Under the pieces are notes generated by a model. The model was not told the origin of the DNA. It was given only the letters and a program-made list of their open reading frames with translations, and did not search any database. From assembly GCF_004010195.1 (NCBI RefSeq), contig NC_057754.1:13522506-13586505 (forward strand): a stretch of 64,000 nucleotides of DNA, in the 5' to 3' direction. Positions 1 to 64,000 of the stretch are shown here, one piece after another. How positions within the stretch are numbered: position 1 is the stretch's first letter; each line of letters opens with the position of its first letter. Origin of the DNA: Chiloscyllium plagiosum (Eukaryota). The position numbers were made by a program, and so were the translations under genes.

Positions 1-325
1 TATGCTCCCAACCTATGCTCCTCAGATCCTGTCTTACATCATCGTATTTACCCTTCCCCCAATTGTAAAACCTGCCCTGTTGCACACACCTATCCCTCTC
101 CATAACCAAGGTGAAAGTCACAGAATTGTGGTCATCATCTCCAATTTGTTCACCCACTAACAATCCCATCACTTGTCCCAGTTCATTACCGAGTACCAAA
201 TCCAATATGGCTTCCCCTCTGGTCGGACAATCTACATACTGAGTTAGAAAAGCTTCCTGGACACACTGGGCAAATACTGCCCCATCAATCTACTTGATAA
301 AAAGAGCTTCCAATCAATATTTGGG
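1..325 (-). mobile_element. CR1 LINE ORF2 fragment (C-terminal part of APE endonuclease)
   Basis: Minus strand reads CVQEAFLTQYVDCPTRGEAILDLVLGNELGQV...GDDDHNSV, the CR1 endonuclease PTRxxAILDL / DH motifs. Confidence 0.85.
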
Positions 326-1900
326 CCCAACACCGACCCCTGAGGCACTCCACTGGTCACAGGCCTCCAGTCCGACAAGCATACCACCACCATAGCCATT
401 TGCTTCATAACGTCAAGCCAATTGTGTCGCCAATCTGCCAGTTCACCTTGGATTCCATGCGATTAACCTTCCAGAGCGGCCCAGTATGTGGCTCTAGGCC
501 TTATTAAATACTTTACTGAAAACCATATAGACTATGTCCACCACCATGCTCTCGTCAACCTTCCTGGTCACTTCCTCAAAAATCTCGAACAAAATTTGTA
601 AGGCATGATCCGCCACGTGCAAAGCCATGCTGACTACTCCAAGTCAAACACTTTCTTTCCAAATGCATGCACATCTTATCTCGCAGAAACTTCTCAAGTG
701 GTTTAGTGAAAGCAGGTGTGAAGCTTACTGGCATATATATTTCCTCGGCTTTTCTTTGCAGCCCTTCTTGAATAAGGGCACAACATTTGCTACCGCCCAG
801 TCTTCTGGGACCTTGGATCCTAAACTTTATCTTTGGCCTCTTGCAGTGCTCTTCGATATATCTGGTCAGGACCGAGAGTTTTGTCTGGCTTTGTGCATTC
901 TAATATGCACCTCTACTGTGATATGGACAGTACCAAGATATGATAACTAACCTCCTAAAGGTCAGAAATCTTCATGTCTTTCTTCATGGTAAACAGAGAG
1001 GAAATTGAGGACTTTACCCATCTTTTCAGGTTTTACACTTGCATGCTTATTTTGGATTTTAAGGCATCCTATTCTCTCTCTAGCTGTTCTTTTTCTTGAC
1101 TATACAGAATTTGGATTCACCCCAATCTTCTTAGCCAAGACTATCTCATACCCAGTTTTCGCCTTGTTAATTTTCTTCTTCAGTAAACTCCTCTATCCCC
1201 TGTATACCTCCAGGGATTCCCTTGATATGAGCTGCCTGAACCTGAGCCACGCCTTCGTTTTTTCTGGTCAAACCCTCACCATCTCTTGACATCCAGGGTT
1301 CTCTCTTCCAGTCTAACTTTACCGTCACCCTCACAGGAAAATGGAAACCTTGAACTCGAGCTATCTAACTTTTAAAGCCCTCCCATTTGCCAGAGATCCT
1401 TTTATCTCGAAACAAACTACTCCAATCATCCCTTGCAATCCCCTGTCTAATTCCAACAACATACGCCTTGCCCCAATGTAGAACTTGAATCTGTCGACCA
1501 ATTTTGTCCTCCCATAACTATTTTAAAATTAATACAACTCTAATCACTTTTCCAAAAATGCTCCCCCACTTTATCTCCTTCACCTATCCTGCCCTATTTC
1601 CCAACAGTAGGTCGAATTTGTCCCTTCCCGAGTAGGATACTCTATATATTGCTTGTGGAAACTTTCCTGAACACACTTAACAAATTACGTTCCTTCTAAG
1701 TTCTTAATCATCTGGAAGTCCCAGTCTATGTTAGAAAAATTAAAATCACCTATTATAACAATCCTATTGTTCCTGCAAGTCTCCCCAGTCTCCCTGCATA
1801 TTTCTTCCTCGAATTCCCATTGTTAATTTGGAGGCTTATAGTGCAACCACTATAACATTACCATCCCCCTGTAATTACTTTGCCCCATTCACAAAACCTC
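323..1900 (-). mobile_element. Decayed CR1 LINE ORF2 (endonuclease to RT)
   Basis: Minus strand has HYKPPN and IIGDFNF near 1740-1850, PLFKKGCKEKP near 750-780 and VTSGVPQGSVLGP at 323-360; many stops and frameshifts. Confidence 0.9.
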
Positions 1901-2069
1901 ATTGGATATTATCTCAGTTATTTCAACTTTAAATACTGGTGTGACACTCGCCTTAATTCGAACTATTGGTATTTAAACTGTTTCCATTTACATCTCTCCA
2001 TCGCAGTGATTTTCACATCCACGGCACCCCTTGTCAAGGCACAGTGGAGATACGGAGCTGTAAATGGAT

Positions 2070-2300
2070 AGGAACTGGGCAGCGATCTAACACAGTGTTA
2101 CCGAACAATGCAATAATCTGGGTTTATATATGAATGAACCAGTGCGGTCTGCACAGCCCCCCAAGTTGGTCATTTAGCCCATGATTATAGATCAGGCATC
2201 GGTGTGGGCTGCACAGAGTTCCATTCTGGATATTGCTGGGTTGCATTCAGCAGTACGCTAGCCGGATCTACACAGTGCTCCATCCTGAAAGTATCATGAA
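2070..2300. repeat. Degenerate ~60-bp tandem repeat (core ggtctgcacag), about 4 units
   Basis: Recurring gatctaacacagtg / ggtctgcacagccc / gggctgcacagagt / gatctacacagtgc; a related unit lies near 7975-8010 and its mirror near 23830-23865. Confidence 0.45.
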
Positions 2301-2619
2301 TGGGGTGGTTATGTGAGTTGGATTGAGAATGTGAGAGAACTAAACATCTGGCAATACCTTTTTTTTTTTGTTTTCATTCTTGTGATTGGACCCTTCCAAT
2401 CCTGACTCATCTGGTGAGACCCATCCTTCTGGATAAGTCATGGTGACTCTTGTTATAGCATCTGAGTCTGCAACATGACCAACAAATGTACAAGCGGCTG
2501 CAGAGAGGGGAGTCTCCGTAAAATGGAATGAGGGAATCACAATCAGATCAGCCTTGGTCTTAGCGAATGGTGGGGCAGGATTGAATGGACCATGAATGTG
2601 CAACTTATTCATATATTTC

Positions 2620-3260
2620 TGTTTGTTCCAAGCAAACTCCCCTTCTCTTCCAGTGTCCCATACTGGTGGGGAGTGAGTCACCTCCTCCTGTTCCTGCGTG
2701 ACAGGATGCTCGGGCCTCAGTAGCCTCCAGATTTCCCTGTGCACCAGTTTTGAGCAGTTGAGTGATTGCCTCCTGTTCCTGTGTCCCAGTCTCGAAAAGT
2801 TGAATGACTAGCTGCTGTTCCTGTGTCCCAGTCTCGAGCAATTGAAAGACTTCCTCCTGTTCCTCTGTTCCAGTCTCGAGCAGTTGAGTGACTGCCTTCT
2901 GTTTCTGTGACCCAATCTCAAACAGTTGAGAGAATGCCTCCTGTTCCTGTGTTCCAGTCTTCAGCAGCTGGGTGACTGCCTCCTAATCGAAGTTTTGTGA
3001 AAATAGATGTCCTCCAACTGCTCCAGACTAACAGGCTCCAATAGTTCTGTGCTCAACTGCTGCTCCTGTGGAATGGAATTGAGGGACTGAATGGCCTCTT
3101 CACTTTATTTACAGCTTTTCTTGAATAAAAGCCTTTCTCCTGTTTCTGTAAAACACCGTCAATATCTGAATGATTTTTTTTATTTGACTGTCCGTTATTG
3201 AGCAAACAAGCTGACTGACAGAATTCAGAAGCTGAATAGCCTCCTCCTGCTCCCATGTTA
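2620..3260 (+). repeat. 42-bp minisatellite related to the CR1 3' end
   Basis: Units such as gtgtcccagtctcgagcagttgagtgactgcctcctgttcct, best conserved at 2760-2990; follows a CR1 3' end at about 2510-2600. Confidence 0.8.
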
Positions 3261-3264
3261 AACA

Positions 3265-5790
3265 CTCAAGAGTCAATAGACTCTCAGAGATGTACAGCAC
3301 GGAAAAAGATCCTTCGGTTTGATCATCTATACCGACCAAATATCCTAAATTAATTTAGTCCCCCTTGCCAGCAGTTGGCCCATCTCCCTCTAAACACTTC
3401 CCATTCATGTATCCATCCAAATGTCTTTTAAAAGGTGTAAATTTACCTGCCTCCACTACCTCTTTTGGCTGTTCAATCCATACACACAGAAGTCTCTGTG
3501 TGAAAATGTTGTCCCTCGTGTCCCTTTTTAAATCATTCATCTCTCACCTTAAACCTTTGTCTTCTATATTTGAACTCGTCTATCCTGGGAAAAGACGTTG
3601 ACTGTTTACCTTATCTATGCCCCTCATGATTTTATAAACCTCTTTAAGGTCCCCCCCCCCTCTCAGCATCAACATTTGAAAATAGTCCCAGCCTATTCAA
3701 ACTCTTCCTGTTGCTCAAAGCCTCCAACACCTGCAACATTCTTTTTAATCTCTCCTGCACATTTTCAAGTTTGACCACATCTTTCCGACAGCAGGGTGAC
3801 CAGAATTAAAGGCAATATTACAAAAGTGGCCAACCAATGCCCATTACAGATGCAACATGTTATGCAAATGCTTAGACTCAAATCACGCACCAATAAAGGG
3901 AAGAACAGCGAGTGCGTTCTTCACTGCGCTGTCTACCCCTGTGACGGCACTTTTAAGGAACTGAGAACCTGCACCACAAGGTGCCTCAGAGGACAGCAAT
4001 TTGGGTTTAATTCCATCCTTGAATGACTGGCTTTGTGGAGCTTGTACATTCTCCCCGTGTCTGTGTAAGTTTCCTCCAGGTGCTATGCTTTCCTCTGACA
4101 GTATAAAGATAAACAGGTAAGCATAGATTGGCCAGCCTAAATTGTGCATAGTACCCTGGGATGTGTGGGCGAGGTGGATTAGCCATGGGAAATGCAGACT
4201 CAGAGGGATAGGGTAGGGGTTTGTCCATTGGGATACTGTTTAGAGGGTCGGTGTGGTCTCGATGGGCCGAATAGACTGTTTCTTCACTGTAGGGATTCTA
4301 TAATTTCTATGGAGTTATCCTTGATTGGCAACTTTCGACAGGACCATACCTATATGTCTTGCCCTGATTTTTCTTGCCAAATTGCAGCACCTCACATTTA
4401 TCTAAAATAAACTCCATCTGCCACTCCTCAGCTCACCTCATCAACGTCCCATTATATTCTGAGACATTATTATTCACTGTCAACTATACCACCAAATTTG
4501 GAATTATCTACATACTTACTGACCGTACTTCATATACTCATGTACAAATGATTTGTACAAGTAACAAAAGGCAGTGGAGTCACTATTGATCTTTGTGGCA
4601 CGCCACTAGTCACGGGTCTCCAAGTTCAATGAACAAATGTCCACTGTCACGCCCTATCTCCAATATTCAAGAAATTTTGGATCTAAATCTAACCTTGCTA
4701 ACCAGTCTACCATGTAGAACATTTTGGTTTTCATACTGAATTGCATAAAGACAGCATCACTGTCCTGCCGTCATCAATCATTCTTCATCACTTCCTCAAA
4801 AAATTCCACCGAGTCAGTGAGACGCGATCTCCAATGTACAAAACCTTCTTCAGTCTTTCCAAATACATATACATCCTTTCCCTCAAAACCCCCCCAACAA
4901 TTTAGTTACCATTGACGTCAGGCTCACCGATCTATAGCTACCTGGTTTTTCCTTATTTTCCTAAATAGTGACACAATGTTAGCAGCCCTCCAGACTTTTG
5001 ACGTCTCACCTGTGGAAATCAATGATACAGATATATCAGCAAAAGGCTGAGCAATCTCTTTCCTAGCTACCCACAAACTTCTGGGATACAACTGATCAGG
5101 TCCCAGAGATTTGTTCACCTTTTATATGTTTTTAAATGTCCAACATCTCCTTGTAATAGATAGTTTTCAAGATATCACTATACATTTCTTCATTGTCTCG
5201 CTCTTGTAACCTCCTCTACATTAAATACTGAGGAGAAACACTTGTTTAGTATCCGTTCCATCTCCTGTGGTTCCGCACATAGGTAGCCTTACTGACCTTT
5301 AATGTGCCCTATTCTCTCCCTAGTTAATATGTTGCCATTAAAGGACCTGTAGAGTTGCTTCAATGCCTCATTAACTCTATTTCTAATACCATCTCATGTC
5401 CATATTTTTCTGGCTGGAGTTCCCCGTTGACTATACACTTACTGCCCTTATGCTCCTCTCAGGACTCACTTGATCTCAGCTCTGTTTACCTGATATATGC
5501 CTCCTTCCTTACCTTGACCAGAGCATCAATATATCTAGCCATCCAGCAGTCTCTGCACCCACCAGCCTTGCCCATCTCACTAATAGGATCACATTGGCTC
5601 TGAACTCTCTGAAACCAAGTTTTGATGGCCTTGCATTTTCCAACCATCCCTTTACCTGCGAATAGCGTATCCCAATCAGTCTTTCTCAGGGCTCGCCTAA
5701 CACTTTCAAAATTGGCCTTATTCAAAGTTAGAACTTTAATGTTTACATCAGGTCTTTCCTATTCCACAACTAGTTTAAAACTAATATTTA
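3265..5790 (-). mobile_element. Decayed CR1 LINE (3' UTR, RT and linker), interrupted by a SINE
   Basis: ORFs 3355-3540 (FTQRLLCVW...FKRHLDGYMN), 4924-5118 (KSLGPDQLYPR...WRAANIVSLF) and 5486-5725 (KANFESVRRAL); 3' tail near 3270-3340. Confidence 0.85.
3985..4310 (+). mobile_element. HE1-like V-SINE, 5' partly missing
   Basis: V-domain tgtggagcttgtacattctccccgtgtctgtgtaagtttcctccaggtgc; LINE-like 3' end gggccgaatagactgtttcttcactgtagggattcta. Confidence 0.85.
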
Positions 5791-5975
5791 TGTATAACAG
5801 ACTTGAAAGTTAAATACAACTGCCCCTCTGCAACAGACTTGAGAGGCTTAATAGGCTCCTCCTGTCCCTCTGTAATAGACTGGAGAGGCTGAATTACCTC
5901 CTCCTGTCCCTCTGAAATAGACTCCAGAGGCTTCATTGCTTCCTCCTGTCCCTGTGAAACAGACCCGAGACATCA
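5790..5975 (+). repeat. 42-bp minisatellite (CR1 3'-end-derived family)
   Basis: About 4 units of tgtaatagactggagaggctgaattacctcctcctgtccctc. Confidence 0.75.
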
Positions 5976-6499
5976 AATGACACAGCAACCCGTGGATTAC
6001 GAGCAGCCGTTAAACTGTATCTAATGGAGGTCCGTCCCTTCTCAGTTACAGAAACACAGACAACACAATGTACTCCAGGTGCCCTCTCAGTAACAACTCA
6101 TACAGCTGCAGCGACATATCTCTTTGTTTTGAATGATTCTGTTGGCAAAATATGCCAATATTCAAGATTTCCACCTTTTCAAGTAGCAACAGGCTAATAT
6201 GGGCTGAATGGCCTTCTCTTATCTCTCTCTAAGATGTCCATAGGGACAGAATTGCTTCGGCCTGTTCCTGAGCAGCAGTCTCAATGCTCTGCCTCAAGGT
6301 TATGAAAGGATTTGACAACAGGGCATTAATACCAGGAGTAGCCTCACACTGGTCAATTTGTACCGTACTTTGTGTTCAGCTATCTATAAACTTGCCCACC
6401 CGACTTTTTTGTATGCAGCCGATCTGTTATTTTATAACTGCCTCCTTTCATAAAGAGAGTGGAACAGATATAGACCGCTGCAGTGTTCTGTTAATACTC

Positions 6500-7700
6500 T
6501 CATGTACAAGGAAAAAAAGATTAAAAATATTGAAAGATTTATGGTCCATCGCTCAGCAATCCTCATCCATTCCATCCAAAACCAGTACATGAAAAATGAT
6601 GTATTGAACTGGTTAACTGAGACTATTTGTTCAGTGACTGCGATTAATGCCATTATCCATGGATTCTAATTATTTCAGTGTAGGGTTTCCATCTTTTAAT
6701 GATAACTGCGCTCCGTTCAATGTGTCAACCCATAACATGAGTGGGAGCATCACCGACAGCACTGACAGGGATCAGCAGATCCAGAGAGAGGGGAAGGAAA
6801 GATCAGAAACTGAGAACATTAGACTGGAATGTTCCAACAATGGATCAGAATCTGAGAACATTAGACTGGAATATTCTAACAATAGACAGGCGCTTATCCG
6901 ATTATGTTTGGTATCTTCCTGCATTTGATTGGTTGTCATTATCATCACTGATCTATTACGCTCTTCTTATTATTCAATACTTTTATTATCCCTTCCTGGC
7001 TATCGTTGATGGTCCTGGTGAGTGTTTTGTTTTCTATAAACCAGTTATGACTGTATTATTGTTATTTCATATAGTCTACACTTCTTGTCACTATTATTGT
7101 TCCTGTTGAATCTCAATCCAGATATTCACTCTACAGACCACTATTAACTGTATCAATGAAGGTGTTCAATTACTGCCTCGCTCTCTGCTCTGGCAGTGTT
7201 ACTCACGGGTCTCGATGTTGACCTATTCAGTTTCAGCGGAGAACCACAATGAATTGTACCAATGCCTTTGCTGTTAAGAGCATGGAGGTCACTGTCTACT
7301 GTTCTGGTTACAAACTCCACTTCCTTCCACTGTTTCCATCCCATCCCTGGCCAATATCTGCAGCTGAAGTAGACAAGTCACAACTGTGGGAGATCCCTTT
7401 GACTATGAGCTGATTCTTGACACCATTACCTGACTTGAAATACTCGCCACTCCAGAATATACCTCACTGGCTTAGTCCATCTGTTGTTTGAATGTTGAGC
7501 TATGAAGTGCAGTCTTAATGAAGCAAATAATCTGTTGTTGACGCTCCCGGCTTCAAACCTGCACAAGCAAATCTGATTCGAACTCACACCAAACTCCCAT
7601 CCATCTGTCATTCATGTGCACACCGACGTATATTGCTGTTTTGTCTGGCAATGCCTTTATTTTAACATTCTCAAACACTTTATCTCATCTGTCCATGAAA
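6500..7700 (+). mobile_element. Possible very old L2-type LINE remnant
   Basis: Weak similarity only: AILIHSIQNQYMKNDVLNWLTET resembles an endonuclease N-terminal LTETW motif, and 7590-7680 resembles the L2 ORF2 C-terminus (ITPVLxxLHWLP...FKIL). Confidence 0.3.
6801..6885. repeat. Local ~42-bp tandem duplication
   Basis: gatcagaaactgagaacattagactggaatgttccaacaat is followed by gatcagaatctgagaacattagactggaatattctaacaat. Confidence 0.85.
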
Positions 7701-8519
7701 CTTCCTTCGTTCTTTCTGTTGATTAACAAAAAGCCTGCCAGTTGTTCGTATTTAAAATTGTTTTCTCCATGTGCGTTCGTTCTCAAACAATGAGTTTCGC
7801 ATTCAACCAATCGCGTGCACACACAAGCACTCTCTCTAAGTCTCTGATGAACACATACACACGCAGAGAGAGCACACCTTCCCATTGTAGGCAGTAATCT
7901 GATGCGAGTATAGTTAGCAGATGATAGTAAAGTTTGCAATACTCTCCAGATAGTGCAGTTTACTGAGCAACACACTAGCATGGTCTGCACAGCTCTCCAT
8001 GCTGGGTTGTCATCTTGTCTCACTTTATGTTGTTTGTGGTGTTCTGTGAAGCAGATTCAGAATTTGATGTAATAAACCATTTCAGCTAATCTGACAATGC
8101 CTTTATTCAATGTTCTCATTCTTGTAATTTAACTCACGAAGGTCTCACTTCTCCAGTTAGTCCCACTGCCCTGACTTTTTCCACATATTTCCACAGCATC
8201 TTTTCAGTTAATTAACTGTCTGTTTCTGTCTTTAATGTGAATCTCTCTGTCCCTTTGTATCTTTCCCTGGCCCTGGGTTTTGGCTCCCTCGTGTATCGAG
8301 TGCTGGCATTGCGTAGCTCATAAATAATGCAATGGCGTGTGCCAAGCTGTTGTTCATTTCCCGGTATGTCCCATGTGATAGTCCATGGACAGGTGTGTTT
8401 CAGAAGTTAAGAGAAACATCCTTGTAACTTGGTCTGTACCTGTGGCTGTCCCTGTCAGGTGACCTTGCGATCAGTAACATGAGGAAGCCCATTGAGTAAA
8501 CAACCAGGCATCTAAATTG

Positions 8520-11500
8520 CCTGACAATGCTGTCACGTTTGTTTTAAAAAAAGGTTATTTTCTCATTTTTATTTTAGTAAGAGGTCTTAAAGGCCAAACT
8601 GCCTACTGAAAACGGCTCAAGTAAATAAATTATGGGGTTTCTAAGGTTTTTCATAAATAGTAGTAACAATGGCCAGCTGGCACAGACCAGGCTTTCTAGT
8701 TTTTTTATTGTGGCTATAACAATCGCCAGGTGCTTGGGGTCCCAGACGTGTTGTAAGTTTTAGTAAATTATCCCTAGCTGCTATTCTCTCTGGAACCTCA
8801 CTTGATGCTGTTTCCTCCTGGACTGGAGAACGGTATGCAAGAATGCATGTCTTAACGCATGTCTGAATGTTACTTTTTGCCAAGGGGTGTGTTTAAGTGA
8901 TTTTAGGTATATTGGAACAGTTCATTTGTGGAAGGTACTGTATCCATTATTCGGTTAAGATTTCCAACAGTTCAGTTATTCTAAATTCCTCTTCATTTTG
9001 TATGGATTTTCATTAGAGTGTTTAATTATATTGTATTTTGCTTAATGGTGAGTGGTTTGACTAGTAGCATCATATCTGGAACTCCCAACTCACATCTACC
9101 TTTAAAATAAGAACAGGTTGAATTCCAAGCTACCTTCTTAAAATAGTTTGAGGCAGTCTGGTTGGTCTATAGCAAACTGGGGACTCTTGTCCGGTTCTAA
9201 ATCGATGATACCAAATTGGGTTTAGAATTTGCAAACAGGCCATTCGACCCAAACAGTCCACACCGACCCTCCGAGGAGTAACCTACCCAGACCCATTCCT
9301 CTACCCTATTATTACACATTTACCCCGACGAAGGCAACTAACCCACACATCCCTGAAAACTATGAACAATTTATCATGGCCAATACACCTGACATGCACA
9401 TCTTTGGATTGTGAGAGGAAACCAAAGCACCCAGAATAAGCTCATGCAGACACTGGACACTATGCACCGGGAGGCTAATGGATTCAAAGGTCGCATATGG
9501 TAGTTGTTAGTGTCTTTTTTTCCAGATGTTGAATTCGGTTTGTTTAAACAGTGTTTTCTGTACATACATTCAGTCACTAAGAGTTCCCTGGATGTGGAAA
9601 AGTGAAGTTGGGGTTTTACAAAAGGTAATGAAGGCAAAGCTATAGGAATTGACAGACAAGCTGGAGTTGGCGTTGCGTTTGTCTGTAAGAAAATGAGAGA
9701 TAATTACAGCTATAGCTCGGCAATTACATTTGGTGGAACCGCCATCAGACTCTCTGGAAATGACTAGAATTCAATTTCAAATGAGGCACCTTGAACGAGA
9801 AGGAATTGAAACAGTTTGACTTATGATTAAAAGTAGAAATAAAAGAAAGGGGAATGAAGAAGAAAGAGAGAAAAGGACAGAAGAAAAGCAAAGAGTTTCA
9901 ACTTAAAAAGTTAGCAATTAGAGAGGAAAGTCGACATAGAAGATGAAGGTAGACAGTCGGTGGGATGAGGAGGATAGTGAGGATGAGCAACACTATAGTA
10001 GTCAATGGCCGAATGGGGTTCTGTTTAAATACATCCAGACATCATCTAATTTGATGAGAAGTATGGGGAAGCCTTTTGAATTTCATTTGAGAAAGTGGCT
10101 ACACAAATGCAGAGAGCAGTGACCGTGTAGATTTAGTTGATACAAACAAAGCTGGTAGGTATTTGCATCCCTATCAGAGGATGGATTTGGCCAGTGTGGT
10201 TTGGTGAAGAAAGCCAGCTGAAGTACGAATGAGCTTGTGCCATAAGCTGACAGAGAGCATTTCAGGAATCTAAAAAAGGGTCCTTGGTTAAACGCACATT
10301 GAGTTTGAAAGGATCAAACAAAGTAACTTTGAAAGGTGGGTACGGGTATTAAAAAACAGAGCAAACCTATGACACTCTTAGAGAGATTCTTATTTTGGAG
10401 AAGTTCAACAATTCACTTCCTGCAGTCGTGAGAACTCGTGTGGAAGAGCAGAGAGTAACAATGGCAAGATTCGAAGCTGAAATGGCTGATGATGATGATT
10501 GAGTTCAGAAATCAAAGTTTGGTTTCTGTGAAAGATTGATAAGAATGTGCGAGATCTTCTTAAAACATTTACCTGTGAGAGTAAGGTTTACTGGCATAGG
10601 CCAGTAGCAGGTAAAGAGGTTAGAGGATTAAGAGGTACAAAAGTATGTCATTCATTTATGCTGAGACATGAGGAGCTATGTCTTTCAGAAGGACTATTAG
10701 AAAGATGAGGAGTGCTCCATTATGCAACGTGTGGTTGGAGTGTCCAGTGGAAACATCAACAGATTTATTTCACAATGGGGAAGGAGGCCTTGAGCTTAGT
10801 GTTGGTGTTACAACATTTCAGCATTTAAATTGCGAATAACATACATGAGACAAACCTGTATCACTGATCGTGACCCGGTAAAGTTTTTGCAGAAGTCTAG
10901 AGAGAAAAATACCAGTCTGTTTCGATTGTGCTTATTATTGCTGCCATTCAGTTTGAAATTATACAGGTGACAGGGCGAGAAAACCTAGATTTTGACATGT
11001 TGTGGAGACTTGGATGAAAAAAGACAAAGGTATTCTGTGGCAGGATTAAAATGACTGAAATCGAATCTAGCTGTGAGCATTTGTATGCTCAGAGTCAATG
11101 TAAAGTGTATGCATTTCAGTCTACTACGAGAGGAAGATTAGGAGGTCTAAAATGAATCCACCTTTGTACATTGATGAATGATTTTATTAAAGATAGAGTC
11201 GTGAGGTTACTATCACTGTCAAATGGTTATTTTCTCTTCGTTTTTTTTAAAGAGAGGTTTTAAAGGCAGAGGTGCAGAACTGCTGTCTGAAAACAGTTTA
11301 AGTAAATAACTGAGAAAGCCTTTAGGTTTCATTAAAGCGGTGGTAACAATGGAAGGGCAGTGGCCAGCTCTCCCAGACCAGGGTTACTCATTTTGTTTTT
11401 AGCTGCAGCATTCAGAAGCTGATGGGGATCCCAGAAGGGTTGGAAGTTTCAATACGTGATTCCCAGCTGCTTTTCTCTCTGAGATCTCTGTTGATGTTGT

Positions 11501-11818
11501 TTCCTCCTGGATTGGAAAACTGCTATCAGGATCTGTATTCGAATATATCTTTGTGCAAAGTGGTGTAAACCAAGGAGGTACAGTATCTATTGTTTGTGTA
11601 AGTGTTCCAACATATAAGCTATACCAAAATGATCTTTTCTTTGATTGTATTTTAACTAAAGCATTTTAATAGATTATATTTTGCTTAATGTCGTGTTGTT
11701 TGACCAGTCACAACATGTCTGGAACGCACACTTCACATCTTTATTCTAAATAAGGAACGGTTTGGGTCCAAACGGCTTTCTTAAAATACTTTGTGGGGAT
11801 CTAGTCTGGCCCACAACA
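8520..11818 (+). mobile_element. Internally deleted Gypsy LTR retrotransposon, Gmr1-like
   Basis: Two related ~620-650 bp LTRs (about 8520-9174 and 11200-11818, ending CA); tRNA-Pro-like PBS tggggactcttgtccgg at about 9178; gag remnant LREILILEKFNNSLPAVVRTRVEEQRV...EMADDD; RNase H remnant KEALSLVLVLQHF...DPVKFL...LLLPFSL just before the 3' LTR. Confidence 0.85.
9225..9460 (-). mobile_element. HE1-like V-SINE (5'-truncated) inserted in the Gypsy leader
   Basis: Reverse complement has gggtgctttggtttcctctcacaatccaaagatgtgcatg and a 3' tail ggactgtttgggtcgaatggcctgttt. Confidence 0.8.
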
Positions 11819-11849
11819 CTTATAACGGAGGGGTTTCTGACTGACTCCT

Positions 11850-12850
11850 GTTTTTGAAAAGTTAGTGGAGGGGCTGGGGATGGTTTGCTGGAGGTTGTGC
11901 TGTGAGCTGCCTCAAACATTCAGGGAGACCTGAGGATTTGGTGACCCAACTCTCGATGGAGCCTGGGGACTGTAGTTACAGCATCTGGGTCTATAACATG
12001 AACAACAAATGGAGCAGAGGCTGCAGAGAGGGGAAGATCTGAAATCATGGAGTGAGTGTGTGTGAGGAATAGGATCTGTGGTACCCACCCCTGGTTTTCC
12101 AGGAACAGCTTCCCAAGCTACACTTAACCCAGGAGAAGAGTGTGAGGGGACACTGATTGAACAAGGCACTGGTCACATATCGGCGTCACCTCCTTTAACA
12201 CGTCCTGCAGCTTCACGCCAGGGGAAGGACGATGCTGCCAGTGACTGTTCGGGTCACAGTTTCATTCAGCTTCTATGTTCCGGAACTTTCCAAACAGGAC
12301 TGGGTGACATATCCATCATCTCCCAGTATGGTGCCATCAATGTAACCATTCAGTGACGGATGATATATTTGGTGGATGAGGTAAATACATTGTTTCTCCC
12401 TCAGCAGGGAGCTGCTGGGTGGATCCAGTATTGTGGGATTCCCGATGGTGTACATGGCATCTGCGGAGTTGCCGTGTCAATAGGGAGAGGTAGAGGAACT
12501 GAAGGAGCACTCTCTGTATTAATCTTGCAGCGTGCCCATCACAGTACACCATGTTGGTGAATACCCCTGTCCAGACAGCAGCCACAGTCTCGTCATTCAC
12601 AAGCAGGCAGCCAGTCCCATCGTCTTCGGGTCTCCATGAAGAAAGGAATGAATGTATCTTGGATAAAGGCTATCCTCTAGATACATGTTTGAAAACAGCA
12701 TCCCCATCACCAACCAAACATTTCAAAACATTCCATATGTAGGGAGAGAAATGGGGTCACTTGGAGCATCAACGAGCAAACGATCAGGGATGGCGCAAAA
12801 CCTCCCATGTCTGAATGGGTCTGAGTGAACCCCCCAGTACACAGTATCAT
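11850..12850 (+). mobile_element. PIF/Harbinger (HARBI1-like) transposase pseudogene
   Basis: Across frameshifts: GRTMLPVTVRVTVSFSFY, SGTFQTGLGDISIISQ, IVGFP, LDKGYPLDTCLKT, EQTI...LNGSExTPQY. These match Harbinger DDE transposase motifs (LxVxxKVxxALxF, SGSFQ...GISQ, GDxGYPL, RFRCLDxSGGxLQY). Confidence 0.85.
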
Positions 12851-12869
12851 TAATCCATGTAATCTCTCT

Positions 12870-14400
12870 CCATTTCAGTAACATACGGCCTTCCATTATT
12901 CCTGTAAATGAAATGACAGGTTATATTGTAGCTGCCAAATTATTATCCATTGCCTTTAACTCTCTGTATCTATCTGTAGACCCTCCACCCTCTCTTGATA
13001 ATTTAATCTCTTGCTTATCACAGCGACATCACCAAACTCAGTATCTGTATATCTGTTCCAACCTCCTGATCATTAATATAGATTGTAAATAGTTGAGGAC
13101 TCAGCACTGGTAACTGTGTGACTCCACTGGTGATATTTGTCAAACTGATTAAGATTGATTTATCCGGAGTGTCCGCTTCCTGTTTGATACACAGTCCTTC
13201 CCCATTACTGTGTAACACAGTCGAAACGTTGAATATGAACGAGAAGAATTAGTCAGGAATACAACCCCTCGAACCTGCTCCGCCATTGAATACAATCATG
13301 GCTGATGTCATCGTGGCCTCTGTTCCACATCCCTGCCATCTCTCCATTCTCAAACTCTAGTCTCTTGTTGTAGATTGTGGCTCATGAAAAAAGATCCACT
13401 CCACATCTACACTTTCGATTACGTTTAGCATTTTACAGACCTCAATGAGCGCTCCTATCGTTCTTATTAACTTGAGAGTATAGGTCTGAACTGCTCATTT
13501 CTCTTCATAAGACAAACACTTCAAATATGGAATCAATCTAATGAAGCTCTTCTGAATTGCCTCCAATGCAAATACCTCATTCTGCAGGACACCCAAACTG
13601 TACTCCAGTTGCAGCCTCACTAATGCCTTGCATAGCTACACCAACACTCCCTACCTTTCTACTCTATCCTTTTACAAATACACGCCGAAGTTATGCTTGC
13701 AGTTCTCATTACGAGCAGTACCCGCAGGCAGGTTTTCTATGATATGCAAACAGACACCCAGATCCTCTGCACGTAAGCACTTTGAACTTTCTCTCCATTT
13801 AGATAATAATTTGCCTTTCAATTACGCTGGCCAACTTGAATAACCCCATATTTATCCACTTTAATTTTCATTGCCAAATGTTGGCCCATTCACCCAATCT
13901 ATCCGTATAGTTTTTAAATCTCTTGTATCATCATTCCGAAGGAATTTCCCACCAATGTTAGTGTCATCTGAAAATGTAGCTATAGTATTATCTATCCCGT
14001 CAACCGAGTAATAATATCGACCACAAATGGTTGAGGCATGAGAGCTGAAATGTATGGCACCCCAAAATTGCATTTTCCAAACGAAAATGACAGGTTTATT
14101 CCATCTGACTGCATTTTTCTGGTTAACCAATCCTGCATCCAAGCTAATAAGTTATTCCTAAACCGATGCTGTTTGATCTTACCACTTACTCTTTGAAGAA
14201 GCGACATATCTGAATCCTTCACGAAGACCAGATATATTCCATCTACAGGATTCCCGCTATCCACCTTGTTTGTCACATCTTTAAATAACTCAAGAAAACA
14301 CTTCAAACTTCATTTATCTTTTGTAAAACTATGTTGACTCCGATGGATTGTGGTTTAAGTTTGCAAATGTCCTCAACAATGGATTCTAATAATTTGCCTT
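12870..14400 (-). mobile_element. Composite decayed CR1 fragments
   Basis: TSGVTQLPVLSPQLFTIYIND (13018-13218); CR1 3' end near 13250-13320; FSDDTNIGG (13861-14142); LELFKDVTNKVDSGNPVDGIYL (13992-14306). Confidence 0.85.
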
Positions 14401-14439
14401 AAATTACAATACTTTATTGTTACACTTTACTCCCTAATG

Positions 14440-15290
14440 TAGTCAGTTATTATAAGTTCTTCCCTTTCGAAAACCTTTGCGTTTTCTTTGAATTCCTGTT
14501 TAATGGGCAAAAGGTTTTAAGAGATCTGCTCCAATTGCTGTGTAAGAGCCATGTGTGGCTGAATGGACTCATCATCCTGCTGGTGTACAAACTCGATGGG
14601 CTGACGTCTTTCTGGTGTTCCCATGTTGTCGTCTCCAAGGCCAGTATGACCTCCTCTTGTTGATGCGTTAGAGGGATGGGGTATTATGGAATCTTCCCGT
14701 TGCCGTGTAACATTTTGAGGGGTTGATGGGTCTTCTCATATTCCTCCATAATAGGTAGAGATACTGAACGGTCTCCTCATGGATCCCAGAGATGGGACCA
14801 ATGGAGCGATTGGTCTTCTCTTGTTCCCATATAACAGACATGTGTCTGAATTACCTCCTCCTTTCTCATGATATAAGTCTCAGACAGTTTTTATCCTTAT
14901 ACAATTCCCTTGCAACAGGCTTGGTGAGTCTGAATGGGCTCCTGTTACCCTCGTGTAACAAATCTCCAGTCACTGTGTGACCGCTTCCATTACCTATGTT
15001 ACGGACTTGAAGTGGCTGAATGGACTGATCCTCTTGCTGTGCAATAGGATTCTGGTGCCGCATGGCCTCCTCTGGGTCCAGTGTTACAGATTCGACGGGC
15101 TGATTGGCCTCGTCCTGTAAATATACATCAGGATCCAGGGGCTGAACAGCCTCGTCTTATTCTGGTGTAACAGGGTCGCAGGCCTGAAAATCCTTCCGTT
15201 GTTCCTGTGTAACAGGCTGGAGAACGGAATGGATTCCTCCATTATCTGTGTAATTCGCTTCAGTTGTTGACTCCTTCCTGTCATCTAGGT
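14440..15290 (+). repeat. Diverged 42-bp minisatellite array (CR1 3'-end-derived family)
   Basis: About 20 decayed units of approximately TGTAACAGACTCGAGGGGCTGAATGGCCTCCTCCTGTTCCTG. Confidence 0.75.
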
Positions 15291-15719
15291 TGAAATATGA
15301 TCGTCTCTCATTTTTGTAAACTCCAATGGCTATTGGACCAAACAGACCATCCTTTCATTAGAAGTTAGCATCTTCATTGCAGGAGTCAGTTGAGGGGACC
15401 ATCTCTGAGCTGCTTCCAATATAACAACATCCTTTCTTCATTGAAGAGACTAAATCTGTACACACTACTCCAGGTGTGATCTCACTAAGGTCCTATACAG
15501 CAGCAGCAATGCTTTACCAGCCTGCTGTAAGGTTCGCACCGAGGTTACGGCAGTCTCAGCTCTCTGGGGGACATATAGAGTATTGTTGAAAAATCATTGT
15601 CCTACTCTACTCCACTAGCATAACGGAAGATTTGGAGAAAATACCACAATGATGCTTAAGAAGATCATAAATGATGTGGCGAGATGATCTCTACCATTAA
15701 TCTCCCCAAAACCCACGTC

Positions 15720-18034
15720 GCTCAGATTCTACAGAATCTTGTAAGGTGGAGAATAAAAATAGCAAGGAGAAGGAAACATTGATGGGAGTTATATGTCAAA
15801 GTGAAAGCTGCAATACAAATGTTGGGCATTTTATGAAACAGGAAAATGAGATTACTGGCTACTGCAGTAATAATGTACTGTTCACATTATATCTAAACTG
15901 TGTTAACCCAATGCTAATGCTGGGAAAATGGATTTCATGAGCATGTGTTAGATGGCTTGCATTAACATTTTGTCGAGCACTTAGCTAGAGATCAGGTTAT
16001 TTGGGAATTGGTGTTGGATGGTCAGAAGAGCTAATTGAAAACGTTGCTGCAAAGGACCTTCTGGGAACAGTGACTACAATGCATTGGGTTTCTTTTATGC
16101 TGTTTGAGTGTACGATAATTTTTGTTTTACTTGAAATCACCATTATAAATCTGAATAATGCACGCCCTGAAGGTGTGAGGAGAAAGTGAGGACTACAGAT
16201 GCTGGAGATCAGAGTCAAAGAGTGTGGTGCACAGCATACTAGGACCAGTAGAATTGATGTTTCGGGCATTAGCCCTTCATCAGAAATGAGGCTTATGGGT
16301 CAAGGGAGCTGAGAGATAAATGAGAAGGAGGGGTGGCAGGAGGGAGGTAGCTAGGAATGTGATAGGTAGATGAAGGTGGGGTTGAAAGTGATAGGTGATA
16401 AAGGGAGACAAAACGCCTCATCTACTGCATCCATGAAACCCAGTGTGGTCTTCTCTACATTGGTGCGACAGGTGGATCAGAAAACATATCTGGGACAGCC
16501 ACATTGACCAAGTCCACCGCCTTGTGGCTGAACACTTCAACTCCCCTTTCTACTCTGCGAAGAACATGAGAGTACTGGGACTACTCCATCGCCAAACCCT
16601 AACCACCCGAAGGTTAGATGAAGAAAGGCTCCTCTTCTGCCTTGGGAACCTCCAACCACAGGGGATTAATGTAGATTTCACCAGTTTCCCCATTTCCCCC
16701 AACTCCACCTTATCACAGTCCAATCTTCCAACTAAGCACCTTCCCCACTTTTGAACGTTCCTATGTGTTCATCTTCCTCCCCATCAATCTGGTCCACCCT
16801 CCTCTCTGACCTAACCCTTTCAGCCTCACCTTCTACTACCTATTAGATCAAAGGAAGCAACTTAGAAAAATGCCAAGTGTTGTAGTAAGCCAATGGATTC
16901 AGAGAAATGTAGGACCCAGCAGCGAATGACCACGAAACTGAGAAGAAAATCGAAAAGAGAAAAAGCATGCAAACAAAAGAAAAACATGAAGACTGCTAAA
17001 AAAAAAAAACGTACATCACTGTATGAAACAAAAGTAAAAACAAGGTCAAATGTGGAACAGTAGGTGTGCGGACAGGATAATTTATTGCAGAGAACAGAGA
17101 AATCACAGGGGAAAGAAACAGTTTCTTTGTGTCTATCTTCAAGGCAGAATATCCAGAAATTCTCCCAGAAATACCATGGGACTTGTGTAAGTAAGGTCTA
17201 AGATCATTCATATCAGTGTTGAGGTCATCTTTGAAAAGAAAGCTGGATTGAGTATTTATAAATTTGACAGATCAGATGTACTTCATACAAGAATTTCAGA
17301 GGAAGCAGCAATAGACATATTGATTGTATCGCAGATTTTCACGTTATTTTCCATACATTCCGAAAGATATTTAGCCAATCTGGATAAGGCAAAGGTTATA
17401 AATATTATCCAACAGTTTAAGAAAAGATGAAGATGGAGAGTGGTGAACTGCAGACCAGTAACTTGTCATCCACGGTTGGGTATCTGTTGGGCTCGATTAC
17501 AAAGAACGTGTTACTGGATATATAGAAGGTAATGGGAAAACTGGGGAGGATGATAACGCATCGATGAAACAAAAAACATAAGTGGCACACATTTTCTGGA
17601 ATGGTTTGAAGATGATTCTTGTGGCCGTAGGCAACGAGGAGCTAATGGATAACGTATAGTTGGATATTCAGGAGGATCTTTTTTAAGAACTCTCACACTA
17701 ATATCATAAGAAAAGTTAAACTGAAAGGAATTGGGAAGAACACATGCAAATAGGAAACTAAAAATTCGGTTTACATTCATGTGAATGTAATTGCAATATA
17801 GAAAATATCGTGCGCCAGCTGCATAGAGTATTGCTGAGACTAAACTTAAAGAATCGTGTACCGTTTGGAGTCCCAATCTAAGATAGAATATACTGACTAC
17901 ATGGGAACTGCAAAAGGTATTCTCCAGATTAATCCATAAAATGGCAAGATTGCCTGATGGGGAAACTCAGCCTGTGATCTTGAGTTTCAAAAGATGAGAG
18001 GTGATTGTCGTGAAACTCAGGAACTTAGGAACAT
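15720..18034 (+). mobile_element. Old CR1 LINE ORF2 remnant, split by a Penelope fragment
   Basis: VENKNSKEKETLMGVI (endonuclease), then RT-linker and RT-like sequence such as aactgcagaccagtaacttgtcatc and gatattcaggaggatcttt; heavily decayed. Confidence 0.7.
16178..16845 (+). mobile_element. Penelope-like element fragment: inverted pseudo-LTR plus GIY-YIG C-terminus
   Basis: 16178-16400 is the reverse complement of the pLTR seen at about 60560-60835; ORF 16443-16754 VAEHFNSPFYSAKNMRVLGLL...RRLDEERLLFCLGNLQPQGINVDF matches 60124-60717. Confidence 0.9.
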
Positions 18035-18534
18035 NNNNNNNNNNNNNNNNNNNNNNNNNNNNNNNNNNNNNNNNNNNNNNNNNNNNNNNNNNNNNNNNNN
18101 NNNNNNNNNNNNNNNNNNNNNNNNNNNNNNNNNNNNNNNNNNNNNNNNNNNNNNNNNNNNNNNNNNNNNNNNNNNNNNNNNNNNNNNNNNNNNNNNNNNN
18201 NNNNNNNNNNNNNNNNNNNNNNNNNNNNNNNNNNNNNNNNNNNNNNNNNNNNNNNNNNNNNNNNNNNNNNNNNNNNNNNNNNNNNNNNNNNNNNNNNNNN
18301 NNNNNNNNNNNNNNNNNNNNNNNNNNNNNNNNNNNNNNNNNNNNNNNNNNNNNNNNNNNNNNNNNNNNNNNNNNNNNNNNNNNNNNNNNNNNNNNNNNNN
18401 NNNNNNNNNNNNNNNNNNNNNNNNNNNNNNNNNNNNNNNNNNNNNNNNNNNNNNNNNNNNNNNNNNNNNNNNNNNNNNNNNNNNNNNNNNNNNNNNNNNN
18501 NNNNNNNNNNNNNNNNNNNNNNNNNNNNNNNNNN
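18035..18534. other. Assembly gap (500 N)
   Basis: Run of N. Confidence 1.
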
Positions 18535-19398
18535 GCAAGAGATTTAAAAACTATATGGATGGGTCGGGTGAATGGGCAAACATTTGGAAATGAAAATTAA
18601 AGTGGATAAATATGGGGTTATTCAAGTTGGCCAGCCTAAGAAAAAGGGAAATTATTATCTAAATGGAGAGATACTTCAAAGTACTTAAGTGCAGAGGGAC
18701 CTGTGTGCCAGCTTGCATATCACAGAAAACCTGCATGCGGGTACTTCATTTAATGAGAAATGCAAGCATAACTTCAGCGTTTATTTGTAAAAGGATAGAG
18801 TAGAAAGGTAGGGAGTGTTGGTGTAGCTATGCAAGGCATTAGTGAGGCTGCAACTGGAGTACATTTTGGGTGTCCTGCGGAATGAGATATTTACATTGGA
18901 GGCAACTCAGAAGAGCTTCATTCGATTGATTCCATATTTGAAGTGTTTGCCTTATGAAAAGAAATTGAGCAGTTCAGGCCTATACTCTCGAGTTTATAAG
19001 AATGAAAGGAGAGCTCATTGAGTTCTATAAAATGCTAAACATAATTAAAAGTGTAGATGTGGAGGGCATATTTTTTTCATGAGCCGCAATCTACAACAAG
19101 AGACTAGAGTTTGAGGATGGAGAGATGGCAGGAAAGTGGAACAGAGGCCACGATGACATCAGCCATGATTGTATTCAAAGGTGGAGCAGGTTCGAGGGGT
19201 TGGATTCCTGACTGATTCTCCTCGTTCATATTCAGCTTTTCGACTGTATTACACAGTAACGGGGGAGGACTGTGTATCAAACCGGAAGCAGGCACTCCGG
19301 ATAAATCATTCTTTATCAGTTTGACAGAACGTCACCAGTGGAGTCACACAGTGACCAGTGTTGTGTCCTCAACTATTTACAATCTCTATCAATGATCA

Positions 19399-19686
19399 AG
19401 GAGAAAGTGAGGTCTGCAGATGCTGGAGATCAAAGTTGAAACTTTATTGCTGGAACAGCACAGCAGGTCAGGCAGCATCCAGGGAACAGGAGATTCGACG
19501 TTTCGGGCACAGGCCCTTCTTCAGGAATGACTCAGAAGGGCCTGTGCCAGAAACGTCATCGTGGCCTCTGTTCCACTTTCCTGCCATCGACTCATTCCTG
19601 AAGAAGGGCCTGTGCCCGAAACGTCGAATCTCCTGTTCCCTGGATGCTGCCTGACCTGCTGTGCTGTTCCAGCAATAAAGTTTCAA
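19399..19686. mobile_element. Palindromic Penelope pLTR-derived insertion with 13-bp TSD
   Basis: Absent at the paralogous left-arm site (about 13065-13080); TSD ctatcaatgatca at 19386-19398 and 19687-19699; perfect 97-bp inverted arms 19434-19530 and 19592-19688. Confidence 0.92.
19594..19629 (+). ncRNA. Minimal type I hammerhead ribozyme motif (PLE-associated); mirror copy on - at 19493-19528
   Basis: AUUC-CUGAAGA-A-GGGC cugu GCCC-GAAA-CGUC-GAAU: core CUGANGA/GAAA, 4-bp stem II, palindromic ACGU stem III, GUC site, AUUC/GAAU stem I. There is one extra A before stem II relative to the canonical core. Confidence 0.7.
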
Positions 19687-19929
19687 CTATCAATGATCAG
19701 GAAGATGGAACAGATATACAGATACTGTGTTTTGGTTATGTTGCTGTGATAAGCAAGAGATTAATTTATCAAGAGAGGGTGGAGAGTCGACAGATAGATA
19801 CAGAGAGGTAAAGGCAACGGATAATAATTTTGCAGTGCAATATAACATGATATAACCTGTCATTTCATTTACAGGAATAATGCAAGGCAGTATGTTCCTG
19901 AAACTGAGAGGGATTACAGGGCTTAATGA

Positions 19930-20900
19930 TACTGTGTACTGGAGGGTTCACTCAGACACAATAAGACATGGGAGGTTTTGATCCATCCCTGATCGTCTGC
20001 TCCCAGACAATCCAAGCAACCCCATTGCTCTCCGTAAACATGGAATGTTTTGAAGTGTTCGGTTGGTGATGGGGATGCTGTTTTCAAACATGTATCAAGG
20101 GGACGGCCTTTATCCAAGGTACATTCATCCCTTTCAACACGGAGACCCGAAGACGATGGGAATGGCTGCATGCTTCTGAATGAACAGGCTGTAGCTGCTG
20201 TCAGGACAGGGGTATTCACCAACATGATGTACTGTGCACCGGCACGCTGCAAGATTAATAGATAGAGAGCTCCTTCAGTTCCTCTACCTCTCCCCATTGG
20301 CATGGCTACTCCGCAGATGCCATGTACACCATCGGGAATCCCACTATCCTGGATACACCCATCAGCTCCGTGCTAAGGGAGAAACAATGTATTTACCTCA
20401 TCCGCCATGTATATCCTCCGTCACCGAATGGTTACATTGATGGCAACATACTGGGCGATTATGGATATGTCACCCAGTCCTGTTTGGAAAGTTCTGGAAC
20501 ATAGAAGCTGAATGAAACTGTAATCCGAACAGCCACTGGCAGAATCATCCTTCCCCCCGTGTGAAGCTGCAGGTGGTGACGCCACTCTGTGACCAGCTCC
20601 TTGTTCAATCAGTGTCCCCCCACACTCTGCTCCTGGGTTAAGTGTAGCTTGTGAGGCTGTTAATGGAAAACCCGGGTGGGGCCAGCAGATCCCTTTCCAC
20701 ACACGCACTCACTCCGTGGATTCAGAGCTTCCCCTCTGCAGCCTCTGCTCCATTTGTTGTTCATGTTCCCGGCCCAGATGTTGTAACTACAGTCCCGAGG
20801 CTCCATTCAAAGTTGGGTCAGCAAATCCTTAGGTCTCCCTGAATGTCTGAGGCAGCTCACAGCACAACCTCCAGAAAACCACCCCCAGCCCGTCCACTAA
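19930..20900 (-). mobile_element. PIF/Harbinger transposase pseudogene, duplicated copy
   Basis: ORFs 19923-20303 (LDKGRPLDTCLKT) and 20421-20708 (SRTFQTGLGDISIIAQ) mirror 11850-12850. Confidence 0.85.
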
Positions 20901-20943
20901 CTTTTCAATAACAGGGGTCAGTCAGAAACGACTCGTCAATAAG

Positions 20944-23319
20944 TGTTGTGGACCAGACCAGATCCCCAAAAATATTTTACGAATGTCGCTCAGTCCCAAA
21001 CATTTCCTTATATTAAAAATAATGGGAAGTGTATTTTCTAGATATGTTGTGACTGGTCCAACTACTCGACATTAAGGGAAATATAGTTATTCAAATGCTT
21101 TAGTGAAAATACAATCAAAGCAAAGAACATTTCGGGATGGCTTATATGTTGGAATACTTACACAAACAATAGATACCGTACCTTGTTGGTATATACTGCT
21201 TGGCACAAAGATAAATTCAAATACAGATTCTTACATGCAATTTTCTGATCCAGGAGAAATCAACATCATCAGAGATCTCAGAGAGAAAGGCAGCTAGGGA
21301 TCATGTATTGACACTTCCAACCATTCTGTTACCCCGAGCAGCTTCTGAATGCTGCAGCTAAAAAGAAAACGAGAAAACCTGGTCTGTGAGAGCTGACCAC
21401 TGCCCTTCCATTGTTATCACCGTTTTAATAAAACCTAAAGGCTTTCTCAATTATTTGCATAATTTTTTTCAGACAGCAGTTCTGCACCCCTGCCTTTAAA
21501 GCCTCTCTTAAAAAAAACCCAAGAGAAAATAACCTTTTTACAGTGATAGTATACTCACAACTCCATCTTTAATAAAATGATCCATCAATATACAAAGATG
21601 GATTCATTTTAGACCTCCTAATCTTCCTATATTATAAGCAATGCATATATATTACATTGACTCTGAGCATAGAAATATTCACAACGACAATCGATTTCAG
21701 TCATTTTACTCCTACTACAGAATGCCTTTGTCTTTCTTCATCCGAGACTCTACAACATGTCAAAAGTTAGTTTTGCTCGCCCTGTCAACTTTATAATTTC
21801 AAACTGAATGGCGGAAATAAGAAGCTCAATCGAAACAGACTGGTATTTTTCTCCCTAAACTTCTCCAAAAACGTTAAGGGGTCACGATCAGTGAAAAAGA
21901 TTTATCTCAGGTATGTTATTCGCAATTTAAATGCTGAAATGTTGTAACGGCAACACCAAGCTCAAGATATCCTTCCCCATTGTGGAATAAATCTGTTGAT
22001 GTTTCCATTGGACACTCCAACCACACGTTACATAATGGAGCACTTGTCACCTCTCCAATAGTCCTTCTGAATGACATAGCTCCTAATGTTTGAGCATAAA
22101 AGAATTACACGCTTCTGTACCTCTTAATGCTGTAACCTCTTTACATGCTACTCCTGACCTATGCCAGTAAACCTTACTCTCACAGGTATATGTTTTCAGA
22201 AGATCTCACACATTCTTCTCAATCCCTCACAGAAACGAAACTTTGATTTCTGAACCAAATCATCATCAGCCATTTCAGCTTCTAAGCTTGACATTGTAAC
22301 TCTTTGCTCTTCCACACGAATTCTCACGACTGCAGGAAATGAATTGTTGAACTTCTCCAAAATAAGAATTTCTCTCAGAGTTTCATAGGTTTGCTGTGTT
22401 TTTAATACCCTTCCCCACCTTTCAAAATTTCTTTGTTTGATTCTTTCAAACACAACGTGCGTTTAACCAGGGATGGTATTTTAAATTCCTAAAACTCTGT
22501 CTGCCGGCTTCTGGCATAATCTCATATGCACTTCTGATGGCTTTCTTCACCTCCTCATACTTCGCAGATACCTCCTCTGGTAGGGATACAAATACCTATC
22601 AGCTTTGTTTGGATCAACTAAATCCAGATGTTCTCTGGCAAGTGCACTTGTTTAGCCACTTTCTGAAATGAAATTAAAAGGCTCCCCCATCATTTTCATC
22701 AAATTTAGATAATGCCTGGATGTATTTAAACAGATCCCCACCAGGCCTTTGGCTACTATAGGGTTGCTCATCCTCACTATCCACCTTATCCAGCCTACTG
22801 TCTGCCTTCATCTCCGCCCTCTATGCCAACGTTCCTCTCTTATTGCTAACTGTTTAAGTTGAAACTCTCTGTTTTCTTCTCTCTTTTTCTCCCTTTCTTC
22901 TTCATTTCTTTTTCTTTTATTTCTACTTTTCATCATAATTCAAACTGTTTCAATTCCTTTTCATACTCAAGGTGTCTCATTTGAAGCCATTTCCAAACAT
23001 TGTGATGGCGTTTCCACCAAATTTAATTGCCGAGCTGCTCTCCCATTCCCACAGAGAATAGCAGCTAGGGATAATTTACTAAAACTTCCAACCCCTCTGG
23101 GACCCTAAGCCCCAGGTAGCTGTTACAGCTGCAAGGAAAAAAACTAGAAAGCTTGGTCTGTGCCAGCTGGCCATTATTACTATTATTTATTAAAAACCCT
23201 AAAAGCCTCGTAAGTTATTTACTTGAGCTGTTTTCAGTAGGCAGTTTGGCCTTTAAGACCTCTTACTAAATTAAAAGGAGAAAATAACCTCTTATTTAAA
23301 AAGTGACAGCATTGTCACA
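20944..23319 (-). mobile_element. Gmr1-like Gypsy element, duplicated copy with an extra deletion
   Basis: 3' LTR 20944-21559; gag ORF 22196-22453; 5' LTR partial at about 23050-23319; lacks the equivalent of left 8795-9715. Confidence 0.85.
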
Positions 23320-23934
23320 CAATTTATATGCCTGGTCCTTTACTCAGTGGGCGTCCTCGTGTTACTGATCGCAAGGTCACCTGAGAGGGACAACCACAGG
23401 TACAGACCAAGTTACAAGGATGTGTCTCATAACTTCTGAAACAGCCCTGTCCATGGACCATCACATGGGACATACCGGGAAGTGAACAATAACCTGACAC
23501 ACACCATTTCATTATTTCTGAGCTATACAATGGCAGCACTCAACAAACTAGGGAGCCAAAACCCAAGGCCAGGGAAAGATACAGAGGGACAGAGAGATTC
23601 ACATGAAAGACAGAAAGAGGCAGTTAATTAACTGAAAATATGTTGTGGAACTATGGGGAAAAAGACAGGGCAGTGGGACGAACTGGAGAAGTCAGATCTT
23701 CGAGAGTAAAATTACAAGAATGAGAACATTAAATAAAGGCATTGTCAGATCAGCTGAAATGGTTTGTTACATCAAATTCTGAATCTGCTTCACAGAACAC
23801 CACAAACAACATAGACTTGGACAAGATGACAGCCCAGCATGGAGAGCTGTGCAGACCATGCTAGTGTGTTGATCAATAAATTGCACTATCTGCCCGGCAT
23901 GGAGATTATTGCAAACGTTGCTATCACATGTGAG

Positions 23935-25880
23935 ACTGGAAGAGAAAACCCTGGATGTCAAGAGATATTGAGGCTCTGACCAGAAAAAGAGGAGGCCTCG
24001 CTCAGGTTCAGGCAGCTCGTACCAAGGGAATACCTGGAGGTATGCAGGGGATAGAGGAGTTTACTGAAGAAGGAAATCAGCAAGGCGAAAATGGGATATG
24101 AGATAGCCATGGCTGGGAAGATTAGGGTGAATCCAAATTCAGTATAGTAAAGAGAAAGAGCAACTAGAGAGAGAATAGGATGCCTTAAAATCCAAAATAG
24201 GCATACATGTGTAAAACCTGAAGAGATGGGTAAGGTCCTCAATTTCCCCTCTGTGTTTACCATGAAGAAAGACATGATGACCTGTAACCTTTTGGAGGTT
24301 AATTGTCATAACTTGGTACTGACCATATCACGGTAGAAGTGTTGTTGGACATATTAGAATGCACAAAGTCAGACAAATCATTTGGTCCTGATCAGATATA
24401 TCAAAGAGCACTTCAAGAGGCGAAAGAAAAAACTTTAGGCGCCAACGTCCTGGAAGTCTGGGCAGTCGCAAATGTGCCCTTATTCAAGAAGGGTTGCAAA
24501 GAAAAGCCTGGGAAATATAGACCGGTAAGCTTCACACCTGTTTTCGGTAAACCACTTGAGAAGGCTCTGAGAGATAAGATGTGTATGTATTTGGAAAGAC
24601 AGAGTTTGACTTGGAGCAGTCAGCATGGCTTTGCGCGTGGCGGATGATGTTTTACAAATTTTGTTACAGGTTTTTGATGAGGTGACCAGGAAGGTTGACG
24701 AGAGCAGGGTGGTGGACGTAGTTTATATGGATTTCAGTAAGGCCTTTAATAAGGTTCCACATAGTAGGCCGCTCCAGAAGTTGAGATTGCATTGAATCCA
24801 AGGTGAACTGTCAAATTGTCAACGCAATTGGCTTGACGTTAGGAAACATATGACTATGGTGGAGGTATGCTTGGCAGACTGGAAGCCTGTGACAATTGGA
24901 GTGCCTCACGGGTCGGTTCGGGGCCTATTGCTGTTTGTTATCTATATCAATGATTTGGATGAGAGTGCACAACGCAAGGTTAGTAAGTTTGCAGATGACA
25001 CAAAAATAGGAGGCATTGTTTACAGCGGGGAACGTTATCAGGAATTGCAGCAGTACATTGATCAGCTGGGGAAGTGGGCTGAGAATTAACAAATGGAGTT
25101 TAATACAGATAAGTATGACGTCTTTCATTTTGGAAAGTCAAATCCAGGTAGGATTTTAATGATGAATGAGAGGGTCTCAAGGAGTATAGTGGAAAAAATG
25201 GACGTTAGAGATCAGGTGCACGGTTGTCTGAAATTTGTATCACAGATACACAGGACAGCAAAGAAGGCTTTTGGTACACTGACCTTCATCTGGGCATTGA
25301 CTATAGACGTTGGGACTGTACAGGATGTTGCAACTGTACAGGATGTTGGTAAGGCTGCAGTTGGTGTATTGTGTTCAGTTTCATTCACCTTGCTCTGGAA
25401 AGGATATTATTGAACAAGAAAGAATGTAGAAGAAATATACAAACATGTTTCCTGGGCTAAAAGGTTGAGTTATAGGGAGAAGTTGGACTGGTTCGAACTT
25501 ATTTCTTTACAGAGTAGGAAACTGAAGGGGTTCTTACGGAAGTATAGATTTTATCAAATCATGAGAGGTGTGCATAGGGGTGAATACTTCAAATTTTTTT
25601 TTGCAACGTTGGGGAATCGAAGACTAGAGGACATCTGTTAATGTTTGGAGAGGAAAATAATAAAAAGGAATCTGAGGGTCAACTTCTTTACACAGAGTGT
25701 GATACGCATATGGACTGAGCTGCCAGTGGAAGTGGTCGAAGTGGGTAGAATAACAACATTGAAAAGGCATTTGGACAAAGACACAGATAGGAAAGGATTA
25801 GATGAATACAGAGCAAAGGCAGGGAAATGGCAGATTGGCAGATATGGCGCAACATGGTTGTTCACGGAGCACGCTGGGCG
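23935..25880 (+). mobile_element. Decayed CR1 LINE ORF2 RT region to 3' end
   Basis: PLFKKGCKEKPGKYRPVS, SQHGF, GVPHGSVRGLLLFVIYINDLDE...KFADDTKIGG, FFTQSVIRIWTELP. Confidence 0.92.
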
Positions 25881-25889
25881 TATTGGATG

Positions 25890-26050
25890 AGCTAGTACAG
25901 AGGGGGAGCATTCCCATCCCAGATGGAGCCACACCACCAGACACACCGAGCATTGTTCACCACCCAGCTCAGTCCAGTATTTGAGGTCTGAAGAAATGTC
26001 CAGCAATAGAGGACAAGCATCAATAACCTTCCACACTCTGTAAGGATAGT
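25890..26050 (+). mobile_element. Possible Harbinger Myb/SANT-like ORF remnant
   Basis: RNVQQ*RTSINNLPHSVR resembles the RxxxQCRKKxNDL end of Myb/SANT-like domains; followed by intron-like C/A-rich sequence as at 44135. Confidence 0.4.
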
Positions 26051-26154
26051 GTCACCGTATTGTCTCTACTCCCTCACACTCACTGTATATCTGTGATAGC
26101 ATTTATCCCGAACAAGCCTCATGGTCCCCAACTCTCACTGCTGCATGCAACACT

Positions 26155-26202
26155 TTCTCTTTCGCGCTCTATTTCTCTCCCCTCTCTCTCTCTCTCTCTC
26201 TC
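26155..26202. repeat. (CT)n microsatellite
   Basis: ctctctctctctctctctctc run within a pyrimidine tract. Confidence 0.9.
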
Positions 26203-26699
26203 GCCTTTGCAACACCTCCCACATAGTTATAGAGTATTCTGGAGCATGCCGATTATGGAATGTTGCAGATAATATTCCAAATAATTCCCAGTTTTCGGAA
26301 AATGGCAGTGTCCCAGTGTGTAACACATAAGAGGAAGGAGTAGAGAAGTACGTTTTTCAAATCACACACAATTCAAACCATGCTGAGGCCATTCAGCCTT
26401 TCAAACGTACTCTAGCATTTTTTAAGGTCCCCACTGACCTGATGGTTTTCTCAGCTCCATGTTAAAGGAACTTTGAGTCATTCAAACCCCTGGGTTCCTG
26501 TCACTGACCAGACAGCACTCAGGCATTTTTACCCCAGTTTTTTTTTCAAGCACTTGTTTGAGGGCATTTCTCATGGGGACGGACACGCCTAACAATATAC
26601 CATCATTTTTCATGTAATGGTCAGCATACTTTACACAGACCAAACAAAAAAATACACTTATTTTATGGTTATAGATATCCAATCACACTTAGTAATTCT

Positions 26700-29600
26700 G
26701 GTTATTTCACTTGACTCACCTTAATGATATTAAACCATAAACAACTTCTAAACACGTCTTGTTATAAAATACAATTTCGAGCAGAGAACGTTCTTACCCT
26801 CAGGCGTTATCTTGACCGTTATCTGACATCCAACACAACAGGATATCTTTCCTAGCATGAAAACTAAGTAAAGTTTTATTTCCCATCTGTGCATCTGTGT
26901 AAAATATCCTGGGCAGGCCCAGGAAAACAGAAATCAGGTCCATCTCCAATTCAGTCCCCAAGATCCACTCTATCACACCTAACACAGTGCTCCAATATAG
27001 ATGAAGCCTGCAGAAGGACCACAAGCAATGAGTAAGAGTGACTGTGGTCATTCTGCATTTAGGACATGCTGAAGAAAATCCCACTTTGCATTTTGAGAGA
27101 CAATCTGGAGTCAGATAGACCCTATGAAGAATTTTCAACTGTATGGAATGGGTCCTATTACAGATCAAAATCCTTCGAGCATTTACACAAATATCTTCCC
27201 ATGTCTCCGAAGTGGCCTGAACAAAGCTGCACTGTCTCCTCTGAGGGGACAATCTCCAACTAATGATAAAGGGTTCTGACAGAGAGTGTATTCGAAGCAA
27301 CAGGCACCCTCTTCTCTCGATCGGATCTGTAAGAGTATGTTAAAACTGTGTTTTTTTTAAAATCGAATTTCTGATCTGGAAAAAATCAGGAGAGGTCTGT
27401 AGAGGTTGTGTACATACGAGTTATTTGATCAAATGATATCATTGTGTCTCCATCAAAAAACACGTGGTGGCTCAGTGGTTAGCATTGCCGCCTCACAGCA
27501 CCAGGATCCCGGCTTTGGTTCCAGCCTTGGGTGACTGGCTGTGTGAATTTAACATATTCTCGCCGTGTCTGTGTGGGTTTCCTCCTCCAGTACAAAGACG
27601 TGCAGGTTAGATGAATCAGCCATTGATAAATCACCCATAGTGTTCAGGGATGTGTAGGTTTGGGCATTAGTCAGGGTAAATACAGAATGGTAGGGGAATG
27701 GGTCTCGGTGGGCTACACTTCAGAGGGTCGAAGTGGACTTGCTGGGCACAACGGCTTGTATCCACACTGTAGGGATTCTACTAATTCTAAATCACTTAAG
27801 CAAGGTACACCCCTGGCTGCCCACAGTTTAAACCTGGAATCCATTATCCCCGGTTGATTACCCAGTAGACCAATTATAGGGGTAAGAAACATAGTTTTGG
27901 CTGTATTGCCCTCTTTCTGACGCACTGTCATTCATGCTTTAACAGTATTGATAATTATTGGTTTTGTCAATACTCCATAAATGTTGTCATTTTGTCTAAG
28001 ACCAACAGACTAATATGGGTTCACTTTGTCTGATAGGGTTCAATATCTAACCCTATTGACGCCGAGTCCTCTGCGGCCCAGGCGCTAACATAGGATAAAA
28101 AGAGCTGAATTGATAGCTTTTAATCTGGGACATCTACTCCCCACAATCTGTGTGGTAGTTCAATTTGGTTAGCTTGATAAACAGTCGCTTATGGCGCCAA
28201 ATAAATGAGCTAAACCAGCCATATGGTCACCTAAATACCTGTCTGGGAAACATCAAAGGAAGCATTCACACGGGGTAGAGTAAATGAGGAAGGACATTCA
28301 TTTTAATAACAGCTATCAGACCTAGCCAGGATATTGGAAGTGCCTCCAATCTTTGAAGGTCTTGTTTAATTTTGTCAAACAAATGGACATAGTTCACATT
28401 AAATAAATGATCAAAGACCGTTTAATGAATATATTGAAATAGAGAACCCCCCCTCACCCATTTAAAAGGAAACCAGGATTTGCCCTCAACATTAAGTATT
28501 TCCCCAAGACCTCCCATAGGCATGGCCTCCAACTTTGTAAAATTAATTTTAAAGCCCAAAAAGGCGACAAACCAATTAATGCATTGCATCACGTGAGCTA
28601 CCGAAATTGCGAGATTTGACAAAAACATAAGACCCTCATCTGCATACAGCATAATCTTATGTGAATTCTATCCCACCTCTGGGGCAGGTATGTTGGGGTA
28701 ATATTCCCAATTGTACAGGATGCCACCGAATCTAAGATTGTTACAGGAATGAGGAAGAGATCAACCCTCGTGTGCCATTTCTGCAGGTTAAAGAAGAAAA
28801 TAAAATTACTACTTGGGAGGTAGATCTGCCTGCAGACACCCACTACCTCTAGTTCAGCACACAAATCTTCTAATTGCTTACATTATAACGAGGGTATTGG
28901 GGGACCTTTGGGCAATCTGCCCACAGTGGGGTCCATAAGACAGTTGAAACTCCTTTTACAATAATGTGTCACGATGCAAAATAACTTAATTTGGGAAATG
29001 CATCTAACAAGATTTTGAGCGGTTGCGCCGGGTGGCAATAAACATTCAAAATACTGTATTAATTCCCATAGTTCAAGGCTTTGAGGATTATGATCCTTCC
29101 GTGAGTGTTTAATACAATCTAGTAATTTATATGGAAGATTCTTCCTATCCAGCATGGCTTCTCCCCTACTCCTAGTATTAAAAGATGAGAAATAAACCGG
29201 ACCAAAGCCGCCCTGCTGTAACGTCAAAGGTTCCTTGTCATCAAGGTGCATCTCCTGCAATAGTGCAATATCCACCCTCTCTTTTTTAAGACGAGAATGT
29301 ACATTTTTCCTCTTGACTGGCAGGTGGCTCCCCTTAATTTTCCAGGTACACCATTTAAGCACATCATTTTCCATAGCACACTGAAGCAACATTTGAACTC
29401 TGGAGAGTTTCACATCGAATTACACATCGCTGAGCATTAATTACAAAAGAATCATCAAGCCTAAAAACTGTACAAACTAAAACTACTACAACTAACAAGC
29501 TCTCAAAATTTTCCAAAGATAAACACATAAAAAAACCAAGAATGAAACAAAATCAAAAGTGCCAATGACACTTGATGGGGGAATTTACCACCCACCCCCA

Positions 29601-30850
29601 CCTCGCCCAATGGGGACGCTTACATATTCCAAAACTTTATCTTCTTCCCGCTACCAATATGGCATCCAGGGCAATTAATAATAAACGTTGGGCTTCAACT
29701 GCCCTTAGGTCGGCACATTTGTAACTCCATTCAGCTTGAGCTACACCTCAGACACAAGCAAAGAAAGAGAAAACTAGTAGTAGTTCCAATGAAGAAGTTA
29801 AAAGTGTGTACTCTACCAATTCCTGACTATAATTTAACACTGGTTAATACTAGAAAAGACCAACAAAATTTCTTTAAGAGAGAAACATGATTATCTAAAC
29901 ATTCAGCTTACTTTAAAATGCCCACAAAGTTTTCGCTTTCTCTGGAGAGTCAGACGAGTTCATTGATCCATTCAAAGCAATACGGAGCACCGTTGGGTAC
30001 CGTAAGGAATACTGGATCCCGAGTTCCCTTACTCTTCTCTTGATATCGTGAATTAAAGCCCTCGGAAACCACACTAAACTTCTATCAGTCTTTGTTTATC
30101 CCCATAACTATGTAACTGTACGAGAACAGGGCGAAGGCGTTGGTCTGATTCTGAACTCCACGCCGTAACCCGATGAACGGTCTTAGAATTCACCCGTCCC
30201 TCTTCAGCTTCGAAATGAAGAAATCACAGCAGCCAGATCTCGAAGAAACTCACTGGCTGACCACCTGCCATCTTGTCCAGCAGACCGATGATGTGAACAT
30301 TTTTCGTCCTGCCCCTGTTCTCGAGGTGGTCATCTTGTTCAGCTGAGGTACGGACCTCTATTTCAATGGCGTGGATCCTCTCGCGAGAAGAATCGATCGT
30401 GGTCTCTGTCACTGCAGTTCGGCGCTTGACATTGTCTGTTCTGTTTCCAAGGCTGCCTTGTTGCTGTTCATGTTTTTGGAGCACGTCTGACAGCGGTTCT
30501 AGCCACAGCTAAACTTTTATTCAATTATGCCTTCAATCATTTCAAGTAAATTGGTGAACTCAGTGACCAAGGCCTGGTGAGTAACTGGGTGTATCGAACG
30601 AGCAGAGTAGGTTGTAGCTGCGGCCTCAGGTATGCTCGATGTTTCTGATGGGTGCACCAATGGTGGGGAATTACTCGATCCTTTCCTGTGTTTTGTCATT
30701 TCCACTTGATTCTAACGTTCTTTTTAGTGTTGAATGTTTAGTAAATGGCTGGGATGGGGTGGGTAAGAGAATTACTTTGCCTGTGCTGAGATGCAAAGCC
30801 CAGTAAAGCAGACCTTCCAGATTTCCGCTATCTTGGATCGATACCATTTT
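26700..30850 (-). mobile_element. L1-clade LINE, near full-length outline but internally deleted and decayed
   Basis: ORF1 coiled coil plus LENRGRTKNVHIIGL (30224-30484); ORF2 from about 29374 LKWCTWKIKG...VDIALLQEMHL (APE); MLYADE (RT); FGxKINFTKLEAM; C-terminal CPKC...THCLWSFC zinc knuckle (26800-27300). Confidence 0.9.
27460..27785 (+). mobile_element. Full-length HE1-like V-SINE inserted in L1
   Basis: tRNA-derived head gtggctcagtggttagc (A box) and ggttccagcc (B-box-like), V domain, 3' tail ...cacactgtagggattcta. Confidence 0.9.
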
Positions 30851-31324
30851 ATCGATATTATCATTTCGTTTTGAATTATATTCCTGGATGTTCTGGAGCC
30901 ATGTCATTTGGTACCACTGTCTACATTTCCCCCCACACCGTGCATTCCTGCCAATCCCCGATAATCCTCGACTCCGTTGTTATTTATGAACCTTCTGTCT
31001 GTGACTCAATATCTCTGCCTCCAATGCTCTGTGTGGAAGAGAGTTACAAAGAACCACAACACTGAGAAAACAAAAATAAAACTCAAGATCTGAGTGTGAG
31101 AATAATTTTTCTTTGTCTCCTTATCTGAGAAAAGATATAATTACATTGGAAGTAGTTCGGAGATGTTCCCCTTCACGTATTCCAGATATGAGTACTATGA
31201 AGGCATTAACAGTTCACTCTTGGAAAGAGAGGTGATCTTATTGAAACATACAAGACCTAGACGAGAGTAGTTTAGTTAGATACCCACTGGGTATAGTCCA
31301 AATTTCTTGACATTTTCACATAAT

Positions 31325-31690
31325 CTCTGCAGTGTGGAAGCAGGACATCCCATCCATCAGGTCCACACTGACCCTCAGAACAGCATCCCCCCGGACCTGC
31401 CTCCCCCCCCACCCCACCCCACCCTATCCATGTAACCCTGAATTTCCCATGACTAACTTACCTAACCTACACATCCCTCGGCATGACGGGCAATTCAGCA
31501 TGGTCAATCCACTCTAAGCTGAGTGTCTTTGGCCTGTGGCAGAAAATTGGAGCATTGTGAGGAAACCCACACAGGTACTTACATATAGAATATTCAAACT
31601 CCACACAGAGCGTCGCCCGAGGTTGGAATTGAACCCAGCCCCTGTGGTAATGTGAGGTAGCAGTGCTAACCACAGGTCCACCATGCACAT
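31325..31690 (-). mobile_element. Full-length HE1-like V-SINE
   Basis: Reverse complement: gtggttagcactgctacctcac...gggttcaattccaacctcgggcgac...gtgtggagtttg; 3' tail near 31330. Confidence 0.9.
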
Positions 31691-32199
31691 CCGTTAGTTC
31701 TATTAGTTACTTGCGGCTGACTAAAGAAATCTGCCTGACTTGTTCTTGTCACTGAACCTGACCCAGTCTGAGACCGTTATTGTCGGCCATATCACCAACC
31801 CGGTTACATTTAAAATTTGTTGGGAGCAGTGAAGGAGTGGGTCTAGAAAAAGAAATAGTGACAGCCTCTAACCTCAGTCAGAGTGGGAATTAGGAGAAAT
31901 TCACCAAGTGGGAATTCATTCCAGTGGGAATTCTCTTTACCAGAAGTTTGGGAGGGCTGAATCTTTATATTATATTGAGGCTGGCTTCTTCTGAATTTCC
32001 ATAGACAGGTGAATCAGGGATAATGGTGCATGGAGAGCAAAGTGCAGCTGGGAACACAATGAGATGAACCACGACCTTATTTACTTGTGGAGTAGTGTCA
32101 AAGAGCGAAATGGCCCACTCGTGTCCCTCAACCCTGTATTCTGATGTTACGTTCAGCCCTTCGGGCCTGCTACACAGGGGCAGATCGAGGCCACTCCGA

Positions 32200-32440
32200 T
32201 GGTTAGGTGCAGTTTTGGAAATGTACTTGGAGAATCCAGGCTGCGTCAGGAACTGATCCCCACCCCCAATTCCTCTTTCCAGGCTTCCCCTTTCTGTAAC
32301 CTCTGCTCCAGATGTGGGTCATGTTACAGACCCAGTATGGGGAATACAGCCCCCATACGCCACCCAGGGTTAAGGCAAACAAATCCTCTGCTGTCCCTGA
32401 ATGCAACATTGTGCAACACGACTTCGAGGAAAATAACCAG
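32200..32440 (-). mobile_element. Third, more diverged fragment of the Harbinger transposase 5' region
   Basis: gcttcccctttctgtaacctctgctcc...tcatgtt...caaatcct...tccctgaatg aligns by eye to 20727-20880. Confidence 0.6.
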
Positions 32441-32459
32441 TTAATTTCCAAAACCATAA

Positions 32460-33750
32460 CATGCGAAATTAATAAATAGGTACAGGGGTAGGCTATTCGG
32501 CCCCTCAAGCTCGCCCTGTCATTTAATAAGAACATGGCTGATCTACTCCAGGGCTCAACTCCACTTTCTTGCCGACTCCTGCATCCCTCCACACCTCTCT
32601 GGGATAGAGAATTCCAGACATGCACTACCTTCTGAGAGAAGACATCAGTTTGCACCTCAGATTAAAATCTATGCTCCTTATTCGGTATATATGTCTACGA
32701 GTTCGACACTCTGCCCAGGAATGAAAACAACTTCTCAACATATACCTTCTAAAGCCCGTTCTATATCTTGTATGTTTCAGCAGTATCACTCTTCATTCAT
32801 TTAAACCCCAATGAATAATCACCTCACCATTATAGAGGTTATCAATAACTCAACCCTTTCATATCTGGAACCCAGCTAATGAACCAACCTAGTTACTTGC
32901 TCCATCAGCATGCTGACTTTAATGTTTCATTTCCAGGAACACTCCAATCTCGTTGTACTGCTCCTTTTATAGAAGTCCTCTCCGTTAAATAACAACCTAC
33001 CTTTTGATTCTCAGTGTCATCCACAAACTCAGATGCATATTGTACTCAGCTCCCTCCTTCAGGCTGTCAGTATAGATTGTAAATAACTGATGCCATCGAA
33101 CTGATATTTGTGTAATACAGCAGATACACATTGATCATGAAGATCCATTAATCCTGATTCTCCGATTTCTATGTGTTAACCAATCATCATCCTATGTTAA
33201 TACATTATCCGTCATCCTACGAGCTTCTGGCTTGAGTAAGATCTTTTATCTTGTAATACCCTGTGAAAAATCTCTGGAAAGCCTCTTGTTCACCTTTATC
33301 AAGTCCGCTTGTTACATTTCAGATATCTCCAGAAAAACGTTGTATGATCTTACAGGCCAAAATACAATTTCCCTTTCACAAAACCACACTGACTCTGTGT
33401 GAAGCTTTTCTAAATGTCCATGCTGGCAAGGATTTCCAAATTAAGCTCGTCCCATCTGCTTTCATTTGGCCCATAGACCTCTATATGTTTCCCATCCATA
33501 TGTTTGTCCAAATGAGTTTTAAATGTTGCAGCTGTGCATAGATCTACCACTCTTCCTCTGGCAGCTCATTCCATACCCACACCCACCCTCTGTGTAAAAA
33601 CGTTGTCCCTTCGTCCCTTTTAAATCTTTCCCCTCCCCCCTTTCACCTATGCCTTCTATGGTTGAACTCTCCCATACTGTGGAAAATACCTTGGCTATTC
33701 ACCTGAACCATACCTCTCATGATTTTATAAACTTCTATAATGTCAGCCCG
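32460..33750 (-). mobile_element. Two decayed CR1 fragments (3' end and RT)
   Basis: FSQKVVHVWNSLSQR; 3' tail gcttgaggggccgaatagcctacccctgtacc; second 3' fragment 33440-33750. Confidence 0.8.
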
Positions 33751-34224
33751 CAACCTTTTACACCTCCTTCTGATACTAACTTCAAGAACAAGCATTTAAA
33801 GATAAGTACTGCAAATTTGAAACTATATTAAACATGACAGTAAAACAATACTCAGCCCAAACTTCATACTGTTATCTGTTTTTCTCCTTATTACAATACT
33901 AGTAAGCATGAAATGCTTACTAGTGCCAATAAGAAGTCAAGCATCTGAATTTTATTGTCGAGAGGGGGTGATGATCTCTACAAAGAAAACGTAGCCATGG
34001 CCAGATATATATAATACCATATAGTCAACATTCCCCTCCTGGCCTCCCTATCATCTTGTCTGCTTGTGTCTTCCTTATCTTGCACTCAATAGAGAGAACC
34101 CCTTTCCCCCACTCACATCTTAATTTAAACCCGTTTTACATTATCTTCTTTTATCTTTTGCCACACTCTGTCACCCATTCCCCATCTCTGGCAAGGGATT
34201 AAAAGCCCATTTTCAAATCATTTT

Positions 34225-34490
34225 CAGTTCTGAAATTGTCGCACTAGACTTGAAACACTAATTCTGTTTCTTTAGATGCTGACAGACCTGCTGAGTGTCT
34301 CCAGAATGAATAGGCACAAAACAAATTTTCAATTAAACAAATAACTATGGATCCTGGAAATAAAAAGATCAAAAATTGCTGGAGAAACTGGGAGCTTTGT
34401 AAAAGGTTCACTGGACCTGAAAATTTAACTCTGCATTCACTACAGAAAATTCTGCAACATCTTCAGCAATTTCTGTTTTTGAACAATTTC
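34225..34490 (+). mobile_element. Decayed Penelope pLTR-like pieces
   Basis: agatgctgacagacctgctgagtgtctccag and an inverted pair aaaaattgctggagaa / cttcagcaatttctgttttt; hammerhead core degenerate. Confidence 0.45.
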
Positions 34491-34949
34491 CAACGACCTA
34501 TGTCAAAGATGCGCAAACATTCTGTCCAACATGGAGCGCTGTATACTCGGAACTGAACAATAACGCATGGTGACAAGTTACGCGACTCTGAAACTGCATA
34601 AGGCTGGCATCACTGACACTGCAGACCTCTGAATCATGGTCAGGGAGAAAAAACAGAGGGAAACACGTTCACTTCAAACACAGAACAGGCATTTTGGAAA
34701 GGAAAATATTCAGATTAGTATCTTAAAAGAATTGAGTTAAAGTAACAAATTGGAGGCGTGACACCAAGGAAAGAATTTCAGCAGAATGAGAATATGAAAA
34801 TTGAAGTGTGACCGCATCAGAATCCAGAGTAGGTCAATGAATACAGGGCTGTTGGGTGAATGGGTCTCGGTGAGAACTGGGGGTTAGTCAGTGGAATTGA
34901 ATTGTAGGTATTGCAGCTTAAACTGGGTTATCATCTGATGCTGTCGATC

Positions 34950-35760
34950 ACAGCAGCAGCAGAACAGAATTGTATTCAATGACAATCTGTAATCTTTCCC
35001 TCAAGATAATCCCTCAGTCCACCATTACCATCAAGCCGATCTATGGCTCAGTGACGAGTGTGGGTGACGCCAGGGTCGGTACCATGTGTACCTTTACCTG
35101 ATGACAACCCATTAAAGCTACCGCACGTGACTGGTTACATTCGAAACAGCAGAACTAACATCTGGTACAGAGGCAGAAATGATCCCACGACTAACAAATC
35201 AGAGCGAAGCTCTGTCATCCTGCCAAATTCAAGCACAAATATCGATGGACCATTAAACAACTTACTGGAGGAGAGGACTCCACAAATATCCCCATTCTAA
35301 TTAATGTAACACTCCTGTACATCAGTGTAAAAGTCAAGTATGTGATATCTACACTATCCTCAGCCAGACGTGTTGAGTGGATGATCAACATCACCCTATC
35401 ATGATGCCCACAGAATCACAGTCTTCTCTGCATTTTCGATTCGCTGCACGTGACATGAAGAAACAGTTGAACATAGTAGATACAACAGAGGCAGTGGGCC
35501 CTGACACCATTCCTGCAATAGTACTGAAGACTTCTGCTGCACAACAAGCTGTGCCCTTGGGGAAGCTGTTTCATTCCAGCTCCAACTCTGACATCTTCCT
35601 GGCAATGTGGAAAATTATTCAGCTATGTCCAGTTCCCTAAGAGGAGAATAACTACAATCTGAACAATTACCACCCCTTCAGTCCCATCACAACAGTCAAA
35701 TTGGTGGGATTTCTTTTTAACAGAACTGTCAAGCAGCATAGAGGTAACCAGCTCAGTGTC
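34950..35760 (+). mobile_element. LINE ORF2 fragment (CR1/L2 group, distinct family)
   Basis: DTTEAVGPDTIPAIVLKT...PLGKLFHSS...WKIIQLCPVP followed by an NYHPFS (NYRPIS-like) motif. Confidence 0.8.
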
Positions 35761-35784
35761 GTTTCAGATAGGTCCCCATGTCGA

Positions 35785-36255
35785 AATGGTGCTGTTGTGG
35801 AATTGTCATTGGATTACTAATACAGACCAGGCTAATGCTTGGGCAGCGGATGCAAGTTAAAAACAATTATTAACATATCGAGATCTAAAATCTGGTGTCA
35901 GTAATAGTGATATTGTGTCCAATATTGATTGTAAACCTCGATCTCCTTCCCCAATATACGTTCAGGAAGTGAATCTTCCGTGCTTTCCTGGTCTGCCCTA
36001 AAAGTGATTCCAGACACACAGACATGTGATAAACAATGGTCTCTGAAACGGCCAAGCAAGGCACTCAATTGTATCAAGCTGCTTGGAGTTCTTTAAGGAT
36101 ATACCCAGAGAGAACACCCGGCCCCAACCACGGTGTCGGAAAAGGGAATGGGAAACACAATCCTATTGAACCTGCAGAGACCTCCGTCCTCACATCTGAG
36201 GGCTTGTGACAACATTTGCAGAGCTTTCCCACAGACTGCCCAGAAACATCGGGAA
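35785..36255 (+). mobile_element. tRNA-like head plus start of a LINE endonuclease ORF
   Basis: 35790-36070 resembles the reverse complement of the element at 43535-43876; 36170-36250 resembles an ORF2 N-terminus (NIxGL...ELSHRL), decayed. Confidence 0.5.
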
Positions 36256-37079
36256 AGGAGTACGTCATTGAGCTTTCCCTGTACGAGCTAATGGCCGAAC
36301 ATCTCCTTAATGCAGTTTTAACCATACAATATTCATATCCCTTAATATGTTTAAACATTATGAAATATAAAATGAGAACTGTGATAGTCCCTTCAGCTCA
36401 TCAATTTTGCTCATCCATTCAATTGACAGGCAGTTCTCAGAAAACGTGTGTTGATTAAATACAATTTGGCTGCAATGTGATTCGTGAACCTTTTTCCATA
36501 AAGTGAACTCCCGTTCACTGTGACGCAATTCCTTGACGGGAACCAGCTGAACAGCAAAACCCAGCCTTAGGATCCTCTGTCTGCAAAATGTACAATTAAT
36601 GTGTTCAGCTAAAACAGAAATGCAATCTGCTCTGGAAGCTCTGAAACTGAGCCTGAAACGTGGAATTGTAGTTTACACTTAGAAAGAACTTTATTTCAAA
36701 CTGCGGCAGAATCTTGAGGAGAACCAGAATTTCCCCATCGGCATCACGTGTTCAGTCAGCCCCATGCGCTTTCTGGTGAAGAGTGTGTTGAAAGGTACAC
36801 TGCTGTAGTCAGTGGCTGTAGTTTGAAAGTGTTACATTTAGAGGACAGTTTCATTACAATATGTGATTTAAAGATGTATTTAGACTGTGCTAGTGCGTGT
36901 ATTACACTAAATTTAATTTTTGTTTTTACTGATATTTTGGGGGGTTCGTCCCTTACCCTCTTTTTCCCCTAGACCCAATTATTAATATTGCCCGATTTTC
37001 TACAACACTGTGTTGCACAGGAACATAGCTACCGTGTTATTGGAGAACAACCTGGACTGATATCTGATCTATCTTTACA

Positions 37080-40000
37080 CGATACTACAGCTCTCTCCCT
37101 ATCCCTATATTTTCCAGAAATCCTTATTTATATTCAGCGCCTTGGTTTCCACAGCCTGATCTGGGAAAGAGTACCCCTGGTTCGCCAGTCTCTGAGTGCA
37201 GACATTTATTCTCATCTCAATGCAAAGTGGTCCTCTATGCCTCATACTGTGGCCTCTTGTTTTAGACGTCCAAGCCAGGGAATTACCATCCCTGCCTCCA
37301 ATCTATCTCGTCTTGTCAGAATTTTACATATTTCACTGTGATCACCACTCATTTTCCTAACGGCATATAATAAAGCCCAGTTGCCTCAAACTCTGCTCCA
37401 ACAACAAGCCTGTTATCCCAGAGATCAGTCTGGTCATCCTTCACTGCTCTCCATCAATGTCAGGTTTGTCCTTTATTGGGTAAGGAGACCAAAACTGCAC
37501 ACAATACTGTACAATGTTCGAGACGGGGTCTCACTAAGGCCCTGTAAGATACTCTTACTCCTGTACTCAATTCCCCTGAAATGAATGTGAATACACCATT
37601 TATCTGCCTACCTGCTTTCTGCTCCTGCAATATTGCTTTCACTGACTGGTGTACAGGAAGATCCAGATTCATTTCAATGTTACAATTCCCCACTTGGTTG
37701 GTCTATATACACTGGTCAGCGTGCCAATGCCATTCCCAGTATTGACTTCTGACTTCAGAACTCACTGCCATACATGTACCTAGAGGGTTGCGCAGAAATA
37801 AACAAAAATGCAGCTTAAGTTCCTTTATAGAGCAACATTTTTCTACCAATCCCTTTTCAAATGAGAGGTTACCATTTTATTGTTCCCATCAAAGTACACA
37901 ACATCTCATCTGCCATTGCTCTCCATCTGCCACGTATTTTCTCAGTAATTTCACTTGTCTCAGTCACTTTGGAGCTTTTTTACATCCTCCTCACCCACTC
38001 ACATGCTGACATCGTTTAGTGCTGGCAGCAGACTTGGGAATATTGCATTTGAGCCCCTCAACCAAATATATGATGGGTATTGGGAATAGCTGGGGCCCAA
38101 GCCACCATCCATTCTATATCCTCCTAGCCTTCCATCTAAAAAAAAACGTTGTTTTATTCTTACTCAGTGATTCCTGCCAGATCTCCCATTCTAAAACCAT
38201 GACCATATATTAGCCCAAGTCCCATAGGATTCGAATTTGCACAATAGGCTTAGGGCTTTATCAAAAATCTTTCTGAGATTCCAATCGTATTTCATTGATA
38301 GCTTCTCCATAAATTTGCTAAAAGCCACTTTCTCAAATATGATTCCCATTTCATAAATCTCTGTTGACTTTGTCTATGCCCATTAATTTCAGTCCGATAC
38401 TTTCTCTAAACTGTTTAGTTGCTAATTTCATTCTATTTCCTTTTTCTCAGCAGACTAAAACTCCCTATTATTGCTCGGAAGTTTTCTTTTTTGTTTTGAT
38501 TTCCACTTTGAAGGCATAACTGAAACATTTGCTCCATAGTTCTGCTATTTCCCGGTCCTCAATTATCTGGCATCAAACTGTAAGAAAGTTGCACATTTCT
38601 TTCCCTTAATTTTGCCATTGACATATTTTCTCAAAATATCACAAATTTTGTCTTATAACCTTTGTTAAGGCATTCTTCAGAAACCTATCAATTCCTATTT
38701 TATGGTACTCAGAGATTGGCCTTCCATAGCCAAACAATCACAGAAGGAAAAACTGTGTACTATCAGAAATACAGCATGGTCTACAGTAGGCCAATTTTCC
38801 GACACAATACCCGTAGCCGTTAATCTTAAGGCATTTCAAGTGCACAACCGTGTATTTTCTAATGATTTTGAGATTGCCATGACAACTCCCCTCTTAAGAG
38901 GTGCATTTCAGACCCCAACACACTCTGGGTGAAAAGCAATCTTCAAATCCTCACTAACCTGCAAACCCTTCACTTTAAAAGTGTGCCCCTTTGACTAAAA
39001 GGAACAGATGGTATCCATCCACCCTGACCATGCTCCTCGTAATCCTATCCTTCTGAATCACGTCCCCCTCAGCCTCCTCTCCTCCAAACTAAACAATCCA
39101 AGCTTATCCAGCCTCTCTCCATAGCTGATATTCTCCATCCCAGGAAACATCCTGGTGAATCTCCTCTGCACCCTCTCCAGTGCAATCAATTCCTTCCTGT
39201 AATATTGTTCCCAGAACTGCACATAGTATTCCATCTTGGCCTCACCAAAGTTCCGCATAGCTCGTATAATCTATGCCTCAATGAATCAAGGTTATGTTTC
39301 CAGTCCCCTATTTTTCCAAATTGTGTATTAACCTGTCCAGTCGCATTCAGCGATGTGTGGAGAAGCACCCTCTGAGCTTCCTAGTGTGCTGCCATTCATT
39401 GAGTCAGCTCCTGTCTAGTTCCTTCTTCCAAGGTGTATCACTTCATATTTAACAGGGGTACATTCCATCTGCCATTGATCTTCCCAGCTGACCATTCCAT
39501 CTGTATCTTCCCATTCCTTAAGGCCTTCCTCCTCACTGCCAACCAACCGGCCAATCTGCGTGTCAAACACAAACTTACTTATCACACTCCCCACCCCTCG
39601 TCCATATTCCCAGCGACATCATTTATGATTACCACAAATATTAAAGTTGAAAATCATACAACATCAGGTTAGATTCCAACAGGTTTATTCGGCGGCACTA
39701 GCTTTCGAAGCACTACTTCTTCATCAGATGATTGTGCGCTTTGATGAAGAAGCAGCATTTCGAAAGCTAGTGCCGCCGAATAAACCTGTCGGATTCTAAC
39801 CTGGTATAATGCAATTTACAGCATTGTCCACCCAGTCCAACACCAACACTTCCAAATCACAAATAATAAGGGGCTCAGCACTGATCCCCATTGGACACTG
39901 GCCTCCAGTCACACAGCAGCCGTCGACCACCACCTTCTGTCTCCTACCACAAAAGTTAATTTGGATGCAACTTGACAAGTCACTAATGAGTCCGACCTGT

Positions 40001-41540
40001 TCCCTGGTCATTCTGTTCCGCTGGACACACTTGTAGAATATCTGGTAATTCTCCCTAATCTTGCCCAGCCAGCAGGTTTCCATGCCCCTGTGTTAGTTAG
40101 TCCCCTATGCGTGCAGAATTTCCTCCTTATTGCAGCCTTAAATGGTCTGCCCTTTATCCTGCTGTTATTTGCCTTGAATGTGGATTAGAAAGCCGGAGAA
40201 ACATCCTCTTAATTTCAAACTTGTCACATGTTTTGTGAATTTTATAAATTTCACAGTGACCATCTCTCATTCTTTGAAACTCGAGAGAACACGGGCCGAG
40301 TTTCCTCATCACGCAATCTCGCCAACTGAGGATTCATCTAGAGAATGTCCATTGAACTTCCTCTGTGGTCAGTATATTCTTTCCCAGAGTTGGTCACCAA
40401 AACTGTACTCAATATTCAAGGTACAGTACTCACCAACACGCTGTTAAACGGCTTCAACATGTCTTTACATCGATATTGTGACTCACTTAAAGGAAGGCTA
40501 TCCAAACTTTACATTATCACTTGCATATATTCCTCCAAATACCCTTCACTTTCATTGCATTTACGAACTCATTGTGTGAGTTCTTATAGAAAGCCTTCTG
40601 ATAATCTAAAATATGCCAATTCTACTGGTTCCCCATTATCTATGCTGTAAGAATCAACTTCAAACAATTCCAAAGCTTGTCAAGTATGATTTCCCTTTCA
40701 GACATGCATACTGATTCTCTCCAATGTTGCTGTTAATTTCTAAATAACGAATATCACATCCTATTTAATAGATTCCAACAGTTTCCCCACAAATGTCAAG
40801 TTAATTGGTCTCCAAACTATCTCTTCTTCCCTTTGCAGATGCTTGGATCCCTACCGTTCATCTATCGTGCTTGGATCATGTTTACTAATGCCCATTTATC
40901 TACAACGGCTTCCAGACTATGCAGAATGCATTGGGTAATAGAACACAGTCATCGACAGTGCAATTAATACTTCTTTTAGTGGTTTATTTCTGAAGATTTT
41001 GGTGTGAAGTACATCTGGTTTGTCAAGGTTGCAATGCTCAATCCATCTGTATGTTCAAATAAGCCTTGTTACTGATATAAATTGACTTTATGTCTTTCGA
41101 TCCTCAAGTCCTATATGATCACTTCGTATTTCTGGGTGATTTTCTGGATCTTCCTCCATGAAGCCAGATGCAAAGTCACTGGTTATTTGCTTGACCATTT
41201 CCCTGCTATCCACAATAAACTCGTCTCTCCTGATTGCAGATTTCCACATTTGACTATGCTTTTTTTTCCTTTGAAATATAGATCATAGATTCATGCAGTC
41301 TTTGTGTTCCTGTTTGTTTCCATGCATGCTCGCTTTTTGATTTCCTTACCAGTTTCATGGCACTTCTTTTCTGGATCGTAAATTTCTGAGAATTCTCAGG
41401 ATTCCACAGTGTCTGGAATTCGTCTGAAGTCATTTCCTGTGATTAGTATAATCTTTAATTTATTATGCTAATCATTGTTAACTCACTTTCTCACTCTTGG
41501 GTGTTTTACCTGAAATAAGTAGACATATCTTTCAGACTTT
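37080..41540 (-). mobile_element. Stack of decayed CR1 fragments
   Basis: YRALVRPRLEHC (37460-37693); MEYYVQFW...LERVQRRFTRMFPG...LGLFSLEERRLRG (39058-39258); RT region remnants at 40540-40800. Confidence 0.8.
39645..39857. mobile_element. Second palindromic Penelope-derived mini-element with ~12-bp TSD
   Basis: Inverted arms about 39665-39726 and 39742-39803; TSD cacaaatattaa (39633-39644) vs cacaaataataa (39858-39869); minus strand reads CUGAUGA-AGAAG uagug CUUC-GAAAG CUA. Confidence 0.8.
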
Positions 41541-41554
41541 GCACTGTTTCTATA

Positions 41555-43145
41555 AATCTCCTGGTCCTGACCAGATATATTAAGGAACACTGCAGGAGGA
41601 CAGAGAAGAAATAGTGGGGGCCCTGGTTGGAACTTTTGTATCATCGGTAGCCAACGGGTGAGGTCCCGGAGGACTGGAGGGTCGCGAATGCTGTGCCCTT
41701 ATTCAAGAAGAGCTACAAAGAAAAACCTGGGAACTATAGACCAGTAAACCTTATATCTCTAGTAGGTAAGTTACTTGAAAAGATTCTGAGAGAGACGGTC
41801 TACATGCATTTGGAAAAGCAGGGTGTGATTATGAGCAGTCAGTACGGCTTTGTGCATGGGGGATCATGGCTCACAAATTTGTTAGAGTGTTTTGATTAAA
41901 TGACCAGTAACTTTGACGGGGACATGGTGGTATGGTCTATATGGATTTCACTAAGGCCTTCAGTAAGGTTTCACATGGTATGCTGCTCTGTTAGTTTAGA
42001 TCACATTGAATTGAGAGGGAGCTGGCAAATTAGATCCAAAATTTGCTTGATGGTAGGAAACACAGGGTAATAGTGGAAGGGTGCCTGTTGGCTTGGAGGC
42101 CTGTGACGAGTGGAATGCCTCCGGGGTCGGTTCTGGGACCATTACTGTTTATTTTATGCATGTATATAATATATATTTACATATTACACATATCTATGAT
42201 TTAAATGAGAATGTACAGGTATGATTTGTAAGTTTCAAGGTGACACTAAAATAGGTGGTATCGTCGACAATGAGTAAAATTATCAGAAATTTCAGAAATT
42301 ATACCAGTACATCAGATGGGGAACTGGGCCGAGAAATGGCAAATGGAGTTTAATACAGATAAGTGTAAGTTCTTCCATTTTAGAAAGTCAAATCAAGGTA
42401 GGAGTTTCATGGTGAATGGCAGGGTCTTAAGGAGTGTAGTGGAAAAAAAGGGACCTTGGAATTCAGGAGCACGTTTCTCTGAAAGTGGAGTTACAGGTAG
42501 ACAGGACACTGGCCTTCATCAGTCAGAGCAATGAGTATCGAAATTAGGGAGTTATGTTGCAGTTATACAGGATGCTGGTGAGGCCATACTGGTTGAGTTA
42601 TGTTCAGGGTTGTTCACTTTACTATAGGAAGGATGTTATTAAATAGGAAATAGCGTAGAAGCAATTTTCAAGGATGTTGCCCGGACACAATGGTCTGAGT
42701 GATAGGGAGAGATTGGACAAGCTAGGAGTTTGTACTTTAGAGTGTGTGAGACTGAGGGGGAACTGATAGAAATGTATAAGATCATGGGAAGCATGGATAG
42801 AGTGAATGCACTCAGTCTTTTTCCCCCAGGATTGGGCAACCACGGACTAGGGGGAATCAATTTAAGATCCGGAGGAAAAGAGTAAAAGGGAACATGAGGG
42901 GCAATTTCTTTTACGCACAGGGTGGTATGCACATGGAATGAGCAGCCGGCAGAAGTTGTTGAGGCGGTTACATTCACAAAATTTAAAATGCATTTGGACA
43001 AATACACGGATAGGAAAGAATAAGAAGGATAAGAAGGATACGGGGCAAGGGCAGGGAAATGAGACTAGTGTGAATGGACATTTTGTTCGGAATGGACCAG
43101 TTTGGGCTGAATGGCCTTTCTCCGTGCTGTCGGACTCTATGACTC
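41555..43145 (+). mobile_element. CR1 LINE RT region through 3' tail
   Basis: PLFKKSYKEKPGNYRPVNLISLVGKLLE...SQYGF; WQMEFNTDKC; tail gggctgaatggcctttctccgtgctgtcggactctatgactc. Confidence 0.92.
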
Positions 43146-43534
43146 TCACAGTCATTGCTTCTCCCACTGAATGTTATATTGTAATTCCCCAATTCACTGG
43201 AGCGTACTTGACCCTCGAGCCTCCGGGCTTCCATGATGTTTGACCAGAATGTTCAAACATTCGATATTGTTTTCAGACGCCGTGTAAAATGCAACATATT
43301 AATGTCACTATTCCTCCAAAGCTGCTTCAGAGCAAGGTTAGTAACTAGTCCACCTGACAACACAACACCAAATCTGACATAACCTGCTCTCTAGTTTGGT
43401 TCACAACATACTCTTCAACCTAACTGATATACACTTATGGACCTTATTCTTCACATCATTAGTAGTCATTAGTTAATGCAGTTTCGGTGCAACTTGAGAC
43501 CATCCATTATTACTGCAGCACCCACGATTACTTG

Positions 43535-43876
43535 TTACTCATTCACAGGATGAGGGCGTCGCTGGATAACCAGTATTTATTGCCCTTGCCTGAGGGCAGT
43601 TAAGAGTCAACAGCATTGCCTTGAATCTGGAGTCACATGTAGGCCAGACCAGGTAAGGACAGTAGTATCCTTCCCTCAAGGACATCAGTGAACCAGATGA
43701 GTTTTTCCAACAATCGACAATGGATTCCTGGTCATCATAAACCCTTGATTCCAGATTCTTATTGAATTCACATTCCACCATCTGCCATGATAGGATTTGA
43801 ATTCATGCCCCCAGAATATTAGCTGGGTCTCTGGGTTAAGAGGCTAGCAATAATATCACTATGTCATTGCTTCCCC
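43535..43876 (-). mobile_element. tRNA-headed SINE-like element
   Basis: Reverse complement begins ggggaagcaatgacatagtgatattattgctag...gaattcaaatcct (decayed A/B-box-like); related sequence at 35790-36070. Confidence 0.6.
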
Positions 43877-44009
43877 ATGTGTACACTTGCATACTTAATT
43901 TCCAGAGCATATGATGCAAAATACTTGCGTGACAGTTTTTGTTTAGATATATAGCACACCAATGTTTGCTTCACCTTGCTATTTGTAAGATCCACCCAAA
44001 CTGATTCTG

Positions 44010-44625
44010 TGGGATGCGAGGGACAAGGTCTGTGGCGTTATCAGCGATAGATTTGGGCAAGACGTTCAGGGAGCCTCACCTCAACGCTGAGATGATCTGA
44101 AGAATTGGTCAACAATTTCCCCGACTTTGCCAGGATAAGTGCCATCATATTCTTCTGATCCTTCACATTCACTTTATATCTGTTGTAGCACCTACCCTCG
44201 AACAAGGTTCACACTCTGTCTCCAAATAAGGCTCAAGCACGACCACACTCACTGTCCAATTCAGCACCTTCCCTCCCTCATTTTTTGTGTCACTGGCACA
44301 ATAGCCCTGCACACTAATATCACTGCATGAATACAACATTGTGGACAGGCTCCCTCCGGACGCCTCACCCTTCCCCCTTCACCTATATCAGCATTAACAG
44401 CAGGGACACTCACTCCCACCCTCACTCCGTCCCTCCTCTTCTCCCATTCCAGGAAATACAGCCTGGAAAAGGGCATAAAGGGCCAAGCCAGGTGTTAGAG
44501 TGCCCGATATCCGTTCTCTCATCCTCTACCTCGACATGTAGGGAAGGTTCTGGAAAGAGCCGGAAAGGACGAGGATGCCTTGTGTAGAGATTCTGAAACA
44601 TCCACGTCGCACTAACCAAGTAAGC
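44010..44625 (+). pseudogene. Two-exon Myb/SANT-like remnant, probably Harbinger accessory ORF
   Basis: Exon ends LVNNFPDFAR then ataagt (mutated GT donor, 44135); acceptor ctcccattccAG at 44451-44452; exon 44453-44619 reads GVRVPDIRSL...KVLERAGKDEDALCRDSE across frameshifts; donor gtaagc at 44620. Confidence 0.5.
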
Positions 44626-44699
44626 ATCAATGTTCAGTAAAAAGCAATTCTCAACTTAAACTCACTGGCAGTTCCAATCTTGTCTCTCATTCGAAAAAG

Positions 44700-44975
44700 A
44701 GCAGATACCCCATTGCACAGAGATACAGGCATTGAATTACACAGAAGTATTGGTAAATACACCAATATACTAACAAGCACAATGCATACAAGGGGATAAG
44801 CATACACACACATAGAAGCACACAAATACATATACAGTGACACACAAATAGACGTAAACACAGATAGAAAGTCTGATACACAGATAGACAGACATAGTCA
44901 CACAAATACACAGATAACCATCACATGGGCACATACACATATACCTACACACAGAGACACAGACATTTAGACACA
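44700..44975. repeat. Decayed (CA)/(ACAG/ATAC) low-complexity repeat
   Basis: acacagatagacagacatagtcacacaaatacacag-type runs. Confidence 0.8.
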
Positions 44976-45363
44976 AATAAAAAAGTTTTTTTGTATAAGG
45001 AGATCAAGGATTCTCGGGAGAAGGTAAGAGAATGATGTTGAGGAACATATAAGAAATTAGAGAATGGCATATCAGACTCGATGGGCTGAATGGCCTAATT
45101 CTGCTCCTTTTATAATATTCGCGTGGTGCTATACTATCAGGCATTCTCTTCCTGAGACAGCGGCAGTGGCTGGGTTTGATACATATTTGATTGGAAAGGC
45201 TGATCGGGATTGTGGGACAGAGTTGGTGGGCGGAATGGTTTATGTCTATTCCTAGTTATTTTATCCTTATATTTAAAAAGGGGCAGTGATTTGATGTGAG
45301 GTTAACACAGTTTTAAAATAATGGGTCCCACAATGAAATAAGTATGTCCCTTCCTTTTAGTGT

Positions 45364-45670
45364 TAGACAATAGACAATAGACAATAGGTGCAGGAGTAGG
45401 CCATTCATCCCTTCGAGCCTGCACCGCCATTCAATATAATCATGGCTGATCATTCCTAATCAGTATCCTGTTCCTGCCTTATCTCCATAACCCTCGATTC
45501 CACTATCTTTGAGAGCTCTATCCAACTCTTTCTTAAATGAATCCAGAGACTGGGCCTCCACTGCCCTCTGGGGCAGAGCATTCACACAGCCACCACTCTC
45601 TGGGTGAACAAGTTTCTCCTCATCTCTGTCCTAAATAGTCTACCCCGTATTTTTAAGCTGTGTCCTCTGG
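45364..45670 (-). mobile_element. Young-looking 5'-truncated CR1 3' end with (TTGTCTA)n tail
   Basis: tagacaatagacaatagacaatag followed by a clean 3' UTR gtgcaggagtaggccattc...cttcgagcctgcaccgccattc. Confidence 0.88.
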
Positions 45671-46072
45671 AGGTCTACAGCACAGAAAAAGGTCCTTTGG
45701 TCCATCGAATCTGCACTGGTCAGAAACAACTCCCTAATTATTCCAATCCTGTTTCTCAGCTGTTAGCCCATTACATTGCTTGCCTTGGTATCGCGAGTGC
45801 ATATCTAAATACTTCTTCAATGTTATGACTGTTTCTGCCTCCACCACCGTTACTGGCAGTGAGTTCCAGATTCCCAGCACCTTCTGAGTGATAAAGATTT
45901 TCCTCGCATCCCCTCTAAACATTCAGTCCCTTGCCTTACGTCCAAGCCCCTGCTCAATGATCCCTTCACCAAAAGGGAAAATTGCTTCCTATCTATGCCC
46001 CTCATGATCTTATACATCTCATTCATGCTCCCCCCAGTCTCCTCCATTCTAAGGAAAACATCCCCAGTCTGT
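45670..46072 (-). mobile_element. Older CR1 3' fragment
   Basis: ITQKVLGIWNSLPVTVVEAETVITLKKYLD. Confidence 0.85.
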
Positions 46073-46074
46073 GC

Positions 46075-46330
46075 TGCTGGTTGTGGCTCAGTGGGGTACA
46101 CTCTTGCCTTTGACTTTGAAGATTTGAATCATATTCCAGAGATTTGACCCCAAAGTCTAGGCTGACACTTTTAGCAGGGGACTGGGAAATCTTGGAGGAC
46201 ATTTGGATGAGACCTTATATTGATGCCCTTTCAGGTAGGCATCAAGGATCCTGCAGCCATTATTTCAAAGAGGAGTTCTCCCTGGCAAATGTTAATCCTT
46301 CAACCAATCCCTAGGAGCAGATCACATGAT
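46075..46330 (+). mobile_element. Deu-domain SINE (SacSINE1/DeuSINE-like)
   Basis: A box gtggctcagtgg; Deu-like core ttggatgagacc...tcaggtaggcatcaaggatcc...tatttcaaagaggagttctccctggc...atccttcaacc. Confidence 0.65.
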
Positions 46331-47059
46331 GTAAGACAGCAGGAATAGGAGCAGGAGAGGCCAGTTGGTCATTCCTAGCCCTGATTCCTCATGCTAGTTC
46401 ATTTTGAATTCTGGACAGGGTCAACAGCACGTTTGAGGCTGTTCAGCCCTTCAAGTTTGCTCTACTATTCCACAGAATCGTGCTTGATTGTCTACACCCA
46501 AACTACGTTCTTACACCACCCCATACACTTTACAATCTGGTTTGTGGGCACTTATCTGGACCTTGACAGAGCTCTCATCTCCATAGATATGCCATGGGGC
46601 TCAACCTCAGTGAATCTACCTTTCCAGCTTTGGCTTCCAGCCCAAGATCCTTATTACACCTGACTTGCTGTAGACAGTTTTGCTCTCGCTTAGTCAGAAT
46701 CACTCATGTTAACTCATATTTGCATCATTTTTAGGAGTGGCAGGGCTGTTGACATTGCCATCACCATCCATTAAAACGCGTCATTCTGCATTAATCATTA
46801 CATATTTGTTTTTAAAACCCACATGCAATCTTATGCAAGCTAAACCAGGTAATAAAGTCAGTGCTGAAAATATCGCCTGCACTGGATTTCATTATGCTGT
46901 GCGTCTCATTATGCACTGCCACACATCAAGATAATGGAACTTAACCCCAGGGGCTCTTAATATCAAACCAATAAATTATTAACCCTTCAGTGTTTGCAGC
47001 ATCGTGTTCCCCACTCTCATATAGCATTGTGCCCCATAAACATTCTCAGACAAACAACA

Positions 47060-47425
47060 AGTTAAGTTAAGAGGAGAGATTATATAAATTAGGTCTGTTT
47101 TCTCTAGGATTTATAAGGTTAAGGTTGAAGTCCTCAAGATGTTAATAGGAAAGGAAAGGAAAGATAAAAATAAACTATTTACATTGGTTGAACTGGGGGG
47201 TATAGTCTGAGAAATAAAACCAGACTGTTCAGTAGAGATGTTAGGAAGCACTTCTACACACAAAGGATGGTAGATGCTTGGACTCTCTTCCACAAATAGC
47301 AGTGGATGCAGAATTAGTTGTTAGTTTTAAATCTGAGGTAAGCAATATTTTATTAACCAACTATATTAAGGGTGGGTATGTGGAGTTCGGCTTGAAGGGC
47401 TGAATGGCCGCCGTCTGTTTCTAAG
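47060..47425 (+). mobile_element. CR1 3' fragment
   Basis: FYTQRMVDAWTL; tail gcttgaagggctgaatggcc. Confidence 0.75.
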
Positions 47426-47539
47426 TTACAATCATGTGGGCCAAACTGCAGTTATTTTTAAGATATTAATACTTTAGAGGGCCAGTTGGCCATCTATGAA
47501 ATATGGCTCATCCCCATTCCAGAGATTGTAGAATTCCGG

Positions 47540-47753
47540 AGTTGAGAGTGTGGTGCTGGAAAAGCACAGCATCTGAGAAGCAGGAGAGTCGATGTTTCGG
47601 GGCAAAACCCTTCATCAAGAATGAGGCTGTGGAATCATGGGCATTTTCTCAGGACCAAGTTGACCCTTATCTGTTGGCTGCATTTTACATGGTTGTGGAT
47701 TAGCGGAAGGCGGAAAGGGGTGGGGAGGGAAATATATCCCTGGTGGTGGGGTC
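47540..47753 (-). mobile_element. Penelope-like fragment (pLTR and linker), cut by gap
   Basis: DPTTRDIFPSPPLSAFR matches 63345-63400; pLTR with decayed hammerhead (ttgatgaagggttttgccccgaaacatc). Confidence 0.85.
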
Positions 47754-47942
47754 NNNNNNNNNNNNNNNNNNNNNNNNNNNNNNNNNNNNNNNNNNNNNNN
47801 NNNNNNNNNNNNNNNNNNNNNNNNNNNNNNNNNNNNNNNNNNNNNNNNNNNNNNNNNNNNNNNNNNNNNNNNNNNNNNNNNNNNNNNNNNNNNNNNNNNN
47901 NNNNNNNNNNNNNNNNNNNNNNNNNNNNNNNNNNNNNNNNNN
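47754..47942. other. Assembly gap (189 N)
   Basis: Run of N. Confidence 1.
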
Positions 47943-49240
47943 TTGCACAATACCAGATCCAGAATTGCCTTCTCCCTGGTCGGCTCCAGCACCAGCTGCT
48001 CTAAGAATCCATCTCTGTGGCACTCCACAAAGTCTCTTTCTTGAGGTCCAATACCATCCTGATTCTCCCAGTCTACCTGCATGTTGAAATCCCCCATAAC
48101 AACTGTAGTAACATCTTTGTGACAGGCCAATTTCAGCTCCTGATTTAACTTACATCCGACATCCAGACTACTGTTTGGGGGCCTGTAGATGACTCCCAAG
48201 AGAGTCTTTTTACCCTTAGTGTTTCGAAGCTAACACTAAGCTTCACACTGACTCTACATCCCTTGACTCTAGGTCCCCCCGCGCAAGGGACTGAATATCG
48301 TCCCTTACCAACAAGGCCACCCCACCCCCTCTGCCTGTCAGTCTGTCCTTACGATAGCACGTGTATCCTTGAATATTCATTTCCCAGGCCCTGTCCACTT
48401 GAAGCCACGTCTCAGTTATCCCCACAATATCGTATCTGCCAATTTCCAAAAGAGCCTCAAGCTCGTCCATCTTATGTTTAATGCTTCGTGCATTCATGTA
48501 TAGTATTTTTAATTTGTTACTGCTCTCACCCTTCCCATCAACCCTTATTTCACTCAACCTTACAGCATGATGCCTTTCCGAGTTTTCTGCCTCATTAATA
48601 CAGTTGTCTTTCTTGACTTCTCTTGTTCTAACTTTCCCTTTAATTTCCTTTTTAAACATCCAGCTTGTCCCCTCCCCCCCGCTACTTAGTTTAAATGCAG
48701 CTGTGTTGCAGTAGAAAACCTGCCTGCCAGAATTCTGGTCCCTAACCTATTTAGGTGCAAGCCGTCTCTCTTGTAGAATTTATGTTTACCACAAAATATA
48801 CCCCAGTGATTCAAGAACTTAAATCCTTGCTTCCTGCACCAGTTCCCCAACCACACGTTCAAGTCCATTATCTCCCTGTTTCTGGCCACACTAGCCCGAG
48901 GAACTGGAAGCAAACCGGAGATAACCACCTTGGACGTCCTGCTTTTCAGCCTTCTTCCTAGTTCTCTGAAGTCTCGCTGTAGTATGTTCCTCCTCTTCTT
49001 CCTGACATCATTTGTGCCGACATGTACCACCACCTCTGGCTCTTCACCCTCATCCTTGAGGATTTCCTGCACTTTGTCCGCGATGTCTTTCACTCTAGCA
49101 CCAGGAAAGCAACACACCATCCTTAAATCCCGTCTGCTGCAACAAAAACCCCGGTCAGTTCCTTTCACGATGGAGTCCCCTATTACCACGGCTCTGTGCG
49201 ATGTCTGACTCTTCCGCTCTGCCTCTGCGGCAACCTTTTA
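47943..49240 (-). mobile_element. Well-preserved CR1 segment: ORF1 SGNH esterase domain plus ORF2 APE endonuclease
   Basis: 48686-49189 VIGDSIV...PGARV...VHVGTND...DGLHLN; 48243-48659 YMNARSI...GITETWL...GGGVAL; then GVIYRPPN...MGDFN...PTREKAILDLVL. A single disruption at about 48225-48245. Confidence 0.95.
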
Positions 49241-49439
49241 TTGACTTTTGTTGCGCTATCTGTGGTGTCCTCATCCTCAGGGAGCAGTGAAGACTCGGTT
49301 ATTGAAGATATTCAAGGCTGAGCTCGACTGATCTTTGCTGGACAGGAGAGTCAATGTTTATTGGGAACAGACAGGAGACGGATGGTCAGACACAAGCGGA
49401 TGAGCTGTGAGCATTCTGAATGGTGACGCCGACTGGTCA

Positions 49440-49622
49440 ACTGCTGCCCCTACCCTATGTGTTGTTCCCTCAATCCACCCCTCGATGCTGTTACAGAGAT
49501 ATACTGCTGTCCCTACCCCTTGTGTTTTCGCTCAATCCACACGCGAGGCTGTTACAGAGATATACTGCTAACCCGGCCCCTTGTGTTTTCCCTCAACCCA
49601 CCCCTCAATGCGATTACAGGAC
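49440..49622. repeat. ~61-bp tandem repeat, 3 units
   Basis: actgctgcccctaccctatgtgttgttccctcaatccacccctcgatgctgttacagagatat repeated three times with divergence. Confidence 0.85.
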
Positions 49623-49799
49623 AGAGTTCCATCCCATTCACCCAGACTGGATCGTTACAATGAGATGGGAGGAGACCATTCTGGCCCTCGATGGAGTTAT
49701 ACAGGAATATAGAAGGAAGTAATTTAGCTCTTTGAGTACATTACACATCCCAGGAAAAGGCCATTTAAACTGCTTGAACTGCTGCACAGGAACAGGGAT

Positions 49800-50560
49800 G
49801 CTGTCGCTAACAGGAAATATATAGTTTTGCCTCAGAGATCACCGTGGGGTCATCAATGACCAATAAGCTATGTCAAATATCTGGATGAAGGGACTGAGTG
49901 AATCAAAACTGAATTACTTTGTACACCAAGATGATCATTCAATACTTCTTCAAATGGATGTAATAAATCTGCATTGTGATATAGATAGGGAAGGTTAGTG
50001 AGCCAACCTTCAGCAGAAATAATATAACGCGCGTTGTCTATTGTGGTAGGGAGGATAGAACAGCAAGAAACAATTTAAATGTAGAGAGATCGCAGAACTC
50101 TTTGAGGCGATGTTTTTCATATTGCTGGTACATGAATCATATGATGTCTGTCTGCAGATGCAGCAAGTGATTTGGAAGGTAAGTGGAATGATGCTGTTTG
50201 TGGCAACGGGTATTGGGTTTAATCAGGAATGTTTTACTGCATCTGTACGGACATTGCTGAGACCACATCTGATACATTGCGTGCAGGTTTGATCCTCTAT
50301 TTTAAAAAAATATTATAACTCCGTTCGAAGATTTTCAAATATGCTTCCTTTTACTAATTCCTGAAATGAAGACCTTTTCTTATTGGAGTTATCTGTTTAG
50401 GTCTTGATGAGAAATCTTATTGAACCACGATTTTCAGAAAAGTGTATCAGCTGGATATATATGTATCTTGTTAAGGAGACTAAAGCGAGAGAATATTTTT
50501 TATGAATGAGATGCATTGATATTAACACAAATATTATGAAGATGTCAACTCATTTTTACA
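49800..50560 (+). mobile_element. Old CR1 RT/3' remnant
   Basis: QMQQVIWKVSGMM...VRTLLRPHLIHCVQV. Confidence 0.7.
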
Positions 50561-50891
50561 AAATTACTTAGACACATGTCATCAAATTTTTTTGATGACA
50601 CATGTTTTTGCTAATGAAAGGCACTATGCATAACAACAGCAATGATGCACCTGCATACAGTTCATTATCATCCATTCCAGAACGTGGTCATTGAGATCGC
50701 ACATAGTCCAGTTTGGTGTTCAGTTGACATTATTGTATTTTTCCACACAGAGAGGGAGAAAAATGTTACTTGCCTCAGAAGCAGCAGCCGATTGGTCTCT
50801 CTCTCTCTAACTTTATTTTGCCTGAAAACAAGGTGCAAGAGCAGAAAATCCCTAATTCATCTTTACCACTCATGGAGGATTCCCGGAGTGA

Positions 50892-51834
50892 GACCATTCG
50901 TTGCAGCCATTTTTGCGCGAGCGATTTGGCGTGGCCAGTTTGGTGCAGCCCATTTTGCCGCAGACCCATTTAGGTGCAGAACTATTTCGACGCAGCTCAT
51001 ATTTACTCCTTTTCAGGCTTAGTTAAAAGCATTAATGAAAGTACTAAAAATAAAAATCATGTTTATTCTCTTCAGTAAAAATGTTAAAAAGATAAGAACT
51101 AAAAGAAATAAGTTAATTCCAGAAAAATCTAAAATATAGCGTTTATTTAAAATTATGAGCAATCCCTCATAAATGTTCAACATCATTTCTCTCACTAAAT
51201 CTTCTTACAAGTGTTTGTATTCTAGCGTCTGCTTCTTTAATTTCAACGGAATATCGTGCACTGCTACGAGATGCTCATGGTAAATGTCCCTTCCTCTCTG
51301 AACTTTTCGTAAACTGTCAATAAATTTCCAAATAACTGGATGTTCCACATCAAGTTCTCATTGTCATCTCCTGTGGACAGCTTCTGCATGATTGTTTGTT
51401 CTGTCCTCATTGTTTAAAGTTTGTTCATATAAATTCAACATTCCAACTGGAAAAAGCGGTGGACTCCGACCATTTCCTCTGTGTAATCTTCTACCTACAT
51501 AGTTATCCTCGAACTAGTCCAGCAGCGGATGCAGTTCATCTGGAAGCGCATCAGACAAATGTTGAATAGATTCATGAATGTTCTCAATCGGAATAAATGA
51601 AAGACCAATTATCATTTTAGCTCTGAAAGGAAACTCTGAGTCAATGTTATACTTACTCAAGTGTCTTTTTAACATTTTTACGAAAGAGAATAAACATTAT
51701 TTCTATTTTATTGCTTTGTCTAATGCTTTTATCTAAGCCTGAAAAGGAATAAATATGAGCTGCACTGAAATAGTTCTGCGCCTAAATGGGTCTGTGGCAA
51801 TATGGGCTGCACCAAACAGACCGTACCAAACAGA
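50892..51834 (-). mobile_element. Mutator-like (MULE) DNA transposon, internally deleted, long TIRs
   Basis: ~170-bp imperfect TIRs (about 50920-51094 and 51662-51834) with ~15-bp sub-repeats. Minus strand 51660-51150 reads AKMIIGLSFIPIENI...LD*FEDNYVGR...PPLFP...RTNNHAEAVHRR...HPVIWKFIDSLRKVQ...GIAHNF. Confidence 0.85.
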
Positions 51835-52104
51835 ATGAAGTATTCAGTAAATTACACAGCACAGGAGGACGCCATACAACCATCCCAAGCTGTTATGCAG
51901 AAGCAGAGGCGCCCTGGGTAGCTGTCAGGAAATACAGAGTACAGATCATTACTCATTTTTATTTGGAAAGCTGTAACGAGTGGAATTCTTCAGGGATTTG
52001 TGTGAGCTCATCAACAAATTATAATCTATACTAATGAACCGGATGAAGGGGATGGAGCTCAGTTTGCTCATGCACCAGGATAATCATTCAATAAGATGCC
52101 AAAT

Positions 52105-54110
52105 GGAGACAGAGCGTCTGCAATGGGATACAGACTGGGAGAGGACAGATCATCTGCAATGGGATACAGACAGGGGGAGGGCAGAGCATCTACAGAGGGA
52201 TACAGACGGGTAAGGTCAGAACACCTGCAATGAGATACAGACAGGGGAGAGTGCAGAACATCTGCAATGGGATATAACAGTGGAGGGAAGACTGCCTGCA
52301 GTAAGATACAGGCGAGGGAGGACAGAGCGTCTGCAATGGGATACAGACAGGGGGAGTGCAGAGCGTCTGCAATGGGATACGGACAGTGGGAGGGCTGAGA
52401 CTCTGCAATGGGATACAGACGGGGAGGGCAGAGCGTCTGCAATGGGACAACGACAGGGGGAGTGCTGAGCGCCTGCAATGGGATACTGACAGGGGGAGGG
52501 CTGAGCATCTGCAATGGGATACAGACGGGGAGGGCAGAACGTCTGCAATGGTATACAGACGGGGGAGGGCAAAGCATCTGCAATGGGATAACGACAGGGG
52601 GAGGACGGACCGTCTGCAATAGGATACAGACAGGGGGAGGGCAGAGCATCTGCAATGGGATACAGACAGGGGAGGGAAGATTGTCTGCAGTGAGACACAG
52701 ACGGGGGAGGGCAGAGCGTCTGCAATGGGATACAGACAGGGGAGGCAGAGCATCTGCAATCTGATACAGACGGGGAGGGCTTTTCTTCTGCAATGAGATA
52801 CAGATAGGGGAAGGGCAGAGCGTCTGCAATGGGATACAGACAGGGAGGGGATAGCATCTACAATGTGATACAGACAGGAGGAGGGCAGGGCGTCTGCAAT
52901 GGGATAAGGACAGGGTGAGGGAAGAGCATCTGCAATGGGATACAGACAGGGGGAGGGCAGAGAGTCTGCAATGGGATACAGACAGGGGAGGACAGACCGT
53001 CTGCAATGGGATACAGACGGAGGAGGGTAGAGCATCTGCAATGGGATAGAGATGGGGGAGGGCAGAACATCTGCAATGAGACTGGGATAGAGACGGGGAA
53101 AGGCAGAGCATCTGCAATTGGAGACAGGCAAGGGGAGGGCAGAGACTCTGCAATGGGACACTGACTGGGAGAGGACTGATCTTCTGCAATGGGATACAGA
53201 CGGAGGAGTGCAGAGCATCTGTAATGGGATACGGACGGGGGACGGCAGAGTGTCTCCAATGGGATACTGACAGGGATACAGACGGAGGAGGGTAGAGCAT
53301 CTGCAATGGGATACAGATAGGGGGAGGGCAGAGAGTCTGCAATGGGATACAGACAGGGGAGGACAGACCGTCTGCAATGGGATACAGACGGAGGAGGGTA
53401 GAGCATCTGCAATGGGATCGAGATGGGGGAGGGCAGAGCATCAGCAATGAGATACAGACAGTGGAGGGAAGATTGTCTGCAGTGGGATACAGATGGGAGA
53501 GGGCAGAGCGTCTGCAATGAAATACCGACAGGAGGAGGGCAGAGCGTCTGCAATGGGATACAGACAGGGGAGGTCAGAGCGTCTGCAATGGGATACAGAC
53601 AGCGGAGGGCAGAACGAGGAGCAGTGCGTCCACAATGGGATACAGAGCGTCTGCACTGGGATAGAGACGGGGAAAGGCAGAGCATCTGCAATTGGAGACA
53701 AGCAAGGGGAGGGCAGAGACTCTGCAATGGGACACTGACTGGGAGAGGACTGATCTTCTGCAATGGGATACAGACGGAGGAGTGCAGAGCATCCGTAATG
53801 GGATACGGACAGGGGGACGGCAGAGTGTCTCCAATGGGATACTGACAGGGATAGGGCAGAGCACCTGCAATGGGATACAGACGGTGGAAGGGGCAGAGTG
53901 TCTGCAATGGGATACAGACAGAGGAGTGGAGAGCATCTACAATGGGATACAGACGGGGGAGGGCAGTGCGTCGGCATTGGGATACAGCCAGGGGAAGGCA
54001 AAGTGTCTGCAATGGAATGCGACAGGGGGAGGGCAGTGCGTCTGCAATGGGATACAGACAGGGGGAGGGCAGAGCGTCTGCAATGTGATACAGACAGGGG
54101 AGGGAAGAGC
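52105..54110. repeat. ~35-36-bp G-rich minisatellite, roughly 55 units, with higher-order duplications
   Basis: Unit gggggagggcagagcgtctgcaatgggatacagaca; the 12-aa periodicity of the ORF translations agrees. Confidence 0.97.
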
Positions 54111-54119
54111 CAGAAGTCA

Positions 54120-55335
54120 TGGTTACAAAGGACAGAGTGACACAGCTAGAAACAGTGATGACATCCTGCAGAGTGAATGAAGAAAGCTAGGGAAAAGGAT
54201 AAAAGACAGGACCATGACAGTGGTAATATCCAGTTTACTTTAGGTGTTCCGTGCTAGTGAGGGTAAGAACAGGAGGATATGGCGGATGAAGGGGTGGCTA
54301 AAGAATTGGTGTAGGGGGCAGAGACTTTTGGATTACTGAGATCTTTTGTGGGGAAGAGGTGACGTGTTCAGGAAGGACGTGTTGTACCTGAACTGGAAGG
54401 GGACCAATATCCTGGCACGCAGCTTTGCAACTGCTGCAAGGGAGGGTTTCAACTAGATTGGCTGGGGTTGGGGAGGGGTGGGATCCTCGACAGCAGGGAG
54501 GCAAGTGCGAGGCTGGAAGGAGATACAGTAATCAGAAACAGTAAAGTGAAGAGACAGGTCAGGCTAGCAACGACAGGGAGCAAGGAATGCCTGTTGGATT
54601 AAATTGCAACTGTTTCAATGGGATGGCTAACAGGTAAGGCCGATGAACTCAGGGCATGGATCAATACATGAGACTGGAATATTATAGCCATTACATATGC
54701 ATGGCTAAGGGAGGGACAGCACTGGCAGCTTAATGTACCAGTGTACAAGAGTTTATGCGGGACAGAGATGGTGGAAGGAGGGGATGGGGAGTTTCATTTT
54801 TGATTAAGGCGAGTATCACAGCAGTAATCAGAGATAAAATAACCATTCTGTGAGGATTTGTATGGGGAGCTAAGAAATAATAAGGGAATGGTGATAGTAT
54901 TTGGATTGTACTATAGGCCCCCAAATAGTAAACGAGGAATTAGGGCAACAAAAAATATGTAGACAGACTGGGGACACTTGCAGGCCAATAGGATTGCATT
55001 AGTAGGAGATTTAAAATTTCCTAACATAGACTGGGAATGACATAGCATTAAAGACTGAGATGGGGTGTACCTATTAAGTGTGTTCAGAATAGTTTCCTCA
55101 AGCAGTAATTAGAGGGTGCAACTCGGGAAGGGACGAAACTTGACCTACCCTAACATCTAGGACAGGACAGGTGACTGAGGTGACAGTGGGGGAGCACTCT
55201 GGGACCAGTGACCATAGTTCTATTAATTTTTAAATAGTTATGGAGAAGAACAAAACTGCTCCACATTTTCAGGTTCAAAATTGGGGCAAGGCGAATTTTG
55301 ATGGAATTGGACAGGAGCTTGTAGGGGTTGGTTTA
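54120..55335 (+). mobile_element. Decayed CR1: ORF1 esterase C-terminus and ORF2 endonuclease
   Basis: FRKDVLYLNWKGTNIL; GKADELRAWINT; GLYYRPPNS; VGDLK; GTSDHSSI. Confidence 0.88.
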
Positions 55336-55339
55336 GGAA

Positions 55340-56590
55340 AACAACACAAGATGAAAGTATATAAAATTACAAAATTACAATCTCAGCAATAAGCAAACAA
55401 AACAAATCTCTCAGAAACATCTCCCAATAATCAAATAAACCCGCGAGCTAAAGATAAGTGTGTATAAAAAGGATAAGGAACGACGCTCTCCCCCCCTCCC
55501 CCAACAAGGAAAGATGAAGAAGAAAAAGAGGAAGAAATGAGGAGGAAAAAACAAAAGGGGGGTGCAAAATAAAGTCATTATCCACACAGTTCAAGTCCCG
55601 TACTCTATTTGAGAACATCCAGGAATTCTTTTACTTTTTCCAGTGATCTGAAGTTATATAGATCCTCCATGACTGCAGCATAGCATTGCCGGATATCGCA
55701 TAGAATATTGAATATTTAAATCCCTCAGACGCTTCTTCACCTCATCAAATGCCTTCCTCTTTCGGACCACATTATCCTGGAGCCCTTGTATATCATGGCA
55801 TGGGGATCCTTTTCCAACACTCTGGAAGAGTCCAACAGCATCTGTTTTTCCCTGTAATGTTGAAGTTGAACTAGGACTGGGCGGGGGCACTGGTCCGACC
55901 CGGGCCAGCGCACAGCAACACGGTGAGCCCTCTCAACCCGCACCAGGCCCAGCTCCGACTCCAGTTTCAGCAGGTGTGGGAGCCATGGCTCCAGGAAATC
56001 AACAAGCTGCCCTTCCTCGTCCCGTTCGGGAAGGCCCAGCAACCGAATATTTTCCCAATGACCTTGATTTCCGCGGTCATCAATATGTTCTTCTACGGTC
56101 GGGACTCGATGTTCCAGAGCCCAGACCTGACCCATGGATGACTCAGCAGTGGTTTCGGAGGCCGAGACCCGTTGGTCTGCTCCCCTAACCCGCTGCCCGA
56201 GTTTCTCGATCTCTCCGTCATGTTTCTGCAGCATGACAGAGATTGACTCCCACCTGGACTGGGTCTCATCAATGGACGCATTAATCTTCTCTCCGAGTTT
56301 AACAAGCTCCAAGATCAGGCTCGCCCCTGCAGGTGAGTCCCCCGGGGCGGCTGCAGATGTCCCTCTTGCTGCGAGGTGGGGGGAGGAGTCCCTGCCTGTT
56401 GTGAACTGTGTGACCTTTTGCCTTTGGTCATTTTAAAAAGCATCAAACTGCAAAATGGCCAAGGCTGCAGGGCGAAAACTATTTTAAACAATTTAACAGG
56501 TGAGGTGAGGGTGGGTCACTTTGCCTGAGTCTTGGGCAGAGCTCTGCAGACTCAAACCTACTGGGTCGCTGCCTTCTTGGATCTCGCTGA
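55340..56590 (-). mobile_element. L1-clade LINE 5' part (5' UTR, ORF1, spacer)
   Basis: 55737-56312 coiled coil, ENIRLLGLPE, VERAHRV...PRPVLV; 55654-55890 RKAFDEVKKRLRDLNIQYSMRYPAML. Confidence 0.9.
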
Positions 56591-58150
56591 CACTCTGTTT
56601 AAAAGGGGAATAAGGCAAAAGACAGAAAATTACAAACTGATCAGCCTAATCTCGGTCGTGGGTGAGTTCCTGGAATCCATTGTGAAGGATGAGATTTCTA
56701 AATATTTGCCAGTGCATGGGAAAGTAGGACGACGTCAGTATGGGTTCGTCAAGGGGAGGTCACGCTAATGAATCTGTTAGAATTGTTTGAGGATGTAACA
56801 AGCAGGTGAGACCAAGGAGAGCTAATAGATGTTATCTATCTCCACTTCAAGAAGGGCGTTGACAAGTTGCCTCACAGGAGGATGCTGAGTAAGATAAGGG
56901 CCCATGGTGTCAGGGACAAGGTACGAGCGTGTATAGAAGCTTGACTGTCTGGCAGAAAGTAGAGAGTGGGAATAAAAGGGTCTTTCTCTGGATAGCAGCC
57001 GATGACAACTGGTGTTCGGCAAGGGAACCAATTTTTTTTCTTTGTACATTAACAATCTAGATGAAGGAACTGAGGGCAATGCGGCGAGACTTTTAGATGA
57101 TGCAAAGGTAGGTAGTGGGACAGGTATCATTGAGGAGGCAGGGAGGCTGTAGAAAGATTTATACAGGGTAGGAGAGTGGGCAAACAAGTGGCAGATGGAG
57201 TACAACCTGAGAAAGCCCGTGGTGATGCACTTTAGTAGGAAGAAGAGAGGCATTGATCATTTTATACCTTCGGAGAAAATTCAGAAGTCTGAAGTACAAA
57301 GAGTGTTGCGAATTCCAGTCCAGGATTGTCTCATGGTAATCGTACAAGTTGAGTCAGTAGTTAGGAAGGTGTTGTATCTGCCGCACAACGTGTTTGAAAT
57401 CTTATATTCATCAAAAGAACTGAGTCAACTCTTATAAAGACAGAGAAGTCTGGGTATTCAGGTCCATTGATCCATGAAGGTGGCAACGCAGGTCAGTAAA
57501 GTTGTCAAGATGTTATATGGCGTGCATTCCTTCATTGGATCAGATGTTGAGTACAAGCGTTGGCAGATCATATTAGAGTTGCATAGGATTTAGTTTAGCC
57601 GCATTTGGAATACTGCATATAGTTCTGATCACCACATTACCAAAAGGATGTGGATGCTTTGAATATTGTGCAGAGTAGGTTTACCAGAATGTTGCCTGGT
57701 ATGGGGTGCTGGTTATGAAGAAAGATTGAGTAGATTAGGATTACCTTCATGATAATGACGAAGGTTGAGGGAGGACCTGATTGAGGTCTTCAAAATCAAG
57801 AGAAATATAGACAGGGTGAATAGCAAGAAGCTTTTTTTCCCAGATTGTGAAACTCAATTACTAGAGGTCATGAGTTCAAAATGAGAGGGGAAAGGAGTAG
57901 TGCAGATATATGTGGGAAGTCCTTTACACATAGGGTGGTGACAGCCTGGAACGTGTTGCCAGCGGAGGTGGTAGGGGAAGGAACGTTGGGGCCACCTAAA
58001 GTGTATCTGATAGATACATGAATGGGCAGGGAGCAGAGGGATACAGACCCTTAGAAATTAGGTGGCCGGTTTAGAAAATAGGAGGATCTGGATCGGCACA
58101 GGTCATGTGGGCCGAAGGCTCTGTTCCTGTGCTGGAAGGTTCTTTGTTCT
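56590..58150 (+). mobile_element. Composite CR1 RT to 3' end
   Basis: ENYKLISLISVVGEFLESIVKD...QYGFVKGRS; WQMEYN; 3' tail gggccgaaggctctgttcctgtgctg. Confidence 0.88.
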
Positions 58151-58254
58151 TTACCTAAAAATAGCAAGTTATCAACTTATTGAATGCTACAATTTAATAA
58201 TATAAACTATTTATTCATTTGGCAGTGCATGTCAACTTATTGTCATTTCTAAGT

Positions 58255-58715
58255 TATAGTTACAGGGTCAAACAGATGTATAGCGTGGAAACAGAACCTT
58301 CGGTCCAACTCGTCCATGCTGACCAGATATTCCAACCCAATCTAGTCCCACTTGCTAGCAATCAGCCCATATCCCTCCAAACCCTTTCTATTCATATACC
58401 CATCTATATGCCTTTTATTTGTTGCAATTGTACTAACCTCCACCACTTCCTCTGATAGCTCACTCCATACACGTACCATCTTCTGTGTGAAAAGGTTGTC
58501 CCTTACGTCTCTTTTATATTTTTTCCTTCCCAACCTAAACCTATGCCCTCTAGTCCTGGACTCCCCCACACACCAGGGAAAAAAACTTGACTATTTCCCC
58601 ATTTGTGTCCCTCATAATTTTATATACCACTATAAGGTCACCCTCAGCCTCCAATGTTCCAAGGAAAATAGCCCCAGCGTATTCAACCTCCAGCTAAAGC
58701 TCAAACCCTCCAGCT
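58255..58715 (-). mobile_element. CR1 3' fragment
   Basis: GESRTRGHRFRL...FTQKMVRVWSEL...HIDGYMNRKGLEGYG. Confidence 0.88.
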
Positions 58716-60840
58716 ATAACCCTCACCATCAAACTGGCAGACAAGGGAGGTGCAGTGGGAGTTTGGCACACCCATCCTTACATCACTGAGGCTAGACGCC
58801 AACGCGTGGACACCTCCTCCCACTGCTCCGTTGACCATGACCCCACCTCCCACCACCAAACCATCATCTCGCAGACCATCCACAACCTCATCACCTTAGG
58901 GGATCTCCCATCCACTGCCTGCAACCTCATGGTCCCTTAACTCCGCATCGCCCGTTTCTACCTCCTGTCCAAAATCCACTAACCCAACTGCTCCGGCCGA
59001 CCATTGTCTCAGCCTGCTCCTGCTCCACCGAACTCATCTCTGCATACCTCGACACGGTCCTGTCCCCCTTAGTCCAAGAACTCCCCACCTACTTCGGGAC
59101 ACCACCCACACCCTCCAACTCCTCCATGATTTTTGCTTCCCCGGCCTGCAACGCCTTGGCTTCACGATGGACATCCAGTCCCTATACACTTCCATCTGCC
59201 ATCAGGAAGGCCTCCAAGCCCTCCGCTTCTTCCTCTCCCGCGGACCCAACCAGTAGCCTTCCACTGACACCCTCCTTCGACTGACTGAACTGGTCCTCAC
59301 TTCTCCTTCCAATCCTTCCACTTCCTCCAAACCAAAGGAATAGCCATGGGCACCCACATGGGCCCCAGCTATGTCTGCCAATTCGTTGGACATGGGGAGC
59401 AATCCATCTTCCGCAGCTACACTGGCACCACCCTCACCTTTTCCTCCGCTACATTGATAATTGTATTGGCGCTACCTCGTGCTCTCACGAGGACATTGAA
59501 CAGTTCATCCACTTAACAAACACTTTCCACCCGAACTCAAATTTATCTGGAACGTCTCAGACTCCTCCCTCCCCTTCCTCAATCTCTCCATTTCTACCTC
59601 GGGCAACCGCCTCAACACAGACATTTACTACAAACTGACCGACTCCCACAGCTACCGAGATAACACTTCCTCCCTCCCTGCCACTTGTAAAACTGCCATC
59701 CCATATTCTCAATTCCTTTGCATCCACCGCATCTGCTCCCAGGAGGACCAATTCCACTACCGAGTAGCCCAAATGGCCTCCTTCTTCAAAGACCACAATT
59801 TCCCCTCTGACGTGGTCGATGATGCTCTCCACTGCAACTCCTCCACTTCGCGCACCTCTGCACTTGAACCCCGCCCCTCCAATCGCCACCAGGACAGAGC
59901 CCCACTGGTGCTCACCTTCCACCCCACCAACCCCCGGATACATCGTATCATCTTCTGTCATTTCCGCCACCTCCAAACAGACCCCACCACCTGGGATATA
60001 TTGCCCTCCCCACTCCTATCAACGTTCCGAAGAGACCACTTCCTCCTGCGACTACCTCATAAAGGTCCACAGCCCCACTAACCCAACCTCCACTCCTGGC
60101 ATCTTCCCATCCAACCGCAAGAAGTGCAAAACTTGCACCATAACGTCCCCCTCACCTTCCTCCAAGGCCCCAGTGGATGCTTCCAAATCCATCGCAAATT
60201 CACTTGCACCTCCACACACATCATTTACTGTATCCGCTGCACCCGATATGGTCTCCTCTACATTGGGGAGACAGGCCGCCGACTTGCAGAACATTTCAGG
60301 GAACACCTCTGGGACACCCGGACCAACCAATCCAAATGCCCCGTGGCTGAACACTTTAACACCCCCTCCCACTCCATCAAGGACATGCAGGTCCTTGGCC
60401 TCCTCCATCACCAGAACCTGGCCACACGACGCCTGGAGGAAGAGCACCTCATCTTCCGCCTAGGATTCCTCCAACCACACGGGATAAATGTAGATTTCTC
60501 CAGCTTCCTCATTTCCCCTCCCCCCACCTTAACCCAGTCCCAAGCCCCGGATTCAGCACCGCCCTCTTTACCTGCAATCTTCTTCTCGACCTCTCCGCCC
60601 CCACCCCCTCTCCGGCCATTACCCCTCACCCTCGCGTCCTTGCACCTATCGCATTCCCAGCACCGCTCCCCCCTACTTTTTGTTTCAGCACCCTTGGCAC
60701 ACCAGCTAAATTCCTGAAGAAGGGCTTATGCCAGAAACATCGATTCTCCTGCTCCTCGGATGCTGCCTGGCTGCGCTTTTCCAGCACCACACTTTTCAAC
60801 TCTGGTCTCCAGCATCTGCAGTCCTCACTTTCTCCTAGTT
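58716..60840 (+). mobile_element. Penelope-like element copy A (5'-truncated): RT, GIY-YIG endonuclease, pLTR
   Basis: ADKGGAV, FTMDIQSLYT, AMGTHMGPSY, FLRYIDNCIG; GIY-YIG HIIYCIRCTRYGLLYIGETGRRLAEHFREH; pLTR with hammerhead-like ttcctgaagaagggcttatgccagaaacatc at about 60710-60745. Confidence 0.95.
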
Positions 60841-63480
60841 GATCTTAAACTACTGCGAATCCTCTTGCAAGGATGCCTAACTTGAAGAAGTTGTCCTCCT
60901 CCCTCTAAAAGGATCTCAGTGAGTCCCTCTCTCACTGCACCCCCCATGTCATCTCCTCTGCCCTGAAGCTCTTCAGCCACGTCCTCAAACAGACTCGCTA
61001 CCACAGTCACATCTCCTTCCTCAGCACCTGCCTACGGAACCGACTGACCCTGCATGGACTCCGGACTACATTCAGACCAACACAATTTAGACCCAACCAG
61101 GACAACCAGTACCTACAACAAATCCGAATCCTCCAGCAACAGACCTCTCTCCGGATCCTCCGCTCTACGCTCGCAGCCATGCGCCTACACTCCCTGCAGT
61201 CAGCCCTGCCCCAGCTCAGGACAACTCTCTCCCAGACCTGCAAAGGACCTTTGTTGTTCTTCCTCCTCAGAAGAATTCATACACTGAATAAACGGTTTTT
61301 CCTAGCCATATCGAACATCAAAGAAAGTAAGTACAAAAAAAATTCATGTACTCACCCGCACACTCCAGATTCCTCGACCGTTCCAAACCCTCTCGCGACC
61401 TCCGGAACCGCTCGGGCACAATTGCCCACGCGGCTGCTGCAGCCGCCACCACCGCGGTGAACAGTGACATCACTTCCGTCCCCACCGCCGCACAGACAAC
61501 AGCCACCACCGACCATGCAGCCGTCAGCGTAGCCACTTCCGCCCCGGGAGCTGCCGTCGCCGCAGCAACTTCTGCCCCCAGTGATGTCACTCACCTGCTC
61601 AAGCACCACACCGCAAGCTACGCCACTCCCACGTCAATCTCCGTCTCCACTCCCAGCTCCAGGCCCACACCAGGTCCCAGCAACAAACCCTGCCGTATTT
61701 TCACCATCCCTCCAGACGTCCCCCTCTCTGAGGATGAATGATCAATCCTCAGCAGAGGCCTCATCTTCATCCCCATACGCTCCAGGATCAATGAGTTCGA
61801 CACGCAGCTCGACATTGAGCATTTTTTCTGCCTCCTTCACCTCTGCACCTACTTCTTCCACCAGGACTCCCGCCCACCCTCTGACGACCCCTTCTCCCGC
61901 CTCCAACACACCCCATCCACCTGGACAACCCATGCTGGCCTCTTACCCGCCCTCGATCTTTTCATATCCAACTGCCGACGCGACATTAACCGCCTCAATC
62001 TGTCCACCCCTCTCACCCACTCCAACCTCTCAGCCTCGCAACGCGCAGCCTCCATTCCCTCCGCTCAACACCAACCTCACTACCAAACTGCAGACAAGGG
62101 AGGTGCAGTGGGAGTTTGGCACACCTATCTTTACACCACTGAGGCTAAACGTGAACTCACGGACACCTCCTCCTACTGCCCACTTGGCCATGACCCCACC
62201 TCCCACCACCAAACCATTACCTCCCAGACCATCCATAACCTCATCACCTCAGGAGATCTCCCATCCACCGCCTCCAATCTCATAGTCCCACAACCTCACA
62301 CCGCTCGTTTCTACCTCCTGCCCAAAATCCACAAACCCGACTGCCCCGGCCGACCCATTATCTCAGCCTACTCCAGCCCCACCAAACTCATCTCTGCATA
62401 CCTCTATATGGTCCGGTCCGCCTTAGTCCAAGAACTCCCCACCTACGTTTGGGACACCACCCACACGCTCCACCTCCTCCATGATCTTCGCTTCCACTGC
62501 CCCCAATGCCTTATCTTCACGATGGACATCCAGTCCCTACACACTTCCATCCGCCATCATGAAGGTCTCCAAGCCCTCCGCTTCTTCTTCTCCCACTGAT
62601 CCAACCAGTACCCTTCCACTGACACCCTCCTTCGACTGACTGAACTGGTCCTCACTCTTAACAACTTCTTCTTCCAATCCTCCCACTTTCTCCAAATCAA
62701 ATGAGTAGCCATGGGTACCCCATGGGCCCCAGCTATGCCTGCCTCTTCGTTGTATATGTAGAACAGTCCATCTTCCGCAGCTATACTGGCACCACCCCCC
62801 ACCTTTTCCTCCGCTACATTCTTGACTGTATCGCCACTACCTCGTGCTCCCACGAGGAGGCTGAACAGTTCATCCACTTTACTAACACCTTCCGCCCCGA
62901 CCTCAAATTTACCTGGACCGTCTCAGCCTACTCCCTCCACTTCCTCAACCTCTCCATTTCTATCTCGGGCGACCGACTCAACACAGACATTTACTACAAA
63001 TCAACCGACACCCACAGTTACCTAGATTACATCTTCTCCCACCCTGCCCCCTGTAAAAACGTCATCCCATATTCCCAATTCCTTCGCATCCGCCGCATCT
63101 GCTCCCAGGACGACCAATTCCAGTACCGATCAACCCAAATGGCCACCTTCTTCAAAGACCGCAATTTCCGCTCTGGTGTGATCGATGATGCTCTCCACTG
63201 CATCTCCTCCACGTCGCGCACCTCTGCACTTGAACTCGACCCTTCCAATCGCCACTAGGACAGAACCCCACTGGTCCTCACCTTCCACCCCACCAACCTT
63301 CGGATACATCGTATCATCTTCCGTCATTTCCGCCACCTCCAAACAGACCCCACCACCAGGGATATATTGCCCTCCCCACCCCTATCAGCGTTCCGGAGAG
63401 ACCACTTCCTCCACGAATCCCTCGTCAGGTCCACAACAGCCCCAACCCAACCTCCACTCCCGGTACCTTCCCATGCAACC
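60841..63480 (+). mobile_element. Penelope-like element copy B in tandem (N-terminus through RT), runs into gap
   Basis: N-terminal region, LSRGLIFIP, FYLLPKIHKPDCPGRPIIS, FTMDIQSL, MGPSYACLF, FLRYILDC, YYKSTD; stops and frameshifts present. Confidence 0.95.
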
Positions 63481-63980
63481 NNNNNNNNNNNNNNNNNNNN
63501 NNNNNNNNNNNNNNNNNNNNNNNNNNNNNNNNNNNNNNNNNNNNNNNNNNNNNNNNNNNNNNNNNNNNNNNNNNNNNNNNNNNNNNNNNNNNNNNNNNNN
63601 NNNNNNNNNNNNNNNNNNNNNNNNNNNNNNNNNNNNNNNNNNNNNNNNNNNNNNNNNNNNNNNNNNNNNNNNNNNNNNNNNNNNNNNNNNNNNNNNNNNN
63701 NNNNNNNNNNNNNNNNNNNNNNNNNNNNNNNNNNNNNNNNNNNNNNNNNNNNNNNNNNNNNNNNNNNNNNNNNNNNNNNNNNNNNNNNNNNNNNNNNNNN
63801 NNNNNNNNNNNNNNNNNNNNNNNNNNNNNNNNNNNNNNNNNNNNNNNNNNNNNNNNNNNNNNNNNNNNNNNNNNNNNNNNNNNNNNNNNNNNNNNNNNNN
63901 NNNNNNNNNNNNNNNNNNNNNNNNNNNNNNNNNNNNNNNNNNNNNNNNNNNNNNNNNNNNNNNNNNNNNNNNNNNNNNNN
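63481..63980. other. Assembly gap (500 N)
   Basis: Run of N. Confidence 1.
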
Positions 63981-64000
63981 TGCTCTCCACTAACCTTCAA

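Follow-up and report, generated by a model that had tools for sequence, protein, structure and literature searches.

A young palindromic Penelope-derived insertion in Chiloscyllium plagiosum with a centre apparently copied in several steps, in part from its own flank

Insertions of EN+ Penelope-like elements (PLEs) are described as carrying an inverted terminal repeat (pLTR), a tail of 30-40 bp on one side only, and a target-site duplication (TSD) (PMC3846280; PMC8557442). In PMC3846280, solo pLTRs with TSDs are mentioned that have trapped unrelated sequence between them; a single self-priming cDNA is also proposed there, and hammerhead motifs of PLEs that lack helix III are described in PMC6155905. 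The PLE protein of Anolis cuts and extends both strands in vitro, and it starts at two sites that are separated by the tail (PMC11167929). How PLE insertions are finished, why head-to-head ends are so frequent, and which role the hammerhead plays are treated as open questions (PMC11167929, PMC3846280).

Multi-round templated insertions are reported in alternative end joining (PMC9303309), and the templates used by Pol theta are given as lying within 30-50 bp (PMC9303309, PMC5728401). Short foldbacks of the flank are described at four L1 insertions (PMC10191854). Non-LTR retrozymes are defined as tandem head-to-tail monomers that bear hammerheads (10.64898/2026.07.22.740005).

The window analyzed here is a stretch of 64,000 nucleotides from Chiloscyllium plagiosum (contig NC_057754.1, positions 13,522,506 to 13,586,505 of the forward strand; assembly GCF_004010195.1), and all positions below are counted from its first letter. 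A preliminary description had reported an insert of 288 bp with a 13-bp TSD, and sequence comparison bears this out: the insert is enclosed by a pair of identical 13-mers (Table 1). The target is AT-rich and is present as a single copy in a paralogous segment in inverted orientation (7.9-13.9 kb versus 18.5-23.9 kb; 86-91% identical, and 91% near the site). The alignment of the paralogs runs straight through the site, with a gap of 301 nt opposite the insert and one TSD. The empty site that had been placed at about 13065-13080 does exist as a one-copy site; however, it belongs to a different copy of a multicopy segment and is not an allele. The inverted duplication as a whole pairs 7922-13925 with 18536-23926, and also 324-1317 with 23930-24925, at 85-91% identity, and a gap of 500 N lies between its arms. 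Within the duplicated segment, positions 22199-22462 of the minus strand hold a fragment of a SCAN domain (E 6.4e-5, below the cut-off), which was the one notable match in a Pfam scan of 40 frames; no match in these 40 frames identified the immediate flank. SCAN occurs in some fish LTR retrotransposons, and we assume from this fragment that the duplicated segment may be a decayed LTR element.

Table 1. Positions of the insert, its parts and related sequences in the window.
Feature	Position	Strand	Basis
Left TSD, 13 bp (9/13 A/T)	19386..19398	+	identical 13-mer pair
Right TSD	19687..19699	+	identical 13-mer pair
Homologous site without insert, in the paralogous inverted segment (11/13 to TSD)	13067..13079	-	alignment
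PLE "tail" of 35 nt, left arm only; 19399 is the family 3' terminus	19399..19433	-	read ends; window copies
Left arm: 5'-truncated pLTR, antisense on the plus strand, with a minimal hammerhead motif on the minus strand	19434..19530	-	83% to 60710-60836
Right arm: sense pLTR without tail; final 2 nt common to TSD	19591..19686	+	inverted repeat; family reads
Minimal type I hammerhead motif	19594..19629	+	motif search and fold
Junction hexamer GACTCA, first copy (left arm, 2 nt; right-arm start, 4 nt)	19529..19534	+	sequence comparison
Piece C: 24-nt snap-back copy of 19497-19520 (23/24), ending at the predicted hammerhead cut triplet GTC	19534..19557	+	comparison; DNA fold
Piece D: filler of 34 nt copied inverted from the upstream flank; overlaps piece C by its first 3 nt (GTC)	19555..19588	-	exact reverse complement
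Junction hexamer, second copy	19589..19594	+	sequence comparison
Template of the filler, in multicopy flank; immediately preceded by 12 nt similar to the right-arm start (9/12)	19124..19157	+	exact match
Partial-tandem, degenerate PLE from a related subfamily (pLTR: 60710-60836), by which the arm is recognised as PLE-derived	58721..63480	+	alignment; weak Pfam match

The arms are exact reverse complements of one another over 97/97 nt (19434-19530 and 19592-19688), as previously described, and the last 2 nt of the right repeat fall inside the right TSD. The insert is asymmetric; the left arm has an extra 35 nt, and the right arm has none. At 19399, 17,799 reads of run X19 leave the reference and diverge into unrelated AT-rich sequence (agreement 0.34), and therefore this position is the terminus of the family. 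Two older copies in the window also terminate at the equivalent position. Upstream of 19591, 11,409 reads run on into one common sequence (agreement 0.82), which marks the arms as 5'-truncated. A tail is likewise missing from an older copy at 47540, which ends within 1-3 nt of the end point of the right arm.

Together with the 35 nt, the left arm is 83% identical to 60710-60836 (131 columns). This pLTR directly follows a frame (60082-60714) with a weak match to Pfam GIY-YIG (E 0.0026; 18.5 bits, below the cut-off of 22.6; one of the four frames scanned), and Atlas look-alikes of two frames in the same PLE carry GIY-YIG, HTH_animal or RVT_1 families, which we take as leads only. Neither a reverse transcriptase (RT) of the telomerase-like type nor a GIY-YIG domain is encoded in the 288-bp insert (Pfam scan, frame 19355-19651), and we therefore class it as a non-coding PLE-derived stub and not as an element. 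The Penelope origin proposed earlier is upheld by the agreement of arm-pLTR similarity, tail, termini and TSD. Judged from its sequence, the insert is two head-to-head PLE ends in the published inverted-pLTR layout. Two older antisense pLTR copies in the window (16178-16290 and 47540-47625), one with a tail and one without, both extend upstream of the hammerhead. The PLE at 58721-63480 comprises two copies that are 87% identical, and the end of the tail is followed there by AG, which resembles a splice acceptor.

Motif search and folding reveal a minimal hammerhead motif in both arms; stems I and II are present, and a proper stem III is missing. In the right arm, stem I pairs 19594-97 with 19626-29, CUGANGA occupies 19598-19604, stem II pairs 19606-09 with 19614-17, and GAAA occupies 19618-21; the core numbering is the one that we take to apply. 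Cleavage is predicted after 19625, at the triplet GTC. The 5' ends of the arms fall 6-7 nt upstream of the hammerhead core. No Rfam model matched the window at its gathering score, and no hammerhead was among the matches to the insert. The 14 E-value matches on the insert, all below the gathering score, were mostly to miRNA hairpin models, and a reading of the insert as a miRNA was rejected. The fold of the insert has a z-score of -23, which merely restates the inverted repeat. The two hammerhead copies are head to head and are the only ones in the insert, in contrast to the tandem head-to-tail monomers of non-LTR retrozymes.

The spacer between the arms is 61 nt long (19531-19591). It had been described as a 34-nt spacer; that piece is indeed an exact inverted copy of the flank, but it forms only part of the true spacer, and a 24-nt snap-back copy had been overlooked. 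From left to right, the centre consists of the end of the left arm, three bases equal to the start of the right arm, piece C, piece D, two bases equal to the end of the left arm, and the right arm. When the 60 nt between equivalent positions of the two junction hexamers are dropped, a perfect 97+1+97 palindrome results. Because the duplicated hexamer spans the fusion of the two arms, the arms had probably met before pieces C and D were made, although this pattern was noticed post hoc and has no formal null.

When folded as DNA, 19495-19557 forms a hairpin with a 4-nt loop at the end of the left arm, and the three extra bases are bulged. Piece C starts at the exact point where extension of the TCA/TGA hairpin at the left-arm end would begin. 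The same junction without the three extra bases was found in 14 reads (8 starts) of run X19, in 8 contigs of X1, in 2 of X15, and in 0 of X5; library fold-backs could contribute to these reads. The entry from piece C into piece D has an exact match of 3 nt and a match of 4/5, at one flank site among nine GAC triplets in 450 nt, and the sole other occurrence of the entry pattern is the template of piece C itself. The exit lies near a flank stretch that resembles the right-arm start at 9 of 12 positions; this level is reached by 16 of 830 upstream positions, and the match leaves two terminal bases unexplained. The templates of pieces C and D both sit inverted on one strand. Template switching onto nearby DNA, as put forward in the preliminary description, agrees with these junction homologies (3-nt entry, 9/12 exit) but is incomplete: the arrangement of the pieces indicates at least three switches, not one. 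The lone substitution in piece C, at 19549, is the base that the older pLTR copy at 60710-60836 carries there, either as a recurrent error or by coincidence.

Piece D has a single exact match in the window, to the template listed in Table 1. The longest match in 1000 Markov-resampled local flanks was 13 nt, compared to the 34 nt observed. Between the end of the template and the TSD lie 228 nt, and the distance to the centre is 374 nt; the local source previously placed about 250 bp upstream is thus retained with corrected distances. The paralogous sequence at 13307-13340 matches the filler at 32/34 positions. It had been argued from this difference that the filler follows the right-arm variant of the large duplication; the match of 34/34 is correct, but it excludes only that one paralog, and the argument is weak because the flank itself is multicopy. 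The part 18700-20500 of the duplicated segment is multicopy in the reads of organisms A and B. The two diagnostic positions that separate the right and left variants are absent among the 40 near-fixed differences listed (beside 977 further rows), and they may represent the majority state of the flank family.

In X19 (1,934 million letters), the flank bins had a read depth of 61-416, and the arms reached 25,000-29,000. If the genome measures a few gigabases, as contig totals suggest, coverage would be about 0.5x, and these depths would probably mean that the flank exists in hundreds of copies and the arm in tens of thousands. We estimate the odds that a distant template hit the homologous kilobase of the flank family at about 1 in several thousand. 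Since a distant match is this improbable and both junctions fit the local sequence, a local template is far more likely than a distant one. A 38-nt tandem duplication is present at 19152-19189 in other members of the flank family (107 reads in X19, and contigs in X1, X15 and X5); it overlaps the edge of the filler template and is probably unrelated. Distant relatives of the filler source region (64-72%) are found at 45403-45488, 32501-32586 and 2480-2584. The source region presumably resembles the 3' tail of shark CR1/HE1-type repeats.

The palindrome might have moved as a ready-made, MITE-like unit whose spacer stems from a previous insertion into a different copy of the flank family. The flank family is multicopy, and the 34-mer probably exists elsewhere for that reason; however, such a unit would need a second landing less than 400 nt from homologous sequence, and its ends are the asymmetric ends of a PLE. 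The insert does not have inverted repeats at both termini, as the left arm begins 35 nt inside it. Reads that cross the centre mostly stop at 19548 (15/21 and 13/25), where the allele departs from the ordinary arm, so few reads pass this point, and among the best 15 of 713 joints, the joints differ between copies. We consider a ready-made unit extremely improbable.

The event was proposed to be recent, and the divergence agrees: none of the 144 compared positions is mismatched (95% bound 2.1%), versus 8.6% between the flank paralogs, with the TSD and the filler alone contributing 47 of the compared positions and the arm pairs being subject to possible homogenisation. We also checked reads from four runs (X19, X1, X15 and X5, out of 24 candidates) at likeness 88, with a best share of words of 0.30; the output at this likeness was swamped by other repeat copies. 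No read or contig spanning the filler was among the matches listed for the four runs (30% of words in the best run), and the joint of the empty site was not among the best 15 of 713 joints. The absence of the allele from the listed read records, the repeat-within-repeat setting, and the N gaps (three in the window, one of which, 18035-18534, lies 850 nt upstream of the insert) would be compatible with an assembly or library artefact, that is, a fold-back chimera or a misassembled palindrome. For this, an artefact would have to account for the exact TSD, the genuine termini of the family at both ends, a private substitution, and three junctions that overlap by 0-3 nt, whereas graph assemblers join only on long overlaps. 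This explanation is very unlikely, and as far as the letters can tell, the structure is real, PLE-derived and young.

The copies in other genomes include 12 fusions of left arm to right arm with differing breakpoints among the best 15 of 713 joints. The sides of these joints are short (20-51 nt) and error-prone at likeness 88, and raw reads support 6 of the 12, with 1-4 reads each. The arm-arm fusions look recurrent, each made individually. Seven metagenome loci and three loci from prokaryote genomes were rejected as further candidates; the arm match was only 22-27 nt, and these are not PLE copies. No loci in viral contigs matched the arm.

Our preferred reading, to which we give a probability of roughly 0.55, is that both target ends primed synthesis and that the centre was then sealed through iterative microhomology-primed synthesis. 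The PLE endonuclease would have nicked both strands 13 nt apart, and both 3' ends of the target would have primed reverse transcription, the left end from the full (tail) start and the right end from the tail-less start. Two antisense cDNAs would result, one of about 132 nt and one of about 96 nt, both stopping 6-7 nt upstream of the hammerhead core. These cDNA ends would have met end to end, each lengthened by a few bases taken from its partner (top +4, bottom +2); the pattern is visible in the sequence, and the event is our interpretation of it. We propose that the junction hexamer is present twice because each cDNA end copied bases of the other. The top end may then have snapped back at its own terminal hairpin (TCA-GGAA-TGA), where extension added about 24 nt with one error. 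Through the GTC microhomology it would have moved to a template 374 nt away, in the upstream flank of the same strand, copied 31 more nt, and rejoined the right end near the imperfect 9/12 match. The polymerase could be of the host end-joining type (Pol theta-like) or the PLE RT acting on DNA.

The TSD, the tail, and the identity of both termini with the family ends speak for this sequence of events, as do the 97+1+97 palindrome left by removal of 60 nt and the fold that puts piece C exactly at the snap-back position. The published layout, the action of the Anolis protein on both strands, the entry and exit patterns, the shared strand and orientation of the two templates, the varied arm-to-arm fusions in other genomes, and the multi-round insertions and L1 foldbacks described elsewhere point in the same direction; the two unexplained bases at the exit weigh against it. 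A single self-priming cDNA could, in our analysis, also yield two arms that end together; the symmetry of the breakpoints (offsets -30 to +50 in the 12 listed head-to-head joints; no formal null) does not separate models with one cDNA from those with two. The distance of 374 nt to the second template exceeds the 50 bp given for Pol theta and counts against the preferred reading. The stub has no function of its own and, as a single event, no evident effect on the host. Thanks to its 61-nt spacer, it is probably more stable than a perfect palindrome would be.

The same collapsed form, a perfect palindrome, is also the expected starting point of a later repair. In this scenario, a finished 97+1+97 palindrome would have extruded as a hairpin or cruciform. 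Opening 2-3 nt beyond the tip on each strand would have been followed by resection, and snap-back and flank copying would then have filled the break. Both ends overrun the centre by a few bases, as the opening of a hairpin would leave them, and in mouse, central revision of perfect palindromes is described, with spacers of 35-52 bp conferring stability (review PMC8701086). The likeness extends to the breaking of central symmetry while the arms are kept. In the accessible part of the same review, however, 93% of such revisions are deletions and inclusion of a spacer is uncommon, whereas a templated insertion was gained here and no arm sequence was lost; the mouse palindromes are also far longer (15 kb). 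We regard repair of a later break as possible but rather unlikely. Judging by sequence, such a break would give an identical pattern, and for this reason an origin at integration and an origin in repair are inseparable here; of the earlier proposal of switching during "integration or repair", the switching is retained and the two timings cannot be told apart.

The predicted cut triplet coincides exactly with the end of piece C, and the chance of this is 3-10% by a rough estimate from the possible end points. The switch could therefore be linked to the hammerhead: RNA cut at GUC would bound piece C, either through a jump of the RT to the 3' end of the 5' product or through stalling of the snap-back at the hybridised 3' product. 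However, the triplet is at the same time the microhomology to the flank, and this accounts for the stop with no ribozyme involved. No excess of breakpoints was found at the cut (2/24 within 2 nt, about chance, in the 12 listed head-to-head joints), and in the in vitro study, cleavage is dispensable and no reads end at the site (PMC11167929). A link between switching and cleavage is doubtful at this locus.

The preferred reading, priming at both ends followed by iterative sealing, can be set against the described systems. The insert resembles EN+ PLE insertions in its head-to-head pLTRs, the 35-nt tail on one arm, the TSD, and the AT-rich target (PMC3846280; PMC8557442); in contrast to the insertions in the accessible portions of these papers, it is a stub without an ORF, its captured piece is traceable to its own flank, and several ordered switches are apparent. 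As with Anolis Poseidon (PAc) in vitro, there are two starts separated by the tail, both strands are extended, and the arms are copied through an uncut hammerhead (PMC11167929). That study leaves second-strand synthesis and joining open, and the stub would be a fossil of this step in another family. With SD-MMEJ and Pol theta repair, the centre shares snap-back inverted copies, primers of 1-3 nt, abortive synthesis across the break, and several rounds (PMC5728401; PMC9303309). Pieces C and D are inverted copies with short primer homology, as in SD-MMEJ, and the template of piece C lies within about 50 bp; however, we liken the centre to a Pol theta/SD-MMEJ insertion without classing it as one because the template of piece D is 374 nt away, compared to the 30-50 bp described. 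L1 insertions also have both target ends primed, end-joined inversion junctions, and occasional copies of the upstream flank (four cases, 52-220 bp) (PMC10191854; PMC11702581). L1 twin priming, as given there, produces inverted parts that do not overlap, whereas here both arms copy one segment and the flank copy is central.

The layout is already known; in the literature searched (mostly non-subscription papers, supplements excluded), we found no description of fillers from the own flank between inverted PLE arms, nor of a centre that appears to be templated by the own flank in an ordered way. The locus gives the order of steps unusually clearly: the arms meet, the end snaps back, the flank is copied, and the ends rejoin. 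Three signatures can be counted over the tens of thousands of arm copies suggested by read depth, namely duplicated junction bases, fillers from the own flank, and the position of switch points relative to the cut site. A single locus cannot settle how PLE insertions are completed. That they are routinely finished by central joining of two cDNA 3' ends, with switch points set by hammerhead cleavage in vivo, seems to us a long shot; if true, many young palindromic stubs of the shark type would be a natural library of the second half of PLE integration and of the role of the ribozyme.

The window also contains repeats away from the insert, and its repeat content looks shark-like. At 50925-51830, inverted termini of 125 nt (86%) surround 656 nt, which resembles a non-autonomous DNA transposon. 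A minisatellite with a unit of about 35 nt occupies 52087-54110, and a 42-nt tandem array is located at 2674-2984.
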